Positions 1 through 42,067 of a stretch of 42,067 bases of DNA are shown here, piece after piece. A program made the translations under genes and the position numbers. The DNA is from Myxococcales bacterium. Its GTDB lineage: Bacteria; Myxococcota; B64-G9. The notes beneath the pieces were generated by a model, which had not been told where the DNA came from, did not search any database, and worked only from the letters and a program-made list of their open reading frames with translations. The stretch is from contig JALVPF010000173.1 of the NCBI GenBank assembly GCA_027031935.1, forward strand, positions 1 through 42,067, read 5' to 3'. Each line of letters starts with the position of its first letter. Position 1 is the stretch's first letter.

Positions 1-1
1 A

Positions 2-1828
2 TCCGATACTACGGAAACAAAGAGCGAAACAAAGACAGACAGCGAAACGAGCACAGCAGAAAGCAAGCCCGTGGAGCTCTCGGACGAGATGGCTTCGGAC
101 AAACCCCTGGATGCCGCTGACGATGATCTTCCTCCGCCCCCTCCCGGGTTCAAGGAGATCCGCATGGATGAGGTGGAGATGGCAAAGCCACCCCTGAACC
201 TCCTGGATTTGCATGGTTACCTGCGGCTTCGCGGCGACCTGATGAACGGCCTGGATCTGGGACTGGAACCCCGTCTCGGTTACGAGGGCGAAAGAGGCGC
301 TGCTTATCCACAATTTCCAAAACCGGCCACAGGAAAAGGGGACACCATCTCTGGTGCAAACATGCGCTTTCGCCTGGAGCCGACCATCAATATCTCTGAA
401 GATGTTCGCATAATGGCGCAGATCGACATGTTGGACAATATCATCCTGGGATCTACACCCGAGGGCTATCCCAAGAGCCTGTATTATCCTCTTGTGGCGT
501 TCAGCCAGGGGCAGCAACCACCGGTGGAAGGCGTCAATTCCACAAAGGACAGCATCCTGGTAAACCGTGTCTGGGGTGAGGTGATGACTCCCCTTGGCCT
601 GTTGCGCTTTGGAAGAATGGGCTCCGAATGGGGTCTGGGTCTGCTCGCAAATGACGGCGGTCCCATGCATTCGGACCAGGGACCTTTGGTAACCCGCAAG
701 GATCCCTTCTCTCCCACCGGGCATTGCTTCGACTGTGATTACGGGTCTACCGCCGACAGGATCATGTTCATCACCAAGATATTCGGCCACTATATAGTTC
801 CCATGATCGACTTCACCTCAGAAGGCCCCTACTTCACCCACGTAAACGAGTGGGGCGGACAGCCTTTTGATTTCGATCAGCTCGACGATGTCAATTCCTA
901 CATACTGGCCATAGCAAAGAGGGATAAACCAGAAGACATAGAACAGATGTTGAGTCAGGGGAAATGGTCACTCAATTATGGTCTGTATTTCGTGTTCAGG
1001 AACCAGGCCTATGACGCCATAGACTATCAGACCCAGAGCCCATATGATGGAAGGAACCAGACGGTGACGAACTACGCAGTGAGAAACGTAGAGGCATATA
1101 TCCCCGACTTCTGGATCCGTTTCATGATGGGCAAGCTGCGCATCGAAGCGGAGCTTGTGGGCATCTTTGGAAGGATGGGTTACGACGCCCAGAGCGGATC
1201 TCTGGATGCCGAAGGCAATCTCATTGACATCACGGATGTAAAGGGGCAGCAGATAAATCTGACCCAGCTCGGCGGTGTCGTTCAGGCCGACTACTTGATG
1301 CTGGACGATGCATTGAGGCTGGGCATGGAAGTGGGCTTTGCCTCTGGTGACGATTCTCCGGGATTTGGGGTAAGACCTTTTGACGAGAAGCAGTTCGAAC
1401 ACTCGGAAGGGGATAACGATATCAACAACTTCAGGTTTCATCCTGACTATCATGTGGACCTGATCTTGTGGCGGCAGATAATAGGAACGGTGACAGACGC
1501 AATCTATTTCAAGCCATCGGTGCAATACAATATAGCAGAGGGCCTGGGAGCAAAAGCCTCTGTCATCTATTCTTCGGCCATCTATTCCGATTCCACTAGA
1601 GGAAAGTCGAGCCCCTTGGGCCTCGAGCTGGATGTGGACTTTTTCTATTTCTCCGACGACAATTTCCATGCCGGCTTGAGCTACGGGCTCCTGGTTCCCT
1701 TTTCTGGAATGAACGACCTGGGTAGAAACGGTATAGTGGACTCGGGTGCCAACGTGGAAGAGTTCAACAAGGACACAAGCGCTGATTTGGCCCACAGGAT
1801 ATTGGGTCGCTTGGTGCTGTACTTCTAG
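2..1828 (+). CDS. TIGR04551-like myxobacterial outer-membrane beta-barrel protein (5'-truncated by the window)
   Basis: The frame is open from base 2 (SDTTETKSETK...). Motifs HGYLRLRGDL, ANMRFRLEPTINISEDVRI, TPLGLLRFGRMGSEWGLG and NFRFHPDYHVDLILWRQIIG, amphipathic strands and a terminal Phe (LVLYF) typical of OMPs. Confidence 0.75.
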   Translation, partial: SDTTETKSETKTDSETSTAESKPVELSDEMASDKPLDAADDDLPPPPPGFKEIRMDEVEMAKPPLNLLDLHGYLRLRGDLMNGLDLGLEPRLGYEGERGAAYPQFPKPATGKGDTISGANMRFRLEPTINISEDVRIMAQIDMLDNIILGSTPEGYPKSLYYPLVAFSQGQQPPVEGVNSTKDSILVNRVWGEVMTPLGLLRFGRMGSEWGLGLLANDGGPMHSDQGPLVTRKDPFSPTGHCFDCDYGSTADRIMFITKIFGHYIVPMIDFTSEGPYFTHVNEWGGQPFDFDQLDDVNSYILAIAKRDKPEDIEQMLSQGKWSLNYGLYFVFRNQAYDAIDYQTQSPYDGRNQTVTNYAVRNVEAYIPDFWIRFMMGKLRIEAELVGIFGRMGYDAQSGSLDAEGNLIDITDVKGQQINLTQLGGVVQADYLMLDDALRLGMEVGFASGDDSPGFGVRPFDEKQFEHSEGDNDINNFRFHPDYHVDLILWRQIIGTVTDAIYFKPSVQYNIAEGLGAKASVIYSSAIYSDSTRGKSSPLGLELDVDFFYFSDDNFHAGLSYGLLVPFSGMNDLGRNGIVDSGANVEEFNKDTSADLAHRILGRLVLYF

Positions 1829-1837
1829 TCTAGTCTC

Positions 1838-2005
1838 ATGATGCAATCCGGCACACAGCACCATTCTTTGCGGACAAGGATGCTGGGTGTCCTGCTTCTG
1901 CTGGTGCTTGCAGTATCGATGGCCTGTGGTGTCAAGGCGCCCCCAAAACCCCCCAAGATGGACAAGCCTGATGCTTCTGTGGGTCATGTCCGCCACGAGA
2001 GGTGA
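1838..2005 (+). CDS. Small lipoprotein, LptM/YifL-like (55 aa; absent from the ORF track)
   Basis: Hand translation MMQSGTQHHSLRTRMLGVLLLLVLAVSMACGVKAPPKPPKMDKPDASVGHVRHER*. It has a hydrophobic stretch, a lipobox Cys and CGVKAPPKPP. The TGA overlaps the dapA GTG (GTGA). Confidence 0.7.
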   Translation: MMQSGTQHHSLRTRMLGVLLLLVLAVSMACGVKAPPKPPKMDKPDASVGHVRHER

Positions 2006-2883
2006 TAAGCGTGTTTCAAGGAGTGTTTACGGCTTTGGTAACCCCCTTTGCAAAGGGGGCTGTTGATGTGGATGCTCTTCGGCTGATGGTTGACCGGCAG
2101 ATTCAGGCAGGTGTGCATGGTCTTGTGGTGTGTGGAACAACCGGCGAAGCTGCAGCCATGTCGGCAGATGAAAGGAAACAGGCAATACAGGCAGTGGCAG
2201 AGCAGGCCAAGGGGCGAGTGTCCGTGATAGCAGGCACCGGCTCCAACAATACCGCTGCTTGCATAAATGCCACAGAGCAGGCCGCATCATATGGAGTGGA
2301 TGCCGCGTTGGTGGTGACACCATATTATGTCAAACCTCCTCAACGAGGGCTGGTGGATCATTACAGCCAGGTGGCGAAAGTCGGACTACCCGTAGTTGCC
2401 TATAACGTGCCGTCCAGAACCGGTGTGAGCATCAAGCCCGATACGGCACGTCTGTTGTCAGAGATACCCGGGGTAGTGGCTCTGAAGGAAGCCTCTGGGG
2501 ATATGGTCCTGGGTGCCGAGATAATAAGACAAGTGGGACAGGGCTTTGCGGTATTATCTGGCGATGATGGGACCTTTTTGCCTTTTCTCAGTGTAGGCGG
2601 AGCCGGCTGTGTGTCCGTATTGTCCAACCTTGTTCCAAAAGAGGTGGTTGAACTCTACGAGGCGTTTATGGCTGGGGATTTGACCAAGGCGAAAGACTTG
2701 CATTTTAGGTTTTTGCCTCTGGTGCGCGCCCTGTTTTCAGAGTCCAATCCCATTCCCGTAAAGGCCGCCTTGGCCATGATGGGGCTGATGGGCGATGAGA
2801 TCAGAACACCTCTGAGTATCATGGAAGAAAAATCCAGGGAAAAATTGAGAGGAATTCTGGAAGAACTTGAATTGTTGGGGTGA
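2002..2883 (+). CDS. dapA: 4-hydroxy-tetrahydrodipicolinate synthase
   Basis: GTTGE, TPYY, YNVPSRTG, Schiff-base Lys in LKEASGD, SGDD, NPIPVKAA. Confidence 0.95.
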   Translation: MISVFQGVFTALVTPFAKGAVDVDALRLMVDRQIQAGVHGLVVCGTTGEAAAMSADERKQAIQAVAEQAKGRVSVIAGTGSNNTAACINATEQAASYGVDAALVVTPYYVKPPQRGLVDHYSQVAKVGLPVVAYNVPSRTGVSIKPDTARLLSEIPGVVALKEASGDMVLGAEIIRQVGQGFAVLSGDDGTFLPFLSVGGAGCVSVLSNLVPKEVVELYEAFMAGDLTKAKDLHFRFLPLVRALFSESNPIPVKAALAMMGLMGDEIRTPLSIMEEKSREKLRGILEELELLG

Positions 2884-2886
2884 AGC

Positions 2887-3660
2887 GTGATCGGTGTTTG
2901 TCTAAGCGGTGCCCGCGGAAGAATGGGCCGGATGCTATATCAGTTGATTGATGAGGCCGAAGATCTTTCGACGGTTTGCGCCTTAGAGCGACGTGGTCAT
3001 CCGGACTTGGGATGCGATTTGGGCCATGGGCTTTTGCTCACCGACGATGCTGCTGTGGGAATAGAAAAAGCCGACGTTCTTCTGGATTTCAGTTTGCCGG
3101 AAGCTGTCATCGAGCATGTATCCCTGGCGGCCAAATCCGGAGTGGCCGTTGTGACAGGAACAACAGGGCTGGATGAAGATCAGATGGCAGAGTTGAATCG
3201 TGCCGCATCTTCGGTGGCCGTGGTCTATGGGTCCAATATGAGTCGCGGCGTTTATGCTCTGGGCGAACTCGTCAGAAAAGCTGCTTCCATGCTTGGGCCG
3301 GAGTTTGACGTGGAAATACTGGAAGCCCATCACAAGGGGAAAAAGGATTCTCCTTCTGGTACGGCATTGCAGTTGGGTAAATCCGTGCAGGAGATTCGCG
3401 GTGGTCAACTCGTGTATGCACGGCAGGCACAGAGACAAGCTGGTAATATCGGTATCAGCTCCATTCGCGGTGGTGATGTGGTGGGCGATCACGAGGTGCT
3501 GTTTCTCGGCCCGGGGGAGAGGATCTCCATAACTCATCGGGCTACCACCAGGGAACATTTTTGTCGTGGTGCCCTGGAAGCCGTCAGGTTTGCAAATGGT
3601 CTTTCGCCCGGTTTCTATACCATGAAACAGGTCTTTGAACACAGGAGCAAGAAGGGATGA
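2887..3660 (+). CDS. dapB: 4-hydroxy-tetrahydrodipicolinate reductase
   Basis: GARGRMG, DFS, GTTG, EAHHKGKKDSPSGTA, RGGDVVGDHEV. Confidence 0.95.
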   Translation: MIGVCLSGARGRMGRMLYQLIDEAEDLSTVCALERRGHPDLGCDLGHGLLLTDDAAVGIEKADVLLDFSLPEAVIEHVSLAAKSGVAVVTGTTGLDEDQMAELNRAASSVAVVYGSNMSRGVYALGELVRKAASMLGPEFDVEILEAHHKGKKDSPSGTALQLGKSVQEIRGGQLVYARQAQRQAGNIGISSIRGGDVVGDHEVLFLGPGERISITHRATTREHFCRGALEAVRFANGLSPGFYTMKQVFEHRSKKG

Positions 3661-4823
3661 ATTTGAACTTGGCTCACAGAATGTCTCTGCTTGAGCCCTA
3701 TTTGTTTGCCGAGTTGGACAGAAAAAAAGCCGAGGCTTTGGAAAAAGGCGTGGATGTCATTTCCCTCAGCATAGGCGATCCGGATCTCCCTACTCCCCGG
3801 GAAATACGGGACGCTGCATGGCAGGCTCTCGGTGAACCTGAAAATCATCGCTATCCTGATTATGCCGGCTCTGACTCCTTCAGGAAAGCTGCGTCTACGT
3901 GGATGAAGCGCAGGTTTGGAATAGAACTGAATCCCGGCAAAGAGATCTCGGCCCTCATCGGTTCAAAGGAGGGTATCTTCCATACGGCTTTTGTGCTGGC
4001 AGGAGATGGAGATGTGGTTTTGTGTCCTGAACCCGCCTACCCGGTCTATGCCATCTCTACGCGTCTGGCCGGAGCCGAGCCTGTTTTCATGCCCTTGCTT
4101 GAAAAGAACGATTTTCTTCCTGACCTCTCTTGCATATCTTCATCTGCTGCACGCAAGGCCAAGGCTCTTTGGATCAACTACCCCAACAATCCAACGGGTG
4201 CAGTTGCAGACGAGGGCTTTTTACGCAATGCGGTGGAGTTCGCCCGCGAGAACGATCTGGTGCTGTGTTGCGACGCCGCGTATTCAGAGATTTCATTTGA
4301 TGGTTACAAGGCCTTGTCCATTTTCGAGATACCAGGCGCCGAGGATGTGGCAGTGGAATATCACTCCATGTCCAAAAGCTATAACATGACGGGTTGGCGT
4401 GTGGGTTTTGTGGCTGGTCGTGCTGACGTGGTACAGGCCTTGGCTGAGTACAAGTCGAATATGGACTCGGGCGTGTTTGGTGTGGTGCAGGCTGCGGCTA
4501 TAAGTGCCATGAATCTGTGGCCTGAGCCTGTGATAAACATATGCGATGTTTACAAGAAGCGTCGCGATGTTTTGGTCTCGGGCCTCAGGAGGGCCGGGTA
4601 TGATCCAGGCTTTCCCAAGGCCACCTTTTATGTATGGATGAAGGTGCCAGGAGGTGATGACAAGGAGTTTTGTACCACCTTGATAGAGCAGGCGGGTGTG
4701 GTTGCGACTCCTGGATCGGGATTTGGTCCCTCGGCCAAAGGATACGTTCGCTTCTCCCTGACAGTGCAGGACCATAGACTTGCTGAAGCAGTAGAAAGAA
4801 TTGTCTCCATGAATGCCGGATGA
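3657..4823 (+). CDS. dapL: Class I/II PLP aminotransferase, probably LL-diaminopimelate aminotransferase
   Basis: IGDPD, GSKEG, NYPNNPTG, DAAYSE, PLP Lys in SMSKSYNMTGWRVG; ATGA overlap with dapB. Substrate specificity is inferred from context. Confidence 0.75.
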   Translation: MNLNLAHRMSLLEPYLFAELDRKKAEALEKGVDVISLSIGDPDLPTPREIRDAAWQALGEPENHRYPDYAGSDSFRKAASTWMKRRFGIELNPGKEISALIGSKEGIFHTAFVLAGDGDVVLCPEPAYPVYAISTRLAGAEPVFMPLLEKNDFLPDLSCISSSAARKAKALWINYPNNPTGAVADEGFLRNAVEFARENDLVLCCDAAYSEISFDGYKALSIFEIPGAEDVAVEYHSMSKSYNMTGWRVGFVAGRADVVQALAEYKSNMDSGVFGVVQAAAISAMNLWPEPVINICDVYKKRRDVLVSGLRRAGYDPGFPKATFYVWMKVPGGDDKEFCTTLIEQAGVVATPGSGFGPSAKGYVRFSLTVQDHRLAEAVERIVSMNAG

Positions 4824-5337
4824 TCCCATGGAACATCGTGCCTTTCTCTCCATAGGAGCAAACCTGGGGGACAGACTCGCAACTTGCCTCATGGCCCTGG
4901 ATATGCTCCAGGCCACAGATGGGCTGGAGGTTATCTCCCGTTCTTCTGCCTATGAGACAGACCCGGTCGGATTTCTTGAGCAACCCTCTTTTGTCAACAT
5001 GGCAGCAGGTGTAGTCACCAGTCTCGAGCCCATGCAACTTCTTGTGACTTTGAAAGAAATAGAAAAAAAAGCCGGCAGGAGACCAGGGCTTCGCTGGGGA
5101 CCACGGGTACTGGATTTGGATATAGTTCTGTATGACGACCTGGTCCTGCATGAGCCCACATTGTCCATTCCTCACAAGCGAATGCATGAAAGGGCCTTTG
5201 TGTTAGTCCCCTTGAGCGAGATCGCACCCGAGATTATGCATCCCGGTCTCAAAAAGTCGGTGAAGGTACTGCTTTCAGACCTGGGTGAAGAGCCTGGGGG
5301 CGTAAGGAAGCTTGACGATCCAGTCAATAATGCTTGA
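4813..5337 (+). CDS. folK: 2-amino-4-hydroxy-6-hydroxymethyldihydropteridine diphosphokinase (start may be 4828)
   Basis: LSIGANLG, YETDPVG, FVN, RWGPRVLDLDI, IPH..MHERAFVLVPL. Confidence 0.95.
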   Translation: MPDDPMEHRAFLSIGANLGDRLATCLMALDMLQATDGLEVISRSSAYETDPVGFLEQPSFVNMAAGVVTSLEPMQLLVTLKEIEKKAGRRPGLRWGPRVLDLDIVLYDDLVLHEPTLSIPHKRMHERAFVLVPLSEIAPEIMHPGLKKSVKVLLSDLGEEPGGVRKLDDPVNNA

Positions 5338-5361
5338 CACCCAGTAGGCAACGCATAAAAT
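5334..5361 (+). promoter_or_regulatory. Sigma70-type promoter for fsa-etfB-etfA
   Basis: TTGACA (5334-5339), 16-nt spacer, TAAAAT (5356-5361), about 80 nt upstream of the fsa ATG. Confidence 0.6.
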
Positions 5362-5439
5362 TGCCGCGATTCATTAATTTTACGATCGTCCTGTGGCGAT
5401 CGCTCGATTCAACCTGGTTGAGAATGGAGGCATGGCAGA

Positions 5440-6087
5440 ATGAAGATCTTCTTGGATACCGCCGATGTGGGAGAGATCAGGGAAGGCGTGGCTATGGGCA
5501 TGGTAGATGGGGTAACTACGAACCCCACTCTGGTTTCCCGCACGGGCAGACCCTTCAAAGAGGTAATCGAGGAGATCTGCGGGATCGTCTCCGGCCCTGT
5601 TTCCGCAGAAGCGGTCAGCATGGATACACAGGGGCTTATAAAAGAGGCTAATGAACTTTCTTCCATAGCATCCAATGTGGTTGTAAAGATTCCCATGACC
5701 GTCGATGGTCTCAAGGCGGTGAAGGCTTGTGCGGAAAAGGGGATCAAAACCAACGTGACATTGGTGTTCCAGTCCCTTCAAGGTCTTTTGGCGGCAAAGG
5801 CAGGCGCTTCCTTCGTGAGCCCATTCGTGGGTCGCTTGGACGATTTGGCTGGCGAGGGAATGGACATGGTGGCAGAACTCCTGACCATGCTCAGCAACTA
5901 CAATTATTCAGCAGAGGTGATCGTAGCCAGCATTCGGCATCCCATGCACGTGGTTCAGTCCGCCATGGTGGGCGCGCACGTGGTAACGATTCCTTTCAAG
6001 GTTTTGAATTCCTTGACCAAGCACCCCTTGACCGATAGGGGTATAGAGGCATTCTTGAAGGATTACGAAAAGATTCCCAAGGGCTAA
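5440..6087 (+). CDS. fsa: Transaldolase / fructose-6-phosphate aldolase family protein
   Basis: [46 protein letters not shown]. Confidence 0.93.
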
Positions 6088-6105
6088 TCAGACAGGAGGT
6101 CAGCT

Positions 6106-6855
6106 GTGAAGATTCTCGTAACGGCAAAGCGGGTCACGGACCCGGATGTGAAGATCAAGGTAAAGCCCGATGGCAGCGGTATTGCAACGGAGGGCATAGA
6201 CTACAAGGTCAATCCTTTCGATGAGATCGCCATCGAAGAAGCCATCAGGATCAAGGAGAAAAACAAGGCCGAGGTGGTGGTGGTGAGCGTGGGCTCCAAG
6301 GAGGCCACCAAGGAGATCCGCTCTGGCCTTGCCATGGGTGGGGACAGGGGAATACTTGTTCTTACCGACGATCCCCTGGACGCCAACGCCGTGTCCAAGG
6401 TGCTCAAGGCGCTGGTGGAAAAAGAAAACCCGGACCTGGTGCTCATGGGCAAGCAGGCTGTTGATGGTGACAACAACCAGACGGGGCAGATGCTCGCGGA
6501 GATATTGGATTGGCCCCAGGCCTGTTTTGCTTCTGTGGTCGAGTTGGTTGACGACAGCAAGGCAAAAGTCACCCGCGAGGTAGATGGCGGATTCGACCAC
6601 GTGGAACTGGATCTGCCGGCGGTAATTACCGCTGACTTGCGCCTGAACGAGCCGCGCTATGCTTCGTTGCCTGGTATCATGAAGGCCAAGAGGAAGAAGA
6701 TCGAAGAGATAGAATTGTCCTCCATGGGACTCGATACCTCTCCAAAGGTCGTGTGGCACAAGTTCGGTACTCCCGCTGAACGACAGGCCGGAGAGATCGT
6801 TGCTGATGTACCTACCCTGGTCGCCAAGTTGCGCGACGAGGCCAAGGTCATCTGA
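6106..6855 (+). CDS. etfB: Electron transfer flavoprotein beta subunit
   Basis: NPFDEIAIEEA, GLAMGGD, GKQAVDGD, REVDGG, LNEPRYASLPGIMKAKRK; SD AGGAGG before the GTG. Confidence 0.95.
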   Translation: MKILVTAKRVTDPDVKIKVKPDGSGIATEGIDYKVNPFDEIAIEEAIRIKEKNKAEVVVVSVGSKEATKEIRSGLAMGGDRGILVLTDDPLDANAVSKVLKALVEKENPDLVLMGKQAVDGDNNQTGQMLAEILDWPQACFASVVELVDDSKAKVTREVDGGFDHVELDLPAVITADLRLNEPRYASLPGIMKAKRKKIEEIELSSMGLDTSPKVVWHKFGTPAERQAGEIVADVPTLVAKLRDEAKVI

Positions 6856-6883
6856 GCAAGAGCGAAAGGCAAGGAGGACGATC

Positions 6884-7852
6884 ATGGGTAATGCATTGAT
6901 AGTTGCTGAGTACAAGGGCGACGCGCTGAAGAAGGTGACCCGCGCTGCTTTTACTTTTGCAAAGGAATACACCACCAAGCAAGGCGGAGAGTTTCACATT
7001 CTGGTCTTGGGGCATAACCTGGGTGCGGTCGTGGATGAGTGCATGAGTTACGGTGCTGCCAAGGTTCACGTGGCTGACAACGAGAGCCTGGCCAACTACC
7101 TGGCGGAGAGCTATGCACAGGTGGTGGCACAGGTGGCCAAGGACTCTGGCGCCGAAGTGGTTGGTGCCACGGCTTCTGCCATGACCAAGGACCTGATGCC
7201 CAGAGTGGCTGCCAAGCTTGATGCAGGAATGGCCTCGGACATCATCGGCATCTCCGACGAGGGTTATTTCGACAGACCTGTTTGGGCTGGCAATGCCATC
7301 GTGTCCGCCGAGATCACCTCACCCGTCAAGGTTGTCACGGTGCGAGGTACGGATTTCGAGCCTGCTCCAAAGGGAGACGCAGGCGGTGAGAAGGTGGAAG
7401 TCACCGTGTCCGTGGATTTGGGCAGCCTGAAGAAACGCTTCGAGCAATTCGAAGAGGTCAAGTCTGACAGGCCGGAGCTGACCGAGGCCTCCATCATAGT
7501 CACCGGTGGTCGTGGAACCAAGGGTGACGAGGGTTTCAAGCTGGTGGAGGGTTTGGCTGACCTTCTGGGCGCAGCGGTGGGCGCAACGCGTGCTGCCGTG
7601 GACGCAGGGTGGGTTCCCAACGACCTGCAGGTGGGACAGACTGGAAAAGTGGTAGCCCCCGACCTCTACGTGGCAGCAGGGGTGTCCGGTGCCATTCAGC
7701 ATCTTGCCGGCATGAAGGGCTCCAAGACCATAGTTGCCATCAACAAGGACGAGGAAGCCCCCATTTTCCAGGTGGCAGACTATGGCCTGGTGGCCGATCT
7801 CTTCAAGGCCCTGCCTGAGATGGTTGAAGAAGTGAAAAAGGCCAAAGGCTGA
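6884..7852 (+). CDS. etfA: Electron transfer flavoprotein alpha subunit
   Basis: RPELTEA, GGRG, GATRAAVDAG, QVGQTGKVVAP, GVSGAIQHLAGM. Start moved to ATG 6884, which follows AAGGAGG. Confidence 0.95.
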   Translation: MGNALIVAEYKGDALKKVTRAAFTFAKEYTTKQGGEFHILVLGHNLGAVVDECMSYGAAKVHVADNESLANYLAESYAQVVAQVAKDSGAEVVGATASAMTKDLMPRVAAKLDAGMASDIIGISDEGYFDRPVWAGNAIVSAEITSPVKVVTVRGTDFEPAPKGDAGGEKVEVTVSVDLGSLKKRFEQFEEVKSDRPELTEASIIVTGGRGTKGDEGFKLVEGLADLLGAAVGATRAAVDAGWVPNDLQVGQTGKVVAPDLYVAAGVSGAIQHLAGMKGSKTIVAINKDEEAPIFQVADYGLVADLFKALPEMVEEVKKAKG

Positions 7853-7886
7853 TCCAATATAATCTGTAATAGATATTCATGATTAT

Positions 7887-7913
7887 GGTCCTCCCCTGGG
7901 AGGACCTTTTTTT
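7887..7913 (+). terminator. Rho-independent terminator after etfA
   Basis: GGTCCTCC-cctg-GGAGGACC hairpin followed by T7. Confidence 0.85.
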
Positions 7914-7920
7914 ATCGGTG

Positions 7921-7948
7921 GGACACTTCGCAAGGGACACTTGGCAAG
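7921..7948. repeat. 14-bp tandem direct repeat
   Basis: GGACACTTCGCAAG followed by GGACACTTGGCAAG (13/14 identical). Confidence 0.8.
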
Positions 7949-8025
7949 CCTGGACAAAAACCATAAGCAGTGGCAGCATGCCATTTCTGAATTCAGAGAT
8001 AATGCTTGTACGGGAGAAAGGGTTT

Positions 8026-8931
8026 TTGAAACTCCAATACTCGATGCTTCGTATCCTTCTGTTGCTTTTAGTTCTTGAGGGCCAGGCCTTTGCCCTTGTA
8101 GGGGTGCACATCGAAAACCGGGTTGGGTGTCTGGATGATGCCGACCTGGAGAAGAGACTGGATATACTGGTAAAAAATAAGGGCGGGGATGGTCATTTGT
8201 CGGTCAGTGTGGTGATTGCACCGGCCATAGATGGCCTTGTGTTATCCCTACGTGTGGTCATGAATGCAACAGGCGAGGTGGTCCTGGATCGTACCTTCCG
8301 GCTCAAGCCGGAGGATTGTCCAGGTGCCAACGATCTGCTGTCTGTGGTGCTCGAGCAATTTCTTTCTACATTTCCACTCGAGGAATGGATACTCAAGACC
8401 AGCCCACCCAAACCACCTCCACCTGAAAAGATCTTTCTCACACGAGATGTGGCTGAACTTGCGGGTTCGGCTTCTGTTGCAGTGGACAGTCGTTGGCCAT
8501 ATCCGAGCGCTGATCTGGAACTTGCTGTGTCCATAGACGTGGGCTCTTGCCGCAATCGTCTCATAGGTAGCACGGCTATACGGATTGGCATTCCCCACGA
8601 GTTGGGTAGCGGCAGCTATCTCGAAAGCATGGGAATGCTGGGAGTAGGGTGGCGATATGCAAGCCGTGGGTGGATGCTGAGAGTGGAGGCGCGCACTGGA
8701 GGCCTGCTCGTCTCAGGATATGGTTATAACACAAACTACCACCGCTGGTTGCTATGGGTAGAAGCCCAGGTGGGCATGATGTGGCAATGGAAAGGCATTT
8801 TACTGGGACCCCAGATTGCGGTGAGCCCTCTTTGGCACCAGGTTGAGACCACAGCCGGTGTCAACAGGCAACTGCCTTGGTTGCGTGTGGGCGTAGTTAT
8901 AGGTTTTCCTTTCTGGTACAAGAAATTTTGA
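8026..8931 (+). CDS. Secreted hypothetical protein: N-terminal Cys-pair domain, Pro linker, predicted C-terminal beta-barrel (start 8026 TTG or 8044 ATG)
   Basis: Signal peptide MLRILLLLLVLEGQAFA, PPKPPPP linker, alternating strands, aromatic C-terminus (FWYKKF). The ORF-track start at 7879 would overlap the etfA terminator. Confidence 0.6.
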   Translation: MKLQYSMLRILLLLLVLEGQAFALVGVHIENRVGCLDDADLEKRLDILVKNKGGDGHLSVSVVIAPAIDGLVLSLRVVMNATGEVVLDRTFRLKPEDCPGANDLLSVVLEQFLSTFPLEEWILKTSPPKPPPPEKIFLTRDVAELAGSASVAVDSRWPYPSADLELAVSIDVGSCRNRLIGSTAIRIGIPHELGSGSYLESMGMLGVGWRYASRGWMLRVEARTGGLLVSGYGYNTNYHRWLLWVEAQVGMMWQWKGILLGPQIAVSPLWHQVETTAGVNRQLPWLRVGVVIGFPFWYKKF

Positions 8932-8955
8932 AGGTTTTCCGCTTTGCCGGGAAAT
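8929..8955 (+). promoter_or_regulatory. Candidate ECF promoter, copy 1
   Basis: TGAAGGTTTTC-N9-GGGAAAT directly upstream of the ECF sigma gene; matches the copy at 10401. Confidence 0.55.
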
Positions 8956-8988
8956 CATAGTTAATGGTCAACGATCCTGAGTCTTAAA

Positions 8989-9528
8989 ATGAGTGAATCG
9001 GCGAGCGAGGAACTGGATGTTGGAAGTCTCTACGTGGAGTATGGATCGTTTTTATCCCGTACTATCGAGCGTTTGACAGGCGCTGGCGGACACGTTGACG
9101 ATTTATTGCAAGAGACCTTTGTTACCGCCTTTCGCAAGCGCAAGAGCTACGATAGGACACGGGCAGCCCCTGCAACATGGTTATATGGTATCGCCGCCAA
9201 CTTGTGTCGGCGCCACCATCGCTCCGCCAAACGTCTGGCCACCCTGAAGGCGAAGTATGTGCTGGAACAAGTCGGCCAAGCGCAAACAAGGCCCGATCAG
9301 CTGGCAGAAGAAGCGCAACGGGTTCAGATGGTTTACGAGGTGATGCAGAAATTGCCTTTCAAACAGAGGGAAGTGTTCAGTCTGTATGAACTGGAGGCCC
9401 TTGATGGCAACGCCATTGCGTCCATGCTCGGAATACCTCTAGGGACGGTGTGGACGCGCTTACATCATGCCCGCCAGAGGTTTGCCAAGCTTATGCAAAC
9501 CAGGCTTGAAAAAGAGGGACTGGCATGA
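8989..9528 (+). CDS. ECF-family RNA polymerase sigma factor
   Basis: Region 2 (DDLLQETFV, TWLYGIAAN) and region 4 (LPFKQREVF..ELE, IASMLGIPLGTVWTRLHHAR); 179 aa. Confidence 0.93.
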   Translation: MSESASEELDVGSLYVEYGSFLSRTIERLTGAGGHVDDLLQETFVTAFRKRKSYDRTRAAPATWLYGIAANLCRRHHRSAKRLATLKAKYVLEQVGQAQTRPDQLAEEAQRVQMVYEVMQKLPFKQREVFSLYELEALDGNAIASMLGIPLGTVWTRLHHARQRFAKLMQTRLEKEGLA

Positions 9529-10394
9529 AAGAGATAGAAAATCCCGAAAGACTGATACACGATCCAAAGCTCGGCAAATGGCTTCGGCCGGCTGCAGATC
9601 GCATGTTGGAACCAGAACGTCTTTCCAGGTGCGCTCAGCTTATCCAGCAAAGGTTAGAGGAGACATCTCAAGCGAAAGGATCTTCCTGGTTTGACAGGAT
9701 TTTTTGGTCGCGCAGGATGATGCGGGCCGTGGTACCAGCTTTGCTCTTGATAAGTATATCCGTGGGCGCCACCTACCTGATCAGGGTCTTTCGCGAGCCT
9801 GAAAAGGTCAAGCCACCTGAGGCCAAAGCGGTGCTTGTGAAGATAAAGCACAAACCAAGACCCTTGCCCAGGCTGACTGATTTACCTGAACCACCAAAAC
9901 CGGATAAACCATCCAAGCTGGTGAGGAGAAGACCGAAAACATTAAAAGTGGCTCAAGTGCAAACCGAAGCAGCAGAAACGGTGGAATCCCATACCAGCCC
10001 CCAGAGTCAACTGCTTGAGCAACTTCGTCTGTTCAAAAAAGCCAAGTCGGCAGCAGATAGTGCTGATGTGGCTGGTGCTCTGTCTGCGCTCGACGAGTTG
10101 AAGCGCCAATTTCCCAAAGGTCCTCTTGGCCCGGAAGCAGGGCTGCTCAGGGCCAGGATTCTTTATCAAGCGGGTCATTTTCGGCAGGCGGCCCAATGCA
10201 TTGCTGCTTTGATCGATGATCCTTCCCTTGCTGGCAAAAAAGCGCATCTTTTCCGTCTATTGGGTGACTGCCATGTCCACCTGAAAGAGTGTGAAGCGGC
10301 GCGAGAGGCTTTTCGTCGTGCGTTGGGGCTTGGGCTCTCCGGCACAGAAGCCGATGAGGCAAGACGAGGAATAAAAAAATGCACCCGTCAGTAA
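9525..10394 (+). CDS. Single-TM protein with Pro/Lys linker and C-terminal TPR-like helices; probable anti-sigma factor
   Basis: ATGA overlap with the sigma gene; TM AVVPALLLISISVGATYLI; TPR-like ALDELKRQFPKGPLGPEAGLLRARILY and LLGDCHVHL...AREAFRRAL. Confidence 0.65.
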   Translation: MKEIENPERLIHDPKLGKWLRPAADRMLEPERLSRCAQLIQQRLEETSQAKGSSWFDRIFWSRRMMRAVVPALLLISISVGATYLIRVFREPEKVKPPEAKAVLVKIKHKPRPLPRLTDLPEPPKPDKPSKLVRRRPKTLKVAQVQTEAAETVESHTSPQSQLLEQLRLFKKAKSAADSADVAGALSALDELKRQFPKGPLGPEAGLLRARILYQAGHFRQAAQCIAALIDDPSLAGKKAHLFRLLGDCHVHLKECEAAREAFRRALGLGLSGTEADEARRGIKKCTRQ

Positions 10395-10400
10395 TTTTTT

Positions 10401-10427
10401 TGAAGGTTTTCTGTGTATCTGGGGAAT
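10401..10427 (+). promoter_or_regulatory. Candidate ECF promoter, copy 2
   Basis: TGAAGGTTTTC-N9-GGGGAAT in the gap before the RCC1 lipoprotein gene. Confidence 0.55.
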
Positions 10428-10460
10428 AAGCCATTAGACACAATAAACCTGGAGGAAAGA

Positions 10461-12944
10461 ATGCGTTTTATTATTGCCAGATATCATTGGATTTTTTCAA
10501 TAATTCTTCCACTTTTCCTGATGGCAGGCTGCGACACCGCTGTGGTGGGAGATGAACAATGTGGAAACGGGCTCCTGGACGACAAGGAGCTGTGTGATGT
10601 GGGAATTGCCTCAGGGCAAGGTAGATGTCCTGAGGAAGAAGATTGTGATGATGGATCTGATTGCACCATAGATAGCCTGTCAGGGCAGGATTGTATGGCC
10701 AGGTGTGAGCATGAAGCGATCACCGTGTTTGTTGACGATGACGGTTGTTGTCCTGAAGGTGCAGGGCCGGAGGATGATTCTGATTGTGGCGCTTGCGAAA
10801 ATGAGTGTTCAGCCTCAGGGGACACCGAGTGTACGGACGGTAGCTTGAGAACTTGTCTTTCTGACCAAAGAGGATGTTTGTACTGGGGTGAGTATGTTGA
10901 TTGCCCGGACAAGGCCTGTGATGGGGATGTGTGCTCCGGTTGCACACCGGACTGTGCAAACATGGAGTGTGGCATGGATCCTGTCTGCGGCAGCAGTTGT
11001 GGAGAATGCAGCGATGGAAAAGAGTGCGAAGACGGTCAGTGCGTTTGTGTACCGGATACCACAACCGGCTGTTACGACGGGGATGTGTATCACTTTGATT
11101 CCTGTGGAAATCCAGGGGATAAGCTAACAGATTGCTCCTATGGCTGTAGTGATGGTCAGTGTGACAATTGTACACCAAACTGCAACGGCCTCGAATGCGG
11201 TCCGGATCCCGTTTGTGGTATAAGCTGTGGACAATGTGATGTCGGACAGGATTGTAATATGGCTGGTCAATGCATATGCGATGTGGATTATCATTTATGC
11301 GGTGACAGTTGTGTCTCGGATTACTCTACACAAAGCTGCGGACAGAGTTGTACCTCCTGCCCTGATGATCCCCATGGCGTTGCCAACTGCGATGGCGAAA
11401 GCTGTGGCATAGACTGCGATGCTGACTATCACCTTTGCAATGGAACTTGTGCGTCAGATTATTCACCACAGAGCTGTGGACAAAGTTGCACGACCTGCCC
11501 TGATGATCCCAATGGCACTGCCACCTGCGATGGTACGAGTTGCGGTATTGAGTGCAACGCAGACTATCATCTTTGCAACGGAACTTGTGCATCAGATTAT
11601 TCAACTGAGAGCTGCGGACAGAGTTGTACTCCCTGCCCTGATGATGATCCCAATGGCGCTGCCACCTGCGATGGTACAAGTTGCGGTATTGAGTGCAACG
11701 CAGACTATCACCTTTGCAATGGCAGTTGTTTGTCAAGCCAAAGCACTGACCACTGTGGAAATCTCTGCAGTCCTTGTCCGGGTACGGAGCATGGCGCTGC
11801 AACCTGCGAAAATAATACCTGTGGGGTTGTTTGTGATGATGGATTTTTAAAAATAGACAATACCTGCCTTGCGGTATCTTCTATATCGCTTGGTAACGAA
11901 CATACATGTGCTCTTACCTCAACTGGCGGTGTAAAGTGCTGGGGTTATAACCTTAGCGGCCAACTCGGAGACGGATCTACCACAGTTAGGTACACGCCAG
12001 TGGACGTAGTTGGCTTGAGTTCCGGAGTAGTTGCGATCTCGGCAGGTTTTGAGCACACATGTGCTCTCACCTCAACTGGCAGTGTAAAGTGCTGGGGTTA
12101 TAACCTTAGCGGCCAACTCGGAGACGGTACAAGCACAGTTAGGCACACGCCAGTGGACATAGTTGGCTTGAGTTCAAATGTACAATTTGTCGCTATTTCG
12201 GGTGGTGGCTACCACACATGTGCTCTTACCTCAACTGGCGGTGTAAAGTGCTGGGGGGCTAATTATGACGGCCAACTTGGAGACGGATCTGACACAAATA
12301 GGTACACACCGGTGGACGTAGTTGGCTTGAGTTCCGGAGTAGTTGCGATCTCGGCAGGTTCTGAACACACATGTGCTCTTACCTCAACTGGTGGTTTAAA
12401 GTGCTGGGGGAATAATTCTTTCGGCGAACTCGGCGACGGATCTAACACAGTTAGGTACACGCCAGTGGACGTAGTTGGCTTGAGTTCCGGAGTAGTTGCG
12501 ATCTCGGCAGGTTTCGAACACACATGTGCTCTTATCTCAACTGGCGGTGTAAAGTGCTGGGGGGCTAACTATCACGGCCAACTTGGAGATGGTACTAGCA
12601 TCAATAGAGTTACTCCAGTGGATGTGTTTGGTTTGACATCAGGAGTATCTGCTGTTTCAGCTACTGGTGTTCACACATGTGTTCTTACCTCAACTGGCGG
12701 TGTAAAGTGCTGGGGGGCTAACTATCACGGCCAACTTGGAGATGGTACTAGCATCAATAGAGTCACTCCAGTGGACGTATTTGGCTTGAGTTCAGGAGAA
12801 GTTGCTGTCTCGATTGGTACTGAGCATTCTTGTGCGATTACAAGCACGGGCAGCTGCATGTGTTGGGGATTTAATGAAGAGGGTCCAATTGGAGACGGCA
12901 CAACAGCTGACAGACACACTCCAGTATTTGTTCTGGATCCCTAA
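10461..12944 (+). CDS. Cys-rich lipoprotein with C-terminal RCC1/BLIP-II-like 7-bladed beta-propeller
   Basis: SD GGAGG then ATG 10461; lipobox LMAG-C; Cys-rich stalk; seven H[TS]C...KCWG.N..GQLGDG...TPV blades. Confidence 0.85.
11278..11832 (+). repeat. About four tandem 138-bp (46-aa) Cys-rich repeats
   Basis: Unit [35 protein letters not shown]. Copy 3 has an extra Asp codon and copy 4 is divergent. Confidence 0.85.
11871..12941 (+). repeat. Seven RCC1-like blade repeats of about 50 aa, highly similar at DNA level
   Basis: Recurrent ACATGTGCTCTTACCTCAACTGGCGGTGTAAAGTGCTGGGG and TTGGCTTGAGTTCCGGAGTAGTTGCGATCTCGGCAGGTT. Confidence 0.9.
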
Positions 12945-13004
12945 AATCACTAGCCATGCTATGTGTTCGACGCTAGAAGCCCAAGCTGAGCATGAGCACT
13001 AGTT

Positions 13005-13160
13005 TTAATCCTCAGAAGTGCCGGTGAGCTTTCCTGACCATAGATCCTGTACGAAACCATCAAAAGAAATTATCTCGATGGGGCAATGCTTTTCATTTTC
13101 GAGCAAACGTTTTCTTGGCTGAATGCTGACGACGATGGCTCGTCGTGGTTGGAATCTAAT
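13005..13160 (-). pseudogene. Possible C-terminal remnant of an AAA_14/DUF4143-type ATPase gene
   Basis: Hand translation IRFQPRRAIVVSIQPRKRLLENEKHCPIEIISFDGFVQDLWSGKLTGTSED*. An in-frame stop lies 10 codons upstream and there is no start codon. The family resemblance is from memory. Confidence 0.45.
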
Positions 13161-13373
13161 AACAAAAGTCGATTGAAAAACAAGGGGTTAATTTTACTCA
13201 TTTGAAGTGTGCTCCAGATTGGTTCAACTAACTCGGAGCGTACTCCAAATCAGTTTAATATGCTTTCTAGCCAGTGCTCTCGATATTTATCTTTATGGAG
13301 CGCGAGCGAGAATGGAAATCCGGCGATGTGTGATTCTTGCCTACCTGGTGCAAGTCATGGTAAACCAGTTGAT

Positions 13374-14930
13374 ATGGCTGACTGGAATGAACTCTCGGAC
13401 TTGATGGTCATCAAGCGCCTTGCCCAGATAATCAACAATCGTTGGGGACTGGGGCTGGGGTTTGCAGACGCGGAGGGAAAGCTGGCCAAGGGGCCTGGCC
13501 TGGATCGCCTGGCCACATCCAGGCCTGTGTGCGATCTGCTGAAGTCTGTTCCAATGGGCAGGGCGCGGTGTGAAGCCGTGGCAGGCATGATAAACAAACA
13601 GCATGAAGAGGCGGGCGCGCCGGATGGACCAGCTTGTATACTGTGTCATGCCGGACTTTCAGAGTTTTACGTGCCGGTGCAGGTGGAAGGTGAGAAGCAG
13701 GGTCTCATTTTGGCAGGGGGTTTTCTGCGGGAAAAAGACCTGGAAGAACAAATAGACGAAGTGCTGCAGAGATGTGCAGATCTCCCGGTGGCCAAGGCCG
13801 AGCTGCGTCGCGCGTGCAAGAAAAGCCCCATCCTGAGCGCGGAATCAGAGGACTACATATCGGATTTGCTGGAGCTGGTGGTCAAGGAGATCTTTGTCTA
13901 CCAGGAGGAGGTTTCACGCAAGGAGCGAAGACTGGATCGGCTCACCAAGGAGATGGCCGAGAGGTCCAGCTATGGTCAGATAATCGGAAAGAGTGCTCCC
14001 ATGAGGGAGCTTTATCAGCTGCTGGACAGGGTTTCGGGTACAGATTCCACCGTATTGATCATGGGGGAAAATGGTACTGGAAAAGAACTGGTGGCCAGGG
14101 CCGTGCATTTCAATTCCAAACGCAAGGATAAGCCCTTTGTGGTTCAGAACTGCTCCGCTTTCAATGACAACCTCTTGGACTCGGAGCTTTTCGGTCACGC
14201 CAGGGGAGCTTTTACCGGCGCGGTGGGCTCCAAAAAGGGCCTCTTCGAAGTTGCTGACAAGGGCACTTTTTTTCTCGATGAAGTTGGAGAGATGAGCCCG
14301 TCTCTGCAGGTGAAACTGCTGCGTATATTGCAGGAGGGTACCTTCATTCCGGTAGGTTCCACAATGGAACGAAAGGTGGATGTCAGGATCATCGCTGCGA
14401 CAAACCGCAACCTCAAGCACATGGTGGAACAGGGGACGTTCAGAGAGGACTTGTACTATAGACTCAATGTGGTCACCATCAACCTGCCCTCCCTCAAGGA
14501 CCGCAGAGATGACATTCCCTTGCTCGTGGAACACTTTTTGGAAAAACACTCAGGAGAAGGCAAGGTAAAAAAACTTTCTCCTGCCTGCCTGCAGCGCATG
14601 ATGGATTATCACTGGCCTGGGAACGTAAGAGAACTTGAAAACGAGATAGAGCGATTGATCGTCCTTCGCGGCAGTGACGAAGTCATAGGAGAGGAGTTTC
14701 TCTCCCCTAGGATAAGATATGACATTTATCCCACATCGAAAGATGCTTCTCCCGAAACAGCACCCACGCTTCCCCAGGCCATAGAACTCCTTGAGCGAAC
14801 GATGATCCTGGACCATCTCAAGAGGGCGAGGTGGAACAAGACAAAGGCAGCCAAGGCCCTGGGGATTTCGCGTCGTAACCTCATAAGAAAAGTTCAGGCT
14901 TTCAATCTCGACAGAAGAAAAAACCGGTAG
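13374..14930 (+). CDS. Sigma54-dependent enhancer-binding protein with N-terminal PocR-like sensor and Fis HTH
   Basis: CHAGL...VPVQVEG...GLILAGG (PocR-like), GENGTGKE, ELFGH..GAFTGA, FLDEVGE, FREDLYYRLNV, WPGNVRELEN, AAKALGISR. Start at 13374 is inferred. Confidence 0.9.
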   Translation: MADWNELSDLMVIKRLAQIINNRWGLGLGFADAEGKLAKGPGLDRLATSRPVCDLLKSVPMGRARCEAVAGMINKQHEEAGAPDGPACILCHAGLSEFYVPVQVEGEKQGLILAGGFLREKDLEEQIDEVLQRCADLPVAKAELRRACKKSPILSAESEDYISDLLELVVKEIFVYQEEVSRKERRLDRLTKEMAERSSYGQIIGKSAPMRELYQLLDRVSGTDSTVLIMGENGTGKELVARAVHFNSKRKDKPFVVQNCSAFNDNLLDSELFGHARGAFTGAVGSKKGLFEVADKGTFFLDEVGEMSPSLQVKLLRILQEGTFIPVGSTMERKVDVRIIAATNRNLKHMVEQGTFREDLYYRLNVVTINLPSLKDRRDDIPLLVEHFLEKHSGEGKVKKLSPACLQRMMDYHWPGNVRELENEIERLIVLRGSDEVIGEEFLSPRIRYDIYPTSKDASPETAPTLPQAIELLERTMILDHLKRARWNKTKAAKALGISRRNLIRKVQAFNLDRRKNR

Positions 14931-14938
14931 TTTCCTGA

Positions 14939-16630
14939 TCAGGGAGATATGCAGGAACCTGAGTCCTGCCTGATTTCATGGGTCGATTTTACAGATGCCT
15001 GCTTTTTGGTGCTCGTGACTTTTGTTCTTGGATCTTCAGGGGACCACTCTGCGATGCTCTCTGTCTCCACCTTGCATCTTCCTTGGCAAGTGTAGTTGTA
15101 ATTGCTGTTGTAGTTCCAGCCCATGAGACTCGATGCTCCGCCACCGCGGGTGGTAACCAGAAAATCGTGATAAAGGTGTCCAAAGGAGTCTGCACGTTGC
15201 GCTTCGGTGGGCTTGTCCCCCCGGGAGGGATCTACCGGGATCCAACCGTAAGGAGGCAGGTAGACCTCCACCCAGCGATGGAATACGTCATCGTACGATG
15301 CGTCATCCCTTCGAACCACCAACGAACCGGAATACCTGGCAGGAAGTCCAGCGGCCCTGCACATGGCGATGAACACGAAGGAGTATTCCGAACATGAGCC
15401 GGAACCGCGCTCCAGCACCTTTGGCGCAACGTCCCAACCTCCCACCATTTCGTAATGCATTTTTTCATGTATATAGCCATAAATTTTTCTCGCTATCCAG
15501 TAGGGATTGCGTTCACGACCCACGGCTTCTTTTACCGCAGCACGTATTATGGGGCTGTGGATCAGATATTTGGATTCGTCTTTCAGGTATCGCCTGCGTA
15601 TGTTTGCAGGAATTTTTCCAAGGCTCTTTACCTTGTGCGGGTAGATGACATGGTGGACGGTCCATGCTCGAATCTTGGCCGTCATTTTTACGGTTGCCCA
15701 TTTTCCAGCAGGAAGGTCCTTGAATGTGAACACTGCAGCCTTCTGTCCCCACTGGTCCGATTTTTTCTTGAAATCTTTGGGCTCGAATGAGGGTCTCTCA
15801 AGCAACTCCTGCTCCGGGCTCTCTTCTGGTATGGCCACGAAAATATGGGCCTTGGGAACAGGATCGGGACCGAAATTTCTAAGCTGCGTGGTAAATACCA
15901 CCCACTCTTGCCTTGGATCAGTGCGGATCATGTGTGTGTCGTCATCGATGGAGGCAAAATAGACCTTGTCGGTCTGGTAGTCTGTCACAAGCACCTGGTC
16001 TTTGTATGCCGCAAGCCCGGAAGAATGAGGACCAGGCGCAGGCAAGGTCGCGATCACCTGTGCCGACGGGATATCAATGGCGTAGAGCTGATCGCTCAAC
16101 CTGTCGGCCACCCACAGGTACCTGCCATCAAAGGCCAGGCCGTCTACGCTCCTGGAAGGAAAGGGTATCTCGCTGATGGTGGTCCCGTCCTCCGGGTCCA
16201 CCTGGTGGATGGCTTTGGTGGCATCGTCCGAGAGCCAAAGGCTCTTTCCGTCGAAGGCCAGCGCATGGGGTGCTGGCACGGGAGAAGGAATGACCCTGGT
16301 GATGAGTCCGTCCGAGGTTCTGATACGGTACAACTGAGCAGAGGCTGTATCTGCGTTCCACAGTTGCTGTCCATCGAAGGCAAGGCCTGCCGGTCTGTAT
16401 CCCGGGCTCTTGATTTTGCGAACGACTCTTCCATCCGCAGGATCCTCGGCCATGAGCACATCAAGACCGTGATCCGAAAGCCACAGGAGCTTTCCGTCGA
16501 AGGCGGCTCCAGTGCAGGTCTTGAGTTTGGAAGGAAGTTCCTTCGTGACAGCGCCTGGCTCAGCATATACACTTGTGACAGTAGACATCAGAACCAGCAA
16601 CACTATCCAATAGTGGTAAACTTTCTTCAT
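14939..16630 (-). CDS. Secreted transglutaminase-like (Cys protease fold) protein with N-terminal beta-propeller repeats
   Basis: Signal peptide after SD GGAGGTGA; repeated GLAFDG..LW..D; triad GSCSEYS / HRWVEVY / VDPS. Confidence 0.85.
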   Translation of the reverse strand: MKKVYHYWIVLLVLMSTVTSVYAEPGAVTKELPSKLKTCTGAAFDGKLLWLSDHGLDVLMAEDPADGRVVRKIKSPGYRPAGLAFDGQQLWNADTASAQLYRIRTSDGLITRVIPSPVPAPHALAFDGKSLWLSDDATKAIHQVDPEDGTTISEIPFPSRSVDGLAFDGRYLWVADRLSDQLYAIDIPSAQVIATLPAPGPHSSGLAAYKDQVLVTDYQTDKVYFASIDDDTHMIRTDPRQEWVVFTTQLRNFGPDPVPKAHIFVAIPEESPEQELLERPSFEPKDFKKKSDQWGQKAAVFTFKDLPAGKWATVKMTAKIRAWTVHHVIYPHKVKSLGKIPANIRRRYLKDESKYLIHSPIIRAAVKEAVGRERNPYWIARKIYGYIHEKMHYEMVGGWDVAPKVLERGSGSCSEYSFVFIAMCRAAGLPARYSGSLVVRRDDASYDDVFHRWVEVYLPPYGWIPVDPSRGDKPTEAQRADSFGHLYHDFLVTTRGGGASSLMGWNYNSNYNYTCQGRCKVETESIAEWSPEDPRTKVTSTKKQASVKSTHEIRQDSGSCISP

Positions 16631-16821
16631 TGGTTCACCTCCCAATCCGTAATATCAGATGTATTGAACTTGAGCTGTGAAGCAATTGCAACATTTGCTT
16701 TTGGAAATGTCAGGCCTGTTTGCTAGCATCTTGCGTGACTTTGCATATTACAAGAGATCACGGTTGACTTGCTGTGCAGGATCGTGTTTCTATGACTCAG
16801 TTTTCAAAGGAGGCAAAAAAC

Positions 16822-17304
16822 ATGGCCGGTGTCAACAAGGTAATCATTCTAGGCAACCTGGGAGCTGATCCGGAAATTCGCTACACCCAGAGCGGTTCTC
16901 CTGTGGCGAATTTCACAGTGGCGACCAACGAGCGTTGGACGGGAAAAGATGGCCAGTCACAGGAACGCACCGAGTGGCATCGAATAGTGGTCTTTGGTCG
17001 TCTTGCAGAACTCTGCCGTGACTACTTGGCCAAGGGACGGCAGGTATACCTGGAGGGAAGACTTCAGACCCGCAAGTGGGAAGATCGAGACGGTAACAAG
17101 CGTTCAACTACTGAGATAGTTGCACAGACCATTCAGTTTCTTGGCCGGGGTGGTTCCGGCTCAGGCCAGGGCGGCGGACAGGGCCAGGGCGGAGGTCAAG
17201 GTGGTGGCGACTATGGTCCCGGCTCTGAAAACTATGACGCACCTTCGGGTGGCGGTTATGGTGGGGGAAATCCGCCTATCTCAGATGACGACGTGCCCTT
17301 CTAG
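16822..17304 (+). CDS. ssb: Single-stranded DNA-binding protein
   Basis: [34 protein letters not shown], Gly-rich linker, DDDVPF tail; SD AGGAGG. Confidence 0.97.
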
Positions 17305-17371
17305 CCCTCATCTTGAAAAGCTCCACCCCCGGATCATCGAGGGCAGAGCTTGAAAGAGGCGGATTCAATAA

Positions 17372-18634
17372 CTATAGGCATCTTCCATCGGTACAGGCCA
17401 GGCCGTCCTGGCAGTCTGAATTACAAGAGCAGGCCAGAGGATCAAAACAGTAGCCATCCTGACACTGTTGGTCAGCCGGGCATTCCGAGTCTTCGCAGCA
17501 TGGGATCTTGCACTGTCCGTCCACACACTCTTGTCCAAGCTCGCAGTCGGAGTTGAATCTGCACTCGGGTGGAATTTCGCTCTGGTCCCTGCATACGCCG
17601 CAGTCACAAAACTGCCCGGCTTCACAATCCATATCCCCTTGGCACAGGTTTCGACATTGGGTGTCGACACAAATTTGTCCATCGGCACAGTCTGTATCAT
17701 GAGCACACTCAGGGTCCGGTCTGGGCTTGTCCACGCAGATGAAATCCTGGCAAATCTGGGCAGGTGGACAGTCGGCGTCGCCGCCACACAGGGCAGAGCA
17801 ATGGTTGTCTATGCATAACAGGTTCCCTTCGCACTCATCGGAAGAGGTACACGAATCATCCGGGCCTGGTATGCAGATGTGATCCTCGCAGAGCATGGTA
17901 TCAGGACAATCTGAATTCATCTGGCACAGGCTGGCGCAGGCGCCATCGATACACACCTGGGATCCAGGACAGTCCTGGGAAGAGCTACAGTCAACGGTGC
18001 TGGGATCTTCAGGCCGACAGGTGCCAGCGTCGCAGATTTCGCCCTCAGCGCAGTCTGCCTGGCTTGAGCATCCCGCAGGTACACAAGAACCATTGTGACA
18101 CGCCTGGCCTTGTTCGCAGTCGCTGTCGTCAATGCACTGGACCTGCACGCAGACCTGTCTGACACATATGTTCATCTCGGGACAGTCTTCGTCTGTTTCG
18201 CACATGGCAGGACTTGCATCCTGACAGGTGTTTTCTATGCAGAGTTCATCCGGTGCACAATCGTAATCGTTCCAGCAGCCGACTCCGTCAACGAACCAGC
18301 AGCTGTCACAGTCGCACTGGTAGCAGCCACCACTGTCACAGAACTGAGTCTGCTCGTTACACTGCTCCTCGCAGTAGCCTGCATAACATATCTCCCCGGC
18401 ATAGCAATCAGCGTCTGTCCAACACTCCTGATAACCATCGTCCACCGGGTAGCATCCATAGCAGTCGCATTCGTAACACGAATCATTGTCACAAAAGTAA
18501 TCGTAACAGTCGCCACAACCATCGTCATAGCAATCGTCCCAACAGTCGTCATCCAGGCAGAACGGACATCCGCTCAGACCGGCAGTCAGCGAAAACAAGA
18601 ACGCGGCCGCCAAAATGGTTTTCAGGATTTTCAT
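17372..18634 (-). CDS. Cys-rich repeat lipoprotein
   Basis: Lipobox LSG-C; 14 copies of C-x5-C-x5-C-x4-C; SD AGGAGG. Confidence 0.85.
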   Translation of the reverse strand: MKILKTILAAAFLFSLTAGLSGCPFCLDDDCWDDCYDDGCGDCYDYFCDNDSCYECDCYGCYPVDDGYQECWTDADCYAGEICYAGYCEEQCNEQTQFCDSGGCYQCDCDSCWFVDGVGCWNDYDCAPDELCIENTCQDASPAMCETDEDCPEMNICVRQVCVQVQCIDDSDCEQGQACHNGSCVPAGCSSQADCAEGEICDAGTCRPEDPSTVDCSSSQDCPGSQVCIDGACASLCQMNSDCPDTMLCEDHICIPGPDDSCTSSDECEGNLLCIDNHCSALCGGDADCPPAQICQDFICVDKPRPDPECAHDTDCADGQICVDTQCRNLCQGDMDCEAGQFCDCGVCRDQSEIPPECRFNSDCELGQECVDGQCKIPCCEDSECPADQQCQDGYCFDPLACSCNSDCQDGLACTDGRCL

Positions 18635-18703
18635 GTTCTTCCTCCTTTGAGGCTGCCCTTGTCAGGGAAGCAATAAATTTTGTCTTGCTTGGTCCGAGTC
18701 TTA

Positions 18704-18719
18704 TGCACGTGTTGTGCCA
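18704..18719 (-). promoter_or_regulatory. Sigma54 (-24/-12) promoter candidate
   Basis: Minus strand TGGCACAACACGTGCA (GG-N10-GC), 70 nt upstream of ATG 18634, with an AT-rich tract further upstream. Confidence 0.6.
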
Positions 18720-18966
18720 TCATCTTGAAGCATGAGCCAAGATATTGATAAAAAGGCTTTTATTTTTGTTTTCGAAATAGCAAGCTTTTCCTTGTGCCAA
18801 GGCAAGCCTCCAGGATTACTGACATTTTGATCAAGCCCGGGCTGATGCCTTGGCCCACCATGTCTCGTATGAGTTGACTTCCACGGAGATTTCTTCGACA
18901 CTACAGGCAATTGAAGAGTGTTTGGGCAGGACAAAACTGTGGCCTCTTTTCACGGGGTGTTCCAAA

Positions 18967-19449
18967 ATGGGAACAGTACAGATTCCAGATCAGAAGACCT
19001 TGCCTTCTTCGGACAAAGAGATTGTGGATATCCCACGTGTTGGTTTTTTGATGTGGATATTGTTGGGCTGTCTGCTCATTCCACCAGCGGTGGTGACTTT
19101 CTTGGGTAACATGCTTGGACCGATTCCAAACCAGAGGATTTGGATCATGCTGCTGGGCCTGCCCATTCCCCTGCTTCTGGTCCTAATGCCCAGAAGGTAC
19201 TCAATCAAGGGAGACCTCCTCGTGATTTCCGGCTTCCTCTACAGGATTAGTGTACCGCTTTCCAGCATTGTTTCAGTGCAAGCGGTCGGTAAAATGAAAG
19301 CACTTTTGGCACCCGGGTCCATATTTTGTTCGGACCCGTCAAATGCACTCCTCGTAAAAAGAAAGGGAAAGATGGCGCTGGTAATAAGCCCAAGAAAAAA
19401 AGAGCCCTTCCTTGCTCTCAACAATGTCTCCGTACAGGCTCAGGCCTGA
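18967..19449 (+). CDS. Membrane protein, two TMs plus bacterial PH-like domain (start uncertain)
   Basis: Two hydrophobic helices then Y.I.GD.L.I.SG...I.VPLSSI.SV and LVISP...E.FL. Confidence 0.6.
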   Translation: MGTVQIPDQKTLPSSDKEIVDIPRVGFLMWILLGCLLIPPAVVTFLGNMLGPIPNQRIWIMLLGLPIPLLLVLMPRRYSIKGDLLVISGFLYRISVPLSSIVSVQAVGKMKALLAPGSIFCSDPSNALLVKRKGKMALVISPRKKEPFLALNNVSVQAQA

Positions 19450-19468
19450 AGAACATGGGGGGTGTGAC

Positions 19469-20317
19469 ATGAATGTCAGAGCACCGGTTTTTGCCCTGCA
19501 GGGTTGGTATCCTGTGGACCAGGACAGATGCAGCAAGACTCTGGATGATTTTCTGGGTAGCTTCAAGACAGGCACCGCAGGGCTTTTTGCCGGAATAGTT
19601 CCTCACGCCGGGTGGGTTTTTTCGGGGCGACTGGCCGCATGGACAATAGCTGCGCTCAGGCAGGTCAGTCCCGAGCTTGTCTTCGTATTTGGTGGACACC
19701 TGGGCCCGGGCCATCGACCTGTGTGCATGACAGACGGAGCATGGGCAACACCCTTGGGAGAGATAGAGGTACATCATGAGCTGGCTCGGGAGATTGCTGA
19801 AAGATTTGATTGTGTGAGGGAGACTCCGGAAAGCTTTGAGCCGGATAACACCATCGAGTTACAGTTGCCAATTATAAAAAAGCTATGGCCGGAGGCAAGG
19901 CTTGTAGCGGTACAGGTGCCTCCAAGGGCTGAGACCATGGCCATTGGTCAGTGGGCGGCTGCAGAGGTAAAGAAGAGGGGGCTTGTTTCCGTAGCCATAG
20001 GTTCTACGGATTTGACCCACTATGGTTCACCTTATGGGTTTGAGCCAAAGGGCACGGGACACGAGGCGCATCAATGGTCAAAGCAAAACGACAGGGGGTT
20101 CATCGATCACATGCTCGCGCTTCAGGTTGAACAAGCGGTGCAGCATGCATTGGTAAACCACTCGGCATGTTGTCCCGGGGCTGCCGGAGCTGCAGCCCTG
20201 TTTGCAAAGCAGATGGGAGCAAGCAAGGGCAAACTCGTAGATCATCTGACCAGCTATGAAATAGAGGGATCTGGCGAACCAGGAATGTGGGTGGGATATG
20301 CCGGCATGGTCTTTTGA
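19469..20317 (+). CDS. amrB: Memo-family protein (AmmeMemoRadiSam protein B)
   Basis: GWYP, IVPHAGWVFSG, WATPLGEI, DNTIELQLP, STDLTHYG, ACC, VGYAGMVF. Confidence 0.88.
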   Translation: MNVRAPVFALQGWYPVDQDRCSKTLDDFLGSFKTGTAGLFAGIVPHAGWVFSGRLAAWTIAALRQVSPELVFVFGGHLGPGHRPVCMTDGAWATPLGEIEVHHELAREIAERFDCVRETPESFEPDNTIELQLPIIKKLWPEARLVAVQVPPRAETMAIGQWAAAEVKKRGLVSVAIGSTDLTHYGSPYGFEPKGTGHEAHQWSKQNDRGFIDHMLALQVEQAVQHALVNHSACCPGAAGAAALFAKQMGASKGKLVDHLTSYEIEGSGEPGMWVGYAGMVF

Positions 20318-20339
20318 TGAAGAAATTGCGGGGTCAGGC

Positions 20340-21041
20340 CTACTCTATACGGAAAAGATCGGGAGACATGGCTTTGTTCGCGTCCAGCGCATCTACGGTA
20401 CATGCGTCAATGAGTTCACCGTCAGAGCGAACTTCTATTCTCTGCGGAAACCAGTCACCGGTGGTCCTGCTTCCCCACTGTGACCATTGTATGTCTATGA
20501 GGTGCTTTTTTTCTTCCACCATCAATCTCAAAGGCAGGTACCTGTCCTTGTCCAGCCAGAACTGTGGACGATCCCTCTCCCACTCCTTTGCCCCGAGTAC
20601 CACAGCCAACCTGGACCCCGCCCTCGTGAGAGTGTTGACCTTGGTGTCTACATTGACCGAACGCATGAGTCTTACCCACCTGTCTGCCGAGACGCTCTTT
20701 TCCACAAAGAACAGATATTGAAGAAAAACCCAGGAGGGAAGAACTTCGGCTTTTTTCCCTGGAGTTTTTTCCACACACTTGTTCTTGTTGCAGATGATCA
20801 GGGAGCCTTCAGACTTTTCGCGTCTGACCATTCTCGGCCTTTTCAGCAGGAGTTTTTCCTTGTGCTGTTGCTGTCCTGGTAAACCACATGTCATCTGTAT
20901 GGTGTATGTTCGAACTCCCATGGCTTCTTTTTTGTGTTCCATCTTTCCCATGAGCCATGAAGCGTGTGGAATGTGGGCGATGGCCGTTGTTGCCAGGGCC
21001 AAGCTTGTCGTGATGATGAGTAATCTTGCAATGTTTCTCAT
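20340..21041 (-). CDS. Exported hypothetical protein, possibly LolA-like fold
   Basis: Signal peptide; LKRPRMVRRE, QFWLDKDRYLPLRL, WFPQRIEV, terminal PDLF; SD GGAGG. Confidence 0.5.
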   Translation of the reverse strand: MRNIARLLIITTSLALATTAIAHIPHASWLMGKMEHKKEAMGVRTYTIQMTCGLPGQQQHKEKLLLKRPRMVRREKSEGSLIICNKNKCVEKTPGKKAEVLPSWVFLQYLFFVEKSVSADRWVRLMRSVNVDTKVNTLTRAGSRLAVVLGAKEWERDRPQFWLDKDRYLPLRLMVEEKKHLIDIQWSQWGSRTTGDWFPQRIEVRSDGELIDACTVDALDANKAMSPDLFRIE

Positions 21042-21152
21042 GGGCTGCCTCCAGTCAGGTGATCATACAATCCCAAGCCTTGAGTCTTGTCAATGCCGAG
21101 TGCACACAATATTATCAACATCCAGAAGACCTGGAACAAAAAGGAGGTTGTG

Positions 21153-21365
21153 GTGAGGACCTGTGACAGGGAAAAGAATCTGAAAAATTGCAATTGTACT
21201 TACGAACCATGCAGCAGGAAAGGCATATGCTGCGAGTGTGTGTCCTATCATCGCTCCCTGGGCCAGTTGCCGGCGTGCTTTTTTCCCGATGACGTTGAAA
21301 AGACTTTCGATCGTTCATATGCCAGGTTCGCTGAGACGGTGATGTCACGACAAGCATGGTGGTAG
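21153..21365 (+). CDS. Small Cys-rich protein, DUF6485-like
   Basis: CNCTYEPCSRKGICCECVSYHR...LPACFF; GTG start after AGGAGG. Confidence 0.75.
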   Translation: MRTCDREKNLKNCNCTYEPCSRKGICCECVSYHRSLGQLPACFFPDDVEKTFDRSYARFAETVMSRQAWW

Positions 21366-21393
21366 GTGGGAGAAGAAATCGGGTAGACCCTGA

Positions 21394-21948
21394 TTACCGG
21401 ATCTCCAGTCGCGAGATGAAGTCATCGAGGGACACGAACTCGAACACATAGCGCCAGAAAGAGATAATGTCTCCAGAAGTCAGGGCTATCCGTTTTTTGG
21501 CCTTTATTCGTTGTCCGTTTAGCACCGAGCCGTTCAGAGACGCCATGTCCTGTATTTTGTAATTCAGTTTTGAATCAGGCAAAAACGATGCGTGAAGCTT
21601 GGATATCTTTGGGGAGCGAATTATCACGTCGTTGTTGCGCGCCCTGCCAACGGTGATTTTTGATGCATAAGCGTTTCTATTGGATTTTTTCAGCGGTATG
21701 ACACGTATATGGTTGGTGGCATTCTTGAGTTCGGAAAGCTTCGGAAGGGATGATTCAGAGGTCTCCAGGTCCATCCATTCGTCTTTTTGTGGGGGGCTAT
21801 GCTGAAGAATCAGAAAGGCGCAGTTATAAGTCTTTCTGAATTTTTCCGAGCCATTCTGTTCAAGCTCTTCGGCAAGGGCCTTCAGTCCGGTGGAATTCAA
21901 TCCAAACTCGTCCAGGGTCTTCAGATCCATGCTTGGTTGTCGTGACAT
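21394..21948 (-). CDS. FHA domain protein
   Basis: VGRARNNDV, ISKLHA, DMASLNGSVLNG, LTSGDII; the phospho-Thr-binding motif positions are present. Confidence 0.88.
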   Translation of the reverse strand: MSRQPSMDLKTLDEFGLNSTGLKALAEELEQNGSEKFRKTYNCAFLILQHSPPQKDEWMDLETSESSLPKLSELKNATNHIRVIPLKKSNRNAYASKITVGRARNNDVIIRSPKISKLHASFLPDSKLNYKIQDMASLNGSVLNGQRIKAKKRIALTSGDIISFWRYVFEFVSLDDFISRLEIR

Positions 21949-21954
21949 TGTGTC

Positions 21955-21982
21955 ATGGTAACTCAGACAAGATGTAAGTCAA
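21955..21982 (-). promoter_or_regulatory. Sigma70-type promoter, possibly leaderless, for the FHA gene
   Basis: TTGACT-N16-TACCAT ending 6 nt before the ATG; no SD. Confidence 0.45.
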
Positions 21983-21987
21983 GGGCG

Positions 21988-22003
21988 TTTGCAAATTTGC
22001 AAA
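21988..22003. promoter_or_regulatory. Perfect 16-bp palindrome in a divergent promoter region
   Basis: TTTGCAAATTTGCAAA between the FHA and clostripain genes. Confidence 0.5.
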
Positions 22004-22064
22004 TCACATGATAAGAAACAACGTTCTTTTGGTGTCCATTTTAACAATTATGAGAGGTGAGAAA

Positions 22065-25000
22065 ATGAAGTCGATGCGCTTGATGGTTCTCTCTGTGGCT
22101 TGGGCATGCCTGTTACCCTTGTCGTTTTATGGATGTTCGGGCGGTGGGGATGATCTGGTTTGTATGCCTGATTCGTGCAGTTCCCATGGCGAATGTAATG
22201 ATTCCTCAGGTGAGATAGTGTGTTCGTGTGAGCAAGGATACACGGGCGCACATTGCGGAGCCTGCGCAGAAGGCTACCAGGACAACGATGGTGATGGCTC
22301 CTGTCTCGAAAGCTGCTCTGATGATTATTGCTCTGGTCATGGAACATGCAGCGATGCACAGGGTACTGCATCCTGTGAGTGTGAAGATGGCTATTCCGGT
22401 GAAAAATGCACGGATTGTGCGGATGGTTATCAGGACAACGACGAAGATGGAACCTGTCTTCAGTCCTGTGCTTCTCTTTCGTGGGACTGTGCCAATCACG
22501 GCTCTTGTGTGGATGATTCCGGGGTAGCCATGTGTCAGTGTGACTCTGGATACCAGGATAATGATGCAGATGGCACGTGTACGGAGGATTGCACAACCGC
22601 AGATCTGGAGTGTGGGGATCATGGCAGCTGCGATGATTCGGCTGGACAGGCTCAGTGTGCATGCGAAGAAGCATGGGGTGGTGATACCTGTGATGTCTGT
22701 GCGGACGGATACCAGGACAATGATGCAGATGGAACATGCGAGATAGCGTGTGGTGTTGGCGTCCTTGATTGCGGAGAACATGGTTACTGTGTGGACTCTT
22801 CCGGACACGTGGAATGCAAGTGCGTTACCGGACACACCGGTGATGACTGCTCCGAGTGTGCAGATGGCTATCAGGACAATGACGGTGACGGTGCATGCCA
22901 ACCCGGGTGCGATTTGTTCGGTGGTTCTTGTGGAACTCATGGACACTGTGATGATTCCACGGGTGAGACCATGTGCGTTTGTGATGAAGGACACATTGGT
23001 GATGATTGTGCTACCTGCGATGATGGCTATCAGGACAACAACTCTGATGGGTATTGTCTACCCACTTGTGAAACTTCCTCGTTGAATTGCGGTCAACATG
23101 GAGACTGCAGCGATTCGTCAGGTTTTGCTACATGCGATTGCCAGGAAGGATACGCAGGAGATTTATGCGATCTGTGCAGTGGTGGATATCAGGACAATGA
23201 TGGAGACGGCGTTTGCACTGTTGATTGTTTCCATGCAGACTTGTCATGCGGAAACAACGCCATGTGTGATGATTCGGAAGGCACTGCTGTATGTGTTTGC
23301 AACGAGGGCTATGCAGGAGACAATTGTGACACATGTGCTGATGGTTACCAGGACAACGATGACAACCAAACCTGTATGCCGACCTGTGGTCAGTTGGGCT
23401 GGGATTGTTCCAACCATGGTTCGTGTGATGATTCGGGCGGCATTGCCCTTTGTCAGTGTGATGAGCAATACACGGGCAGTCAGTGCGATCAGTGTGCTGC
23501 CGGCTATCAGGACAATGATGGGGATGGGGTTTGTTCTGTCGCTTGTTCAGCAGCGAGCTTGAATTGTGGAGCAAACAGCCACTGTGATGATTCCACAGGC
23601 ACGGCAGGATGTGTGTGCGATGATGGTTACGTTGGAGCAAACTGTGACCAATGTGCTGATGGCTACCAGGACACGGACATGAATGGTTCCTGCATGCCCA
23701 CTTGTGAAAGCCTGGCGTGGGATTGTTCCGGTCATGGTACATGTACCTATGAGTCGGGAGAAGCTGTTTGCGCCTGTGAAGAGGGGTATTTTGACGACGG
23801 CGTCGGTCATTGTATCGTTGTAGGTGCGGGTGAAAATTGCATGGCGCCTTTGCCCTTGGATCTTTCCCAGACGCTTGTAAGTGGTGACACCACTGGAATG
23901 GGAAACGACAATGAAGGCTCTTGCGCCAGCAGCAGCCACAGTGCTGATGATGTAGTGTACGTGTTTTCAGTGGTTCAACCACTTCACGTGGTCTTCGAGG
24001 TCACTGGCTTCGATACGATCATGTATATCAGAAGCACCTGTGATGATGCAGCTTCGGAGATCGAATGTAATGATGATGGAGGGGAAGGTCTGGGCTCTTT
24101 ACTGGATCTGAATTTATCTGTTGGAACCTACTACCTGTTCATAGATGGGTACTCTTCCGGTTCGGGCCAATACGATTTGAGCATACAGGTTTCCTGTGGA
24201 GACGGGCTTATTTATGATCCGCAGAGCGGTGATTGCATAGATGATCCCTGCCTGCCCAATCCGTGTAATGAGCAGAACATGCATGTTTGTGAACCCGTGT
24301 TGCCGGCGTCATTTACCTGCAGTTGTGACCCTGGCTATATCGACGATCCTCAAAATCCAGGTACCTGCATACCCGATCCCAATCCCCATGGTGAGGCCTG
24401 TGCTGATGCAATGCCTCTGACCGTTGGTGAGGGTACGCTTACCGGAACAACCTCTGACGCGAATGATGATGCCCGTGGATCATGCGGAGGCAATGGTCCT
24501 GATCGGGTGTATGGATTTGTCATAGACGAACCCATGAGAGCCGAGTTCGAGATGAGCGGTTACGACACCGTTTTGCACCTCCGAACTACCTGTGATGATC
24601 CCGACAGTCAGATTGCATGTGATGATGAAGGTGGATCTGCTCATGGCTCCAAGATTACCGAGATGCTGGATCCAGGTACATACTATCTCTGGGCGGATTC
24701 CTGGTCCAGCGGTGGCGACTACGACCTGACTTATTCTTTCAGGACAGATCCCTGTAATCCGGATCCGTGTCCTGGTACTCCCGAGTGTGTAGCATCGTTC
24801 GATTGGACTTCTTATGAGTGTGTATGTCCTGAAGGTACCCTTCCCTTTGATGGCGATTGTGTGGATGATCCCTGTGATCCAAACGAGTGCGTCGAGGAAC
24901 ACAAGAACAAGTGCATACCTGAGTTGCCAGGTGCCTATCATTGCGAATGCAACACAGGGTATATTCCCGACCCGGCAGCCCCTGATACCTGCATCATGGA

Positions 25001-26078
25001 TCCGGATGCCAACGAATGGGCCTTCATTGTCTATCTCAACGCGGACAACAATCTGGAGTCCTATGGATATGAGGATGTCTCAGAAATGGGTCAGGCTGGT
25101 TCGTCTCCATATGTTCACATCGTGGCTCTTTTCGATACATACGCAGGCCCGGCCAATGTCATCTATATTACCCAGGGCGGTTACGACGTGGTGGAAGAGC
25201 GAGGCGAGATCGACATGAGCGATTGGCAGACCCTGAGAGATTTCGGTATCTGGGCCATAGACAATTACCCTGCCCGCCATTATGCCATGATCATGTGGGA
25301 CCATGGTGGCGGCTGGAAAAAGCCCGTGGACAGCCCGGTAACCAAGGGCTTTTCCAACGATGACCATGGTACCGCTTACGAGATTTCAGTATCCAACGGT
25401 GATTATGCACAAGCCTTGGCCGGAATAACAGATCACCTGGGTGACAAGCTGGATATAGTTGGCTTCGATGCATGCCTCATGGGCATGTGGGAGGTTGCAG
25501 ATGCAAGCGCCCCTTATGCTCATTATCTCGTTGCTTCTTCAGAGACGGAGCCCGGTCGCGGATGGGCATACCATGGATTCCTGCCTGGCCTGGTGGCCAA
25601 CTGGCAGATGAGCGCGCTGGAGCTGGCCACGTCCATCGTTGATGCTTTCTACAACGAGGACGCAGGTGACTCTACTCTGGCGGTAACCGATCTGGACACC
25701 ATGGATGATCTGAATGCTGCTATCACGAACTTTGCCAATGTCCTGATGGCCCATCCGGACCTGTATGGCAGCATCAGCAGCGTCAGGGGATCCACTCAGT
25801 CCTTCTACCTGGAGGAGTTCAGGGATCTGCAGGATTTTGCAGAGCGGGTAGCAGCCATGAACGGTGCTCCTTCTGATCTGGTAGATGCGGCAAATGCATT
25901 GGTGGCTCAACTGCAGATCACTATAGCCTACAATCGCGCCCAGTCTGATTATCCTGGTGCCAATGGCTTGAGCGTGTACTTCCCGCAGAGAGGGACCAGC
26001 CCAGATAGCGAGTACACCGGTGCAGGTGCGGTCTGGAGTTTGCACACTACCTGGGATGAGTTCCTGGAATCTTTTTAA
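22065..26078 (+). CDS. Large lipoprotein: EGF-like repeats, two PPC-like domains, C-terminal clostripain (peptidase C11)
   Basis: Lipobox FYG-C; ten GYQDxx..C repeats; GTYYL...D domains; WAFIVYLNADNNL, WDHGGGW (His), GFDACLM (Cys), ASSETEP. Confidence 0.9.
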   Translation: MKSMRLMVLSVAWACLLPLSFYGCSGGGDDLVCMPDSCSSHGECNDSSGEIVCSCEQGYTGAHCGACAEGYQDNDGDGSCLESCSDDYCSGHGTCSDAQGTASCECEDGYSGEKCTDCADGYQDNDEDGTCLQSCASLSWDCANHGSCVDDSGVAMCQCDSGYQDNDADGTCTEDCTTADLECGDHGSCDDSAGQAQCACEEAWGGDTCDVCADGYQDNDADGTCEIACGVGVLDCGEHGYCVDSSGHVECKCVTGHTGDDCSECADGYQDNDGDGACQPGCDLFGGSCGTHGHCDDSTGETMCVCDEGHIGDDCATCDDGYQDNNSDGYCLPTCETSSLNCGQHGDCSDSSGFATCDCQEGYAGDLCDLCSGGYQDNDGDGVCTVDCFHADLSCGNNAMCDDSEGTAVCVCNEGYAGDNCDTCADGYQDNDDNQTCMPTCGQLGWDCSNHGSCDDSGGIALCQCDEQYTGSQCDQCAAGYQDNDGDGVCSVACSAASLNCGANSHCDDSTGTAGCVCDDGYVGANCDQCADGYQDTDMNGSCMPTCESLAWDCSGHGTCTYESGEAVCACEEGYFDDGVGHCIVVGAGENCMAPLPLDLSQTLVSGDTTGMGNDNEGSCASSSHSADDVVYVFSVVQPLHVVFEVTGFDTIMYIRSTCDDAASEIECNDDGGEGLGSLLDLNLSVGTYYLFIDGYSSGSGQYDLSIQVSCGDGLIYDPQSGDCIDDPCLPNPCNEQNMHVCEPVLPASFTCSCDPGYIDDPQNPGTCIPDPNPHGEACADAMPLTVGEGTLTGTTSDANDDARGSCGGNGPDRVYGFVIDEPMRAEFEMSGYDTVLHLRTTCDDPDSQIACDDEGGSAHGSKITEMLDPGTYYLWADSWSSGGDYDLTYSFRTDPCNPDPCPGTPECVASFDWTSYECVCPEGTLPFDGDCVDDPCDPNECVEEHKNKCIPELPGAYHCECNTGYIPDPAAPDTCIMDPDANEWAFIVYLNADNNLESYGYEDVSEMGQAGSSPYVHIVALFDTYAGPANVIYITQGGYDVVEERGEIDMSDWQTLRDFGIWAIDNYPARHYAMIMWDHGGGWKKPVDSPVTKGFSNDDHGTAYEISVSNGDYAQALAGITDHLGDKLDIVGFDACLMGMWEVADASAPYAHYLVASSETEPGRGWAYHGFLPGLVANWQMSALELATSIVDAFYNEDAGDSTLAVTDLDTMDDLNAAITNFANVLMAHPDLYGSISSVRGSTQSFYLEEFRDLQDFAERVAAMNGAPSDLVDAANALVAQLQITIAYNRAQSDYPGANGLSVYFPQRGTSPDSEYTGAGAVWSLHTTWDEFLESF

Positions 26079-26097
26079 TCAGGACTAGGTACGAGAT

Positions 26098-26128
26098 AAA
26101 GACGGGGTCAGACTTTGGCCCCGTCTTT
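26098..26128. terminator. Bidirectional terminator between convergent genes
   Basis: AAAGACGGGGTCA-gact-TTGGCCCCGTCTTT inverted repeat. Confidence 0.8.
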
Positions 26129-27083
26129 ACTTGACTCTGCTCAGCTTCAGGCCTTTTTTTCTCAGTTGTGAAATTACACCAGTGTCTCCCAGGAGATGGC
26201 CAGCGCCAACGGCGAAGAAAAACTTCGTGTCCTTGTTTTCCGAAATCTTTTTAGCCATTCTTTCTGCCATGTGGGTGTTGCGATCGAAAAACAGCCTCTT
26301 CATGATTTTTCTATCCAGCGGATTTTTCGGATCGTAGGTCTCCATCATGGTGTCGTAGAGTTTTTTCTCATCGCCTTTCAGGTAAGCCTCAAGAAGTTCG
26401 GTTACGGGGTCTGAGCCCTTTGCATGGAACTCGTCCAGTTGCTCCAGGGTCTGTTTCAGCATGCGGATCTGTTCTTCCATGGTCAGACTGTCGAAAACGT
26501 CAAGCTGTTCCTTTACCGTCTCTATTCCGCCAACCTTCTTCCCCTTTTTTTGAGCTCTAAGGTAAATCACCATGTCCAGGGGTTGTTTGGAGGCAAACTC
26601 CATGAGGTGATCCAAAAGCACAACTTGTGCGGTAATAGCCCAGATTTTCATTCTGTTCAGGGGGGCAAAAGGAAAACCCTTTGCGGAAAAGAGCCCTTCC
26701 AGTTTCTTGAAGAGCTTCTTGGGTAAAACATCTTCAAGGGTTTTTCCCCCAGGCAGCAACATCTGGCCAGCTACTGAAAGCTGCGTGGCCATGTCCATGG
26801 GGACCTCCGTGTAAAGCTCATCACAGCCATCTATGGCGTCGCTTACTGATTTTGGAAACGCAAGAACCCTGGCGTCTGGTATGTGAATGGTGCCAAAAAT
26901 ATAAGATGGGTGATCCCCCTGGATTTTCCATAGCAAAGGGTGCGACGACAAGGTAGTAGGAGCCATGTTCTTTTTTTGTTTCACGTCTGCTGCAGCACTC
27001 TTGTCGGTTTGAGTGCATGCCATGAAAGCCAAGAGGGTTGAGAATACAATTGTTATGCTGCGTGCGTAAGGCCGTCTGGACAT
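26127..27083 (-). CDS. TraB/GumN (TIKI-like) family lipoprotein
   Basis: LLWKI...SYIFGTIH, LD, GIETVKEQ, DRN, FFAVGAGHLLG; lipobox-like FMA-C; GGAGG before ATG 27083. Confidence 0.9.
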   Translation of the reverse strand: MSRRPYARSITIVFSTLLAFMACTQTDKSAAADVKQKKNMAPTTLSSHPLLWKIQGDHPSYIFGTIHIPDARVLAFPKSVSDAIDGCDELYTEVPMDMATQLSVAGQMLLPGGKTLEDVLPKKLFKKLEGLFSAKGFPFAPLNRMKIWAITAQVVLLDHLMEFASKQPLDMVIYLRAQKKGKKVGGIETVKEQLDVFDSLTMEEQIRMLKQTLEQLDEFHAKGSDPVTELLEAYLKGDEKKLYDTMMETYDPKNPLDRKIMKRLFFDRNTHMAERMAKKISENKDTKFFFAVGAGHLLGDTGVISQLRKKGLKLSRVK

Positions 27084-27197
27084 TGGATCCTCCATTTGGA
27101 TTCAGCCATTTGTTTTCAATAAATTATTGAGCATATTGTTGTGCTTTGCACAAGCATTGTTCTTTAGTATCATGTTTTGCCAGTCAGGAGGCACAAA

Positions 27198-27416
27198 ATG
27201 GAGCCGGGCGAAATAATCTCAAAGCTTGCGGATCGATCAGCCAGAGGCATCCTGGAAGGCCTGGTCGGTATTGCAGTGATAGTAATCGGTATCTATCTGG
27301 CATTTTGGGTCTTCGGGATCGTGCTCAGGGTCATCGTTCTCTTGTTGGTGGCAGGAGCAGCCGTTTACCTGTTTTTCTTGTTGGTGGATTGGGTCAAAAA
27401 ACTCGATGGAAGCTGA
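27198..27416 (+). CDS. Small two-TM membrane protein
   Basis: SD AGGAGG; long hydrophobic run; fills the gap between neighbouring genes. Confidence 0.7.
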   Translation: MEPGEIISKLADRSARGILEGLVGIAVIVIGIYLAFWVFGIVLRVIVLLLVAGAAVYLFFLLVDWVKKLDGS

Positions 27417-27419
27417 AAT

Positions 27420-28427
27420 TCATCTTTCCATCATTACCCGATCGAAAACCTCCTTGATATCCATTATTGAAGTAAAGTCCACATCAACGGGATGTCTTGT
27501 TCCATGGGGGCTTATCAGGACTCCCTTGAAGAATTTTTGCTCGACCTGTTCGAGGTAAAACATGTACTGGCCCTGTACAACCTTGAACGGGATTTTCAAC
27601 CTGAGCCTGCCTTCGTGAGCCCATATCTCCGTATCAGACCCTGTCATCTCGAACAGATAGTCAATACGCAAAGGAGCTATGTCCTCATGTTGCTCCTGGG
27701 TTTGTTTTGTCGGCTGATCCGGTTCTATGGGCTGGGCTGGCTGAGGTGCCTGTTGTGACTGAGGCGATTCTTCGACCATCTCTGTCAGAATCATCACATC
27801 CGATGTTCCTTCGGCAAACCTGTCCCTGGCCTGGAGCTTTTCTTCCTTCTCGCCGTGTTGTTTTGTGACAAGGCTTTGTGTGAGCCTGGCCAACTCATCC
27901 AGGTCCTTGCGGGCATCATGGGTAAGCACGAGGGTTCTATCTTTTGGATCCATGTCCTGAAGGGATCTTCCATCAAGGGATATCAATAAAATGGAGCCTG
28001 GCATTTTCGATACCATCTCTATTTTGATATTCTGAAGCTCTGTGTTACCCCTGAGTCTAAGTATGTCGCGCTCCAGATCCAGGGTGATGCCCATGGCAGC
28101 AATTTCATCGCGCAGAGCCCCGAGACCACCGAGGGCTTGGCCGAGCATTTTTGCGACAGCTTCGCACAGGTGAGACGGATGGGTGAAGCCCAGTATGGAG
28201 AAGGCAGGGAGAGAGCGCAGGAACAAGGGCTGTATAATTTTTATTTTATCTCTGCCTGCTCCATAGATTTTCAGTCTTGTGATGGGCTGTCTCGTCAATG
28301 GGTGTACGAAGGTTCCCCCTACCACAGGGACCCATGCAAGCAAACCACGGCCAGGATCATCTATCTCGAAAGACTCCACCAGGGGCACCAATAGCGATCT
28401 GAGTTGCTGAAATTCTGGAATCGTCAT
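27420..28427 (-). CDS. Hypothetical protein, two globular parts joined by a Q/P linker
   Basis: 335-aa ORF starting 1 nt after the queH stop. Confidence 0.75.
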   Translation of the reverse strand: MTIPEFQQLRSLLVPLVESFEIDDPGRGLLAWVPVVGGTFVHPLTRQPITRLKIYGAGRDKIKIIQPLFLRSLPAFSILGFTHPSHLCEAVAKMLGQALGGLGALRDEIAAMGITLDLERDILRLRGNTELQNIKIEMVSKMPGSILLISLDGRSLQDMDPKDRTLVLTHDARKDLDELARLTQSLVTKQHGEKEEKLQARDRFAEGTSDVMILTEMVEESPQSQQAPQPAQPIEPDQPTKQTQEQHEDIAPLRIDYLFEMTGSDTEIWAHEGRLRLKIPFKVVQGQYMFYLEQVEQKFFKGVLISPHGTRHPVDVDFTSIMDIKEVFDRVMMER

Positions 28428-28428
28428 T

Positions 28429-29013
28429 TTAGTAACTCTTTTTTCTTCGTCTTTGTTCAGCTTCTGCCAGGCTCAATCTGCAACCACAATAGTCCTGCCT
28501 GTATAAACCGTATTTTTTTGAAAGCTCTACCGATAAGGCCTCTCCTGCTGCCTTCTTGAAACTTTCATTGCAATACTTGAGGCCATGATCGCTTGCCACC
28601 TGTTGTCCTATTCCCTCCAGAATTTTAGAATTCTTGTGTCTACTCAGGCTGAGAGTAGTGGTAAACCAATCGAACCCCAGCTCTCTTGACTTTCGGGCGG
28701 TATATTCCATTCTCAGATGATAACACGTCTGGCACCGTTCTTTAAAACTGCTTTCCGGTTGGTGTAAGTATGGTCCAACTGCTTGTTCCCAGTGTTCTGG
28801 CGTATATGGTTCTTCTATAATTTGAAGGTTTTTTATTTTAGCAAGGCGCCGGACTTCTTCCAGGCGTCGGTCATGCTCAGCCTGGGGATGGATGTTGGGA
28901 CCATACCAGTACAAGACAAGGTCAAACCGGGAAGAAAGCCTCACCACCGGCACCGTGGCACATGGTGCACAGCAAACATGTAAAAGCAGTTTGGTTTTTT
29001 GCTCGCGGGTCAT
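28429..29013 (-). CDS. queH: Epoxyqueuosine reductase
   Basis: LLLHVCCAPC, PNIHP..E..RR, RC..CY.LRM, FTTTL..S.HK, YRQDYCGC. Confidence 0.93.
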   Translation of the reverse strand: MTREQKTKLLLHVCCAPCATVPVVRLSSRFDLVLYWYGPNIHPQAEHDRRLEEVRRLAKIKNLQIIEEPYTPEHWEQAVGPYLHQPESSFKERCQTCYHLRMEYTARKSRELGFDWFTTTLSLSRHKNSKILEGIGQQVASDHGLKYCNESFKKAAGEALSVELSKKYGLYRQDYCGCRLSLAEAEQRRRKKSY

Positions 29014-30311
29014 TTCTTTGAAGAATTTTTACTTGCACCTTTTTCCTGGGGGGCCGTGGCGCCGAATCTTTCCCATGCCCTGAGATAATAGAGTGCAGTG
29101 CGTAACTGGAAATCACTAATCTTGTCCAGTTTTTTTCTCGTCTCGTCCTTGTGGCCTTCCCTGTGAAGGTGGCCATCGAGATCGGACTCTCTGGTAACAT
29201 GAATTTCGGTATCGCCCATGGGCGCACTTCGTGGCACCACCACGTCAGGGATTATTCCCTGTTCCTGTATGGATCTGTGGTTTGGTGTGTAATAGCGAGC
29301 GATGGTCAATTTGAGTCCCGATCCATCCTTCAATCCAACAACAGTCTGTACGGAACCCTTGCCAAAGGTTCTTACTCCCATGATCAAGGATCTTTTGTGG
29401 TCTTGCAAGGCACCGGCTACAATTTCAGATGCCGAAGCAGAGCCACCATTGACAAGGCACACCATGGGATAACGTGGTTCTGTGCCACGTCGATGTGCCG
29501 AGGAATAATCCAGTTTTTTGCTTCTGCCCCTGGTCTCAACGATGAGTCCCTCCGGGATGAAACGATCGGCCACTCTTATGGCTTGTTTCAACAGACCACC
29601 GGGATTGTTTCTCAGGTCCAGCACAAGTCCTTTTAGTTCGCCCTTGTTTCTTTTTTTCAGTTCTTTAAGTGCCTTCATCATGTAGTGTTCGGTACGTTCC
29701 GTAAACACCCGAATCCTTATATAGCCATAGCCGGGCAGCGGCAGATCGCTTTGGACCGGGTTGATTCTGATTCTTTGTCTTATAAGTACGAAGTCTTTCG
29801 GGTTTTCAAAGGTATCGCGATCGATGGTCAATACGACCTTTGTACCGGGCACCCCCTTTATTCGTTTTGTTGCTGCCATTACATCCATTTTCCGAACAGG
29901 CGCACCGTCTATTTTCACAATCTGATCTCCAGCCAGGATGCCGGCTCTTTTAGCTGGAGTGTCATCTATGGGTGAGACTACTACGAGCATTCCTTCTCGC
30001 ATCTCCAGTTCGATTCCCACACCACCGAAATTTCCGGAGGTGTCTTCCTGCATGGAACGAAACTCATCTGGTGTCATGAAGGAAGAATGTGGATCAAGGG
30101 TTTTGAGCATCCCGCGTATGGCCCCATAAATGATTTTTTGTGAATCCACCTTGTCCACGTACGAGTTTTGGATGTACTGCAGGACCTGGGCGAAAACATC
30201 CAGCTTCTTGTACGTATCATCCGGCGCAGCAAATGCGCTTCCGGCCACAAATAAAAAAAGCAAGGCTGTTACCGTGGTGGATTTGAAAAATCCATAAGCT
30301 GTGTTTTTCAT
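29010..30311 (-). CDS. ctpA: Carboxy-terminal processing protease (S41, PDZ)
   Basis: LDPHS, FGGVGI, LDLRNNPGG, SASASEIVAGALQD, FGKGSVQ, RYYTP, GIIPD. Confidence 0.95.
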   Translation of the reverse strand: MKNTAYGFFKSTTVTALLFLFVAGSAFAAPDDTYKKLDVFAQVLQYIQNSYVDKVDSQKIIYGAIRGMLKTLDPHSSFMTPDEFRSMQEDTSGNFGGVGIELEMREGMLVVVSPIDDTPAKRAGILAGDQIVKIDGAPVRKMDVMAATKRIKGVPGTKVVLTIDRDTFENPKDFVLIRQRIRINPVQSDLPLPGYGYIRIRVFTERTEHYMMKALKELKKRNKGELKGLVLDLRNNPGGLLKQAIRVADRFIPEGLIVETRGRSKKLDYSSAHRRGTEPRYPMVCLVNGGSASASEIVAGALQDHKRSLIMGVRTFGKGSVQTVVGLKDGSGLKLTIARYYTPNHRSIQEQGIIPDVVVPRSAPMGDTEIHVTRESDLDGHLHREGHKDETRKKLDKISDFQLRTALYYLRAWERFGATAPQEKGASKNSSKK

Positions 30312-30361
30312 GTTGTTCTCCTGTTCGTAAGCAGCAGAGCAATATATTATAGAGAAAGGGG

Positions 30362-31057
30362 TTAAATATCTACCTGCCTTTCCCCTAAAACAAGGGAGAC
30401 CTTGTTGTTGTCATTGACCTTTCGTATGTCATCCAGGAAAATTCCCGGCTCTGTACCCTTCCTCAGTTCAACGGAATAAATTGCCTGCTGAAGAATGCCG
30501 GCCCTTATGGTTTCAAGAGACAAGAGGGTCCACTTGTACAGGTGTTTATCCAGGATTTTTGCAAGGCTTTGTTCCGGATTTGAGTCCACAGGAAGCTGAA
30601 CGCGGAGTATTCGCTCCCTTGCCAAAGGAGCAAACAGATCCAGTTTGTCCAGCATGATCAACATGGCGCTCAGGGCAGCGCTTGCAAATATTGCGAGCAT
30701 GTAGAATCTCGTGCCTACCGCCATGCCTATGGCCATCACCAGAAAGATAAATCCCACATCCCTGGTCTCTTTCATGGCATTTCTGAATCTTATTATGGAA
30801 AGTGCTCCCACCAGAGCAAAGGCCCTGGCAATGTTGGAACCTATTATGAGCATTATCAGTGATACCACAGTGCCCATGATTATCAGTGTGTGTACATAGC
30901 TTTGTGAATACCCCATTCCTCGATGCGTATTTCGATAAACCCATGCTATGACCATGGAAAGGCAGAAGCCGAGAAAAAGGACCATGGCGATGTCAACCGG
31001 CGTGAATGTTCCTGTGAGATCCTTGAAACGTTCCAACTCCTTGAAAAGCTCATCCAT
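30362..31057 (-). CDS. DUF4956-family membrane protein
   Basis: IGSNIARAFALVGALSIIRFR..KET.D signature, several TMs, soluble C-terminal domain. Confidence 0.88.
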   Translation of the reverse strand: MDELFKELERFKDLTGTFTPVDIAMVLFLGFCLSMVIAWVYRNTHRGMGYSQSYVHTLIIMGTVVSLIMLIIGSNIARAFALVGALSIIRFRNAMKETRDVGFIFLVMAIGMAVGTRFYMLAIFASAALSAMLIMLDKLDLFAPLARERILRVQLPVDSNPEQSLAKILDKHLYKWTLLSLETIRAGILQQAIYSVELRKGTEPGIFLDDIRKVNDNNKVSLVLGERQVDI

Positions 31058-31817
31058 GGTTTTGTTCTCCTGTCCGACTTTTGCCTGTAAGCACAGATAC
31101 CAGGGGTATAACTTTCATGCCCTTGCCCATGGCAACTGCAGTACAATATTTGCTCATCCTGTTTATTCTGAGCTTGTGGTATTGAAGAATGTCCAGCAAC
31201 CATACCGGGATGGATGTTTCAGTTTTCAACTCCATTATTCCCATCTCCTGAGGAAGGAAGGAAAAAAGAGGAGCATCCGAGAGTAAATCCAGGTCGTTGA
31301 CCCTTCCCCTGCAGATGGTATCGAATGTGATTCGCAGCTTCGGAAAAGTCTGTCCAGAAGTGAAAGCCAAGCGTCTGTAGTCTGTTATTACAACAGGCCT
31401 GAGGGAAAGGGCTTTTACCAGCAATTCTACCTCTTGGCAAAAGAACTCCTCTTTACAACTCGTATCCGGCGCTCGTCCTTCACACAGGTCTAGAGCCTGT
31501 TCCAATGAGAGTTGGATTCGTTGCTTGTTGATCAGGTGGCCGGTCTTGGCCTTGATTTCCACGTAAGCCTTGTCAGGTTTGGGTTGAGAATCTTTGGGGT
31601 AAATCCTGACCCGCATTTTTGTACGAAGTCTCTCTCCTTCCACCTTGTCCCAGAACCAGTCCAGCCCTGGCGAGTCATAGTACAGGCTTAGAACCCTGTA
31701 GCCGTATTCCTCGTTGTTTTCATCCGGCTCCAGCAGTTGAGAGATGGATTGAACAACGCCCTGCATTTTTCTGAATGGCAGAATGAATTTTATTTCGTAT
31801 CTTCCCGCCTGGTTCAT
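31050..31817 (-). CDS. VTC (polyphosphate polymerase, TTM-fold) domain protein
   Basis: RYEIKF, SLYYDS, R.KMRVRIY, VEIK, Y.R.AF, RITFD, IMELK, SKY. Confidence 0.9.
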   Translation of the reverse strand: MNQAGRYEIKFILPFRKMQGVVQSISQLLEPDENNEEYGYRVLSLYYDSPGLDWFWDKVEGERLRTKMRVRIYPKDSQPKPDKAYVEIKAKTGHLINKQRIQLSLEQALDLCEGRAPDTSCKEEFFCQEVELLVKALSLRPVVITDYRRLAFTSGQTFPKLRITFDTICRGRVNDLDLLSDAPLFSFLPQEMGIMELKTETSIPVWLLDILQYHKLRINRMSKYCTAVAMGKGMKVIPLVSVLTGKSRTGEQNHG

Positions 31818-31818
31818 G

Positions 31819-32379
31819 TCATTGTCCTGGTCGCTGTGCTGAGCTTGAACAAACGATTCCAGTGTAAAAATTCACTGAAGCACTTTGTGGCGATGCCTGT
31901 TGTATGAAAATAATCTCCGCCTGGTTTTCAATAGCCGGAATGTCCAGGAGGTATTGCCCCGAGGTCTTGAACAATTCATGCTTTTGCCAGGTCAAGCCCT
32001 TGACCGTGATTTCGACCGGAAAACTCCCCTGTGGTCCAAGGAGGCGTAGATTCAGCGAACAATTTTTTGGAAGCTGGTTGGTCCTGGCCAGCACCACCCG
32101 GTCATTGTCAATCCAGCCCAGCGAGTTTGGGCTGACCAGGCCCCATGCTCGTCCACCCAGCAACCATGATGCCAATGGAGCATCGTGACGGATTTTTTTC
32201 TGGAACAAGGAGAGGTCTTCGGGGCTTATACCGGATAGGTCTCCAGCACGCATTTTCTGGGCTATGGTCCAGATTCGATCCTGTTCAGGTTCAGCGAGAC
32301 CCCAAGCGAAAAACAAGGCAGCGAACAAATATATCAGCACCAGGATTATAAAGCCCATGCCGGGTATTGAGAGCTTCAT
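31819..32379 (-). CDS. Membrane-anchored hypothetical protein
   Basis: N-terminal TM; ATGA overlap with the CotH-like gene and 1-nt gap to the VTC gene. Confidence 0.65.
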   Translation of the reverse strand: MKLSIPGMGFIILVLIYLFAALFFAWGLAEPEQDRIWTIAQKMRAGDLSGISPEDLSLFQKKIRHDAPLASWLLGGRAWGLVSPNSLGWIDNDRVVLARTNQLPKNCSLNLRLLGPQGSFPVEITVKGLTWQKHELFKTSGQYLLDIPAIENQAEIIFIQQASPQSASVNFYTGIVCSSSAQRPGQ

Positions 32380-35201
32380 GGATGGACTCCTCTTTTCGCC
32401 AGGTTCTTTAGGGAGTCATGTAGCTCTGACCATCTTTGAATTCCCAGGATGTCTCTGAGAAGATGCATCATGAAGGGCCTATCGCACGTGGAATAAAATA
32501 TGTTTGAAAGGTCTATTTTTGCAGATCTTTTGGGAGAATTGCGCTCTGCGCCCACTATGCCATTCCCACAGCCAATGATGGCTGTTTCTTGTGCGTCAAG
32601 TCGCGAGCCTTTGGGATAGTACCGGGAAGCAGCCTTGACTTTGACGCCTGTCTGGCATTCATGAAGCAGATCGGAATAAAGCACGGCCCATGAGTCGTGT
32701 TTGACCAAAAGGCCGATTTTTGCTCTGCTCAGGATCGAGTCTTCGATGGTCACAGTGCTTCTTTCCCCTGCTGAAATGAGACTTCCTCCTGACATGTATA
32801 ATACGCTGTTGTGTATTCTTACCTTTGCTCCCATGAGGTCTATTGCCTCGTCGGCTGAACCGGAAATGGAGATACCATCCATGCTTGCCTTGGAAAATTC
32901 CAAATCCACAGCATCTTGAGACGATTTTTTGACACTTACCTGATGCAGCTTGAGATCTGCGGTGTTCGATACGTGCAGCATGTCAACACCGTTATGGTTG
33001 TTTTCAAACGCACAATTTTCCAGGAGGATGTTTCTGGTTTCATTTATGGAAAACGTGCCCCTTTGTTTCTCCCCAAACAAGACAGGAGCCGAGCCTCCTT
33101 TCAGGTGCAAATACTGAATCCTGGATCCTGCGGTATTGAATCCATGAATCACAATTCCACCGAAAATGGCATCTCCATCTGCTTCTACTACCACCGGCTG
33201 TCTGGGGTTTCCCTCGATGTTTACCGGTCCCAGAAAGATCAACGATGCTCCCTTGCCCATCAAAAACCTTGTCCCCGCTTGAACTTTTACTTTTTGACTG
33301 GACGAAAAGAACATGGATTTTTCCATGTGAATATCTCCAGGTCCCAGGATTACCTCTTCGGGGGGAGAAGACTTTCTGTAGGACCAAGGGTGTGCCGAGG
33401 ATTGGCCGGCCAACATGGATGGAACCACATCTGCCCCTATAGGCTTGTAATGCCTGGTATCCGATCCTGATTTTCTTGCAGTAAAATCCACGTGAAGCAC
33501 GATCTTGGAAGATGTGGCCAGGTTTTTTCCCCATATGTCGGCCTTGACAGGTTCGTAATCGCTCCGGACTTCCATCTTGTAGGAAACAGGTGCCGGCCTT
33601 GTGACAAGGGGATTGTATTTCTCATGAGCACTGGGATTTTTCACCAACTCGACAGATGGCAACAGTTTCATTGGTTCTGCAAGAAGCAGGACTCCATGCT
33701 CGTCAGGTGCTCTTTTCAGGCTTCCTGCGACCTTCAGTAACCATGGATGTTGTTGCTTGTCAGCAAACTGCAGCCGGATCGAATCCACAGAGATTCCCAC
33801 TCTTGAGCCAAGAGTGATTTCAAAAGGCCATGATGTCGGATCGGTGGATTTTTCTGGAGTCGCAGATATGGTGGGGTTTTCAAGCTCGGATAATAGATAG
33901 GCGCAGCGTGTGGCATACAATGCCATCAGAGATTCGAAAACAAGGGAGAGTTTTTTTACGTCCATGGGTCTGAGCATCTTGTAAAGGAATGAATCATCTC
34001 CTGGTGCGAGTTCATAGGCATCCCAATGGGCATCTGTCATCAATTCAGGGAGGACTTTCTTGAACCATCTCAGTCCCTTGGTTCTCAGCCTGGAAGGTCG
34101 CGCAGGGCCAAGAAGCAGGCGGTGGAGTATTCGGTTACGCAGGGTTAAATAACCAGGTACCATCTCCAGCCTTATCCCGAGGGGATGGTTCGAAGGTTTG
34201 AAAACAGGACTTGGATCGAAACCGCGCAAGGACCATGCTATGGGTTCCCATTTCCCCGAGCCTAAATCATGTACCAGTTTGTGACCTTGCCTCCAATCTC
34301 TCTGATCAATGGAAAACAGGATTTCAAGGGCGTCCAGGGTGGCAAATTTTTTCAGGTCCAACTCGTTGTGCGCGAAGTCGGAAAAATCCTGAAAAGAATC
34401 AGACGAAATGTGTCTGAGCAAAGATGCCAGCTCATCATTGGATTTTTTTTCTCCACTGCACCAGGCACTCTTTTTCCATGAACCAGGAGTCATCCACAAT
34501 GTCTCTGCTGGCACCTCGGTGTCCATGTCTCCGGAATACAGACTACATGGATAGCGGTTGGATCTGCGTAACAAGGCCTCGTCTGCCATTATCTGTCTTC
34601 TATATACCCCCATGTCGGCACCGTTGATCCATACTCTTACAAAATCCGGTTCGGGGTTGAGCAATCCCTGGTCTCCGGCGATCTGTGCTATCAGAGCATT
34701 TGTAATCATAAATGGTGTCGGTTCATTGACGAGAGCCACGGCTTTCAGGCCCCGGTCCCCTCCGTCCTTGCCAAAACGGACCTTAAGTGATTTCTGCGTC
34801 CCTAAACGGTGCCAATGCCTGTGGCCCCTCTGTCGAAGCCTTATGGATATGTTTTTCCCTCCTCTGGTTAAAACTCCATCAACATATTTTCCCTTTCCCG
34901 GCTGAGGGGTCATGAGTTCATGTAGCTGAGGGTTTTTCAGGTGAATCCTGAAGCGGGGCAGGTGCGAAGGAGCGATGGAATTTGACCCGAAGAACCTGTT
35001 TGACCAAGTGCTCAACATGTCGTGGAAAGCAATATGAAAGTCGTCTATGGAGAGATCCCGTTGAGGGGAGGCGATTCTACGATAGGCATCCAGGTTTGCG
35101 TAAGCGGTCCAGGCACACCATGCGCTTAGTACGATTATTGGAGCACTGAATACAAGTGCCGATGAGATGCTGATCCGCAAAAGGCGCCTTGGGGCTTTCA
35201 A
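32376..35201 (-). CDS. CotH-like kinase domain protein with C-terminal right-handed beta-helix
   Basis: N-terminal TM; RQRG..HW...QKSLKV.F, FVRVWING..MGVY, D..GKWEPIAW; beta-helix repeats DAVDLEFS / EAIDLMGA / ISAGERS / GLLVKHDS. Confidence 0.75.
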   Translation of the reverse strand: MKAPRRLLRISISSALVFSAPIIVLSAWCAWTAYANLDAYRRIASPQRDLSIDDFHIAFHDMLSTWSNRFFGSNSIAPSHLPRFRIHLKNPQLHELMTPQPGKGKYVDGVLTRGGKNISIRLRQRGHRHWHRLGTQKSLKVRFGKDGGDRGLKAVALVNEPTPFMITNALIAQIAGDQGLLNPEPDFVRVWINGADMGVYRRQIMADEALLRRSNRYPCSLYSGDMDTEVPAETLWMTPGSWKKSAWCSGEKKSNDELASLLRHISSDSFQDFSDFAHNELDLKKFATLDALEILFSIDQRDWRQGHKLVHDLGSGKWEPIAWSLRGFDPSPVFKPSNHPLGIRLEMVPGYLTLRNRILHRLLLGPARPSRLRTKGLRWFKKVLPELMTDAHWDAYELAPGDDSFLYKMLRPMDVKKLSLVFESLMALYATRCAYLLSELENPTISATPEKSTDPTSWPFEITLGSRVGISVDSIRLQFADKQQHPWLLKVAGSLKRAPDEHGVLLLAEPMKLLPSVELVKNPSAHEKYNPLVTRPAPVSYKMEVRSDYEPVKADIWGKNLATSSKIVLHVDFTARKSGSDTRHYKPIGADVVPSMLAGQSSAHPWSYRKSSPPEEVILGPGDIHMEKSMFFSSSQKVKVQAGTRFLMGKGASLIFLGPVNIEGNPRQPVVVEADGDAIFGGIVIHGFNTAGSRIQYLHLKGGSAPVLFGEKQRGTFSINETRNILLENCAFENNHNGVDMLHVSNTADLKLHQVSVKKSSQDAVDLEFSKASMDGISISGSADEAIDLMGAKVRIHNSVLYMSGGSLISAGERSTVTIEDSILSRAKIGLLVKHDSWAVLYSDLLHECQTGVKVKAASRYYPKGSRLDAQETAIIGCGNGIVGAERNSPKRSAKIDLSNIFYSTCDRPFMMHLLRDILGIQRWSELHDSLKNLAKRGVHP

Positions 35202-35226
35202 TGAGTTTTCTCCGTCCTTGCCAATG

Positions 35227-36372
35227 TCATGATGGCTTCATCCTTACCCATGCAAGGGGATCCACTGCCTTGCCACCCTTTCTGACTTCAAAGTACAGGT
35301 AGGCACCTTTGAGAGAGCCGCTGTCACCGACGGTTCCCACCTGTTGACCCTGCTGTATTCTTTGTCCTTTTCTTACATCTAGTTGATCGAGGTGTGCATA
35401 CAGAGTGTAATAGCCACCTCCATGATCTAGTATGACCAGCCGTCCATAGCCTTGAAAGACTTTGGCAAAAACAACCTTGCCAGGATAGACCGCTTTTACG
35501 GGTGAGTGCATGGGAGCGCGGAGATCTATACCGGTATGAATCGTGACGGTTTTGAACCTTGGGTCGATCTGCTTGCCAAAGGCTACCTCCAGGACAGGTG
35601 AATCAACAGGGCTTGGCAAGCGGCCTTTCCATGTGGCAAAGCCCTTTGCACTGCTGGGTTTGCCTTCCATGGTGGCAACAAGTTCCAACAAGCTTTTTCT
35701 GGCATGACGGAGTTCTTTCAGCGCTCGGTGATGCAGTACCGCTTTTTTATGCAAAAGATCAAGTGCGCTGAGTTTTTCTTCCCGGGCGGCTTCTGCTGCC
35801 TCTTTCTTTTTTTTCAGTTGCTGTCGTGTCTGTTCCAGGGATTTGCGCTGCTGGCGAATCTTTTTCTGGGTTTCCCATAGACGGTCACGGCTTATGACGA
35901 CGTTTTCATACAGTTGCTGATCTGCCTTGGCAAGATGCTCAATGAGATCATAGCGCTGCAATCCTTCTGAAATCGACTCGGAACTGAAGATGAGGTTCAA
36001 CCAGCCTACATCTCCTTGCATATAGAGAATGCGCAATCTTTTTTTGAGTCTTTTCTTTAGCAAATCCAGGGACACAGAGGCTTGTCGTTGCTGAATCCTG
36101 GATTTTTCCAGTTCCATTTCCAGTTCGTCCATACGTGCTTGCGTCTCCTGGAGTTGCTTGTTGGCTTCTTCGAGTTCTGCATCCAGCTTTCCCATTTCTC
36201 CCAGCAAGGACGTGGATTGCCTCAGGAGACGTCTATACAACTTTTGGCTTTTTTTCAGGTCTTTTCCAAGCTTGTTCAGATCGTCCTTAATGGGATTGGT
36301 CTTTTGAGCATATACTTCGGGTACGCAGAGCATGAATGAAAAAAGAAAAAGAATTAAACCGCGCCCAGTCAT
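35227..36372 (-). CDS. envC: EnvC-like murein hydrolase activator (coiled coil + M23/LytM)
   Basis: Signal peptide, long coiled coil, HTGID, GYG..VILDHG, TLYAHL, YLYFEVR; downstream of ftsEX. Confidence 0.85.
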   Translation of the reverse strand: MTGRGLILFLFSFMLCVPEVYAQKTNPIKDDLNKLGKDLKKSQKLYRRLLRQSTSLLGEMGKLDAELEEANKQLQETQARMDELEMELEKSRIQQRQASVSLDLLKKRLKKRLRILYMQGDVGWLNLIFSSESISEGLQRYDLIEHLAKADQQLYENVVISRDRLWETQKKIRQQRKSLEQTRQQLKKKKEAAEAAREEKLSALDLLHKKAVLHHRALKELRHARKSLLELVATMEGKPSSAKGFATWKGRLPSPVDSPVLEVAFGKQIDPRFKTVTIHTGIDLRAPMHSPVKAVYPGKVVFAKVFQGYGRLVILDHGGGYYTLYAHLDQLDVRKGQRIQQGQQVGTVGDSGSLKGAYLYFEVRKGGKAVDPLAWVRMKPS

Positions 36373-37262
36373 ATTCGTAGGTGTCTCCCGAGACTGGCCA
36401 AGGTTCCAAACATTCCCACCACGGCTCCTCCGGCAGCAGAGATTGCCACAGAAGAGATGGGAAGAAATTCCAGGTTCAGATCACCGGAACCTGGACCCAA
36501 GGGTATGGTCACCAGGGGTCTGGCAAGGATAAACAGTAACCATGCGCCACCGATACCCAGAAGAGCTCCGAGTCCGCCGAGCACAACTCCTTCGATATAG
36601 AAAGGTGCCTTGACGAAATTGTCGGTAGCACCCACCAGCTTCAGAATGTGTATCTCATCGGTCCTGGCGTACACTGACAGGCGGATGGTGTTGGAGACGA
36701 TCATCAATGTTGCAAATACCAGCAGAGCACCTATGAGCAAGGCGATGAGCCTGCTGAAATCCATGAAGTTGAAAAAGCGCCCCAACCACGCCTGGCCATA
36801 TTGCACCTGTTCGATTCCGGGATGAGAGACCAGTTTCTGTGCAAGAGCTTCTATACTCTTTGTGCTGTGTTCAGAAGAAGACAGCTTCACCTCCAGGCTC
36901 GAAGGCAGTGTGTCCGGACCAACTTCGTTCAGCAAGGTCGCCTGGGCCCCCAGCCTCTTCTTGAAAATTTCAAGAGCTTGTTTCTTGTCTATGAATCGGA
37001 TGGAGCCTACGACCTCGGATGATTCAAGGGTCGATTTTATTTCCTGGATTTCTTGCTCTGTTGCCTCGTCTTCAAGGTAGACAACCAGATACAGACCAGC
37101 TTTCAGGCGTTCGCCCAGCCGGTCCAGATTGTACCCAACGAGGGCTAAGACACAGAGCAACAAAAACACGATGGCAACAGTACCCACCGTTACTCCGGCA
37201 ACGACCGTATTGCGCCTGATATGTCTGAATGCCTGCATGGAAAAGTATACTATTTTTGACAT
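36369..37262 (-). CDS. ftsX: Cell division permease
   Basis: VVYL, LPSSLEV, VSNTIRLSVYARTDEIHILKLVGATDNFVKAPFYIEG. Confidence 0.93.
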   Translation of the reverse strand: MSKIVYFSMQAFRHIRRNTVVAGVTVGTVAIVFLLLCVLALVGYNLDRLGERLKAGLYLVVYLEDEATEQEIQEIKSTLESSEVVGSIRFIDKKQALEIFKKRLGAQATLLNEVGPDTLPSSLEVKLSSSEHSTKSIEALAQKLVSHPGIEQVQYGQAWLGRFFNFMDFSRLIALLIGALLVFATLMIVSNTIRLSVYARTDEIHILKLVGATDNFVKAPFYIEGVVLGGLGALLGIGGAWLLFILARPLVTIPLGPGSGDLNLEFLPISSVAISAAGGAVVGMFGTLASLGRHLRI

Positions 37263-37266
37263 TGTT

Positions 37267-37938
37267 TTATCCCAAGGGCATTCCGCCGGAAACCACACGA
37301 CCTTTCTCGAGATGAATGACACGATGTTGGGTTCTCTGTATCCAGGCGGTGTCATGGGTAGCGACCACGACGGTGGATCCCCTGGCGTTTATCCTGTTGA
37401 GAAGGACTCCGATCTCTTCACTCAGCGCCTGATCGAGGTTGCCCGTGGGCTCGTCTGCCATGAGTATCTGAGGATCGTTTACGATGGCCCTTGCGATTGC
37501 AACACGCTGTTGCTCACCACCAGATAGAGTTGGCGGCAATCTGTGAGCCCTGTGTTCCAATCCCACCAGTTCCAACACCTCACCCACCTTTTTGCGAATC
37601 TCTCCTCGTCCCTTGCCAAGAACTTCCAGGGAGATGGCCACATTCTGTTCCACCGTTCTGGATGGCAAGAGTTTGAAATCCTGAAAGACCACACCCATGT
37701 GGCGCCTGAACAGTGTTCTTTCTTTTTCCTTGATGTTGGCCACGTTTTTTCCAAACAGGAGAATTTGGCCGTTTTGACTGCGTTCAGCAAGCATTATTAC
37801 CCGTAAAAGACTGGTCTTTCCCGCACCGGATGGACCAGTTATGAAAGCGAATTCAGCTTTTTCAATTCGCAAGCTGACATCGATGAGTCCAGGACTATCT
37901 GACCCATATGACATGTATACATGGTACATCTGTATCAT
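37267..37938 (-). CDS. ftsE: Cell division ATP-binding protein
   Basis: GPSGAGKT, GVVFQDFKLL, LSGGEQQRVAIARA, ADEPTGNLD, ATHD. Confidence 0.95.
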   Translation of the reverse strand: MIQMYHVYMSYGSDSPGLIDVSLRIEKAEFAFITGPSGAGKTSLLRVIMLAERSQNGQILLFGKNVANIKEKERTLFRRHMGVVFQDFKLLPSRTVEQNVAISLEVLGKGRGEIRKKVGEVLELVGLEHRAHRLPPTLSGGEQQRVAIARAIVNDPQILMADEPTGNLDQALSEEIGVLLNRINARGSTVVVATHDTAWIQRTQHRVIHLEKGRVVSGGMPLG

Positions 37939-37971
37939 CTGAAACCCGGCACCAAGGTCTCGATATATTGC

Positions 37972-39009
37972 CTAGACCTTGTCGTCATCATTTCCTGCAA
38001 GATATCCAAGGATAACCTCATCCAGGCTCTTTTCAGAGATGAGGTTGTCACCGAAAATAGTTGGTCCACTGGTATCCTTTGGTTTGGGTTTTTTTTCAAG
38101 ACGTCTGGCAGCCAGAACTTCGGGTGGCAAGGATGAAGCGCCTGTGGCAGCTGGCTTTTCTTGTGTTTTTTCTTTGCCTTTTTCCGGGCTCTTGGCCTGT
38201 ATGGCGACCTTGGGGCTTGGAGCTTTTTTTGAGGGGATTTTTTCCAGATCATCCTTTGGCACGAAGATTTTTGGAGAGCTCTTCGGGCGGGAAAATCCAC
38301 CTGCTGAACCGGTAGTCTTGACAGGAGGCCTGGTGCCTGTCGTACTGGTGGTGGCTGGAGCTTTTCCAGCGGGTGGCGGCTGGGTCTTGACTTGAGTTGC
38401 CTGGGGCTGTGTTCTCCCTGCCCTTGGAACCACTACAGTGGGTGACTCGGACGACGGAATCCGGGAATCTGAGGGAGGCGATGTGGGTGGCGCTGGCTGC
38501 GATTTGGCCATTGGCCGTACAGATTGAGTTTTTGGCTGTGTCTTTGGCCCTTGTATCGGTACTGTTTTGGGCAATAAGGTCGAAGCCGTTTGTGCTGGTT
38601 TGGATGTAGCTGCAACCGGCTGCGATGGAATCGTAGAAGGTGGTTTGTTCTGTGGTGCGGGAGCAGGAAACTTGTCAGGGATTGAAGGTTCTGTGCCAAC
38701 CTGAAGGCCTGGTGATGTCATGGGTGCCGAGGATGAGGCAATGTCGTCATAGACTCCATTGATAAGATTTCGCAGCATGGCCTTGTGCTGTTCCTGCATG
38801 AGTTCCTTTACGATTTCCTGCAGGTTGTCAGCTTTGACGATATCCGCATAACTGGTCTTTTTTGTTGCCAGGATATTTCCGCCTACGAAAAGGTGGGTGA
38901 TGATGTGTGGGTTGGTCACACCACTGTCCTCTGTCTGAACGTGGTAAATCTGTCCACCATGCTTGATGTTGTGGTTGAAGCCTGTAACCATCTGAGGCTT
39001 GTTGCTCAC
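37972..39009 (-). CDS. Hypothetical protein with ordered termini and a long P/T/S/K-rich linker
   Basis: N-terminal GFNHNIKH...YHVQTEDSG..NPHIITHLF.GG.I; C-terminal FGDNLISEKSLDEVILGYL. Confidence 0.8.
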   Translation of the reverse strand: MSNKPQMVTGFNHNIKHGGQIYHVQTEDSGVTNPHIITHLFVGGNILATKKTSYADIVKADNLQEIVKELMQEQHKAMLRNLINGVYDDIASSSAPMTSPGLQVGTEPSIPDKFPAPAPQNKPPSTIPSQPVAATSKPAQTASTLLPKTVPIQGPKTQPKTQSVRPMAKSQPAPPTSPPSDSRIPSSESPTVVVPRAGRTQPQATQVKTQPPPAGKAPATTSTTGTRPPVKTTGSAGGFSRPKSSPKIFVPKDDLEKIPSKKAPSPKVAIQAKSPEKGKEKTQEKPAATGASSLPPEVLAARRLEKKPKPKDTSGPTIFGDNLISEKSLDEVILGYLAGNDDDKV

Positions 39010-39084
39010 GTACCAACCCTTTCCCTTGTTCCCTCGAAAGCAGATATTATCAGGGCTTCCGGGAGAATCGCAAGATCCTGGTTA

Positions 39085-39906
39085 TTACACCATCAGGTCC
39101 ACCTGGTGGATTTCGCCCAAGGGGCCACCGAGAAATCTCTGCCCCACGTGACTGAATCGCTCAGGGACATCTGTAACGAAATACTCACGAGTACCTCTGG
39201 GTAAAGGGTTTGGCTCTGGTCCCTCCTCGCTCTTGTTCAACAGTGCTAAAACAGCCTCTGCTACTGCGCTAGCCGAGTCCACGAGTTGTGTGCCTGGCCC
39301 CACCGCCTTGGCGATGGCAGGTACGAGAAGCGGATAGTGAGTACAGCCGAGGATAAGAGAATCCAGACGGTTTTCTTTGCTCCAGGATCGCAGATATTCG
39401 TTTGCCACCTGGAAGGCAACCGGGTGGTCTCCCCAGCCTTCCTCTGCCAAAGGAACAAACAGAGGACAAGGCTTTGGAAACACTTTCACCCTTGGCTCTA
39501 GAGAAATCAGCGCATTGTCGTATGCACGCGACGCTATGGTCCCTTCTGTTCCAAGCACCCCGATTACTTTCTTTTTCGATACCTGCAGGGCACGGCGCGC
39601 GCCTGGTTCGATGACACCAATAACCGGAATATGGAGGACTTTTTCCAACGCAGGCAGTGCCACGGACGAAGCGGTATTACATGCCACCACGAGAAGCTTG
39701 ATGCCTTTTTGCGCAAGAAACGATGCATTGTTCAATGCATATCGGGTAACCACTTCAGGTGATTTCGTTCCATAGGGAACCCTTGCCGTGTCACCAAGGT
39801 AGATGGTGTTTTCCCAGGGCATGAGCTTGTGTATGGCAGCAAGAACCGTAAGTCCACCAATTCCAGAATCGAAAACGCCAATGGGTCGTGGGTCGAGCAT
39901 GTTCAT
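39085..39906 (-). CDS. murI: Glutamate racemase
   Basis: IGVFDSGIGGLTV, DTARVPYG.K, ACNTAS, LGCTHYP. Confidence 0.97.
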   Translation of the reverse strand: MNMLDPRPIGVFDSGIGGLTVLAAIHKLMPWENTIYLGDTARVPYGTKSPEVVTRYALNNASFLAQKGIKLLVVACNTASSVALPALEKVLHIPVIGVIEPGARRALQVSKKKVIGVLGTEGTIASRAYDNALISLEPRVKVFPKPCPLFVPLAEEGWGDHPVAFQVANEYLRSWSKENRLDSLILGCTHYPLLVPAIAKAVGPGTQLVDSASAVAEAVLALLNKSEEGPEPNPLPRGTREYFVTDVPERFSHVGQRFLGGPLGEIHQVDLMV

Positions 39907-39945
39907 GGGCTAGAACATGCAATTGATCCGCAGGGATGTCAACAC

Positions 39946-39996
39946 GTAGGGGGCACGCGATTGTGATTGCAGGGGCACGGCGCGCCGTGCCCCTAC
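39946..39996. repeat. GTAG-type REP-like palindrome plus a partial second copy
   Basis: Perfect 24-bp palindrome AGGGGCACGGCGCGCCGTGCCCCT (39971-39994), read as GTAGGGGCACGG... on the minus strand; partial GTAGGGGGCACG at 39946. Confidence 0.75.
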
Positions 39997-40009
39997 CAGG
40001 CAAATAATG

Positions 40010-40816
40010 CTACTGGCAGCCACCTACGTCTTCGAGGGTGACGGTACCATAGTCGTTGTCATCCGGATGGGCGATAACCAGGTTGGCATCGAGTTTGTAA
40101 CCAACCGAGAGATCGCTATCGCAGATCCCCTCCAGAACCAGGTTCCAGGTTCCCAATGCAAAGTTTGTAATACTGGCACCTAGCTCGTCGCAGTGTGGTA
40201 CGGGATCTGCCTCGAATTCCAGGTTGGAGTTGGAATCATAAACCTCTACCCTGACCCTGCTTACGCCTGCTGCAGTACAGTCAAGCCCTGCGCCGAACTC
40301 CCACACGAACTTCATGTCACCTGGACCAGTGGGTGTCAGTATCACAGTACCGAGCTCAACATTTTGTCCACTGACAGTGACGTCCTCAGTGGTGGTATAC
40401 CATTCGTCGCCTGCCGCTGACAGGCCCGTAAGATCGATGGAATACGTACCGTCTTCCACGGCATCGATCACGGCACCACCATTGGAGCATGCAACTTCCT
40501 GGTTTAGAATTTCAGTGTTTCCACTGAACATCTGGACTCTAACCTTGTCAACATAAGCGTCATCGCAGCTTCTTCCGCCTGGCCCAAAGGACCAGTCCAG
40601 GTCTATGCTGGAGCCTGCTGCCACGCAGTGAAGGGGCCCATCATTCTTGTAGCCGTTATCACAGGTACACTCTGCATCCCCTCCAACCTCGATGCATGTT
40701 CCAAAATTGTCACAGGTAATACCATCGCAAGGGGATCCTCCTGATGATATTATGCATCCGCTCAGGAGAAATCCCGATATTCCGAGAACCAAAAAAATTG
40801 CTGAGAGTTTTTTCAT
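40010..40816 (-). CDS. Lipoprotein with one EGF-like module and two related beta-sandwich domains
   Basis: Lipobox LSG-C; ECTCDNGY; duplicated W.FG....C..A.V..VRV units; SD AGGAGG. Confidence 0.8.
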   Translation of the reverse strand: MKKLSAIFLVLGISGFLLSGCIISSGGSPCDGITCDNFGTCIEVGGDAECTCDNGYKNDGPLHCVAAGSSIDLDWSFGPGGRSCDDAYVDKVRVQMFSGNTEILNQEVACSNGGAVIDAVEDGTYSIDLTGLSAAGDEWYTTTEDVTVSGQNVELGTVILTPTGPGDMKFVWEFGAGLDCTAAGVSRVRVEVYDSNSNLEFEADPVPHCDELGASITNFALGTWNLVLEGICDSDLSVGYKLDANLVIAHPDDNDYGTVTLEDVGGCQ

Positions 40817-40905
40817 GACAATGTCCTCCTGGTACATTGGTGTTAGTCCGTTTGGATCTGTTAGACGAATGTCATTTCAAAGGATTCTGTTTGATCCGAA
40901 AAATT

Positions 40906-42066
40906 TTACTGGAATGTTCCTGTCACGATGTCACCGGCTGATATGGAGTTTCCGGCACCTGGTGTCTCCTTGTAGGTGGCCGTAAGGCTAACAGTTCCAG
41001 TCTCTGGTGGGTTGGTGTCTGTAACAGAAGCCCCCTCGACTATGGCTTCTCCTGTGTATCCTCCTGTAAAACCAGACACTATTGGCACTACGTAGCAGAT
41101 TGGATCGGAATCTGTACATGGAGTTCTGCTATCCACGTTATTGACCTTGACCATGGAGATGGCCGTTCCGAGAACGTCGTTTGCATTGTATGGGAGGTGA
41201 GGGTTTGTGCTGCCAAGAGAGCCCTTGCCGTCTACAGACATGCTTACGTTGAGGGTCTCGTTCAGAGGATTCAGGTTGAAGTCAGTAACTTTCCATGTAA
41301 AAGATTGAGTGCTCCCTTTGGGGATGTTGAACGTGTCAGGGCAGAGAGCCGAATATGGTCCGCAGGCTGCGCCAGGTTGATAGTGACCACTCCACACCAT
41401 CCACGTGGCGGTCCAGATGATGGTGTCACCATCCCATTGTCCATTGGGACCATCGTACGCAGAGTTCCCATTGGCATCCAGGAACTGTTCTCCTGGTGTA
41501 AAGATTCCATTGTCGTCAGCGTCTATCAATGGTTCGCCCATGTCCACGAAAGGTTCACCTTCATCGTAATCACCATTTCCGTTTACATCCGTAAATTCCT
41601 CTTCACCCGTGGTGGCCGCTATGATGATCAGCAAACCGTCCCGTGGATTCCTGACATAGTTTCCATCCACCACCGATGGTTCGAAGGGATCGCTGAGCGG
41701 GTCCACGTCCTTTGGTCTGGGGTTACCGGTCCTGATGGTGACAGAGGCCGAGCCCATGTTGTCTCCGCTATCAGCCGTGGTTGCGTTACTGGTGATTTGG
41801 CCGGCTTCGGTCATGAAGGTGACACTAGTGGCAAATCCCACCTTGTTGGAATATCGATCCGAAAGTAACACGGTGCACTTGGTATGAACATCGTCCAGAA
41901 TAAAACCACCAACATTGAAACGTTCGCAACTGAAGGTAATACCCCTTGCGTTGGGTTTTGCACCGACTATGGCCAGAGCAGGAGATGTAGCCTCCAGTTC
42001 CACGTCGCCCACCACCGCTGTGGCCGTTACGGTAACACTTGTGGCAATATTGCCTGATTTCAAGGT
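40906..42066 (-). CDS. C-terminal part of a large Ig/invasin-like surface protein (5'-truncated by the window)
   Basis: Frame open to the window end; V.F.TEAG.I, NPRDG, GEE.F.D.NGNG.YD.GEPF.D.GEP..D.DDNG repeats. Confidence 0.7.
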   Translation of the reverse strand, partial: TLKSGNIATSVTVTATAVVGDVELEATSPALAIVGAKPNARGITFSCERFNVGGFILDDVHTKCTVLLSDRYSNKVGFATSVTFMTEAGQITSNATTADSGDNMGSASVTIRTGNPRPKDVDPLSDPFEPSVVDGNYVRNPRDGLLIIIAATTGEEEFTDVNGNGDYDEGEPFVDMGEPLIDADDNGIFTPGEQFLDANGNSAYDGPNGQWDGDTIIWTATWMVWSGHYQPGAACGPYSALCPDTFNIPKGSTQSFTWKVTDFNLNPLNETLNVSMSVDGKGSLGSTNPHLPYNANDVLGTAISMVKVNNVDSRTPCTDSDPICYVVPIVSGFTGGYTGEAIVEGASVTDTNPPETGTVSLTATYKETPGAGNSISAGDIVTGTFQ

Positions 42067-42067
42067 C

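Follow-up and report, generated by a model that had tools for sequence, protein, structure and literature searches.

Two copies of a bipartite motif, one upstream of an ECF sigma factor gene and the other upstream of a lipoprotein gene, are predicted to be promoters (P1 and P2) to which RNA polymerase is guided by the product of that sigma gene (8989-9528), a reading to which we assign a probability of about 0.8. They lie in a 42,067-nucleotide stretch from Myxococcales bacterium GCA_027031935.1 (contig JALVPF010000173.1, positions 1-42,067, forward strand), here called the window. As judged from the sequence, the locus is most likely an autoregulated ECF sigma/anti-sigma module of an ordinary circuit type, with a very small regulon and an unusual promoter sequence. 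The features are collected in Table 1.

Table 1. Promoters and genes of the sigma factor module, with positions in the window.
Feature	Positions	Strand	Parts	Predicted start	Basis
P1, predicted autoregulatory ECF promoter	8925..8964	+	A/T flank 8925-8928; -35 TGAAG 8929-8933; T-tract 8935-8938; -10 GGGAAATcA 8949-8957	~8964 (A), 25 nt before ATG	motif, synteny, columns, 36.4 bits
P2, predicted second promoter for the same sigma factor	10397..10436	+	A/T flank 10397-10400; -35 TGAAG 10401-10405; T-tract 10407-10410; -10 GGGGAATaA 10421-10429	~10436 (A), 25 nt before ATG	motif, syntenic sites, 31.4 bits
Upstream secreted protein	8044..8931	+	N-terminal alpha/beta domain; C-terminal small outer-membrane beta-barrel		AlphaFold2, Foldseek
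ECF (group 4) sigma factor gene, 179 aa	8989..9528	+			Pfam, NCBIfam
Candidate cognate anti-sigma factor, 289 aa	9525..10394	+			TPR match, orthologue alignment, complex model
Predicted target gene, 827-aa lipoprotein	10461..12944	+	Cys-rich repeats; C-terminal RCC1 beta-propeller		Pfam, lipobox

The two sites, read directly on the + strand, are TGAAGGTTTTC-cgctttgcc-GGGAAAT (8929-8955) and TGAAGGTTTTC-tgtgtatct-GGGGAAT (10401-10427). Identities between them amount to 11/11 in box 1, 6/7 in box 2 and 3/9 in the 9-nt spacer. A T run comes before each site (aaatttT... and aattttttT..., respectively), and 33 nt separate the end of the site from an ATG, at 8989 for the first and at 10461 for the second, where a GGAGG lies 6 nt upstream of the ATG. 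These T-tracts and distances, as well as the occurrence of two conserved boxes at an identical spacing, had been reported in the preliminary description and are borne out by the letters; for the boxes, a repeat search and shuffled sequences agree. The longest direct repeat in 8700-10700 pairs 8926-8955 with 10398-10427 (30 nt, 77% identity), with the similarity ending at the motif edges. Exact copies of TGAAGGTTTTC-N9-GGGRAAT occur in the window only at the two sites, and when up to three mismatches are allowed the 27-nt pattern still has just these 2 matches, against an expectation of 0.11 and with none of 100 shuffles giving two. Site 1 is not wholly intergenic, since its first three bases are the TGA stop codon (8929-8931) of the upstream gene.

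Pfam confirmed the earlier identification of the flanking gene as an ECF sigma factor, with matches to Sigma70_r2 (2.3e-15, residues 14-82) and Sigma70_r4_2 (2.8e-13, residues 114-164) and none to regions 1 or 3 in the 179-aa protein. Its small size and the presence of regions 2 and 4 only correspond to ECF group 4. Among NCBIfam models, the superfamily model TIGR02937 (sigma70-ECF) alone passes (74.2 bits, cut-off 42.9), all listed subfamily and equivalog models being far below their cut-offs. In a comparison with solved structures, the best relatives carried the deposited names sigma-H, sigma-E, SigW and SigL. ECF sigma factors commonly autoregulate, and a conserved motif lies upstream of this sigma factor's own operon, from which autoregulation is predicted.

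The start of the upstream gene was shifted from 7879 to 8044, because of a signal-peptide-like MLRILLLLLVLEGQAFA, orthologue matches that begin at about residue 54 and a terminator-like hairpin at 7887-7906. Its product matched no Pfam or NCBIfam family, and by tblastn the gene has a syntenic counterpart in 17/21 related loci. In the AlphaFold2 model (mean pLDDT 87.3), the barrel resembles NspA, OmpA, Ail and OmpX by Foldseek (E 9e-6 to 4e-4); TolB proteins matched more weakly, and these matches were assigned by eye to the N-terminal part. The lipoprotein contains a lipobox-like LMAGC and matches WD40_RLD (1.6e-126) and RCC1_2 (8.1e-71), and the third gene of the related loci likewise encodes a lipoprotein, often with a beta-propeller. 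No paper joining an ECF sigma factor, an anti-sigma factor, a lipoprotein and RCC1 was found.

The bipartite motif, which the preliminary description had proposed to look for in orthologous modules, recurs at two syntenic positions in other genomes. The comparison set consisted of 21 non-redundant related loci from other genomes, covering 199,004 positions scanned on both strands. The strict core TGAAG-N15-GGnnA[AC] gave 18 matches, ten of them just upstream of the sigma gene (P1 position), seven after the anti-sigma gene (P2 position) and one elsewhere, while the reversed pattern gave none. The binomial P values for this positional enrichment, 2e-17 (P1) and 8e-5 (P2), are not fully blind, because we drew the patterns by eye with some related loci already in view. 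With a relaxed -35, a P1 site was found in four loci beyond the 10/21 with a strict match, and a P2-type site in one locus (L014) besides the seven strict ones. A recognisable P1 was absent from 7/21 loci (L173, L177, L178, L179, L180, L181 and L182), which are the most distant ones (37-49% identity); L177 and L179 have a P2-type site only, and no matrix match of at least 12 bits was found upstream of the barrel gene in extended loci of the L177/L179 type. In the related loci, the start codons follow the motif at a distance of about 45-80 nt.

The core is kept at both syntenic positions despite sigma factor identities of 46-67% and differing spacers. This comparative evidence already contradicts the idea that the likeness of the two boxes arose by chance or by a functionless local duplication. 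Such an origin would fit with the presence of only two copies in the genome and with a spacer that differs at 6/9 positions, but the shuffles gave no case with two matches and the similarity stops at the motif edges, so that we regard it as extremely improbable.

The alignment of sites gives a family-wide core of tttTGAAG-n-TTT ... GGGnAAtnA; box 1 therefore combines a -35 element with the T-tract next to it. The preliminary description had placed the -10 in box 2; the family -10 runs 2 nt further, to a conserved A. Columns left free in the pattern were also conserved, with T at motif positions 7, 8 and 9 in 14/19, 13/19 and 13/19 sites, G23 in 15/19, A29 in 18/19 and a purine at position 36 in 19/19. 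Within the -10, whose family consensus is GG-G-n-A-A/C-t-n-A, the conserved positions are GG21-22 and A25, with T at position 27 in just 11/19. AAG is found at the -35 of both window sites and of 19/19 strict sites, its G being required by the pattern. Of the canonical ECF promoter features, the T-tract is present, while the AAC at -35 and the CGT at -10 are not; an AAC-type -35 was seen only in distant paralogues, C125 (from the same genome) and L184, which carry TGAAC-N15-GGCGACT. In arrangement (-35, proximal T-tract, -10) these letters correspond to an ECF promoter; in sequence they are atypical for one.

The same layout bears on whether the boxes, instead of being core promoter elements, could form an operator bound by a repressor or activator that accompanies the module. 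An operator would also be conserved at fixed positions relative to the genes. However, the motif is direct and non-palindromic, with a single spacing and orientation at the distances from start codons given above, and its succession of -35, T-tract, -10 and a conserved purine 7 nt further on is that of a core promoter. Moreover, the sigma factor is the only DNA-binding protein conserved in the module, which comprises the barrel protein, sigma, anti-sigma and lipoprotein only. An operator is thus a very improbable explanation.

Within the genome (5,532,278 bases in 613 contigs, 92% complete), the motif was found to be essentially unique to the sigma factor module. The 26-nt pattern with up to two mismatches matched 8 times and its reversed control 3 times, and the two window sites were the only copies with no mismatch; a looser pattern (54 matches against 23 for the reversed control) returned mostly noise. 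A matrix was trained on 17 sites, all from other genomes and none from the window, although its likeness to the window motif is by construction. Among ~11 million genome positions, this matrix ranked P1 first (36.4 bits) and P2 second (31.4 bits), with a maximum of 18.8 bits in the reversed-genome control. Only two other matches exceeded that maximum. One of them, on contig C301 (21.9 bits), was rejected as an additional regulon member; it is probably a chance match, because it falls within a reading frame of 521 aa and only slightly exceeds the control maximum. The other, with 24.4 bits, lies upstream of a paralogous ECF gene on contig C9, and out of 13 ECF-like genes in the genome this paralogue and the window sigma gene are the only ones with an upstream matrix score above 20. 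The C9 site shares TGAAGGTTTT with box 1 of the window, and its -10 is GGCAACC, unlike that of the window sites.

The variable positions of the -10 co-vary between partner sites and with the sigma factor. P1 and P2 of the same locus differed by 8 mismatches at these positions, compared with a mean of 15.3 for shuffled pairs, and as few mismatches were obtained in 8 of 5040 permutations. Motif positions 25-26 are AA in 10/10 of the sigma factors with a site and a long L3 loop, and AC in 7/7 of those with a short L3 loop, the two forms differing by a one-residue indel. L172 and L091 are examples of loci with a short-loop sigma factor; in the window sigma factor, L3 spans residues ~53-64. Loop L3 has been described as the modular determinant of specificity for the -10 'master nucleotide' in bioRxiv 10.1101/381020. 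The related loci are kin and the partition coincides with two clades, so that it may reflect shared descent and not recognition.

These data also bear on the possibility that P1 and P2 are promoters for a different sigma factor, either the housekeeping sigma-70-type factor or a paralogous ECF such as that of C9. TTGAAG matches TTGACA at 4/6 positions, the C9 paralogue has a 24.4-bit upstream site with TGAAGGTTTT, and the wider paralogue set carries TGAAC-N15-GGCGACT (C125 and L184); cross-recognition is possible because of the box 1 sequence shared with C9. On the other hand, a sigma-70-type scan of 7700-10700 for TTGACA and TATAAT hexamers 16-18 nt apart, with A and T required at positions 2 and 6 of the latter, called neither P1 nor P2, its single site (10435-10462) being within chance. 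The conserved GG21-22 and A25 do not form a TAnnnT hexamer, T27 is present in only 11/19 sites, and a housekeeping consensus would be common across the genome, whereas only the two window sites, the C9 site and one intragenic match exceed the control. The -10 of C9 differs from those of the window, and across loci the -10 flavour tracks the sigma factor encoded beside each site. Recognition by another sigma factor is therefore considered improbable, and we infer that P1 and P2 depend on the window sigma factor. Synteny, uniqueness in the genome, co-variation and the L3 partition are all in line with the proposal of the preliminary description that the boxes are the -35 and -10 of an ECF promoter for the module's own sigma factor.

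The window is present, whole or in part, in 6 of 7 listed sequencing runs from two studies, all of them of DNA and none of RNA. An Rfam scan of 7700-11000 (E up to 1) returned nothing but a match to mir-239 at 10872-10966, which at 19.9 bits is below the gathering score of 49 and was taken as chance.

The candidate anti-sigma gene overlaps the sigma stop codon with its start (ATGA). Its product begins with a short cytoplasmic N-terminal domain, which is followed by a single membrane helix, a linker rich in Pro and, in the periplasm, a TPR domain (Pfam TPR_16, residues 207-268). In an alignment of 16 orthologues, P-x-R-L is conserved in the cytoplasmic domain, and the first 60 columns, which cover this part, contain no conserved Cys or His. 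Neither zf-HC2 nor any other Pfam anti-sigma family was matched. A search for solved structures related to the N-terminal part (~45 residues) gave none, only the TPR part having matches. A complex model of the sigma factor with the N-terminal 62 residues scored 0.80, compared with 0.01 for the best of three controls, and supports binding of the 9525-10394 product to the sigma factor. A score of 0.80 is reached by 116/157 solved complexes and 2/215 mismatched pairs, counts that hold only roughly because our own alignments were used for the model. The runs share at least 88% of contacts, with a partner pLDDT of at least 71, and the N-terminal segment is predicted to touch residues 12-48 of the sigma factor, in region 2, and residues 108-170, in region 4. 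The score may reflect likeness to solved pairs, since sigma/anti-sigma complexes of other ECF families are known.

Under the promoter reading, the membrane protein 9525-10394 would hold the sigma factor at rest by its short cytoplasmic N-terminal domain, until an envelope signal, presumably sensed through the periplasmic TPR domain, led to its release. Region 4 of the freed sigma factor would read the -35 TGAAG, helped by the adjacent T-tract, and region 2 the -10 GGGnAAtnA, with transcription expected to begin ~7 nt past the -10, at ~8964 and ~10436. P1 (core 8929-8957) would thereby drive the sigma/anti-sigma operon in positive autoregulation, and P2 (core 10401-10429) the RCC1 lipoprotein gene, raising the levels of both the sigma factor and the lipoprotein.

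The module leaves the current understanding of ECF regulation unchanged, and provides a sigma/promoter/anti-sigma triple defined from sequence alone in an organism known solely from metagenomes. The apparent regulon consists of two promoters, a compact set that is directly testable in a heterologous host, and a use of the pair as an orthogonal switch is conceivable, given that neither box follows the common AAC/CGT consensus. The L3 indel that tracks the A-to-C change offers a natural test case for base choice at ECF -10 elements, and a conserved outer-membrane barrel and large beta-propeller lipoproteins are tied to one envelope signalling circuit. It is conceivable, though doubtful, that these loci represent an undescribed ECF group with a promoter code of its own and a fixed four-gene envelope module, confined to Myxococcota-like lineages that are scattered and for the most part uncultured. 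Under that code, the -35 would carry AAG and the -10 GGGnAA, the invariant A being read by L3, and the -10 would turn to GAC along with the one-residue L3 deletion; the module would comprise an OmpA-like barrel with an apparent TolB-N-like periplasmic domain, the sigma factor, a non-zinc anti-sigma factor outside the known families, whose TPR domain is periplasmic, and a large beta-propeller lipoprotein. In this view, the stretch that follows the lipid-anchored Cys of the lipoprotein, which is conserved (C-D/G-x-x-V/L-V-G), might be the ligand of the anti-sigma TPR domain, in which case the target would feed back on its own regulator.

The spacing of Bacillus ECF promoters is AAC-N17-CGAC, and the window sites, by our count from the AAx triplet to the -10 core, have an equal one. 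According to PMC5758882, the Bacillus subtilis sigma-W, -X, -M and -V promoters are bipartite, with a -35 of tGAAACnTTTt and a homopolymeric T-tract just downstream, and the sigma operon is autoregulated; the canonical ECF promoter has AAC at -35 and CGT at -10. The TGAAG-G-TTTT of the window shares the layout of tGAAACnTTTt, but has AAG where Bacillus has AAC, and GGGnAAtnA in place of CGTA, CGTC or CGAC (PMC5758882).

Among the groups described in the available text of PMC7826278, ECF33 is self-regulated and has a zinc-finger anti-sigma factor with one membrane helix encoded at +1; its predicted -35 is TGAACCTTT, and its -10 varies by subgroup, with 'AC usually conserved'. The window also has a one-helix membrane anti-sigma candidate at +1, although this lacks conserved Cys/His and zf-HC2, and its -35 has G where that of ECF33 has C. 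By group description, the ECF33 -10 resembles the GGAGACT/GGCGACT of the short-loop relatives of the window (PMC7826278). In ECF35 (SbrI/SbrR of Pseudomonas aeruginosa), the anti-sigma factor at +1 has one membrane helix and sometimes periplasmic tetratricopeptide repeats, as in the window candidate, but the predicted promoters (-35 ACCC or TAACCCG, -10 CGT or CGTCT) differ from TGAAG ... GGGnAAT (PMC7826278). ECF253 was rejected as a counterpart, since TTTGAAGGG is present but the -10 is CGTCTAA, and no group pairing a TGAAG -35 with a GGGnAAT -10 was found in the searched supplementary text of PMC7826278. ECF210, ECF216 and ECF267 are myxobacterial, with no conserved motif described for ECF210 and ECF267 in the available text (PMC7826278).

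Solved ECF pairs include 1or7, whose sigma chain bears the name sigma-E factor in its deposition, and 5wuq, where that name is SigW. Their partners are RseA and RsiW, and solved anti-sigma factors of this type grip the sigma factor via regions 2 and 4. Unlike in these pairs, the N-terminal domain of the window candidate has only ~45 residues and no relative by sequence among solved structures. As in 1or7 and 5wuq, however, the modelled cytoplasmic N-terminal segment is predicted to contact both regions of the sigma factor.

P1, ahead of the ECF sigma gene, and P2, ahead of the lipoprotein gene, combine a -35-side box (box 1, TGAAG plus a T-tract) with a -10-side box (box 2, GGGRAAT). In the window sequence each is preceded by a run of Ts and ends 33 nt ahead of an ATG (8989 and 10461). 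They were the only matches in the window at up to three mismatches (expectation 0.11; 0/100 shuffles reached two), and across the 5.53-Mb genome (613 contigs, 92% complete) no other copy was free of mismatches. In a repeat search no direct repeat of the region was longer than this pair (30 nt, 77% identity). Sequence, shuffles and genome search thus confirmed the paired bipartite motif of the preliminary description, with its equal spacing, T runs and distance to the ATG. Absent from that description was the finding that the upstream gene ends with the TGA at 8929-8931, within P1.

Features of the window module and of the paralogous module on contig C9 of the same genome
Feature	Location	Strand	Description	Basis
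Secreted protein	8044-8931		N-terminal alpha/beta domain and small beta-barrel in model	AlphaFold2 model
P1 site	8929-8955	+	TGAAGGTTTTC-cgctttgcc-GGGAAAT	Sequence reading
ECF sigma	8989-9528		179 aa; Sigma70_r2 and Sigma70_r4_2
Candidate anti-sigma	9525-10394		289 aa; one membrane helix and C-terminal TPR domain
P2 site	10401-10427	+	TGAAGGTTTTC-tgtgtatct-GGGGAAT	Sequence reading
Lipoprotein	10461-12944		827 aa; Cys-rich repeats and RCC1 beta-propeller
C9 paralogous module	C9, about 628-2883		Barrel-like gene ends at 620; site TGAAGGTTTT-N10-GGCAACC at 628
C9 ECF sigma	C9, 674-1270		32% identity to the window's sigma
C9 anti-sigma	C9, 1231-2883		Zinc-finger type

The start of the upstream gene was reset from 7879 to 8044. 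A terminator-like hairpin of eight pairs followed by TTTTTTT (7887-7906), just past the gene ending at 7852, falls within the longest-ORF start, so that the start at 7879 is probably wrong. A family search gave no match for the product; its model (mean pLDDT 87.3) predicts a barrel with a fold like NspA, OmpA, Ail and OmpX, and weaker TolB fold matches were assigned by eye to the putative N-terminal part. In many loci the barrel gene stops at the same TGA that opens the -35 box, which leaves no terminator between this gene and the sigma gene. The only NCBIfam model passed by the sigma was that of the ECF superfamily, and its stop codon is overlapped by the start of the candidate anti-sigma gene. 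Just past the lipoprotein gene, 13209-14930 encodes a sigma-54-dependent activator whose N-terminus carries a PocR sensory domain.

Scanning species-representative genomes recovered seven related loci (L009-L015; sigma identity 46-67%, all others ≤40%), all in MAGs that carry the label Myxococcota, Kofleriaceae, 'Deltaproteobacteria' or Bdellovibrionales, and a metagenome scan added four, two of them duplicates of L013. With duplicates removed, the comparison set comprised 21 non-window loci. Barrel protein, sigma and anti-sigma follow one another in a conserved order, and 17 of these loci contain the barrel gene. The gene was found in 2/18 genomes of the window's class, the window's own included, and in 11/401 genomes of a phylum sample (E ≤1e-35); neither sigma gene nor module was found in a same-genus genome (92% complete). 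Two genomes carry several paralogues (four in G015, three in G090). This patchy distribution fits repeated loss, transfer or expansion.

A site related to P1 was present just before the sigma gene in all seven first relatives, six of which matched a relaxed TGAAG-type pattern; the seventh (L013) has, by eye, a variant -35, TGTAAT. A second copy lies about 1.4 kb downstream, ahead of the third gene, in L009, L011, L012 and L013, and L014 has a second site with a diverged -35. No second site was found in L010, whose third gene starts in overlap with the stop codon of the anti-sigma gene (ATGA). When both strands of the 21 loci were searched (199,004 positions), the strict pattern TGAAG-N15-GGnnA[AC]n matched 18 times, ten at 40-110 nt before the sigma start, seven at 1300-2050 nt after it and one elsewhere, and the reversed pattern gave none. 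The binomial P values for this placement (2e-17 for P1, 8e-5 for P2) describe an enrichment that is not blind, since the pattern was drawn by eye after several of the loci had been seen. P1 with a relaxed -35 was found in four more loci (L013, L092, L184, L185). No recognisable P1 was found in the seven most distant ones (L173 and L177-L182), of which L177 and L179 have the downstream site only. In L176/L188 (4582-4650), the -35 region is locally duplicated in tandem, with a second TGAAGGTCGTCG stretch 45 nt past P2.

Conservation was counted over 19 strict sites, at columns left free by the pattern and numbered from the T of TGAAG. T predominates at positions 7-9 (14/19, 13/19 and 13/19), G23 occurs in 15 sites and A29 in 18, position 36 is a purine in all 19, and A or T occupies positions -4 and -3 in 19 and 18, respectively; the spacer (positions 10-19) is unconserved. 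These counts give the family consensus (A/T)-rich, TGAAG, n, TTT, N11, GGG-n-A-A/C-t-n-A, N6, purine. The purine at position 36 can be read as the transcription start, predicted at 8964 and 10436, each 25 nt before the ATG. By our own count, the AAx triplet and the -10 core are as far apart as in the AAC-N17-CGAC arrangement of known ECF promoters.

This comparative evidence supports the earlier proposal that both sites would be ECF promoters. That their likeness arose by chance is most improbable, being ruled out by the shuffles and by placement in the 21 related loci. Recognition as housekeeping promoters is unlikely, as a sigma-70 scan flags neither site, the conserved bases differ from TAnnnT and the genome holds almost no other copy of the motif. 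It is also unlikely that the motif is an operator for another regulator: it is direct, has fixed spacing and orientation and is arranged like a core promoter, and the module holds no other conserved DNA-binding protein.

A matrix trained on 17 non-window sites and run over all genome positions ranked P1 first (36.4 bits) and P2 second (31.4 bits), with a maximum of 18.8 in the reversed genome used as control. The next match (24.4 bits) lies on C9, 46 nt upstream of the paralogous ECF sigma gene. A match on contig C301 (21.9 bits) was rejected as a further site, being inside a long reading frame and probably due to chance. Among the 13 ECF-like genes of the genome, only the window's sigma gene and the C9 gene had an upstream score above 20 bits. 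On this count the regulon appears to comprise two promoters, and further members may be unassembled because the genome is incomplete. The C9 sigma may itself recognise P1 and P2, given that box 1 of its site is the same as in the window's promoters, but the C9 -10 differs, and -10 flavour tracks the adjacent sigma.

Where a locus has both sites (seven loci), its P1 and P2 agree at the variable -10 positions far better than shuffled pairs do, with 8 mismatches in all against a shuffled-pair mean of 15.3 (8/5040 permutations were as low). All ten sigmas with a site and a long loop before TWLYGIA have AA at positions 25-26, and all seven with a site and a one-residue loop deletion have AC. In alignment, this loop corresponds to loop L3 of M. 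tuberculosis SigL, which bioRxiv 10.1101/381020 describes as the module that determines the -10 'master nucleotide'. The partition of loop form and -10 base coincides with two clades and is thus no more than suggestive of a link between sigma and promoter.

Sixteen orthologues of the candidate anti-sigma share an N-terminal P-x-R-L motif, one membrane helix, a Pro-rich linker and a TPR domain. Their cytoplasmic part (~45 residues) has no conserved Cys or His, and the periplasmic TPR domain has two near-invariant Cys (residues 256 and 286 in the window's protein), which could form a disulfide. No solved relative of the N-terminal part was found by sequence. Modelled in complex with residues 1-62, the sigma gave a score of 0.80 in 3/3 runs (best of three controls 0.01), with at least 88% contact agreement and a partner pLDDT of at least 71; that score was reached by 116/157 solved complexes and 2/215 mismatched pairs, counts that are rough as own alignments were used. 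The predicted contacts touch both region 2 and region 4, and the passing score may mirror likeness to solved sigma/anti-sigma complexes of other families.

Gene 3 encodes a lipoprotein in all eight cases examined (window, L009-L014 and L176). In seven of them a similar sequence follows the lipobox Cys (C-D/G/Q-x-x-V/L/I-V-G, often then Cys; 10461-10560 in the window), the exception being L012. The remainder varies: the proteins of the window, L013 and L176 have an RCC1 propeller and that of L011 a Kelch-type one; a Pfam search gave no match for gene 3 of L009 and L012.

Together these data support a standard ECF circuit, as judged from sequence comparison: the membrane anti-sigma would hold the sigma until an envelope signal releases it, and the released sigma would activate its own gene from P1 and a dedicated target gene from P2. 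The novelty lies in the members of this circuit, an uncharacterised, patchily spread ECF clade whose promoters are atypical in sequence and whose anti-sigma belongs to no known family. TGAAC-N15-GGCGACT, the canonical AAC form of the layout found in the window, lies upstream of more distant paralogues on contig C125 (sigma 27899-28357, minus strand) and in L184, which suggests that the AAG/GGGnAA motif derived from it.

According to PMC5758882, ECF promoters carry an AAC motif at -35, which in Bacillus reads tGAAACnTTTt and includes a -35-proximal T-tract that is functional, and the -10 is CGT. Compared with these, box 1 of the window (TGAAG-G-TTTT) has the same layout with G in place of the usual C, and box 2 lacks CGT. 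In the part of the PMC7826278 supplement covered, no ECF group joining a TGAAG-type -35 to a GGGnAAT -10 was found. Among the groups described there, ECF33 has TGAACCTTT at -35, a conserved 'AC' at -10 and a zinc-finger anti-sigma; ECF253 has TTTGAAGGG at -35 and CGTCTAA at -10; and ECF35, with both elements unlike the window motif, has an anti-sigma with one helix and, in some members, TPR.

Follow-up and report, generated by a model that had tools for sequence, protein, structure and literature searches.

The locus considered here raises the question of how the state of the outer membrane could be reported to a sigma factor of the extracytoplasmic function (ECF) class by a set of genes that lacks a TonB-dependent receptor. 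It lies in a stretch of 42,067 nucleotides, called the window below. A sequence-only reading of the window had described four co-oriented genes at positions 8026–12944: a small barrel with an N-terminal Cys-pair domain, an ECF sigma factor, an inner-membrane protein whose TPR head follows a Pro/Lys linker, and a long-stalked propeller lipoprotein, with no TonB-dependent receptor or FecR domain among them. Our domain searches and structure models bear out this inventory gene by gene. On balance we lean towards the view that the first three genes (the trio) are a conserved envelope-signalling operon, in which a two-piece bridge made by the products of genes 1 and 3 governs the ECF sigma factor encoded by gene 2.

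Organization of the locus

The four ORFs lie on the plus strand at 8026–8931 (gene 1), 8989–9528 (gene 2), 9525–10394 (gene 3) and 10413–12944 (gene 4). The upstream boundary is marked by a strong terminator-like hairpin with an 8-bp stem and a T-run (7887–7906, plus strand), located 3' of etfA and dividing that gene from the four-gene block. No convincing internal terminator was seen within the block, so the four genes appear to be co-transcribed. The 120-nt leader upstream of gene 1 holds a direct repeat, two copies of GGGACACTT spaced 14 nt apart (7920–7942, plus strand), which reads as a candidate promoter or operator element. No ECF-type promoter common to the loci was found 5' of gene 1: counting two-block k-mers in 38 upstream regions returned only GC-rich noise, and inspection and alignment of the upstream regions of close loci revealed no common -35/-10 motif.

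The sigma factor and its probable inner-membrane inhibitor

Gene 2 (8989–9528, plus strand) encodes a 179-aa ECF (group 4) sigma factor. It contains only the sigma-2 and sigma-4 domains and fits the size of the class, about 180–200 aa. The Pfam scores are 56.6 bits for Sigma70_r2 (PF04542, cut-off 24) and 49.7 for Sigma70_r4_2 (PF08281, cut-off 25.7), and the NCBIfam model TIGR02937 gives 74.2 (cut-off 42.9). Among solved structures, RpoE, SigE and SigL are the best relatives. Among NCBIfam equivalog and subfamily models the protein falls far under every cut-off, the best being PRK12513 (84.5 vs 206).

Gene 3 (9525–10394, plus strand) overlaps the sigma gene by 4 nt and encodes a single-pass protein of 289 aa. 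Its cytoplasmic N-terminus (residues 1–67, with invariant P7, R9 and L10) is followed by the sole hydrophobic helix (residues ~68–89), a Pro/Lys-rich linker (residues ~90–155) and a periplasmic TPR head (residues ~156–289; 9990–10391, plus strand) with conserved C256 and a conserved C-terminal Cys. The head consists of 34-residue helix-turn-helix repeats. In Pfam the protein matches TPR-type families only (TPR_16, PF13432, 35.2 bits vs cut-off 32.7), and its profile matches consensus TPR proteins of solved structure with E-values down to 1.1e-30 and the N-terminal TPRs of BamD at 2.3e-5.

Gene order, the 4-nt overlap, the single transmembrane helix and the conserved N-terminus with P7, R9 and L10 together suggest that gene 3 encodes the likely inner-membrane inhibitor of the sigma factor, which it would sequester. 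Assignment to the class I (ZAS-type) anti-sigma factors was considered and rejected, as residues 1–67 lack the HxxxCxxC zinc motif and have a lone Cys at position 36, and the gene 3 alignment, used as a profile against the PDB, retrieved TPR proteins only and no anti-sigma domain. An Atlas search with residues 1–95 was uninformative, with all scores at or below 0.87.

A secreted protein with a predicted outer-membrane barrel

Gene 1 (8026–8931, plus strand) starts with TTG, 3' of a GGAGAAAGGG stretch, in a reading frame that is open from 7879, and encodes 301 aa. A signal peptide (residues 1–23, cleaved at QAFA|LVG) precedes an alpha/beta N-domain of about 100 residues (24–124) with an invariant Cys pair (C35 and C98), a Pro-rich linker (125–143) and eight beta-strands (144–300). 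In the AlphaFold2 model (mean pLDDT 84.3) the N-domain, placed in the periplasm, is beta-alpha-beta-beta-beta-alpha (8095–8397, plus strand) and the C-terminal part forms an 8-stranded barrel (8455–8928, plus strand) whose blocks are mostly above 90. The computed fold thus agrees with the barrel expected from the sequence-only reading. At one rim of the barrel the loops have just 4, 2, 5 and 19 residues.

Both fold searches place outer-membrane barrels at the top. The best Foldseek matches are the OmpA transmembrane domain (E 7.2e-6), NspA, Ail and OmpX, and VIA-align gives Z 16.2 for NspA (rmsd 3.0, 145 aligned residues), followed by the OprF N-barrel (15.8), OmpA (15.5), PagL (14.8) and OmpW (14.1). 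The strands have one face that is 62–89% hydrophobic and an opposite face that is polar and Gly-rich. The model therefore has the small 8-stranded outer-membrane barrel fold of the OmpA-TM/OmpX/NspA/OmpW type with a hydrophobic exterior, and the protein is probably located in the outer membrane. Pfam (E ≤ 0.01) and NCBIfam contain no family that detects it, including the Pfam outer-membrane barrel models.

These data bear on a different reading of gene 1, in which it is a soluble periplasmic sensor with a ToxR/VtrA-like alpha/beta domain fused to a VtrC/ToxS-like or lipocalin/YceI-like ligand-binding barrel, and would engage the TPR head after taking up a small molecule. The N-domain indeed aligns with the periplasmic domain of VtrA from the VtrA/VtrC complex (Z 8.8, rmsd 2.5, 80 aligned residues), and soluble 8-stranded barrels such as avidins and YceI are found at Z 8–10. 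In addition, the window copy ends in a terminal F (GFPFWYKKF), but among 104 full-length representatives of the family the last residue is F, W or Y in only 18, and 35 carry an aromatic residue within the final three positions, so the canonical C-terminal beta-signal is not general in the family. However, outer-membrane barrels score far higher (Z 14–16.2), and the Gly-rich polar strand face fits the tightly packed inside of a membrane barrel. For HPF-type proteins the match to the N-domain equals or exceeds that of VtrA (Z 10.3), so the likeness to VtrA reflects a common fold. We consider the soluble sensor very unlikely.

Predicted docking of the TPR head on the N-domain

A contact between the TPR head and the N-domain of the barrel protein, already raised in the sequence-only reading, is supported by complex modelling. 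Three runs with residues 150–289 of gene 3 and 24–128 of gene 1 gave ipSAE values of 0.74, 0.80 and 0.73 (median 0.74), and the best control, with gene 3 replaced, reached 0.27, the other two giving 0.01. Both partners have pLDDT of at least 77, and the runs share at least 71% of contacts. The ipSAE mark applied here was passed by 116 of 157 solved complexes and by 2 of 215 mismatched pairs, counts that are only rough in the present setting because our own alignments were used.

The predicted docking surface comprises residues 86–116 of gene 1 and residues 158–170, 200–214, 234–245 and 275 of gene 3. It includes R89 of gene 1 and E204 of gene 3, which do not vary among 51 and 14 sequences, respectively. 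The gene 1 side is better conserved than the remaining N-domain (entropy 1.97 vs 2.69, Mann-Whitney p 2.7e-4); the gene 3 side shows no extra conservation relative to the remaining TPR head (1.92 vs 1.97, p 0.29). The tethers of the two proteins together have 65–125 residues (mean 88), which, if extended, would suffice for crossing the periplasm. Mutual compensation between the two tether lengths was not observed (rho -0.07).

Conservation of the trio

The conserved unit is the trio of genes 1–3. Its order is identical in all six loci compared first. Of 401 genomes of the window's phylum (probably Myxococcota), 53 contain the gene 1 family, which is represented in 40 of the 154 genera; a search of 1.84 billion proteins at E ≤ 1e-3 yielded 223 representative clusters. 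The gene immediately 3' of the gene 1 homologue is a sigma gene in 43 of 46 fetched loci, and three loci have no sigma gene; a gene-3-like protein comes next in 33 of the 46, and four more are cut by contig ends. Since the arrangement recurs in 43 of 46 loci of other genomes, it is not due to chance, and the co-occurrence anticipated from the window alone holds within the same phylum. The proposal of a four-gene module needs one refinement: the trio is conserved, and the fourth position is taken by a variable lipoprotein, which is an RCC1 propeller in only some loci.

The sigma factors of the trios cluster on a quick tree, with 5 label changes against a shuffled mean of 17.1 (none of 500 shuffles as low). 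A mirror-tree comparison of 14 related modules, to be read as a lead only, gave the highest rho (0.74) between the TPR head of gene 3 and the barrel of gene 1, against 0.52 for the N-domain.

The downstream lipoproteins

In the window, gene 4 (10413–12944, plus strand) encodes a lipoprotein that has a Cys-rich stalk and, as its head, an RCC1 propeller. Its likely start is Met17 at 10461; the signal peptide ends in a lipobox, LMAG-C, that conforms to [LVI][ASTVI][GAS]C, with Cys40 at 10530–10532. The stalk contains three tandem Cys-rich repeats of 138 nt (46 aa) each (11319–11729, plus strand). The head is built from about six tandem RCC1 blades of 153 nt each (11898–12812, plus strand; 5.9 units by repeat analysis) and is identified as a seven-blade RCC1-like propeller by PF25390 (422.8 bits, cut-off 150) and by RCC1_2 in seven stretches.

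At other loci the fourth gene is usually a large lipoprotein with a variable head (RCC1, Kelch, PQQ-like or beta-helix) and a common N-terminus. A lipoprotein-like ORF was found 600–2600 nt 3' of the sigma gene in 27 of the 34 loci with enough DNA; a regular expression detected none in the other seven. The common N-terminal feature is a post-lipobox motif of the form C-x(2-6)-[VIL]-G, represented in gene 4 by DTAVVGDE (10533–10556, plus strand). Its loose form occurs in 16 of the 27 downstream lipoproteins vs 42 of 750 lipoprotein-like ORFs of the window's genome (Fisher 8e-13), and its strict form in 11 of 27 vs 11 of 750 (5e-12). In these bacteria the motif may serve as a signal by which lipoproteins are sorted or recognized, and it links the gene 1 family to large, variable propeller lipoproteins. 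One genome contains four trios with a different ORF 3' of each. A motif-bearing lipoprotein near another ECF sigma factor, on contig C125, was set aside, as it adjoins an unrelated zinc-motif anti-sigma pair.

Proposed mechanism and alternative explanations

In the mechanism that we favour, the exported gene 1 protein would be anchored in the outer membrane by its OmpA/OmpX-type 8-stranded barrel, with almost no surface loops, and a Pro-rich tether of about 20 residues would suspend its disulfide-bearing alpha/beta domain in the periplasm. The gene 3 protein, in the inner membrane, would hold the ECF sigma factor with its short cytoplasmic N-terminus, and its Pro/Lys-rich tether of about 65 residues would carry the three-repeat TPR head outward. 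Docking of the head on helix alpha-2 of the N-domain would then join the two proteins non-covalently into a bridge that reaches from the cytoplasm to the outer membrane. We propose that loss or change of this contact, possibly caused by outer-membrane damage, altered envelope spacing or barrel misassembly, could make the gene 3 protein accessible to proteolysis, so that the sigma factor would be released and would activate the operon, including the large downstream lipoprotein. In this scheme the folds, the conserved gene order and, at the level of a model, the TPR/N-domain interface come from computation; the outer-membrane location, the sequestration of the sigma factor by gene 3, the nature of the signal, the proteolytic release and the regulon are inferred.

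A bolder extension, which we put forward tentatively and hold to be doubtful, treats the trio as a portable 'envelope ruler and cargo checkpoint', each copy serving one giant surface lipoprotein through C-x(2-6)-[VIL]-G. The barrel protein and the TPR-headed anti-sigma factor would clasp each other across the periplasm, and failure of lipoprotein delivery or outer-membrane damage would break the clasp and release the sigma factor. If true, the trio would have arisen independently in a second phylum as a non-covalent counterpart to the Dma system (see below), with a cargo-specific input that is absent from any known ECF system.

Several other readings have to be weighed against the bridge. The locus could be an ordinary ECF sigma/anti-sigma pair whose barrel and lipoprotein are co-transcribed outputs, that is, envelope cargo and not a sensor; the TPR/N-domain contact, if real, would then serve cargo assembly or tethering and not signalling. 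Target genes commonly sit in ECF operons, the block appears to be co-transcribed without an internal terminator, and the barrel, with its very short surface loops, has no visible signal-binding feature. On the other hand, the barrel gene is always 5' of the sigma gene, even at divergence to ~20% identity, the modelled interface is the most conserved surface of the N-domain, and the trio stays constant while the downstream cargo changes. We regard this reading as unlikely.

Less probable still is a circuit devoted to monitoring or display of the lipoprotein, in which each trio recognizes C-x(2-6)-[VIL]-G of its neighbour and reports on, or assists, its delivery to the outer membrane or surface. 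It agrees with the frequent lipoprotein-like ORF downstream, the enrichment of the motif in both its forms, the variable heads behind a common N-terminus, and the four trios with four different neighbours in one genome. Against it, OmpA/OmpX-type 8-stranded barrels are known to be too narrow for a translocon, and seven of the 34 loci have no detected lipoprotein-like ORF. TonB-dependent cell-surface signalling of the FecA-FecR-FecI type has the same overall logic, in which an outer-membrane protein and an inner-membrane regulator are combined with an ECF sigma factor, but we reject it on domain content, as Pfam detects no TonB-dependent receptor, plug, STN or FecR domain in the four genes and the barrel has 8 strands, not 22.

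Comparison with known systems

The sequence-only reading mentioned similar triads in myxobacterial genomes, with no mechanistic description of them. The first part agrees with the wide distribution of the trio in the phylum; the second has to be amended, as a published analogue exists, the dual-membrane anti-sigma factor Dma, a single polypeptide stated to be restricted to Bacteroidota. By architecture, Dma is the closest known system, and the trio may be likened to it as a two-piece counterpart. In Dma an ECF sigma factor is controlled by an inner-membrane anti-sigma element to which a long disordered tether joins, across the periplasm, an 8-stranded outer-membrane barrel, and the trio would follow the same plan. 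In Dma the anti-sigma N-terminus, helix, tether and barrel form one chain, whereas here barrel and anti-sigma element are encoded by two ORFs, genes 1 and 3. The barrel gene is upstream and has its own signal peptide and a globular Cys-pair domain, and the link is a predicted non-covalent contact between the TPR head and that domain. No longer, fused relative of gene 1 turned up in a search, which is weak evidence. Pfam did not detect the Dma barrel family (OMP_b-brl_2) in gene 1, and an Atlas search gave only a lead at 0.85.

The RcsF-OmpA/OmpC-IgaA and sigma-E/RseA/DegS systems also report the state of outer-membrane proteins to an inner-membrane regulator, with proteins, folds and output regulators unlike those of the trio. 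In contrast to both, a dedicated barrel protein is encoded here beside the sigma factor. The FecA-FecR-FecI system is similar in that the N-terminal periplasmic domain of an outer-membrane protein contacts the periplasmic part of an inner-membrane sigma regulator; besides the missing TonB-related domains and the smaller strand number, the trio differs in its minimal loops.

DdvA of Myxococcus xanthus is reportedly a large protein with a periplasmic TPR-CHAT domain, whereas the gene 3 protein has 289 aa and a bare three-repeat head. DdvS/DdvA is a myxobacterial pair of an ECF sigma factor and a transmembrane anti-sigma factor and resembles genes 2 and 3 in this respect, but it regulates a defence island, and the accessible part of its description mentions no barrel partner (PMC11506125). 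The ECF35 group (SbrI/SbrR type), compared by description only, has an anti-sigma factor at +1 with one transmembrane helix and, in some members, a periplasmic TPR; the consulted part of that source describes no conserved barrel at -1 (PMC7826278). In subgroups of ECF21, according to the ECF classification supplement, the anti-sigma factor and a barrel are separate genes at +1 and +2.

The present analysis defines an unannotated protein family, its 223 clusters being without a Pfam or NCBIfam model. It also points to a docking interface that is amenable to experiment, with R89 and helix alpha-2 on the gene 1 side and E204 and the concave TPR face on the gene 3 side, and that could be used for testing signal passage across the periplasm. 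So far, single-chain Dma is the only demonstrated case of dual-membrane control over ECF sigma factors; a split version widespread in a second phylum, if true, would mean that coupling a small outer-membrane barrel to an anti-sigma factor is a way of sensing the outer membrane that recurs.

Organization of the locus

The four co-oriented genes, which an earlier sequence-only reading had proposed to form a trans-envelope signalling module, are present on the plus strand at exactly the coordinates it gave. Gene 1 (8026-8931) encodes a secreted barrel protein of 301 aa, gene 2 (8989-9528) an ECF sigma factor, gene 3 (9525-10394) a single-pass TPR protein, and gene 4 (10413-12944) a lipoprotein. 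Genes 2 and 3 overlap by 4 nt, genes 3 and 4 are spaced by 18 nt, and no convincing terminator was found inside the block. The upstream etfB/etfA pair is ended by a strong terminator-like hairpin at 7887-7906. In the leader between this terminator and gene 1, the direct repeat GGGACACTT occurs twice, 14 nt apart, at 7920-7942. The heptamer GACACTT is found once upstream in the closest orthologous locus (L009), and no motif shared by further loci was found. Gene 1 starts with TTG at 8026, preceded by a GGAGAAAGGG stretch, and its first residues form a typical signal peptide (QAFA|LVG at its end).

The next gene after gene 4, at 13209-14930 on the plus strand, encodes a sigma-54 activator (Sigma54_activat 237 bits) whose N-terminus is a PocR sensory domain (59.8 bits). 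This protein may be a further regulator acting on the neighbourhood, or it may be unrelated. Two further envelope proteins are encoded on the minus strand at 17372-18634 and 14939-16645: one is a lipoprotein rich in Cys that has six DUF7107 repeats, the other is secreted and combines a transglutaminase-like core with propeller-like repeats. A long Cys-rich stalk with a functional head is seen again in the 1356-aa product of 22008-26078 (plus strand), where many EGF-like repeats precede a peptidase domain of the C11 clostripain family (157 bits). The region abounds in large disulfide-rich exported proteins. At 29010-30311 and 35227-37355 on the minus strand, a CtpB/S41-type PDZ protease is separated by about 5 kb, which include a CotH-like gene, from FtsX and an M23 peptidase; this division-type cluster lies about 16 kb from the module, and there is no reason to tie it to cleavage of gene 3. 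A TIGR04551-family protein without a Pfam family (551 bits, cut-off 300) is encoded at the start of the window, at 71-1828 (plus strand).

Conservation of the gene 1-sigma-gene 3 trio

Among 41 relatives, a protein search detected homologues of gene 1 in three genomes including the window's own. The two others yield six gene 1 loci, four of them in one genome, and in all six tblastn placed homologues of gene 1, the sigma gene and gene 3 in the same order. A word-indexed protein search returned only six relatives of gene 1; a profile search of 1.84 billion representatives returned 223 clusters at E≤1e-3, of which 135 pass 1e-10 and 87 pass 1e-30, with representatives mostly of 280-330 aa. Its neighbours in the Atlas are unnamed clusters, most commonly from Myxococcota. 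In the window's phylum, a profile search detected the family in at least 53 of 401 genomes and at least 40 of 154 genera, these counts being a floor under the stricter first look that was applied.

From this 401-genome listing we took 40 of the places with E≤2.9e-10 outside G000, G005 and G028, excluding five partial matches at contig ends or in fragments (G121:C186, G121:C818, G102:C25, G148:C10 and G348:C28:2976-3431) and all weaker places. Local HMMs were used to score 46 non-window loci. The sigma gene immediately follows gene 1 in 43 of them (the exceptions are L054, L061 and L077, with no sigma gene), and a gene-3-like protein comes next in 33, while four more end at a contig edge. In L060, L063, L068 and L079 the following ORF has no match to the gene 3 HMM and resembles, by eye, a single-pass membrane protein. 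Co-occurrence of these genes in other genomes holds for the trio, but not for the fourth member as first described: that position is taken by a variable lipoprotein, with an RCC1 domain in two of nine downstream proteins.

The window's genome contains a single gene 1; besides the trio sigma, which scores 294 bits, there are about 20 ECF-like ORFs, the best of which scores 120. On a quick tree of 60 sigma factors the trio label requires five changes, compared with a mean of 17.1 after shuffling (0 of 500 shuffles as low), and 14 of 16 other sigma factors from the window's genome fall in one separate clade. Locus L063 (G108:C4, 7984-9761, minus strand) has a tandem pair of gene-1-like ORFs upstream of one sigma gene. 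One cluster representative (P0033, 368 aa) matches gene 1 positions 10-231 and resembles a sigma factor at its C-terminal end (...LHHARKSFKK...); this may be a call in which gene 1 and the sigma gene are fused or joined by a frameshift.

Predicted structure of the trio products

Gene 1 matches no Pfam or NCBIfam family. Its AlphaFold2 model, built from a 12-sequence alignment (mean pLDDT 84.3), shows a beta-alpha-beta-beta-beta-alpha domain (residues 25-124) joined by a Pro-rich linker of low confidence (125-143) to an eight-stranded barrel (144-300) in which 10-residue blocks mostly exceed pLDDT 90. The best PDB matches by Foldseek are the OmpA transmembrane domain (E 7.2e-6), NspA, Ail and OmpX. 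An independent VIA-align scan gave NspA (Z 16.2, rmsd 3.0, 145 aligned), the OprF N-barrel (Z 15.8), OmpA (15.5), PagL (14.8) and OmpW (14.1); soluble eight-stranded barrels, such as avidins and YceI, reach only Z 8-10. In 51 family members every barrel strand is two-faced, 62-89% hydrophobic on one side and polar and Gly-rich on the other, which fits a narrow membrane barrel. With loops of 4, 2, 5 and 19 residues on one rim, the barrel offers little space for a receptor site at the surface. The final residue is F, W or Y in only 18 of 104 full-length representatives, which counts against the family as a textbook BAM substrate; the window's copy has a C-terminal F. Residues C35 and C98, invariant among closer relatives and at least 90% kept in 51 diverse ones, probably form a periplasmic disulfide. 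The model thus bears out the small barrel with an N-terminal Cys-pair domain that had been predicted for this gene.

Gene 2 encodes a plain ECF sigma factor of 179 aa (Sigma70_r2 and r4_2; TIGR02937 above cut-off) with RpoE, SigE and SigL as nearest solved relatives; none of the narrower NCBIfam models comes near its own cut-off. In gene 3, a putative anti-sigma factor of 289 aa, an N-terminus of 67 residues, with P7, R9 and L10 invariant, is followed by a single hydrophobic helix at about 68-89, a linker of about 68 residues (18% Pro, 25% Lys+Arg), and a C-terminal TPR head (PF13432 above cut-off) with conserved C256 and C-terminal Cys. The HxxxCxxC motif is absent. Among solved structures, the gene 3 profile matches designed TPR proteins and, more weakly, YbgF and the N-terminal TPRs of BamD (2.3e-5), which are substrate-binding; no anti-sigma domain was matched.

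Modelled contact between gene 3 and gene 1

A complex model of gene 3 residues 150-289 and gene 1 residues 24-128, with a 14-row alignment each, supports but does not demonstrate binding of the TPR head to the gene 1 N-domain, a docking that the sequence-only reading had suggested. The three runs gave ipSAE values of 0.74, 0.80 and 0.73 (median 0.74), compared with 0.27 for the best control and 0.01 for two others; partner pLDDT is at least 77 and at least 71% of contacts agree between runs. The ipSAE mark was attained by 116 out of 157 complexes of solved structure and by 2 out of 215 mismatched pairs, counts that are only a rough guide here because our own alignments were used. The predicted interface is formed on the gene 1 side by helix alpha-2 together with the end of strand 4 (residues 86-116), and on the TPR head by residues 158-170, 200-214 and 234-245. 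Interface residues of gene 1 are more conserved than the remaining N-domain (entropy 1.97 vs 2.69, p 2.7e-4), and those of gene 3 are no more conserved than the remaining TPR head (1.92 vs 1.97, p 0.29). R89 of gene 1 and E204 of gene 3, two residues other than Cys that are invariant in the periplasmic domains, both lie within the modelled interface. The combined tethers of the two proteins span 65-125 residues (mean 88), with no mutual compensation between their lengths.

In pairwise identities across 14 modules (alignments A3/A4), the gene 1 barrel correlates best with the TPR head (rho 0.74); the corresponding value is 0.52 for both the N-domain and the sigma factor. The pattern is a hint that the TPR head may recognize the barrel as well, or the C-terminus of the barrel in unfolded form.

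Proposed mechanism and downstream lipoproteins

The likeliest reading, which we consider somewhat probable, is that gene 1 would be anchored in the outer membrane and that the sigma factor would be held at the inner membrane by gene 3, whose TPR head would clasp the gene 1 N-domain to make a non-covalent bridge across the envelope. If the clasp were disturbed, gene 3 would be degraded and the sigma factor set free to drive the operon and its lipoprotein. Computation underlies no more of this scheme than its folds, its synteny and the modelled interface; we infer the outer-membrane location, sigma sequestration, signal, proteolysis and regulon.

Besides its lipobox (LMAG-C40), the gene 4 product contains three tandem Cys-rich repeats of 46 residues each and an RCC1 propeller. 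Across loci, the gene in this position does not stay an RCC1 gene: apart from two RCC1 proteins, the nine downstream proteins comprise one each with Kelch, PQQ-like propeller, right-handed beta-helix and NHL matches in Pfam, and three with no family. It is rather unlikely that the barrel protein and these lipoproteins are merely outputs of the sigma factor.

The N-termini of the downstream lipoproteins share C-x(2-6)-[VIL]-G after the lipidated Cys, often as C-[DEQ]-x-x-[VIL]-V-G-D (CDTAVVGDE in the window; CDNAIVGDE, CQDVLVGGG, CDTVLVGDD and CGDALVGND at other loci). With the same lenient lipoprotein regex run on trio loci and on the window's genome, a lipoprotein-like ORF starts 600-2600 nt downstream in 27 of the 34 loci with at least 2000 nt past the sigma gene. 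The loose motif is present in 16 of these 27 ORFs and in 42 of 750 lipoprotein-like ORFs of the window's genome (Fisher 8e-13), the strict motif in 11 of 27 and 11 of 750 (Fisher 5e-12); the regex is crude, missing some true cases and choosing one spurious ORF in L011. That a checkpoint specific to the cargo reads this N-terminal motif seems improbable to us. Three or four paralogous trios occur in single genomes (L009-L011 and L013 in G005; L045, L046 and L048 in G090), each followed, where readable, by a different ORF, mostly a large lipoprotein; L048 stops at the contig end. This suggests that the whole module was duplicated and the cargo head exchanged.

In VIA-align, the gene 1 N-domain is similar to HPF/RaiA-type proteins (Z up to 10.3) and to the VtrA periplasmic domain (Z 8.8, rmsd 2.5, 80 aligned); these are middling scores for a common alpha/beta arrangement, and we regard a soluble periplasmic sensor of the ToxR/VtrA-VtrC kind as very doubtful. 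A FecA-type system was rejected on domains and is hardly credible.

Comparison with known systems

In the literature covered, no description of such a module in myxobacteria was found, although a further group description in the ECF supplement of PMC7826278 may mention one. According to that supplement, some ECF21 subgroups have an anti-sigma factor and a barrel as separate genes at +1 and +2, and the anti-sigma factors of ECF35 (SbrI/SbrR) have one helix and, in some members, periplasmic TPRs. The interpretation given in the sequence-only reading is supported with refinements: the conserved unit is the trio with a variable lipoprotein behind it, a published analogue exists, and gene 3 is a putative anti-sigma factor. 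Within the literature covered, the closest described system is the dual-membrane anti-sigma factor (Dma) family of Bacteroides, which controls an ECF21 sigma factor and is stated in PMC10927553 to be restricted to Bacteroidota. The present module would work in a similar way, yet it does not have the single-chain architecture that defines Dma, and it differs in gene order, in its globular Cys-pair domain, in its TPR head and in phylum.

Follow-up and report, generated by a model that had tools for sequence, protein, structure and literature searches.

The cassette occupies positions 30362-35201 of the 42,067-nucleotide window, the whole stretch of DNA analysed here, and comprises four genes on the minus strand, to which all coordinates below refer. 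They are P0001, a 941-aa protein combining a CotH-fold domain, a beta-sandwich and a beta-helix (32376..35201, TTG start); P0002, a membrane protein of 186 aa with a single pass, from an unnamed family (31819..32379); P0003, a predicted cytoplasmic 255-aa protein with a VTC (triphosphate tunnel) domain (31050..31817); and P0004, a 231-aa inner-membrane protein of the DUF4956 family (30362..31057). As read in the sequence, the P0001 stop codon and the P0002 ATG overlap by 4 nt (ATGA), a 1-nt gap lies ahead of the VTC ATG, the P0003 stop and the P0004 ATG overlap by 8 nt, and a GGAG- or AGGA-like site precedes the start of each gene. This packing, with its stop/start overlaps, is operon-like, and bears out the tight coupling of four genes noted in the original prediction. 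On either side, with 25 nt of intergenic space upstream and 50 nt downstream, lie ftsE-ftsX-M23 peptidase genes and a gene for a CtpA-like S41 protease, all in the same direction as the cassette.

P0003 scores 133.2 bits with Pfam VTC (PF09359; cut-off 23), its residues 6-229 covering model positions 2-232 of 235; this is its sole Pfam match. Neither an SPX domain nor a fused C-terminal membrane domain was found in its 255 residues by Pfam scan and hydropathy, and the hydropathy profile is free of hydrophobic segments. The VTC family profile aligns with the catalytic subunit Vtc4 (3g3q) along the entire tunnel domain (E 1.6e-18), and more weakly with the non-catalytic Vtc2 (4.2e-9) and Vtc3 (1.6e-6). 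P0003 residues R69, R71 and E196 align in this comparison with Vtc4 R264, R266 and E426, and the counterpart of K10 is K200, which we take to belong to the tunnel residues needed for catalysis. All four columns are invariant in two alignments of relatives (n = 33 and n = 35). Catalysis is described as impaired in a Vtc4 R264A/R266A/E426N triple mutant (PMC9911596). Judged by these residues, P0003 most likely polymerises polyphosphate from ATP, as yeast Vtc4 does. Triphosphate tunnel enzymes form a superfamily of diverse chemistry that includes hydrolases and cyclases, so residue conservation is no proof of a polymerase.

P0004 reaches 72.1 bits against Pfam DUF4956 (PF16316; cut-off 30.6), and hydropathy gives it 4-5 transmembrane segments followed by a soluble C-terminal domain of ~90 aa. 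DUF4956 proteins from different phyla are 45-86% identical, with a mean column identity of 63%. Their basic residues R78, R90, R92, K96 and R99 are invariant; these may be mere cytoplasmic-loop residues. Comparison with MgtC, of the MgtC/SapB family, yields an hhalign probability of 86% (E 4.8e-6) over 122 columns of the transmembrane region, and P0004 itself stays below the MgtC/SapB cut-offs of both Pfam (17.1 versus 31.4 bits) and NCBIfam (16.8 versus 214), which suggests distant kinship only. The two families share a transmembrane domain of similar size and a soluble domain C-terminal to it, but DUF4956 has an invariant motif of its own (GSNIARAF...RFRNA.KETRD) and VTC as an obligate neighbour. 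No MgtC/SapB protein is known to conduct polymers. This is the sole detectable likeness of DUF4956, which is unrelated to the membrane domain, or channel, of yeast VTC. As described, the eukaryotic VTC complex (Vtc4/Vtc3/Vtc1; PDB 3g3q, 7ytj, 8i6v; PMC9911596) has the Vtc4-type tunnel domain in common with P0003 and, like the cassette, pairs it with a membrane protein; a membrane passage coupled to synthesis is proposed here by analogy. The cassette differs in having no SPX or fused membrane domain and in its partner, which is DUF4956 rather than a Vtc1-type three-helix domain, and it is not expected to be regulated by inositol pyrophosphate.

P0001 begins with a hydrophobic anchor (aa ~10-37, 35091..35174; hydropathy, with a helix at 12-44 in the AF2 model) that is preceded by the basic residues K2, R5, R6 and R9; arginine residues also follow it. 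The AF2 model (pLDDT 88.3, pTM 0.86) continues with a CotH-fold domain (aa 83-441, 33879..34955), a beta-sandwich defined by the secondary structure of the model (aa 445-572, 33486..33869), a right-handed beta-helix (aa 600-902, 32496..33404) and C-terminal helices beyond it. The match to Pfam CotH (PF08757; 35.8 bits, cut-off 23.8) covers only model positions 1-209 of 322, and the fold is recovered by other means: the model resembles Bacillus cereus CotH 5jda (Foldseek E 5.3e-15, TMt 0.83), the profile finds 5jd9 (E 2.9e-23), and hhalign pairs the domain with canonical CotH partners at a probability of 99.5%. The N-lobe motifs R123, G126, K137 and S138 are likewise shared with the Bacillus spore-coat kinase.

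The catalytic positions, as judged by profile, hhalign and column counts, are degenerate. G306 occupies the place of the catalytic-loop Asn and S324 that of the metal-binding Asp (WD motif; B. subtilis D251), and the catalytic Asp (B. subtilis D228) aligns in HMMER with R301, where a one-residue shift is possible: R301 adjoins D302, and position 302 is Asp in 25 of 33 family members. Across those 33 proteins, position 301 is His in 22, position 306 is Asn in 27 and position 324 is Asp in only 6. Canonical partner CotHs (n = 34) keep the Asn in 32 and the Asp in 30 cases, and shorter CotH partners from other phyla retain both metal-binding residues. The D228Q and D251A forms of the Bacillus kinase are reported as inactive (PMC7821199). 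With Gly, Ser and Arg at the three aligned positions, canonical phosphorylation by P0001 is doubtful; the protein, predicted to be extracytoplasmic and fused to glycan-type domains where Bacillus CotH is neither, is probably not a canonical kinase, and the label 'CotH kinase' originally attached to it is unsupported in that form. A phosphoryl-transfer role for P0001 is speculative. The beta-helix (Pfam Beta_helix, 35.6 bits, cut-off 25.9) resembles, in the model, those of polysaccharide hydrolases, lyases and epimerases, with Foldseek matches to GH87 (E 6e-7), AlgE4 (3e-4), NosD (4e-4) and AlgG (1e-3), and to GH28 within the range 6e-7 to 1e-3. Its near-invariant residues, D740, H743, D763, D766, D788, E813 and K834, form a conserved acidic/His ladder.

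P0002 matches no Pfam, NCBIfam or PADLOC family, and of 1.84 billion cluster representatives 249 match it at E≤1e-3. By hydropathy it has one N-terminal hydrophobic segment with basic residues ahead of it, and its AF2 model (pLDDT 90.4) shows a transmembrane helix, a helical stalk and a beta-sandwich. The best fold matches of the sandwich include CBM35, CBM6 and BcsB (best Foldseek E 8.7e-4). In VIA the best Z is 7.1, with CBM35 at Z 6.9 (rmsd 3.0 over 99 residues), and values of Z below 8 may reflect a common arrangement only. By the positive-inside rule the P0001 anchor is probably N-in, and the anchored parts of both P0001 and P0002 are predicted to face the periplasm. Hydropathy thus agrees with the original description of a soluble VTC protein, a polytopic DUF4956 protein and two anchored proteins, the latter with one hydrophobic segment each.

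The cassette was compared with 80 related loci, 41 related genomes and 14 control genomes. DUF4956 adjoins VTC in 79 of the 80 loci, and the single miss ends at a contig edge. Both families occur in 17 of the related genomes and neither in 22; one genome has DUF4956 only and one VTC only, the VTC match in the latter lying 240 bases from a contig end. Among the controls, the same 3 of 14 genomes match both. At least 73 of the 80 loci carry a CotH-family gene (70 by phmmer, plus L034, L068 and L070 by Pfam). The co-occurrence, originally noted as familiar from other bacteria, is real and strong. Homologues of P0001 are found in 42 loci and of P0002 in 37; since the gene order seen here recurs in 36 of the 37 loci that hold the 186-aa family, the arrangement is not due to chance. 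Phosphate-selective-porin-like reading frames accompany the cassette in 28 of the 80 loci, all 28 of them of the porin-CotH/beta-helix cassette type (Pfam Porin_O_P on 3/3 representatives scanned), and fit an envelope-crossing phosphate polymer. A Na/Pi cotransporter-PhoU gene lies next to DUF4956 in one relative. Porin and second CotH genes are absent next to the cassette in the window, and the three Porin_O_P genes of the host genome all lie away from it and bear no more than a distant resemblance to those linked to cassettes.

How the VTC protein relates to the polyphosphate genes of the host bears on an alternative explanation, in which P0003 with DUF4956 as tether or regulator is only a cytoplasmic polyphosphate synthase standing in for PPK, and the co-regulated anchored pair acts elsewhere or senses the envelope. 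Neither PPK1 nor PPK2 was found in the host genome (92% complete), which has one Ppx/GppA gene. PPK1 was likewise not found in 10 of the 23 relatives without a VTC match and is present in 6 of the 18 VTC-positive genomes, and a replacement of PPK by VTC is weakly indicated. The degenerate kinase residues of P0001 and the likeness of DUF4956 to MgtC/SapB, described as a regulatory membrane family (PMC12345266), also speak for such a synthase. It would, however, leave unexplained both the linkage to exported CotH-family proteins and the phosphate-porin-like genes, and the translational coupling of all four genes suggests one assembly; we consider it unlikely.

In the literature we found no established function for the cassette, as had been expected. 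The combination of CotH, VTC and DUF4956 has been described before in Gram-positive bacteria, as accessory genes of pel loci. There, as reported, cotH, a 'poly-phosphate polymerase' gene and DUF4956 (with DUF4832) are contiguous with pel operons (Whitfield et al. 2020, PMC7112168), and in Streptococcus intermedius (SIR_1592-1594) strains deleted for the genes of the CotH and DUF4956 types produce less Pel and aggregate less (PMC12345266). The published pel set and the cassette share the three families, a predicted-exported CotH-type protein and a glycan-active component alongside. The cassette differs in its diderm (Myxococcota-like) genome, in the fusion of a CotH fold with degenerate catalytic residues to a beta-sandwich and beta-helix, and in its fourth gene, the unnamed 186-aa transmembrane protein; its relatives carry a phosphate-porin-like gene where the pel set has DUF4832.

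These parallels, together with a beta-helix that resembles alginate epimerases and lyases and glucanases, raise the idea of an accessory module for glycan modification, in which P0001 would process an exopolysaccharide or envelope glycan while the role of VTC and DUF4956 would lie in regulation or in phosphate homeostasis, not in providing a donor. Glycan-related genes do adjoin the VTC-DUF4956 pair in some relatives, encoding an MBOAT protein (L042), a GT2 protein (L055) and a GH5/42-like protein (L034). Against this, a Pfam scan of the 36 window ORFs of at least 150 aa gave no match to pel-type, glycosyltransferase or DUF4832 genes, the genes that recur beside the cassette in the closest loci are of the phosphate type (porin O/P in 28 of 80), and the retention of a Vtc4-like active site across phyla argues for a catalytic rather than a regulatory role. 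Such a module has, in our judgement, a rather small chance of being the correct description.

The diverse chemistry of tunnel enzymes also allows a small-molecule unit, with P0003 hydrolysing or cyclising a triphosphate in the manner of CYTH proteins, the DUF4956 C-terminus sensing a ligand and P0001 serving as periplasmic sensor. A DUF4956 homologue is described as having an MgtC-like transmembrane domain and an ACT-like soluble C-terminal part (PMC12345266), and P0001 looks like a pseudokinase. This arrangement appears improbable: VTC is the one family in which Pfam places P0003, a match to CYTH being absent at E≤0.01, and its profile matches Vtc4 over the whole tunnel domain. A part in cell division or cell-wall remodelling, suggested by the tight, co-directional position between the ftsE-ftsX-M23 and S41 genes, is most improbable, as homologues of FtsX, M23 and S41 lie near the cassette in only one of the 80 loci (L007, with the same layout), which makes this linkage specific to the lineage.

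Our preferred interpretation, to which we assign a probability of roughly 45%, is that the cassette represents the form taken in Myxococcota by a VTC-DUF4956-CotH envelope module that is widespread among bacteria. In this module polyphosphate would be synthesised at the inner membrane and passed on to the periplasm, the side on which the glycan-type domains would act. The polyphosphate-linked extracytoplasmic system of the original prediction survives in part: the strong co-occurrence, the retained Vtc4 residues, the constant DUF4956 partner, the predicted periplasmic parts, the beta-helix and CBM-like beta-sandwich and the porin-like genes favour it, and canonical phosphorylation by P0001 is doubtful. 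The operon-like packing, the negative search for PPK1 and PPK2 and the S. intermedius deletions also count in favour of the preferred interpretation. We infer that synthesis, export and contact between VTC and DUF4956 would proceed as follows. Cytoplasmic P0003 would polymerise polyphosphate from ATP, and DUF4956 would tether it to the membrane and pass the growing chain, or its phosphoryl groups, to the periplasmic face, where P0002 and P0001 would receive the polymer. Because its kinase-type metal-binding residues are lost, P0001 is more likely to bind, position or transfer the polymer onto an envelope glycan, via its beta-helix, than to act as a canonical ATP-dependent kinase. In many relatives the set would be completed by two further proteins, one an outer-membrane protein resembling a phosphate porin and the other a second CotH that is catalytically intact.

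The four genes at 30362-35201 form one tightly coupled unit on the minus strand. P0001 (32376-35201), a CotH-fold/beta-helix protein of 941 aa with a TTG start and a GGAG site 8 nt upstream, is followed by the unnamed 186-aa anchored protein P0002 (31819-32379), the 255-aa VTC-domain protein P0003 (31050-31817) and the 231-aa DUF4956 protein P0004 (30362-31057). Read from the sequence, P0001 overlaps P0002 by 4 nt (ATGA), a single nucleotide separates P0002 from P0003, and P0003 overlaps P0004 by 8 nt. Pfam assigns CotH (35.8 bits, over model positions 1-209 of 322 only) to P0001 along with Beta_helix, VTC (133.2 bits) to P0003 and DUF4956 (72.1 bits) to P0004. By hydropathy, P0001 and P0002 each carry a single N-terminal hydrophobic segment, P0003 carries none and P0004 four to five. 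ORFs, junctions, Pfam and hydropathy therefore agree with the original prediction's description of the four genes. None of them is matched in PADLOC, and NCBIfam returned only a weak MgtC/SapB match for P0004, leaving P0001-P0003 unmatched. A promoter and terminator scan between 26000 and 40000 gave 13 promoter-like sites where 11.7 were expected, and all minus-strand terminator-like sites inside 30362-35201 lie within coding sequence, so the scan marks no operon boundary. The source genome (5.5 Mb, 613 contigs, 92% complete) carries VTC and DUF4956 once each, plus two more strong CotH genes elsewhere; its nearest relatives are labelled uncultured Myxococcales or Deltaproteobacteria.

A profile built from 14 VTC homologues confirmed 543 places in the genome collection, and the window proteins were compared by phmmer with all ORFs of the best 80 of these loci. 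VTC adjoins DUF4956 in 79 of the best 80, the exception (L039) ending at a contig edge. Long P0001-type proteins were found in 42 of the 80 and P0002 homologues in 37, with the order P0001-type, P0002, VTC, DUF4956 kept in 36 of those 37; in the other, L028, the long gene lies downstream. With two CotH paralogues from the source genome added as queries, 70 loci have a CotH-family ORF, and three more recognised by Pfam (L034, L068 and L070) bring the total to at least 73 of the best 80. In four of the remaining seven, the contig is cut within 1.6 kb upstream of VTC. Myxococcota, Desulfobacterota and Aminicenantes share the layout (porin)-CotH/beta-helix-P0002-VTC-DUF4956, while Actinobacteria, candidate-phyla bacteria and one gammaproteobacterium have VTC-DUF4956-CotH, with a CotH protein of about 450-610 aa, and Sericytochromatia have CotH/beta-helix-VTC-DUF4956-CotH. 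Of 41 related genomes, 17 carry both VTC and DUF4956, one has VTC only, one DUF4956 only and 22 neither; both families match in the same three of 14 control genomes. The VTC-DUF4956 linkage is very strong. Linkage to predicted exported CotH-fold proteins is frequent and, in diderms, extends to phosphate-type porins.

Several further families recur beside the cassette in relatives. Phosphate-selective porin O/P-like ORFs occur in 28 of the best 80 loci. These 28 all have the long-CotH type of cassette, and in most the porin-like ORF immediately precedes the long CotH gene; all three porin representatives scanned match Pfam Porin_O_P. PPDK_N-domain proteins lie nearby in 14 of these 80 loci. In 15, a DUF3108-like protein (about 250-290 aa) stands just after DUF4956, and one unnamed family recurs in 11. 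The PPDK_N domain (ATP-grasp, PEP-synthase-like) is C-terminal in proteins of ~700 aa, for example at L012:3310-5376 and L014:4295-6484 and in 12 further loci. Na/Pi cotransporter-PhoU, MBOAT, GT2 and GH5/42-like genes are each neighbours at a single locus. One deltaproteobacterial contig carries, immediately after DUF4956, a Na/Pi cotransporter with fused PhoU domains (L018:1882-3561). A Desulfocapsa locus (L042:5617-13411) combines DUF4956, CotH/beta-helix, a TPR protein in the place of P0002, VTC and an MBOAT O-acyltransferase, an arrangement that hints at modification of an exported polymer. None of these neighbours (porin, PPDK_N, DUF3108-like, the unnamed family, Na/Pi-PhoU, MBOAT, GT2 or GH5/42-like) stands beside the cassette in this window. 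An unlinked porin partner in the source genome was also considered and is not claimed, its Porin_O_P genes being only distantly like the cassette-linked porins (best E 2e-12).

The reading that we favour, at a probability of roughly 0.45, is one of synthesis and handover. We infer that polyP would be made in the cell and passed towards the periplasm through or with DUF4956, and that P0001 and P0002 would face outward, where a glycan would be acted on.

The enzyme at the start of this scheme is P0003. A profile of 33 VTC homologues matches yeast Vtc4 (3g3q) over the whole tunnel domain at E 1.6e-18, and the non-catalytic Vtc2 and Vtc3 more weakly (4.2e-9 and 1.6e-6). K10, R69, R71 and E196 of P0003 align with Vtc4 K200, R264, R266 and E426; the Vtc4 R264A/R266A/E426N complex is described as catalytically impaired (PMC9911596). 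These four residues, together with other charged tunnel residues, are invariant in the aligned relatives, and as judged from these alignments the Vtc4-like active site of P0003 is intact. P0003 has neither an SPX domain nor a membrane domain. Such an enzyme could also be a cytoplasmic polyP synthase and nothing more, an explanation that we consider unlikely beside its linkage to predicted exported proteins.

Bacterial polyP synthesis is credited to PPK1 and PPK2. Neither is matched in the 92%-complete source genome, in which a Ppx/GppA gene is present; a genome of the same genus (G001) is likewise without a PPK1 match. Among the 41 related genomes, VTC and PPK1 occur together in six, VTC only in 12, PPK1 only in 13 and neither in 10. 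The absence of PPK carries little weight because PPK1 is unmatched in 10 of the 23 VTC-negative relatives and present in six of the 18 VTC-positive ones. Replacement of PPK1 by VTC was dropped as an argument, the trend being weak and the genomes kin.

AlphaFold2 modelled P0001 from a 33-sequence alignment with a pLDDT of 88.3 and a pTM of 0.86. The predicted parts are a long helix (12-44), a CotH-fold domain (83-441), a beta-sandwich (445-572), a beta-helix (600-902) and two C-terminal helices. In Foldseek, the model matches 5jda, the CotH of B. cereus, at E 5.3e-15 with a target-normalised TM-score of 0.83. Either D228Q or D251A inactivates B. subtilis CotH (PMC7821199), and these sites were mapped by three alignments (family profile to 5jd9, canonical-partner profile to 5jd9, and family to canonical partners). 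D251 maps to position 324, where the pairing of E-P-I-A-W with E-V-I-P-W anchors the alignment. The catalytic-loop Asn maps to position 306 and D228 to position 301, although a shift by one residue, to the adjacent D302, may apply. P0001 has S324, G306 and R301 at these sites. In the 33 members of its family, position 324 is N13/D6/S4/E4/Q2, position 306 is Asn in 27, position 301 is H22/R8/S3 and position 302 is Asp in 25, whereas of the 34 shorter CotH partners 32 have the Asp, 32 the Asn and 30 the WD Asp. The fold of P0001 is thus that of CotH, yet its residues at the mapped sites differ from those of canonical partners, and on this mapping the kinase site of this copy is degenerate. The original prediction had called P0001 a CotH kinase within a candidate polyP-linked extracytoplasmic phosphorylation system. 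The replaced residues make a canonical kinase doubtful, and the wider interpretation survives in part, favoured by the linkage and the Vtc4-like site and opposed by the probable loss of canonical kinase function.

P0001 nevertheless retains N-lobe motifs and the invariant arginines R123, R212, R355 and R432. Its beta-helix carries near-invariant acidic and His residues and resembles GH87 glucanases, GH28 enzymes, the alginate epimerases AlgE and AlgG, and NosD (Foldseek E 6e-7 to 1e-3). A glycan-processing accessory module, with VTC and DUF4956 in a regulatory role, would draw on these resemblances; set against an apparently intact polymerase site, we regard it as doubtful. The two CotH paralogues of the source genome, on contigs C341 (L002) and C183 (L003), score 131 and 120 bits and have WG.D in place of WD; the former has a HAMP histidine kinase on one side and a DUF4388-containing response regulator on the other.

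P0002 belongs to no family in Pfam, NCBIfam or PADLOC. Among 1.84 billion sequences, its profile recovered only 249 cluster representatives (E<=1e-3), with lengths of 170-210 aa in nearly all of them. The predicted structure (pLDDT 90.4) combines a TM helix with three short helices and a beta-sandwich of eight strands; shortly behind the TM helix stands a nearly invariant motif, W-G...P.LD..W. Among the best fold matches are CBM35, CBM6, BcsB and the sensor domain of RetS, at strengths (Foldseek E about 1e-3; best Z 7.1) that may reflect only the common sandwich.

DUF4956 is highly conserved, with 63% mean column identity, relatives across phyla 45-86% identical to P0004, and an invariant stretch GSNIARAF...S..RFRNA.KETRD...GM..GT.F. 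Its profile found no solved relative among PDB sequences (best E 0.036, KimA), and the ESM Atlas yielded DUF4956 clusters only and no other family. Profile-profile comparison with MgtC proteins from related genomes gave a probability of 86% (E 4.8e-6, 122 columns), with MgtC scores of P0004 falling under the Pfam and NCBIfam cut-offs. This likeness agrees with PMC12345266, where a streptococcal DUF4956 homologue is described as consisting of an MgtC-type TM domain and an ACT domain. Another reading, in which the cassette is a triphosphate hydrolase or signalling unit, is improbable next to the match of P0003 to Vtc4.

The cassette is flanked upstream, on the same strand at 35227-37938 (-), by ftsE, ftsX and an M23 peptidase with a PcsB-type coiled coil, and directly downstream by a CtpA/CtpB-like S41 protease (29010-30311, -), then QueH and further genes. 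The cassette is separated from its upstream neighbour by 25 nt and from its downstream neighbour by 50 nt, and a TATAAT-like box lies in the latter spacer. The cassette looks inserted into a string of cell-wall-remodelling genes; base composition reveals no island, GC being 0.47-0.50 across 26-36 kb. A division-linked function is rejected as very improbable, since the ftsEX-M23...S41 context recurs in just one of the best 80 of 543 loci. That locus, L007, is the only one among them sharing the ftsX-M23...S41-QueH flanks, and the cell-division context is therefore a peculiarity of this lineage.

The remainder of the window is ordinary chromosome. Two proteins, of 335 aa (27420-28427, -) and 345 aa (37972-39009, -), lack a Pfam match; for the 335-aa one, L007 encodes a clear homologue in the corresponding position (E 1e-140). 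A 1356-aa protein (22008-26078, +) has an architecture unusual for a bacterium, with many EGF-like repeats ahead of a clostripain (peptidase C11) domain at the C-terminus. The window also encodes an 843-aa RCC1-repeat protein (10413-12944, +) and a 420-aa protein with four DUF7107 repeats (17372-18634, -).

The gene set is already published and functionally unexplained, and what we describe is a variant of it. The trio is reported to adjoin Gram-positive pel operons as accessory genes (PMC7112168), VTC-domain and CotH genes are listed together in a C. perfringens pathogenicity locus (PMC2879425), and deletion of the DUF4956-type and CotH-type genes of S. intermedius lowers Pel production and aggregation (PMC12345266). 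The analysis by the authors of PMC12345266 revealed no trio outside pel loci. In the papers examined, DUF4956 otherwise figures in co-occurrence reports or expression tables. Our literature search (CotH, VTC, polyphosphate) found no functional study of a bacterial VTC-domain protein, and such studies could exist beyond its reach. This locus adds a catalytically degenerate CotH-fold/beta-helix fusion as a large, Myxococcota-type partner, and a fixed, unnamed fourth membrane protein, P0002.

The synthesis-and-handover reading can be extended to a split bacterial VTC-like machine, which as a joint proposal we put forward only tentatively and consider unlikely in all its parts together. A soluble Vtc4-type polymerase docked on an MgtC-like membrane protein would extrude polyP across the inner membrane, where the polymer would provide a phosphoanhydride donor for an ATP-free periplasm. 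A kinase-fold protein with swapped Mg-ATP residues (His/Arg at the catalytic position, Asn/Ser for the metal-binding Asp) may then use the polymer or attach it to an envelope glycan, and in relatives a dedicated phosphate-type porin could carry polyP onward.

The cassette bears on the source of extracellular polyP and on the supply of phosphoryl donors to extracytoplasmic kinases. Non-PPK polyP synthesis is reported in a 2026 B. cereus preprint, which leaves its origin unexplained (PMC13484657). A Vtc4-like enzyme always found beside one membrane protein, with exported kinase-fold proteins and diderm porins, offers a concrete, testable candidate. If the split-machine proposal is true, extracellular polyP would be reached by a route other than PPK, and the kinase fold would have a new chemistry.
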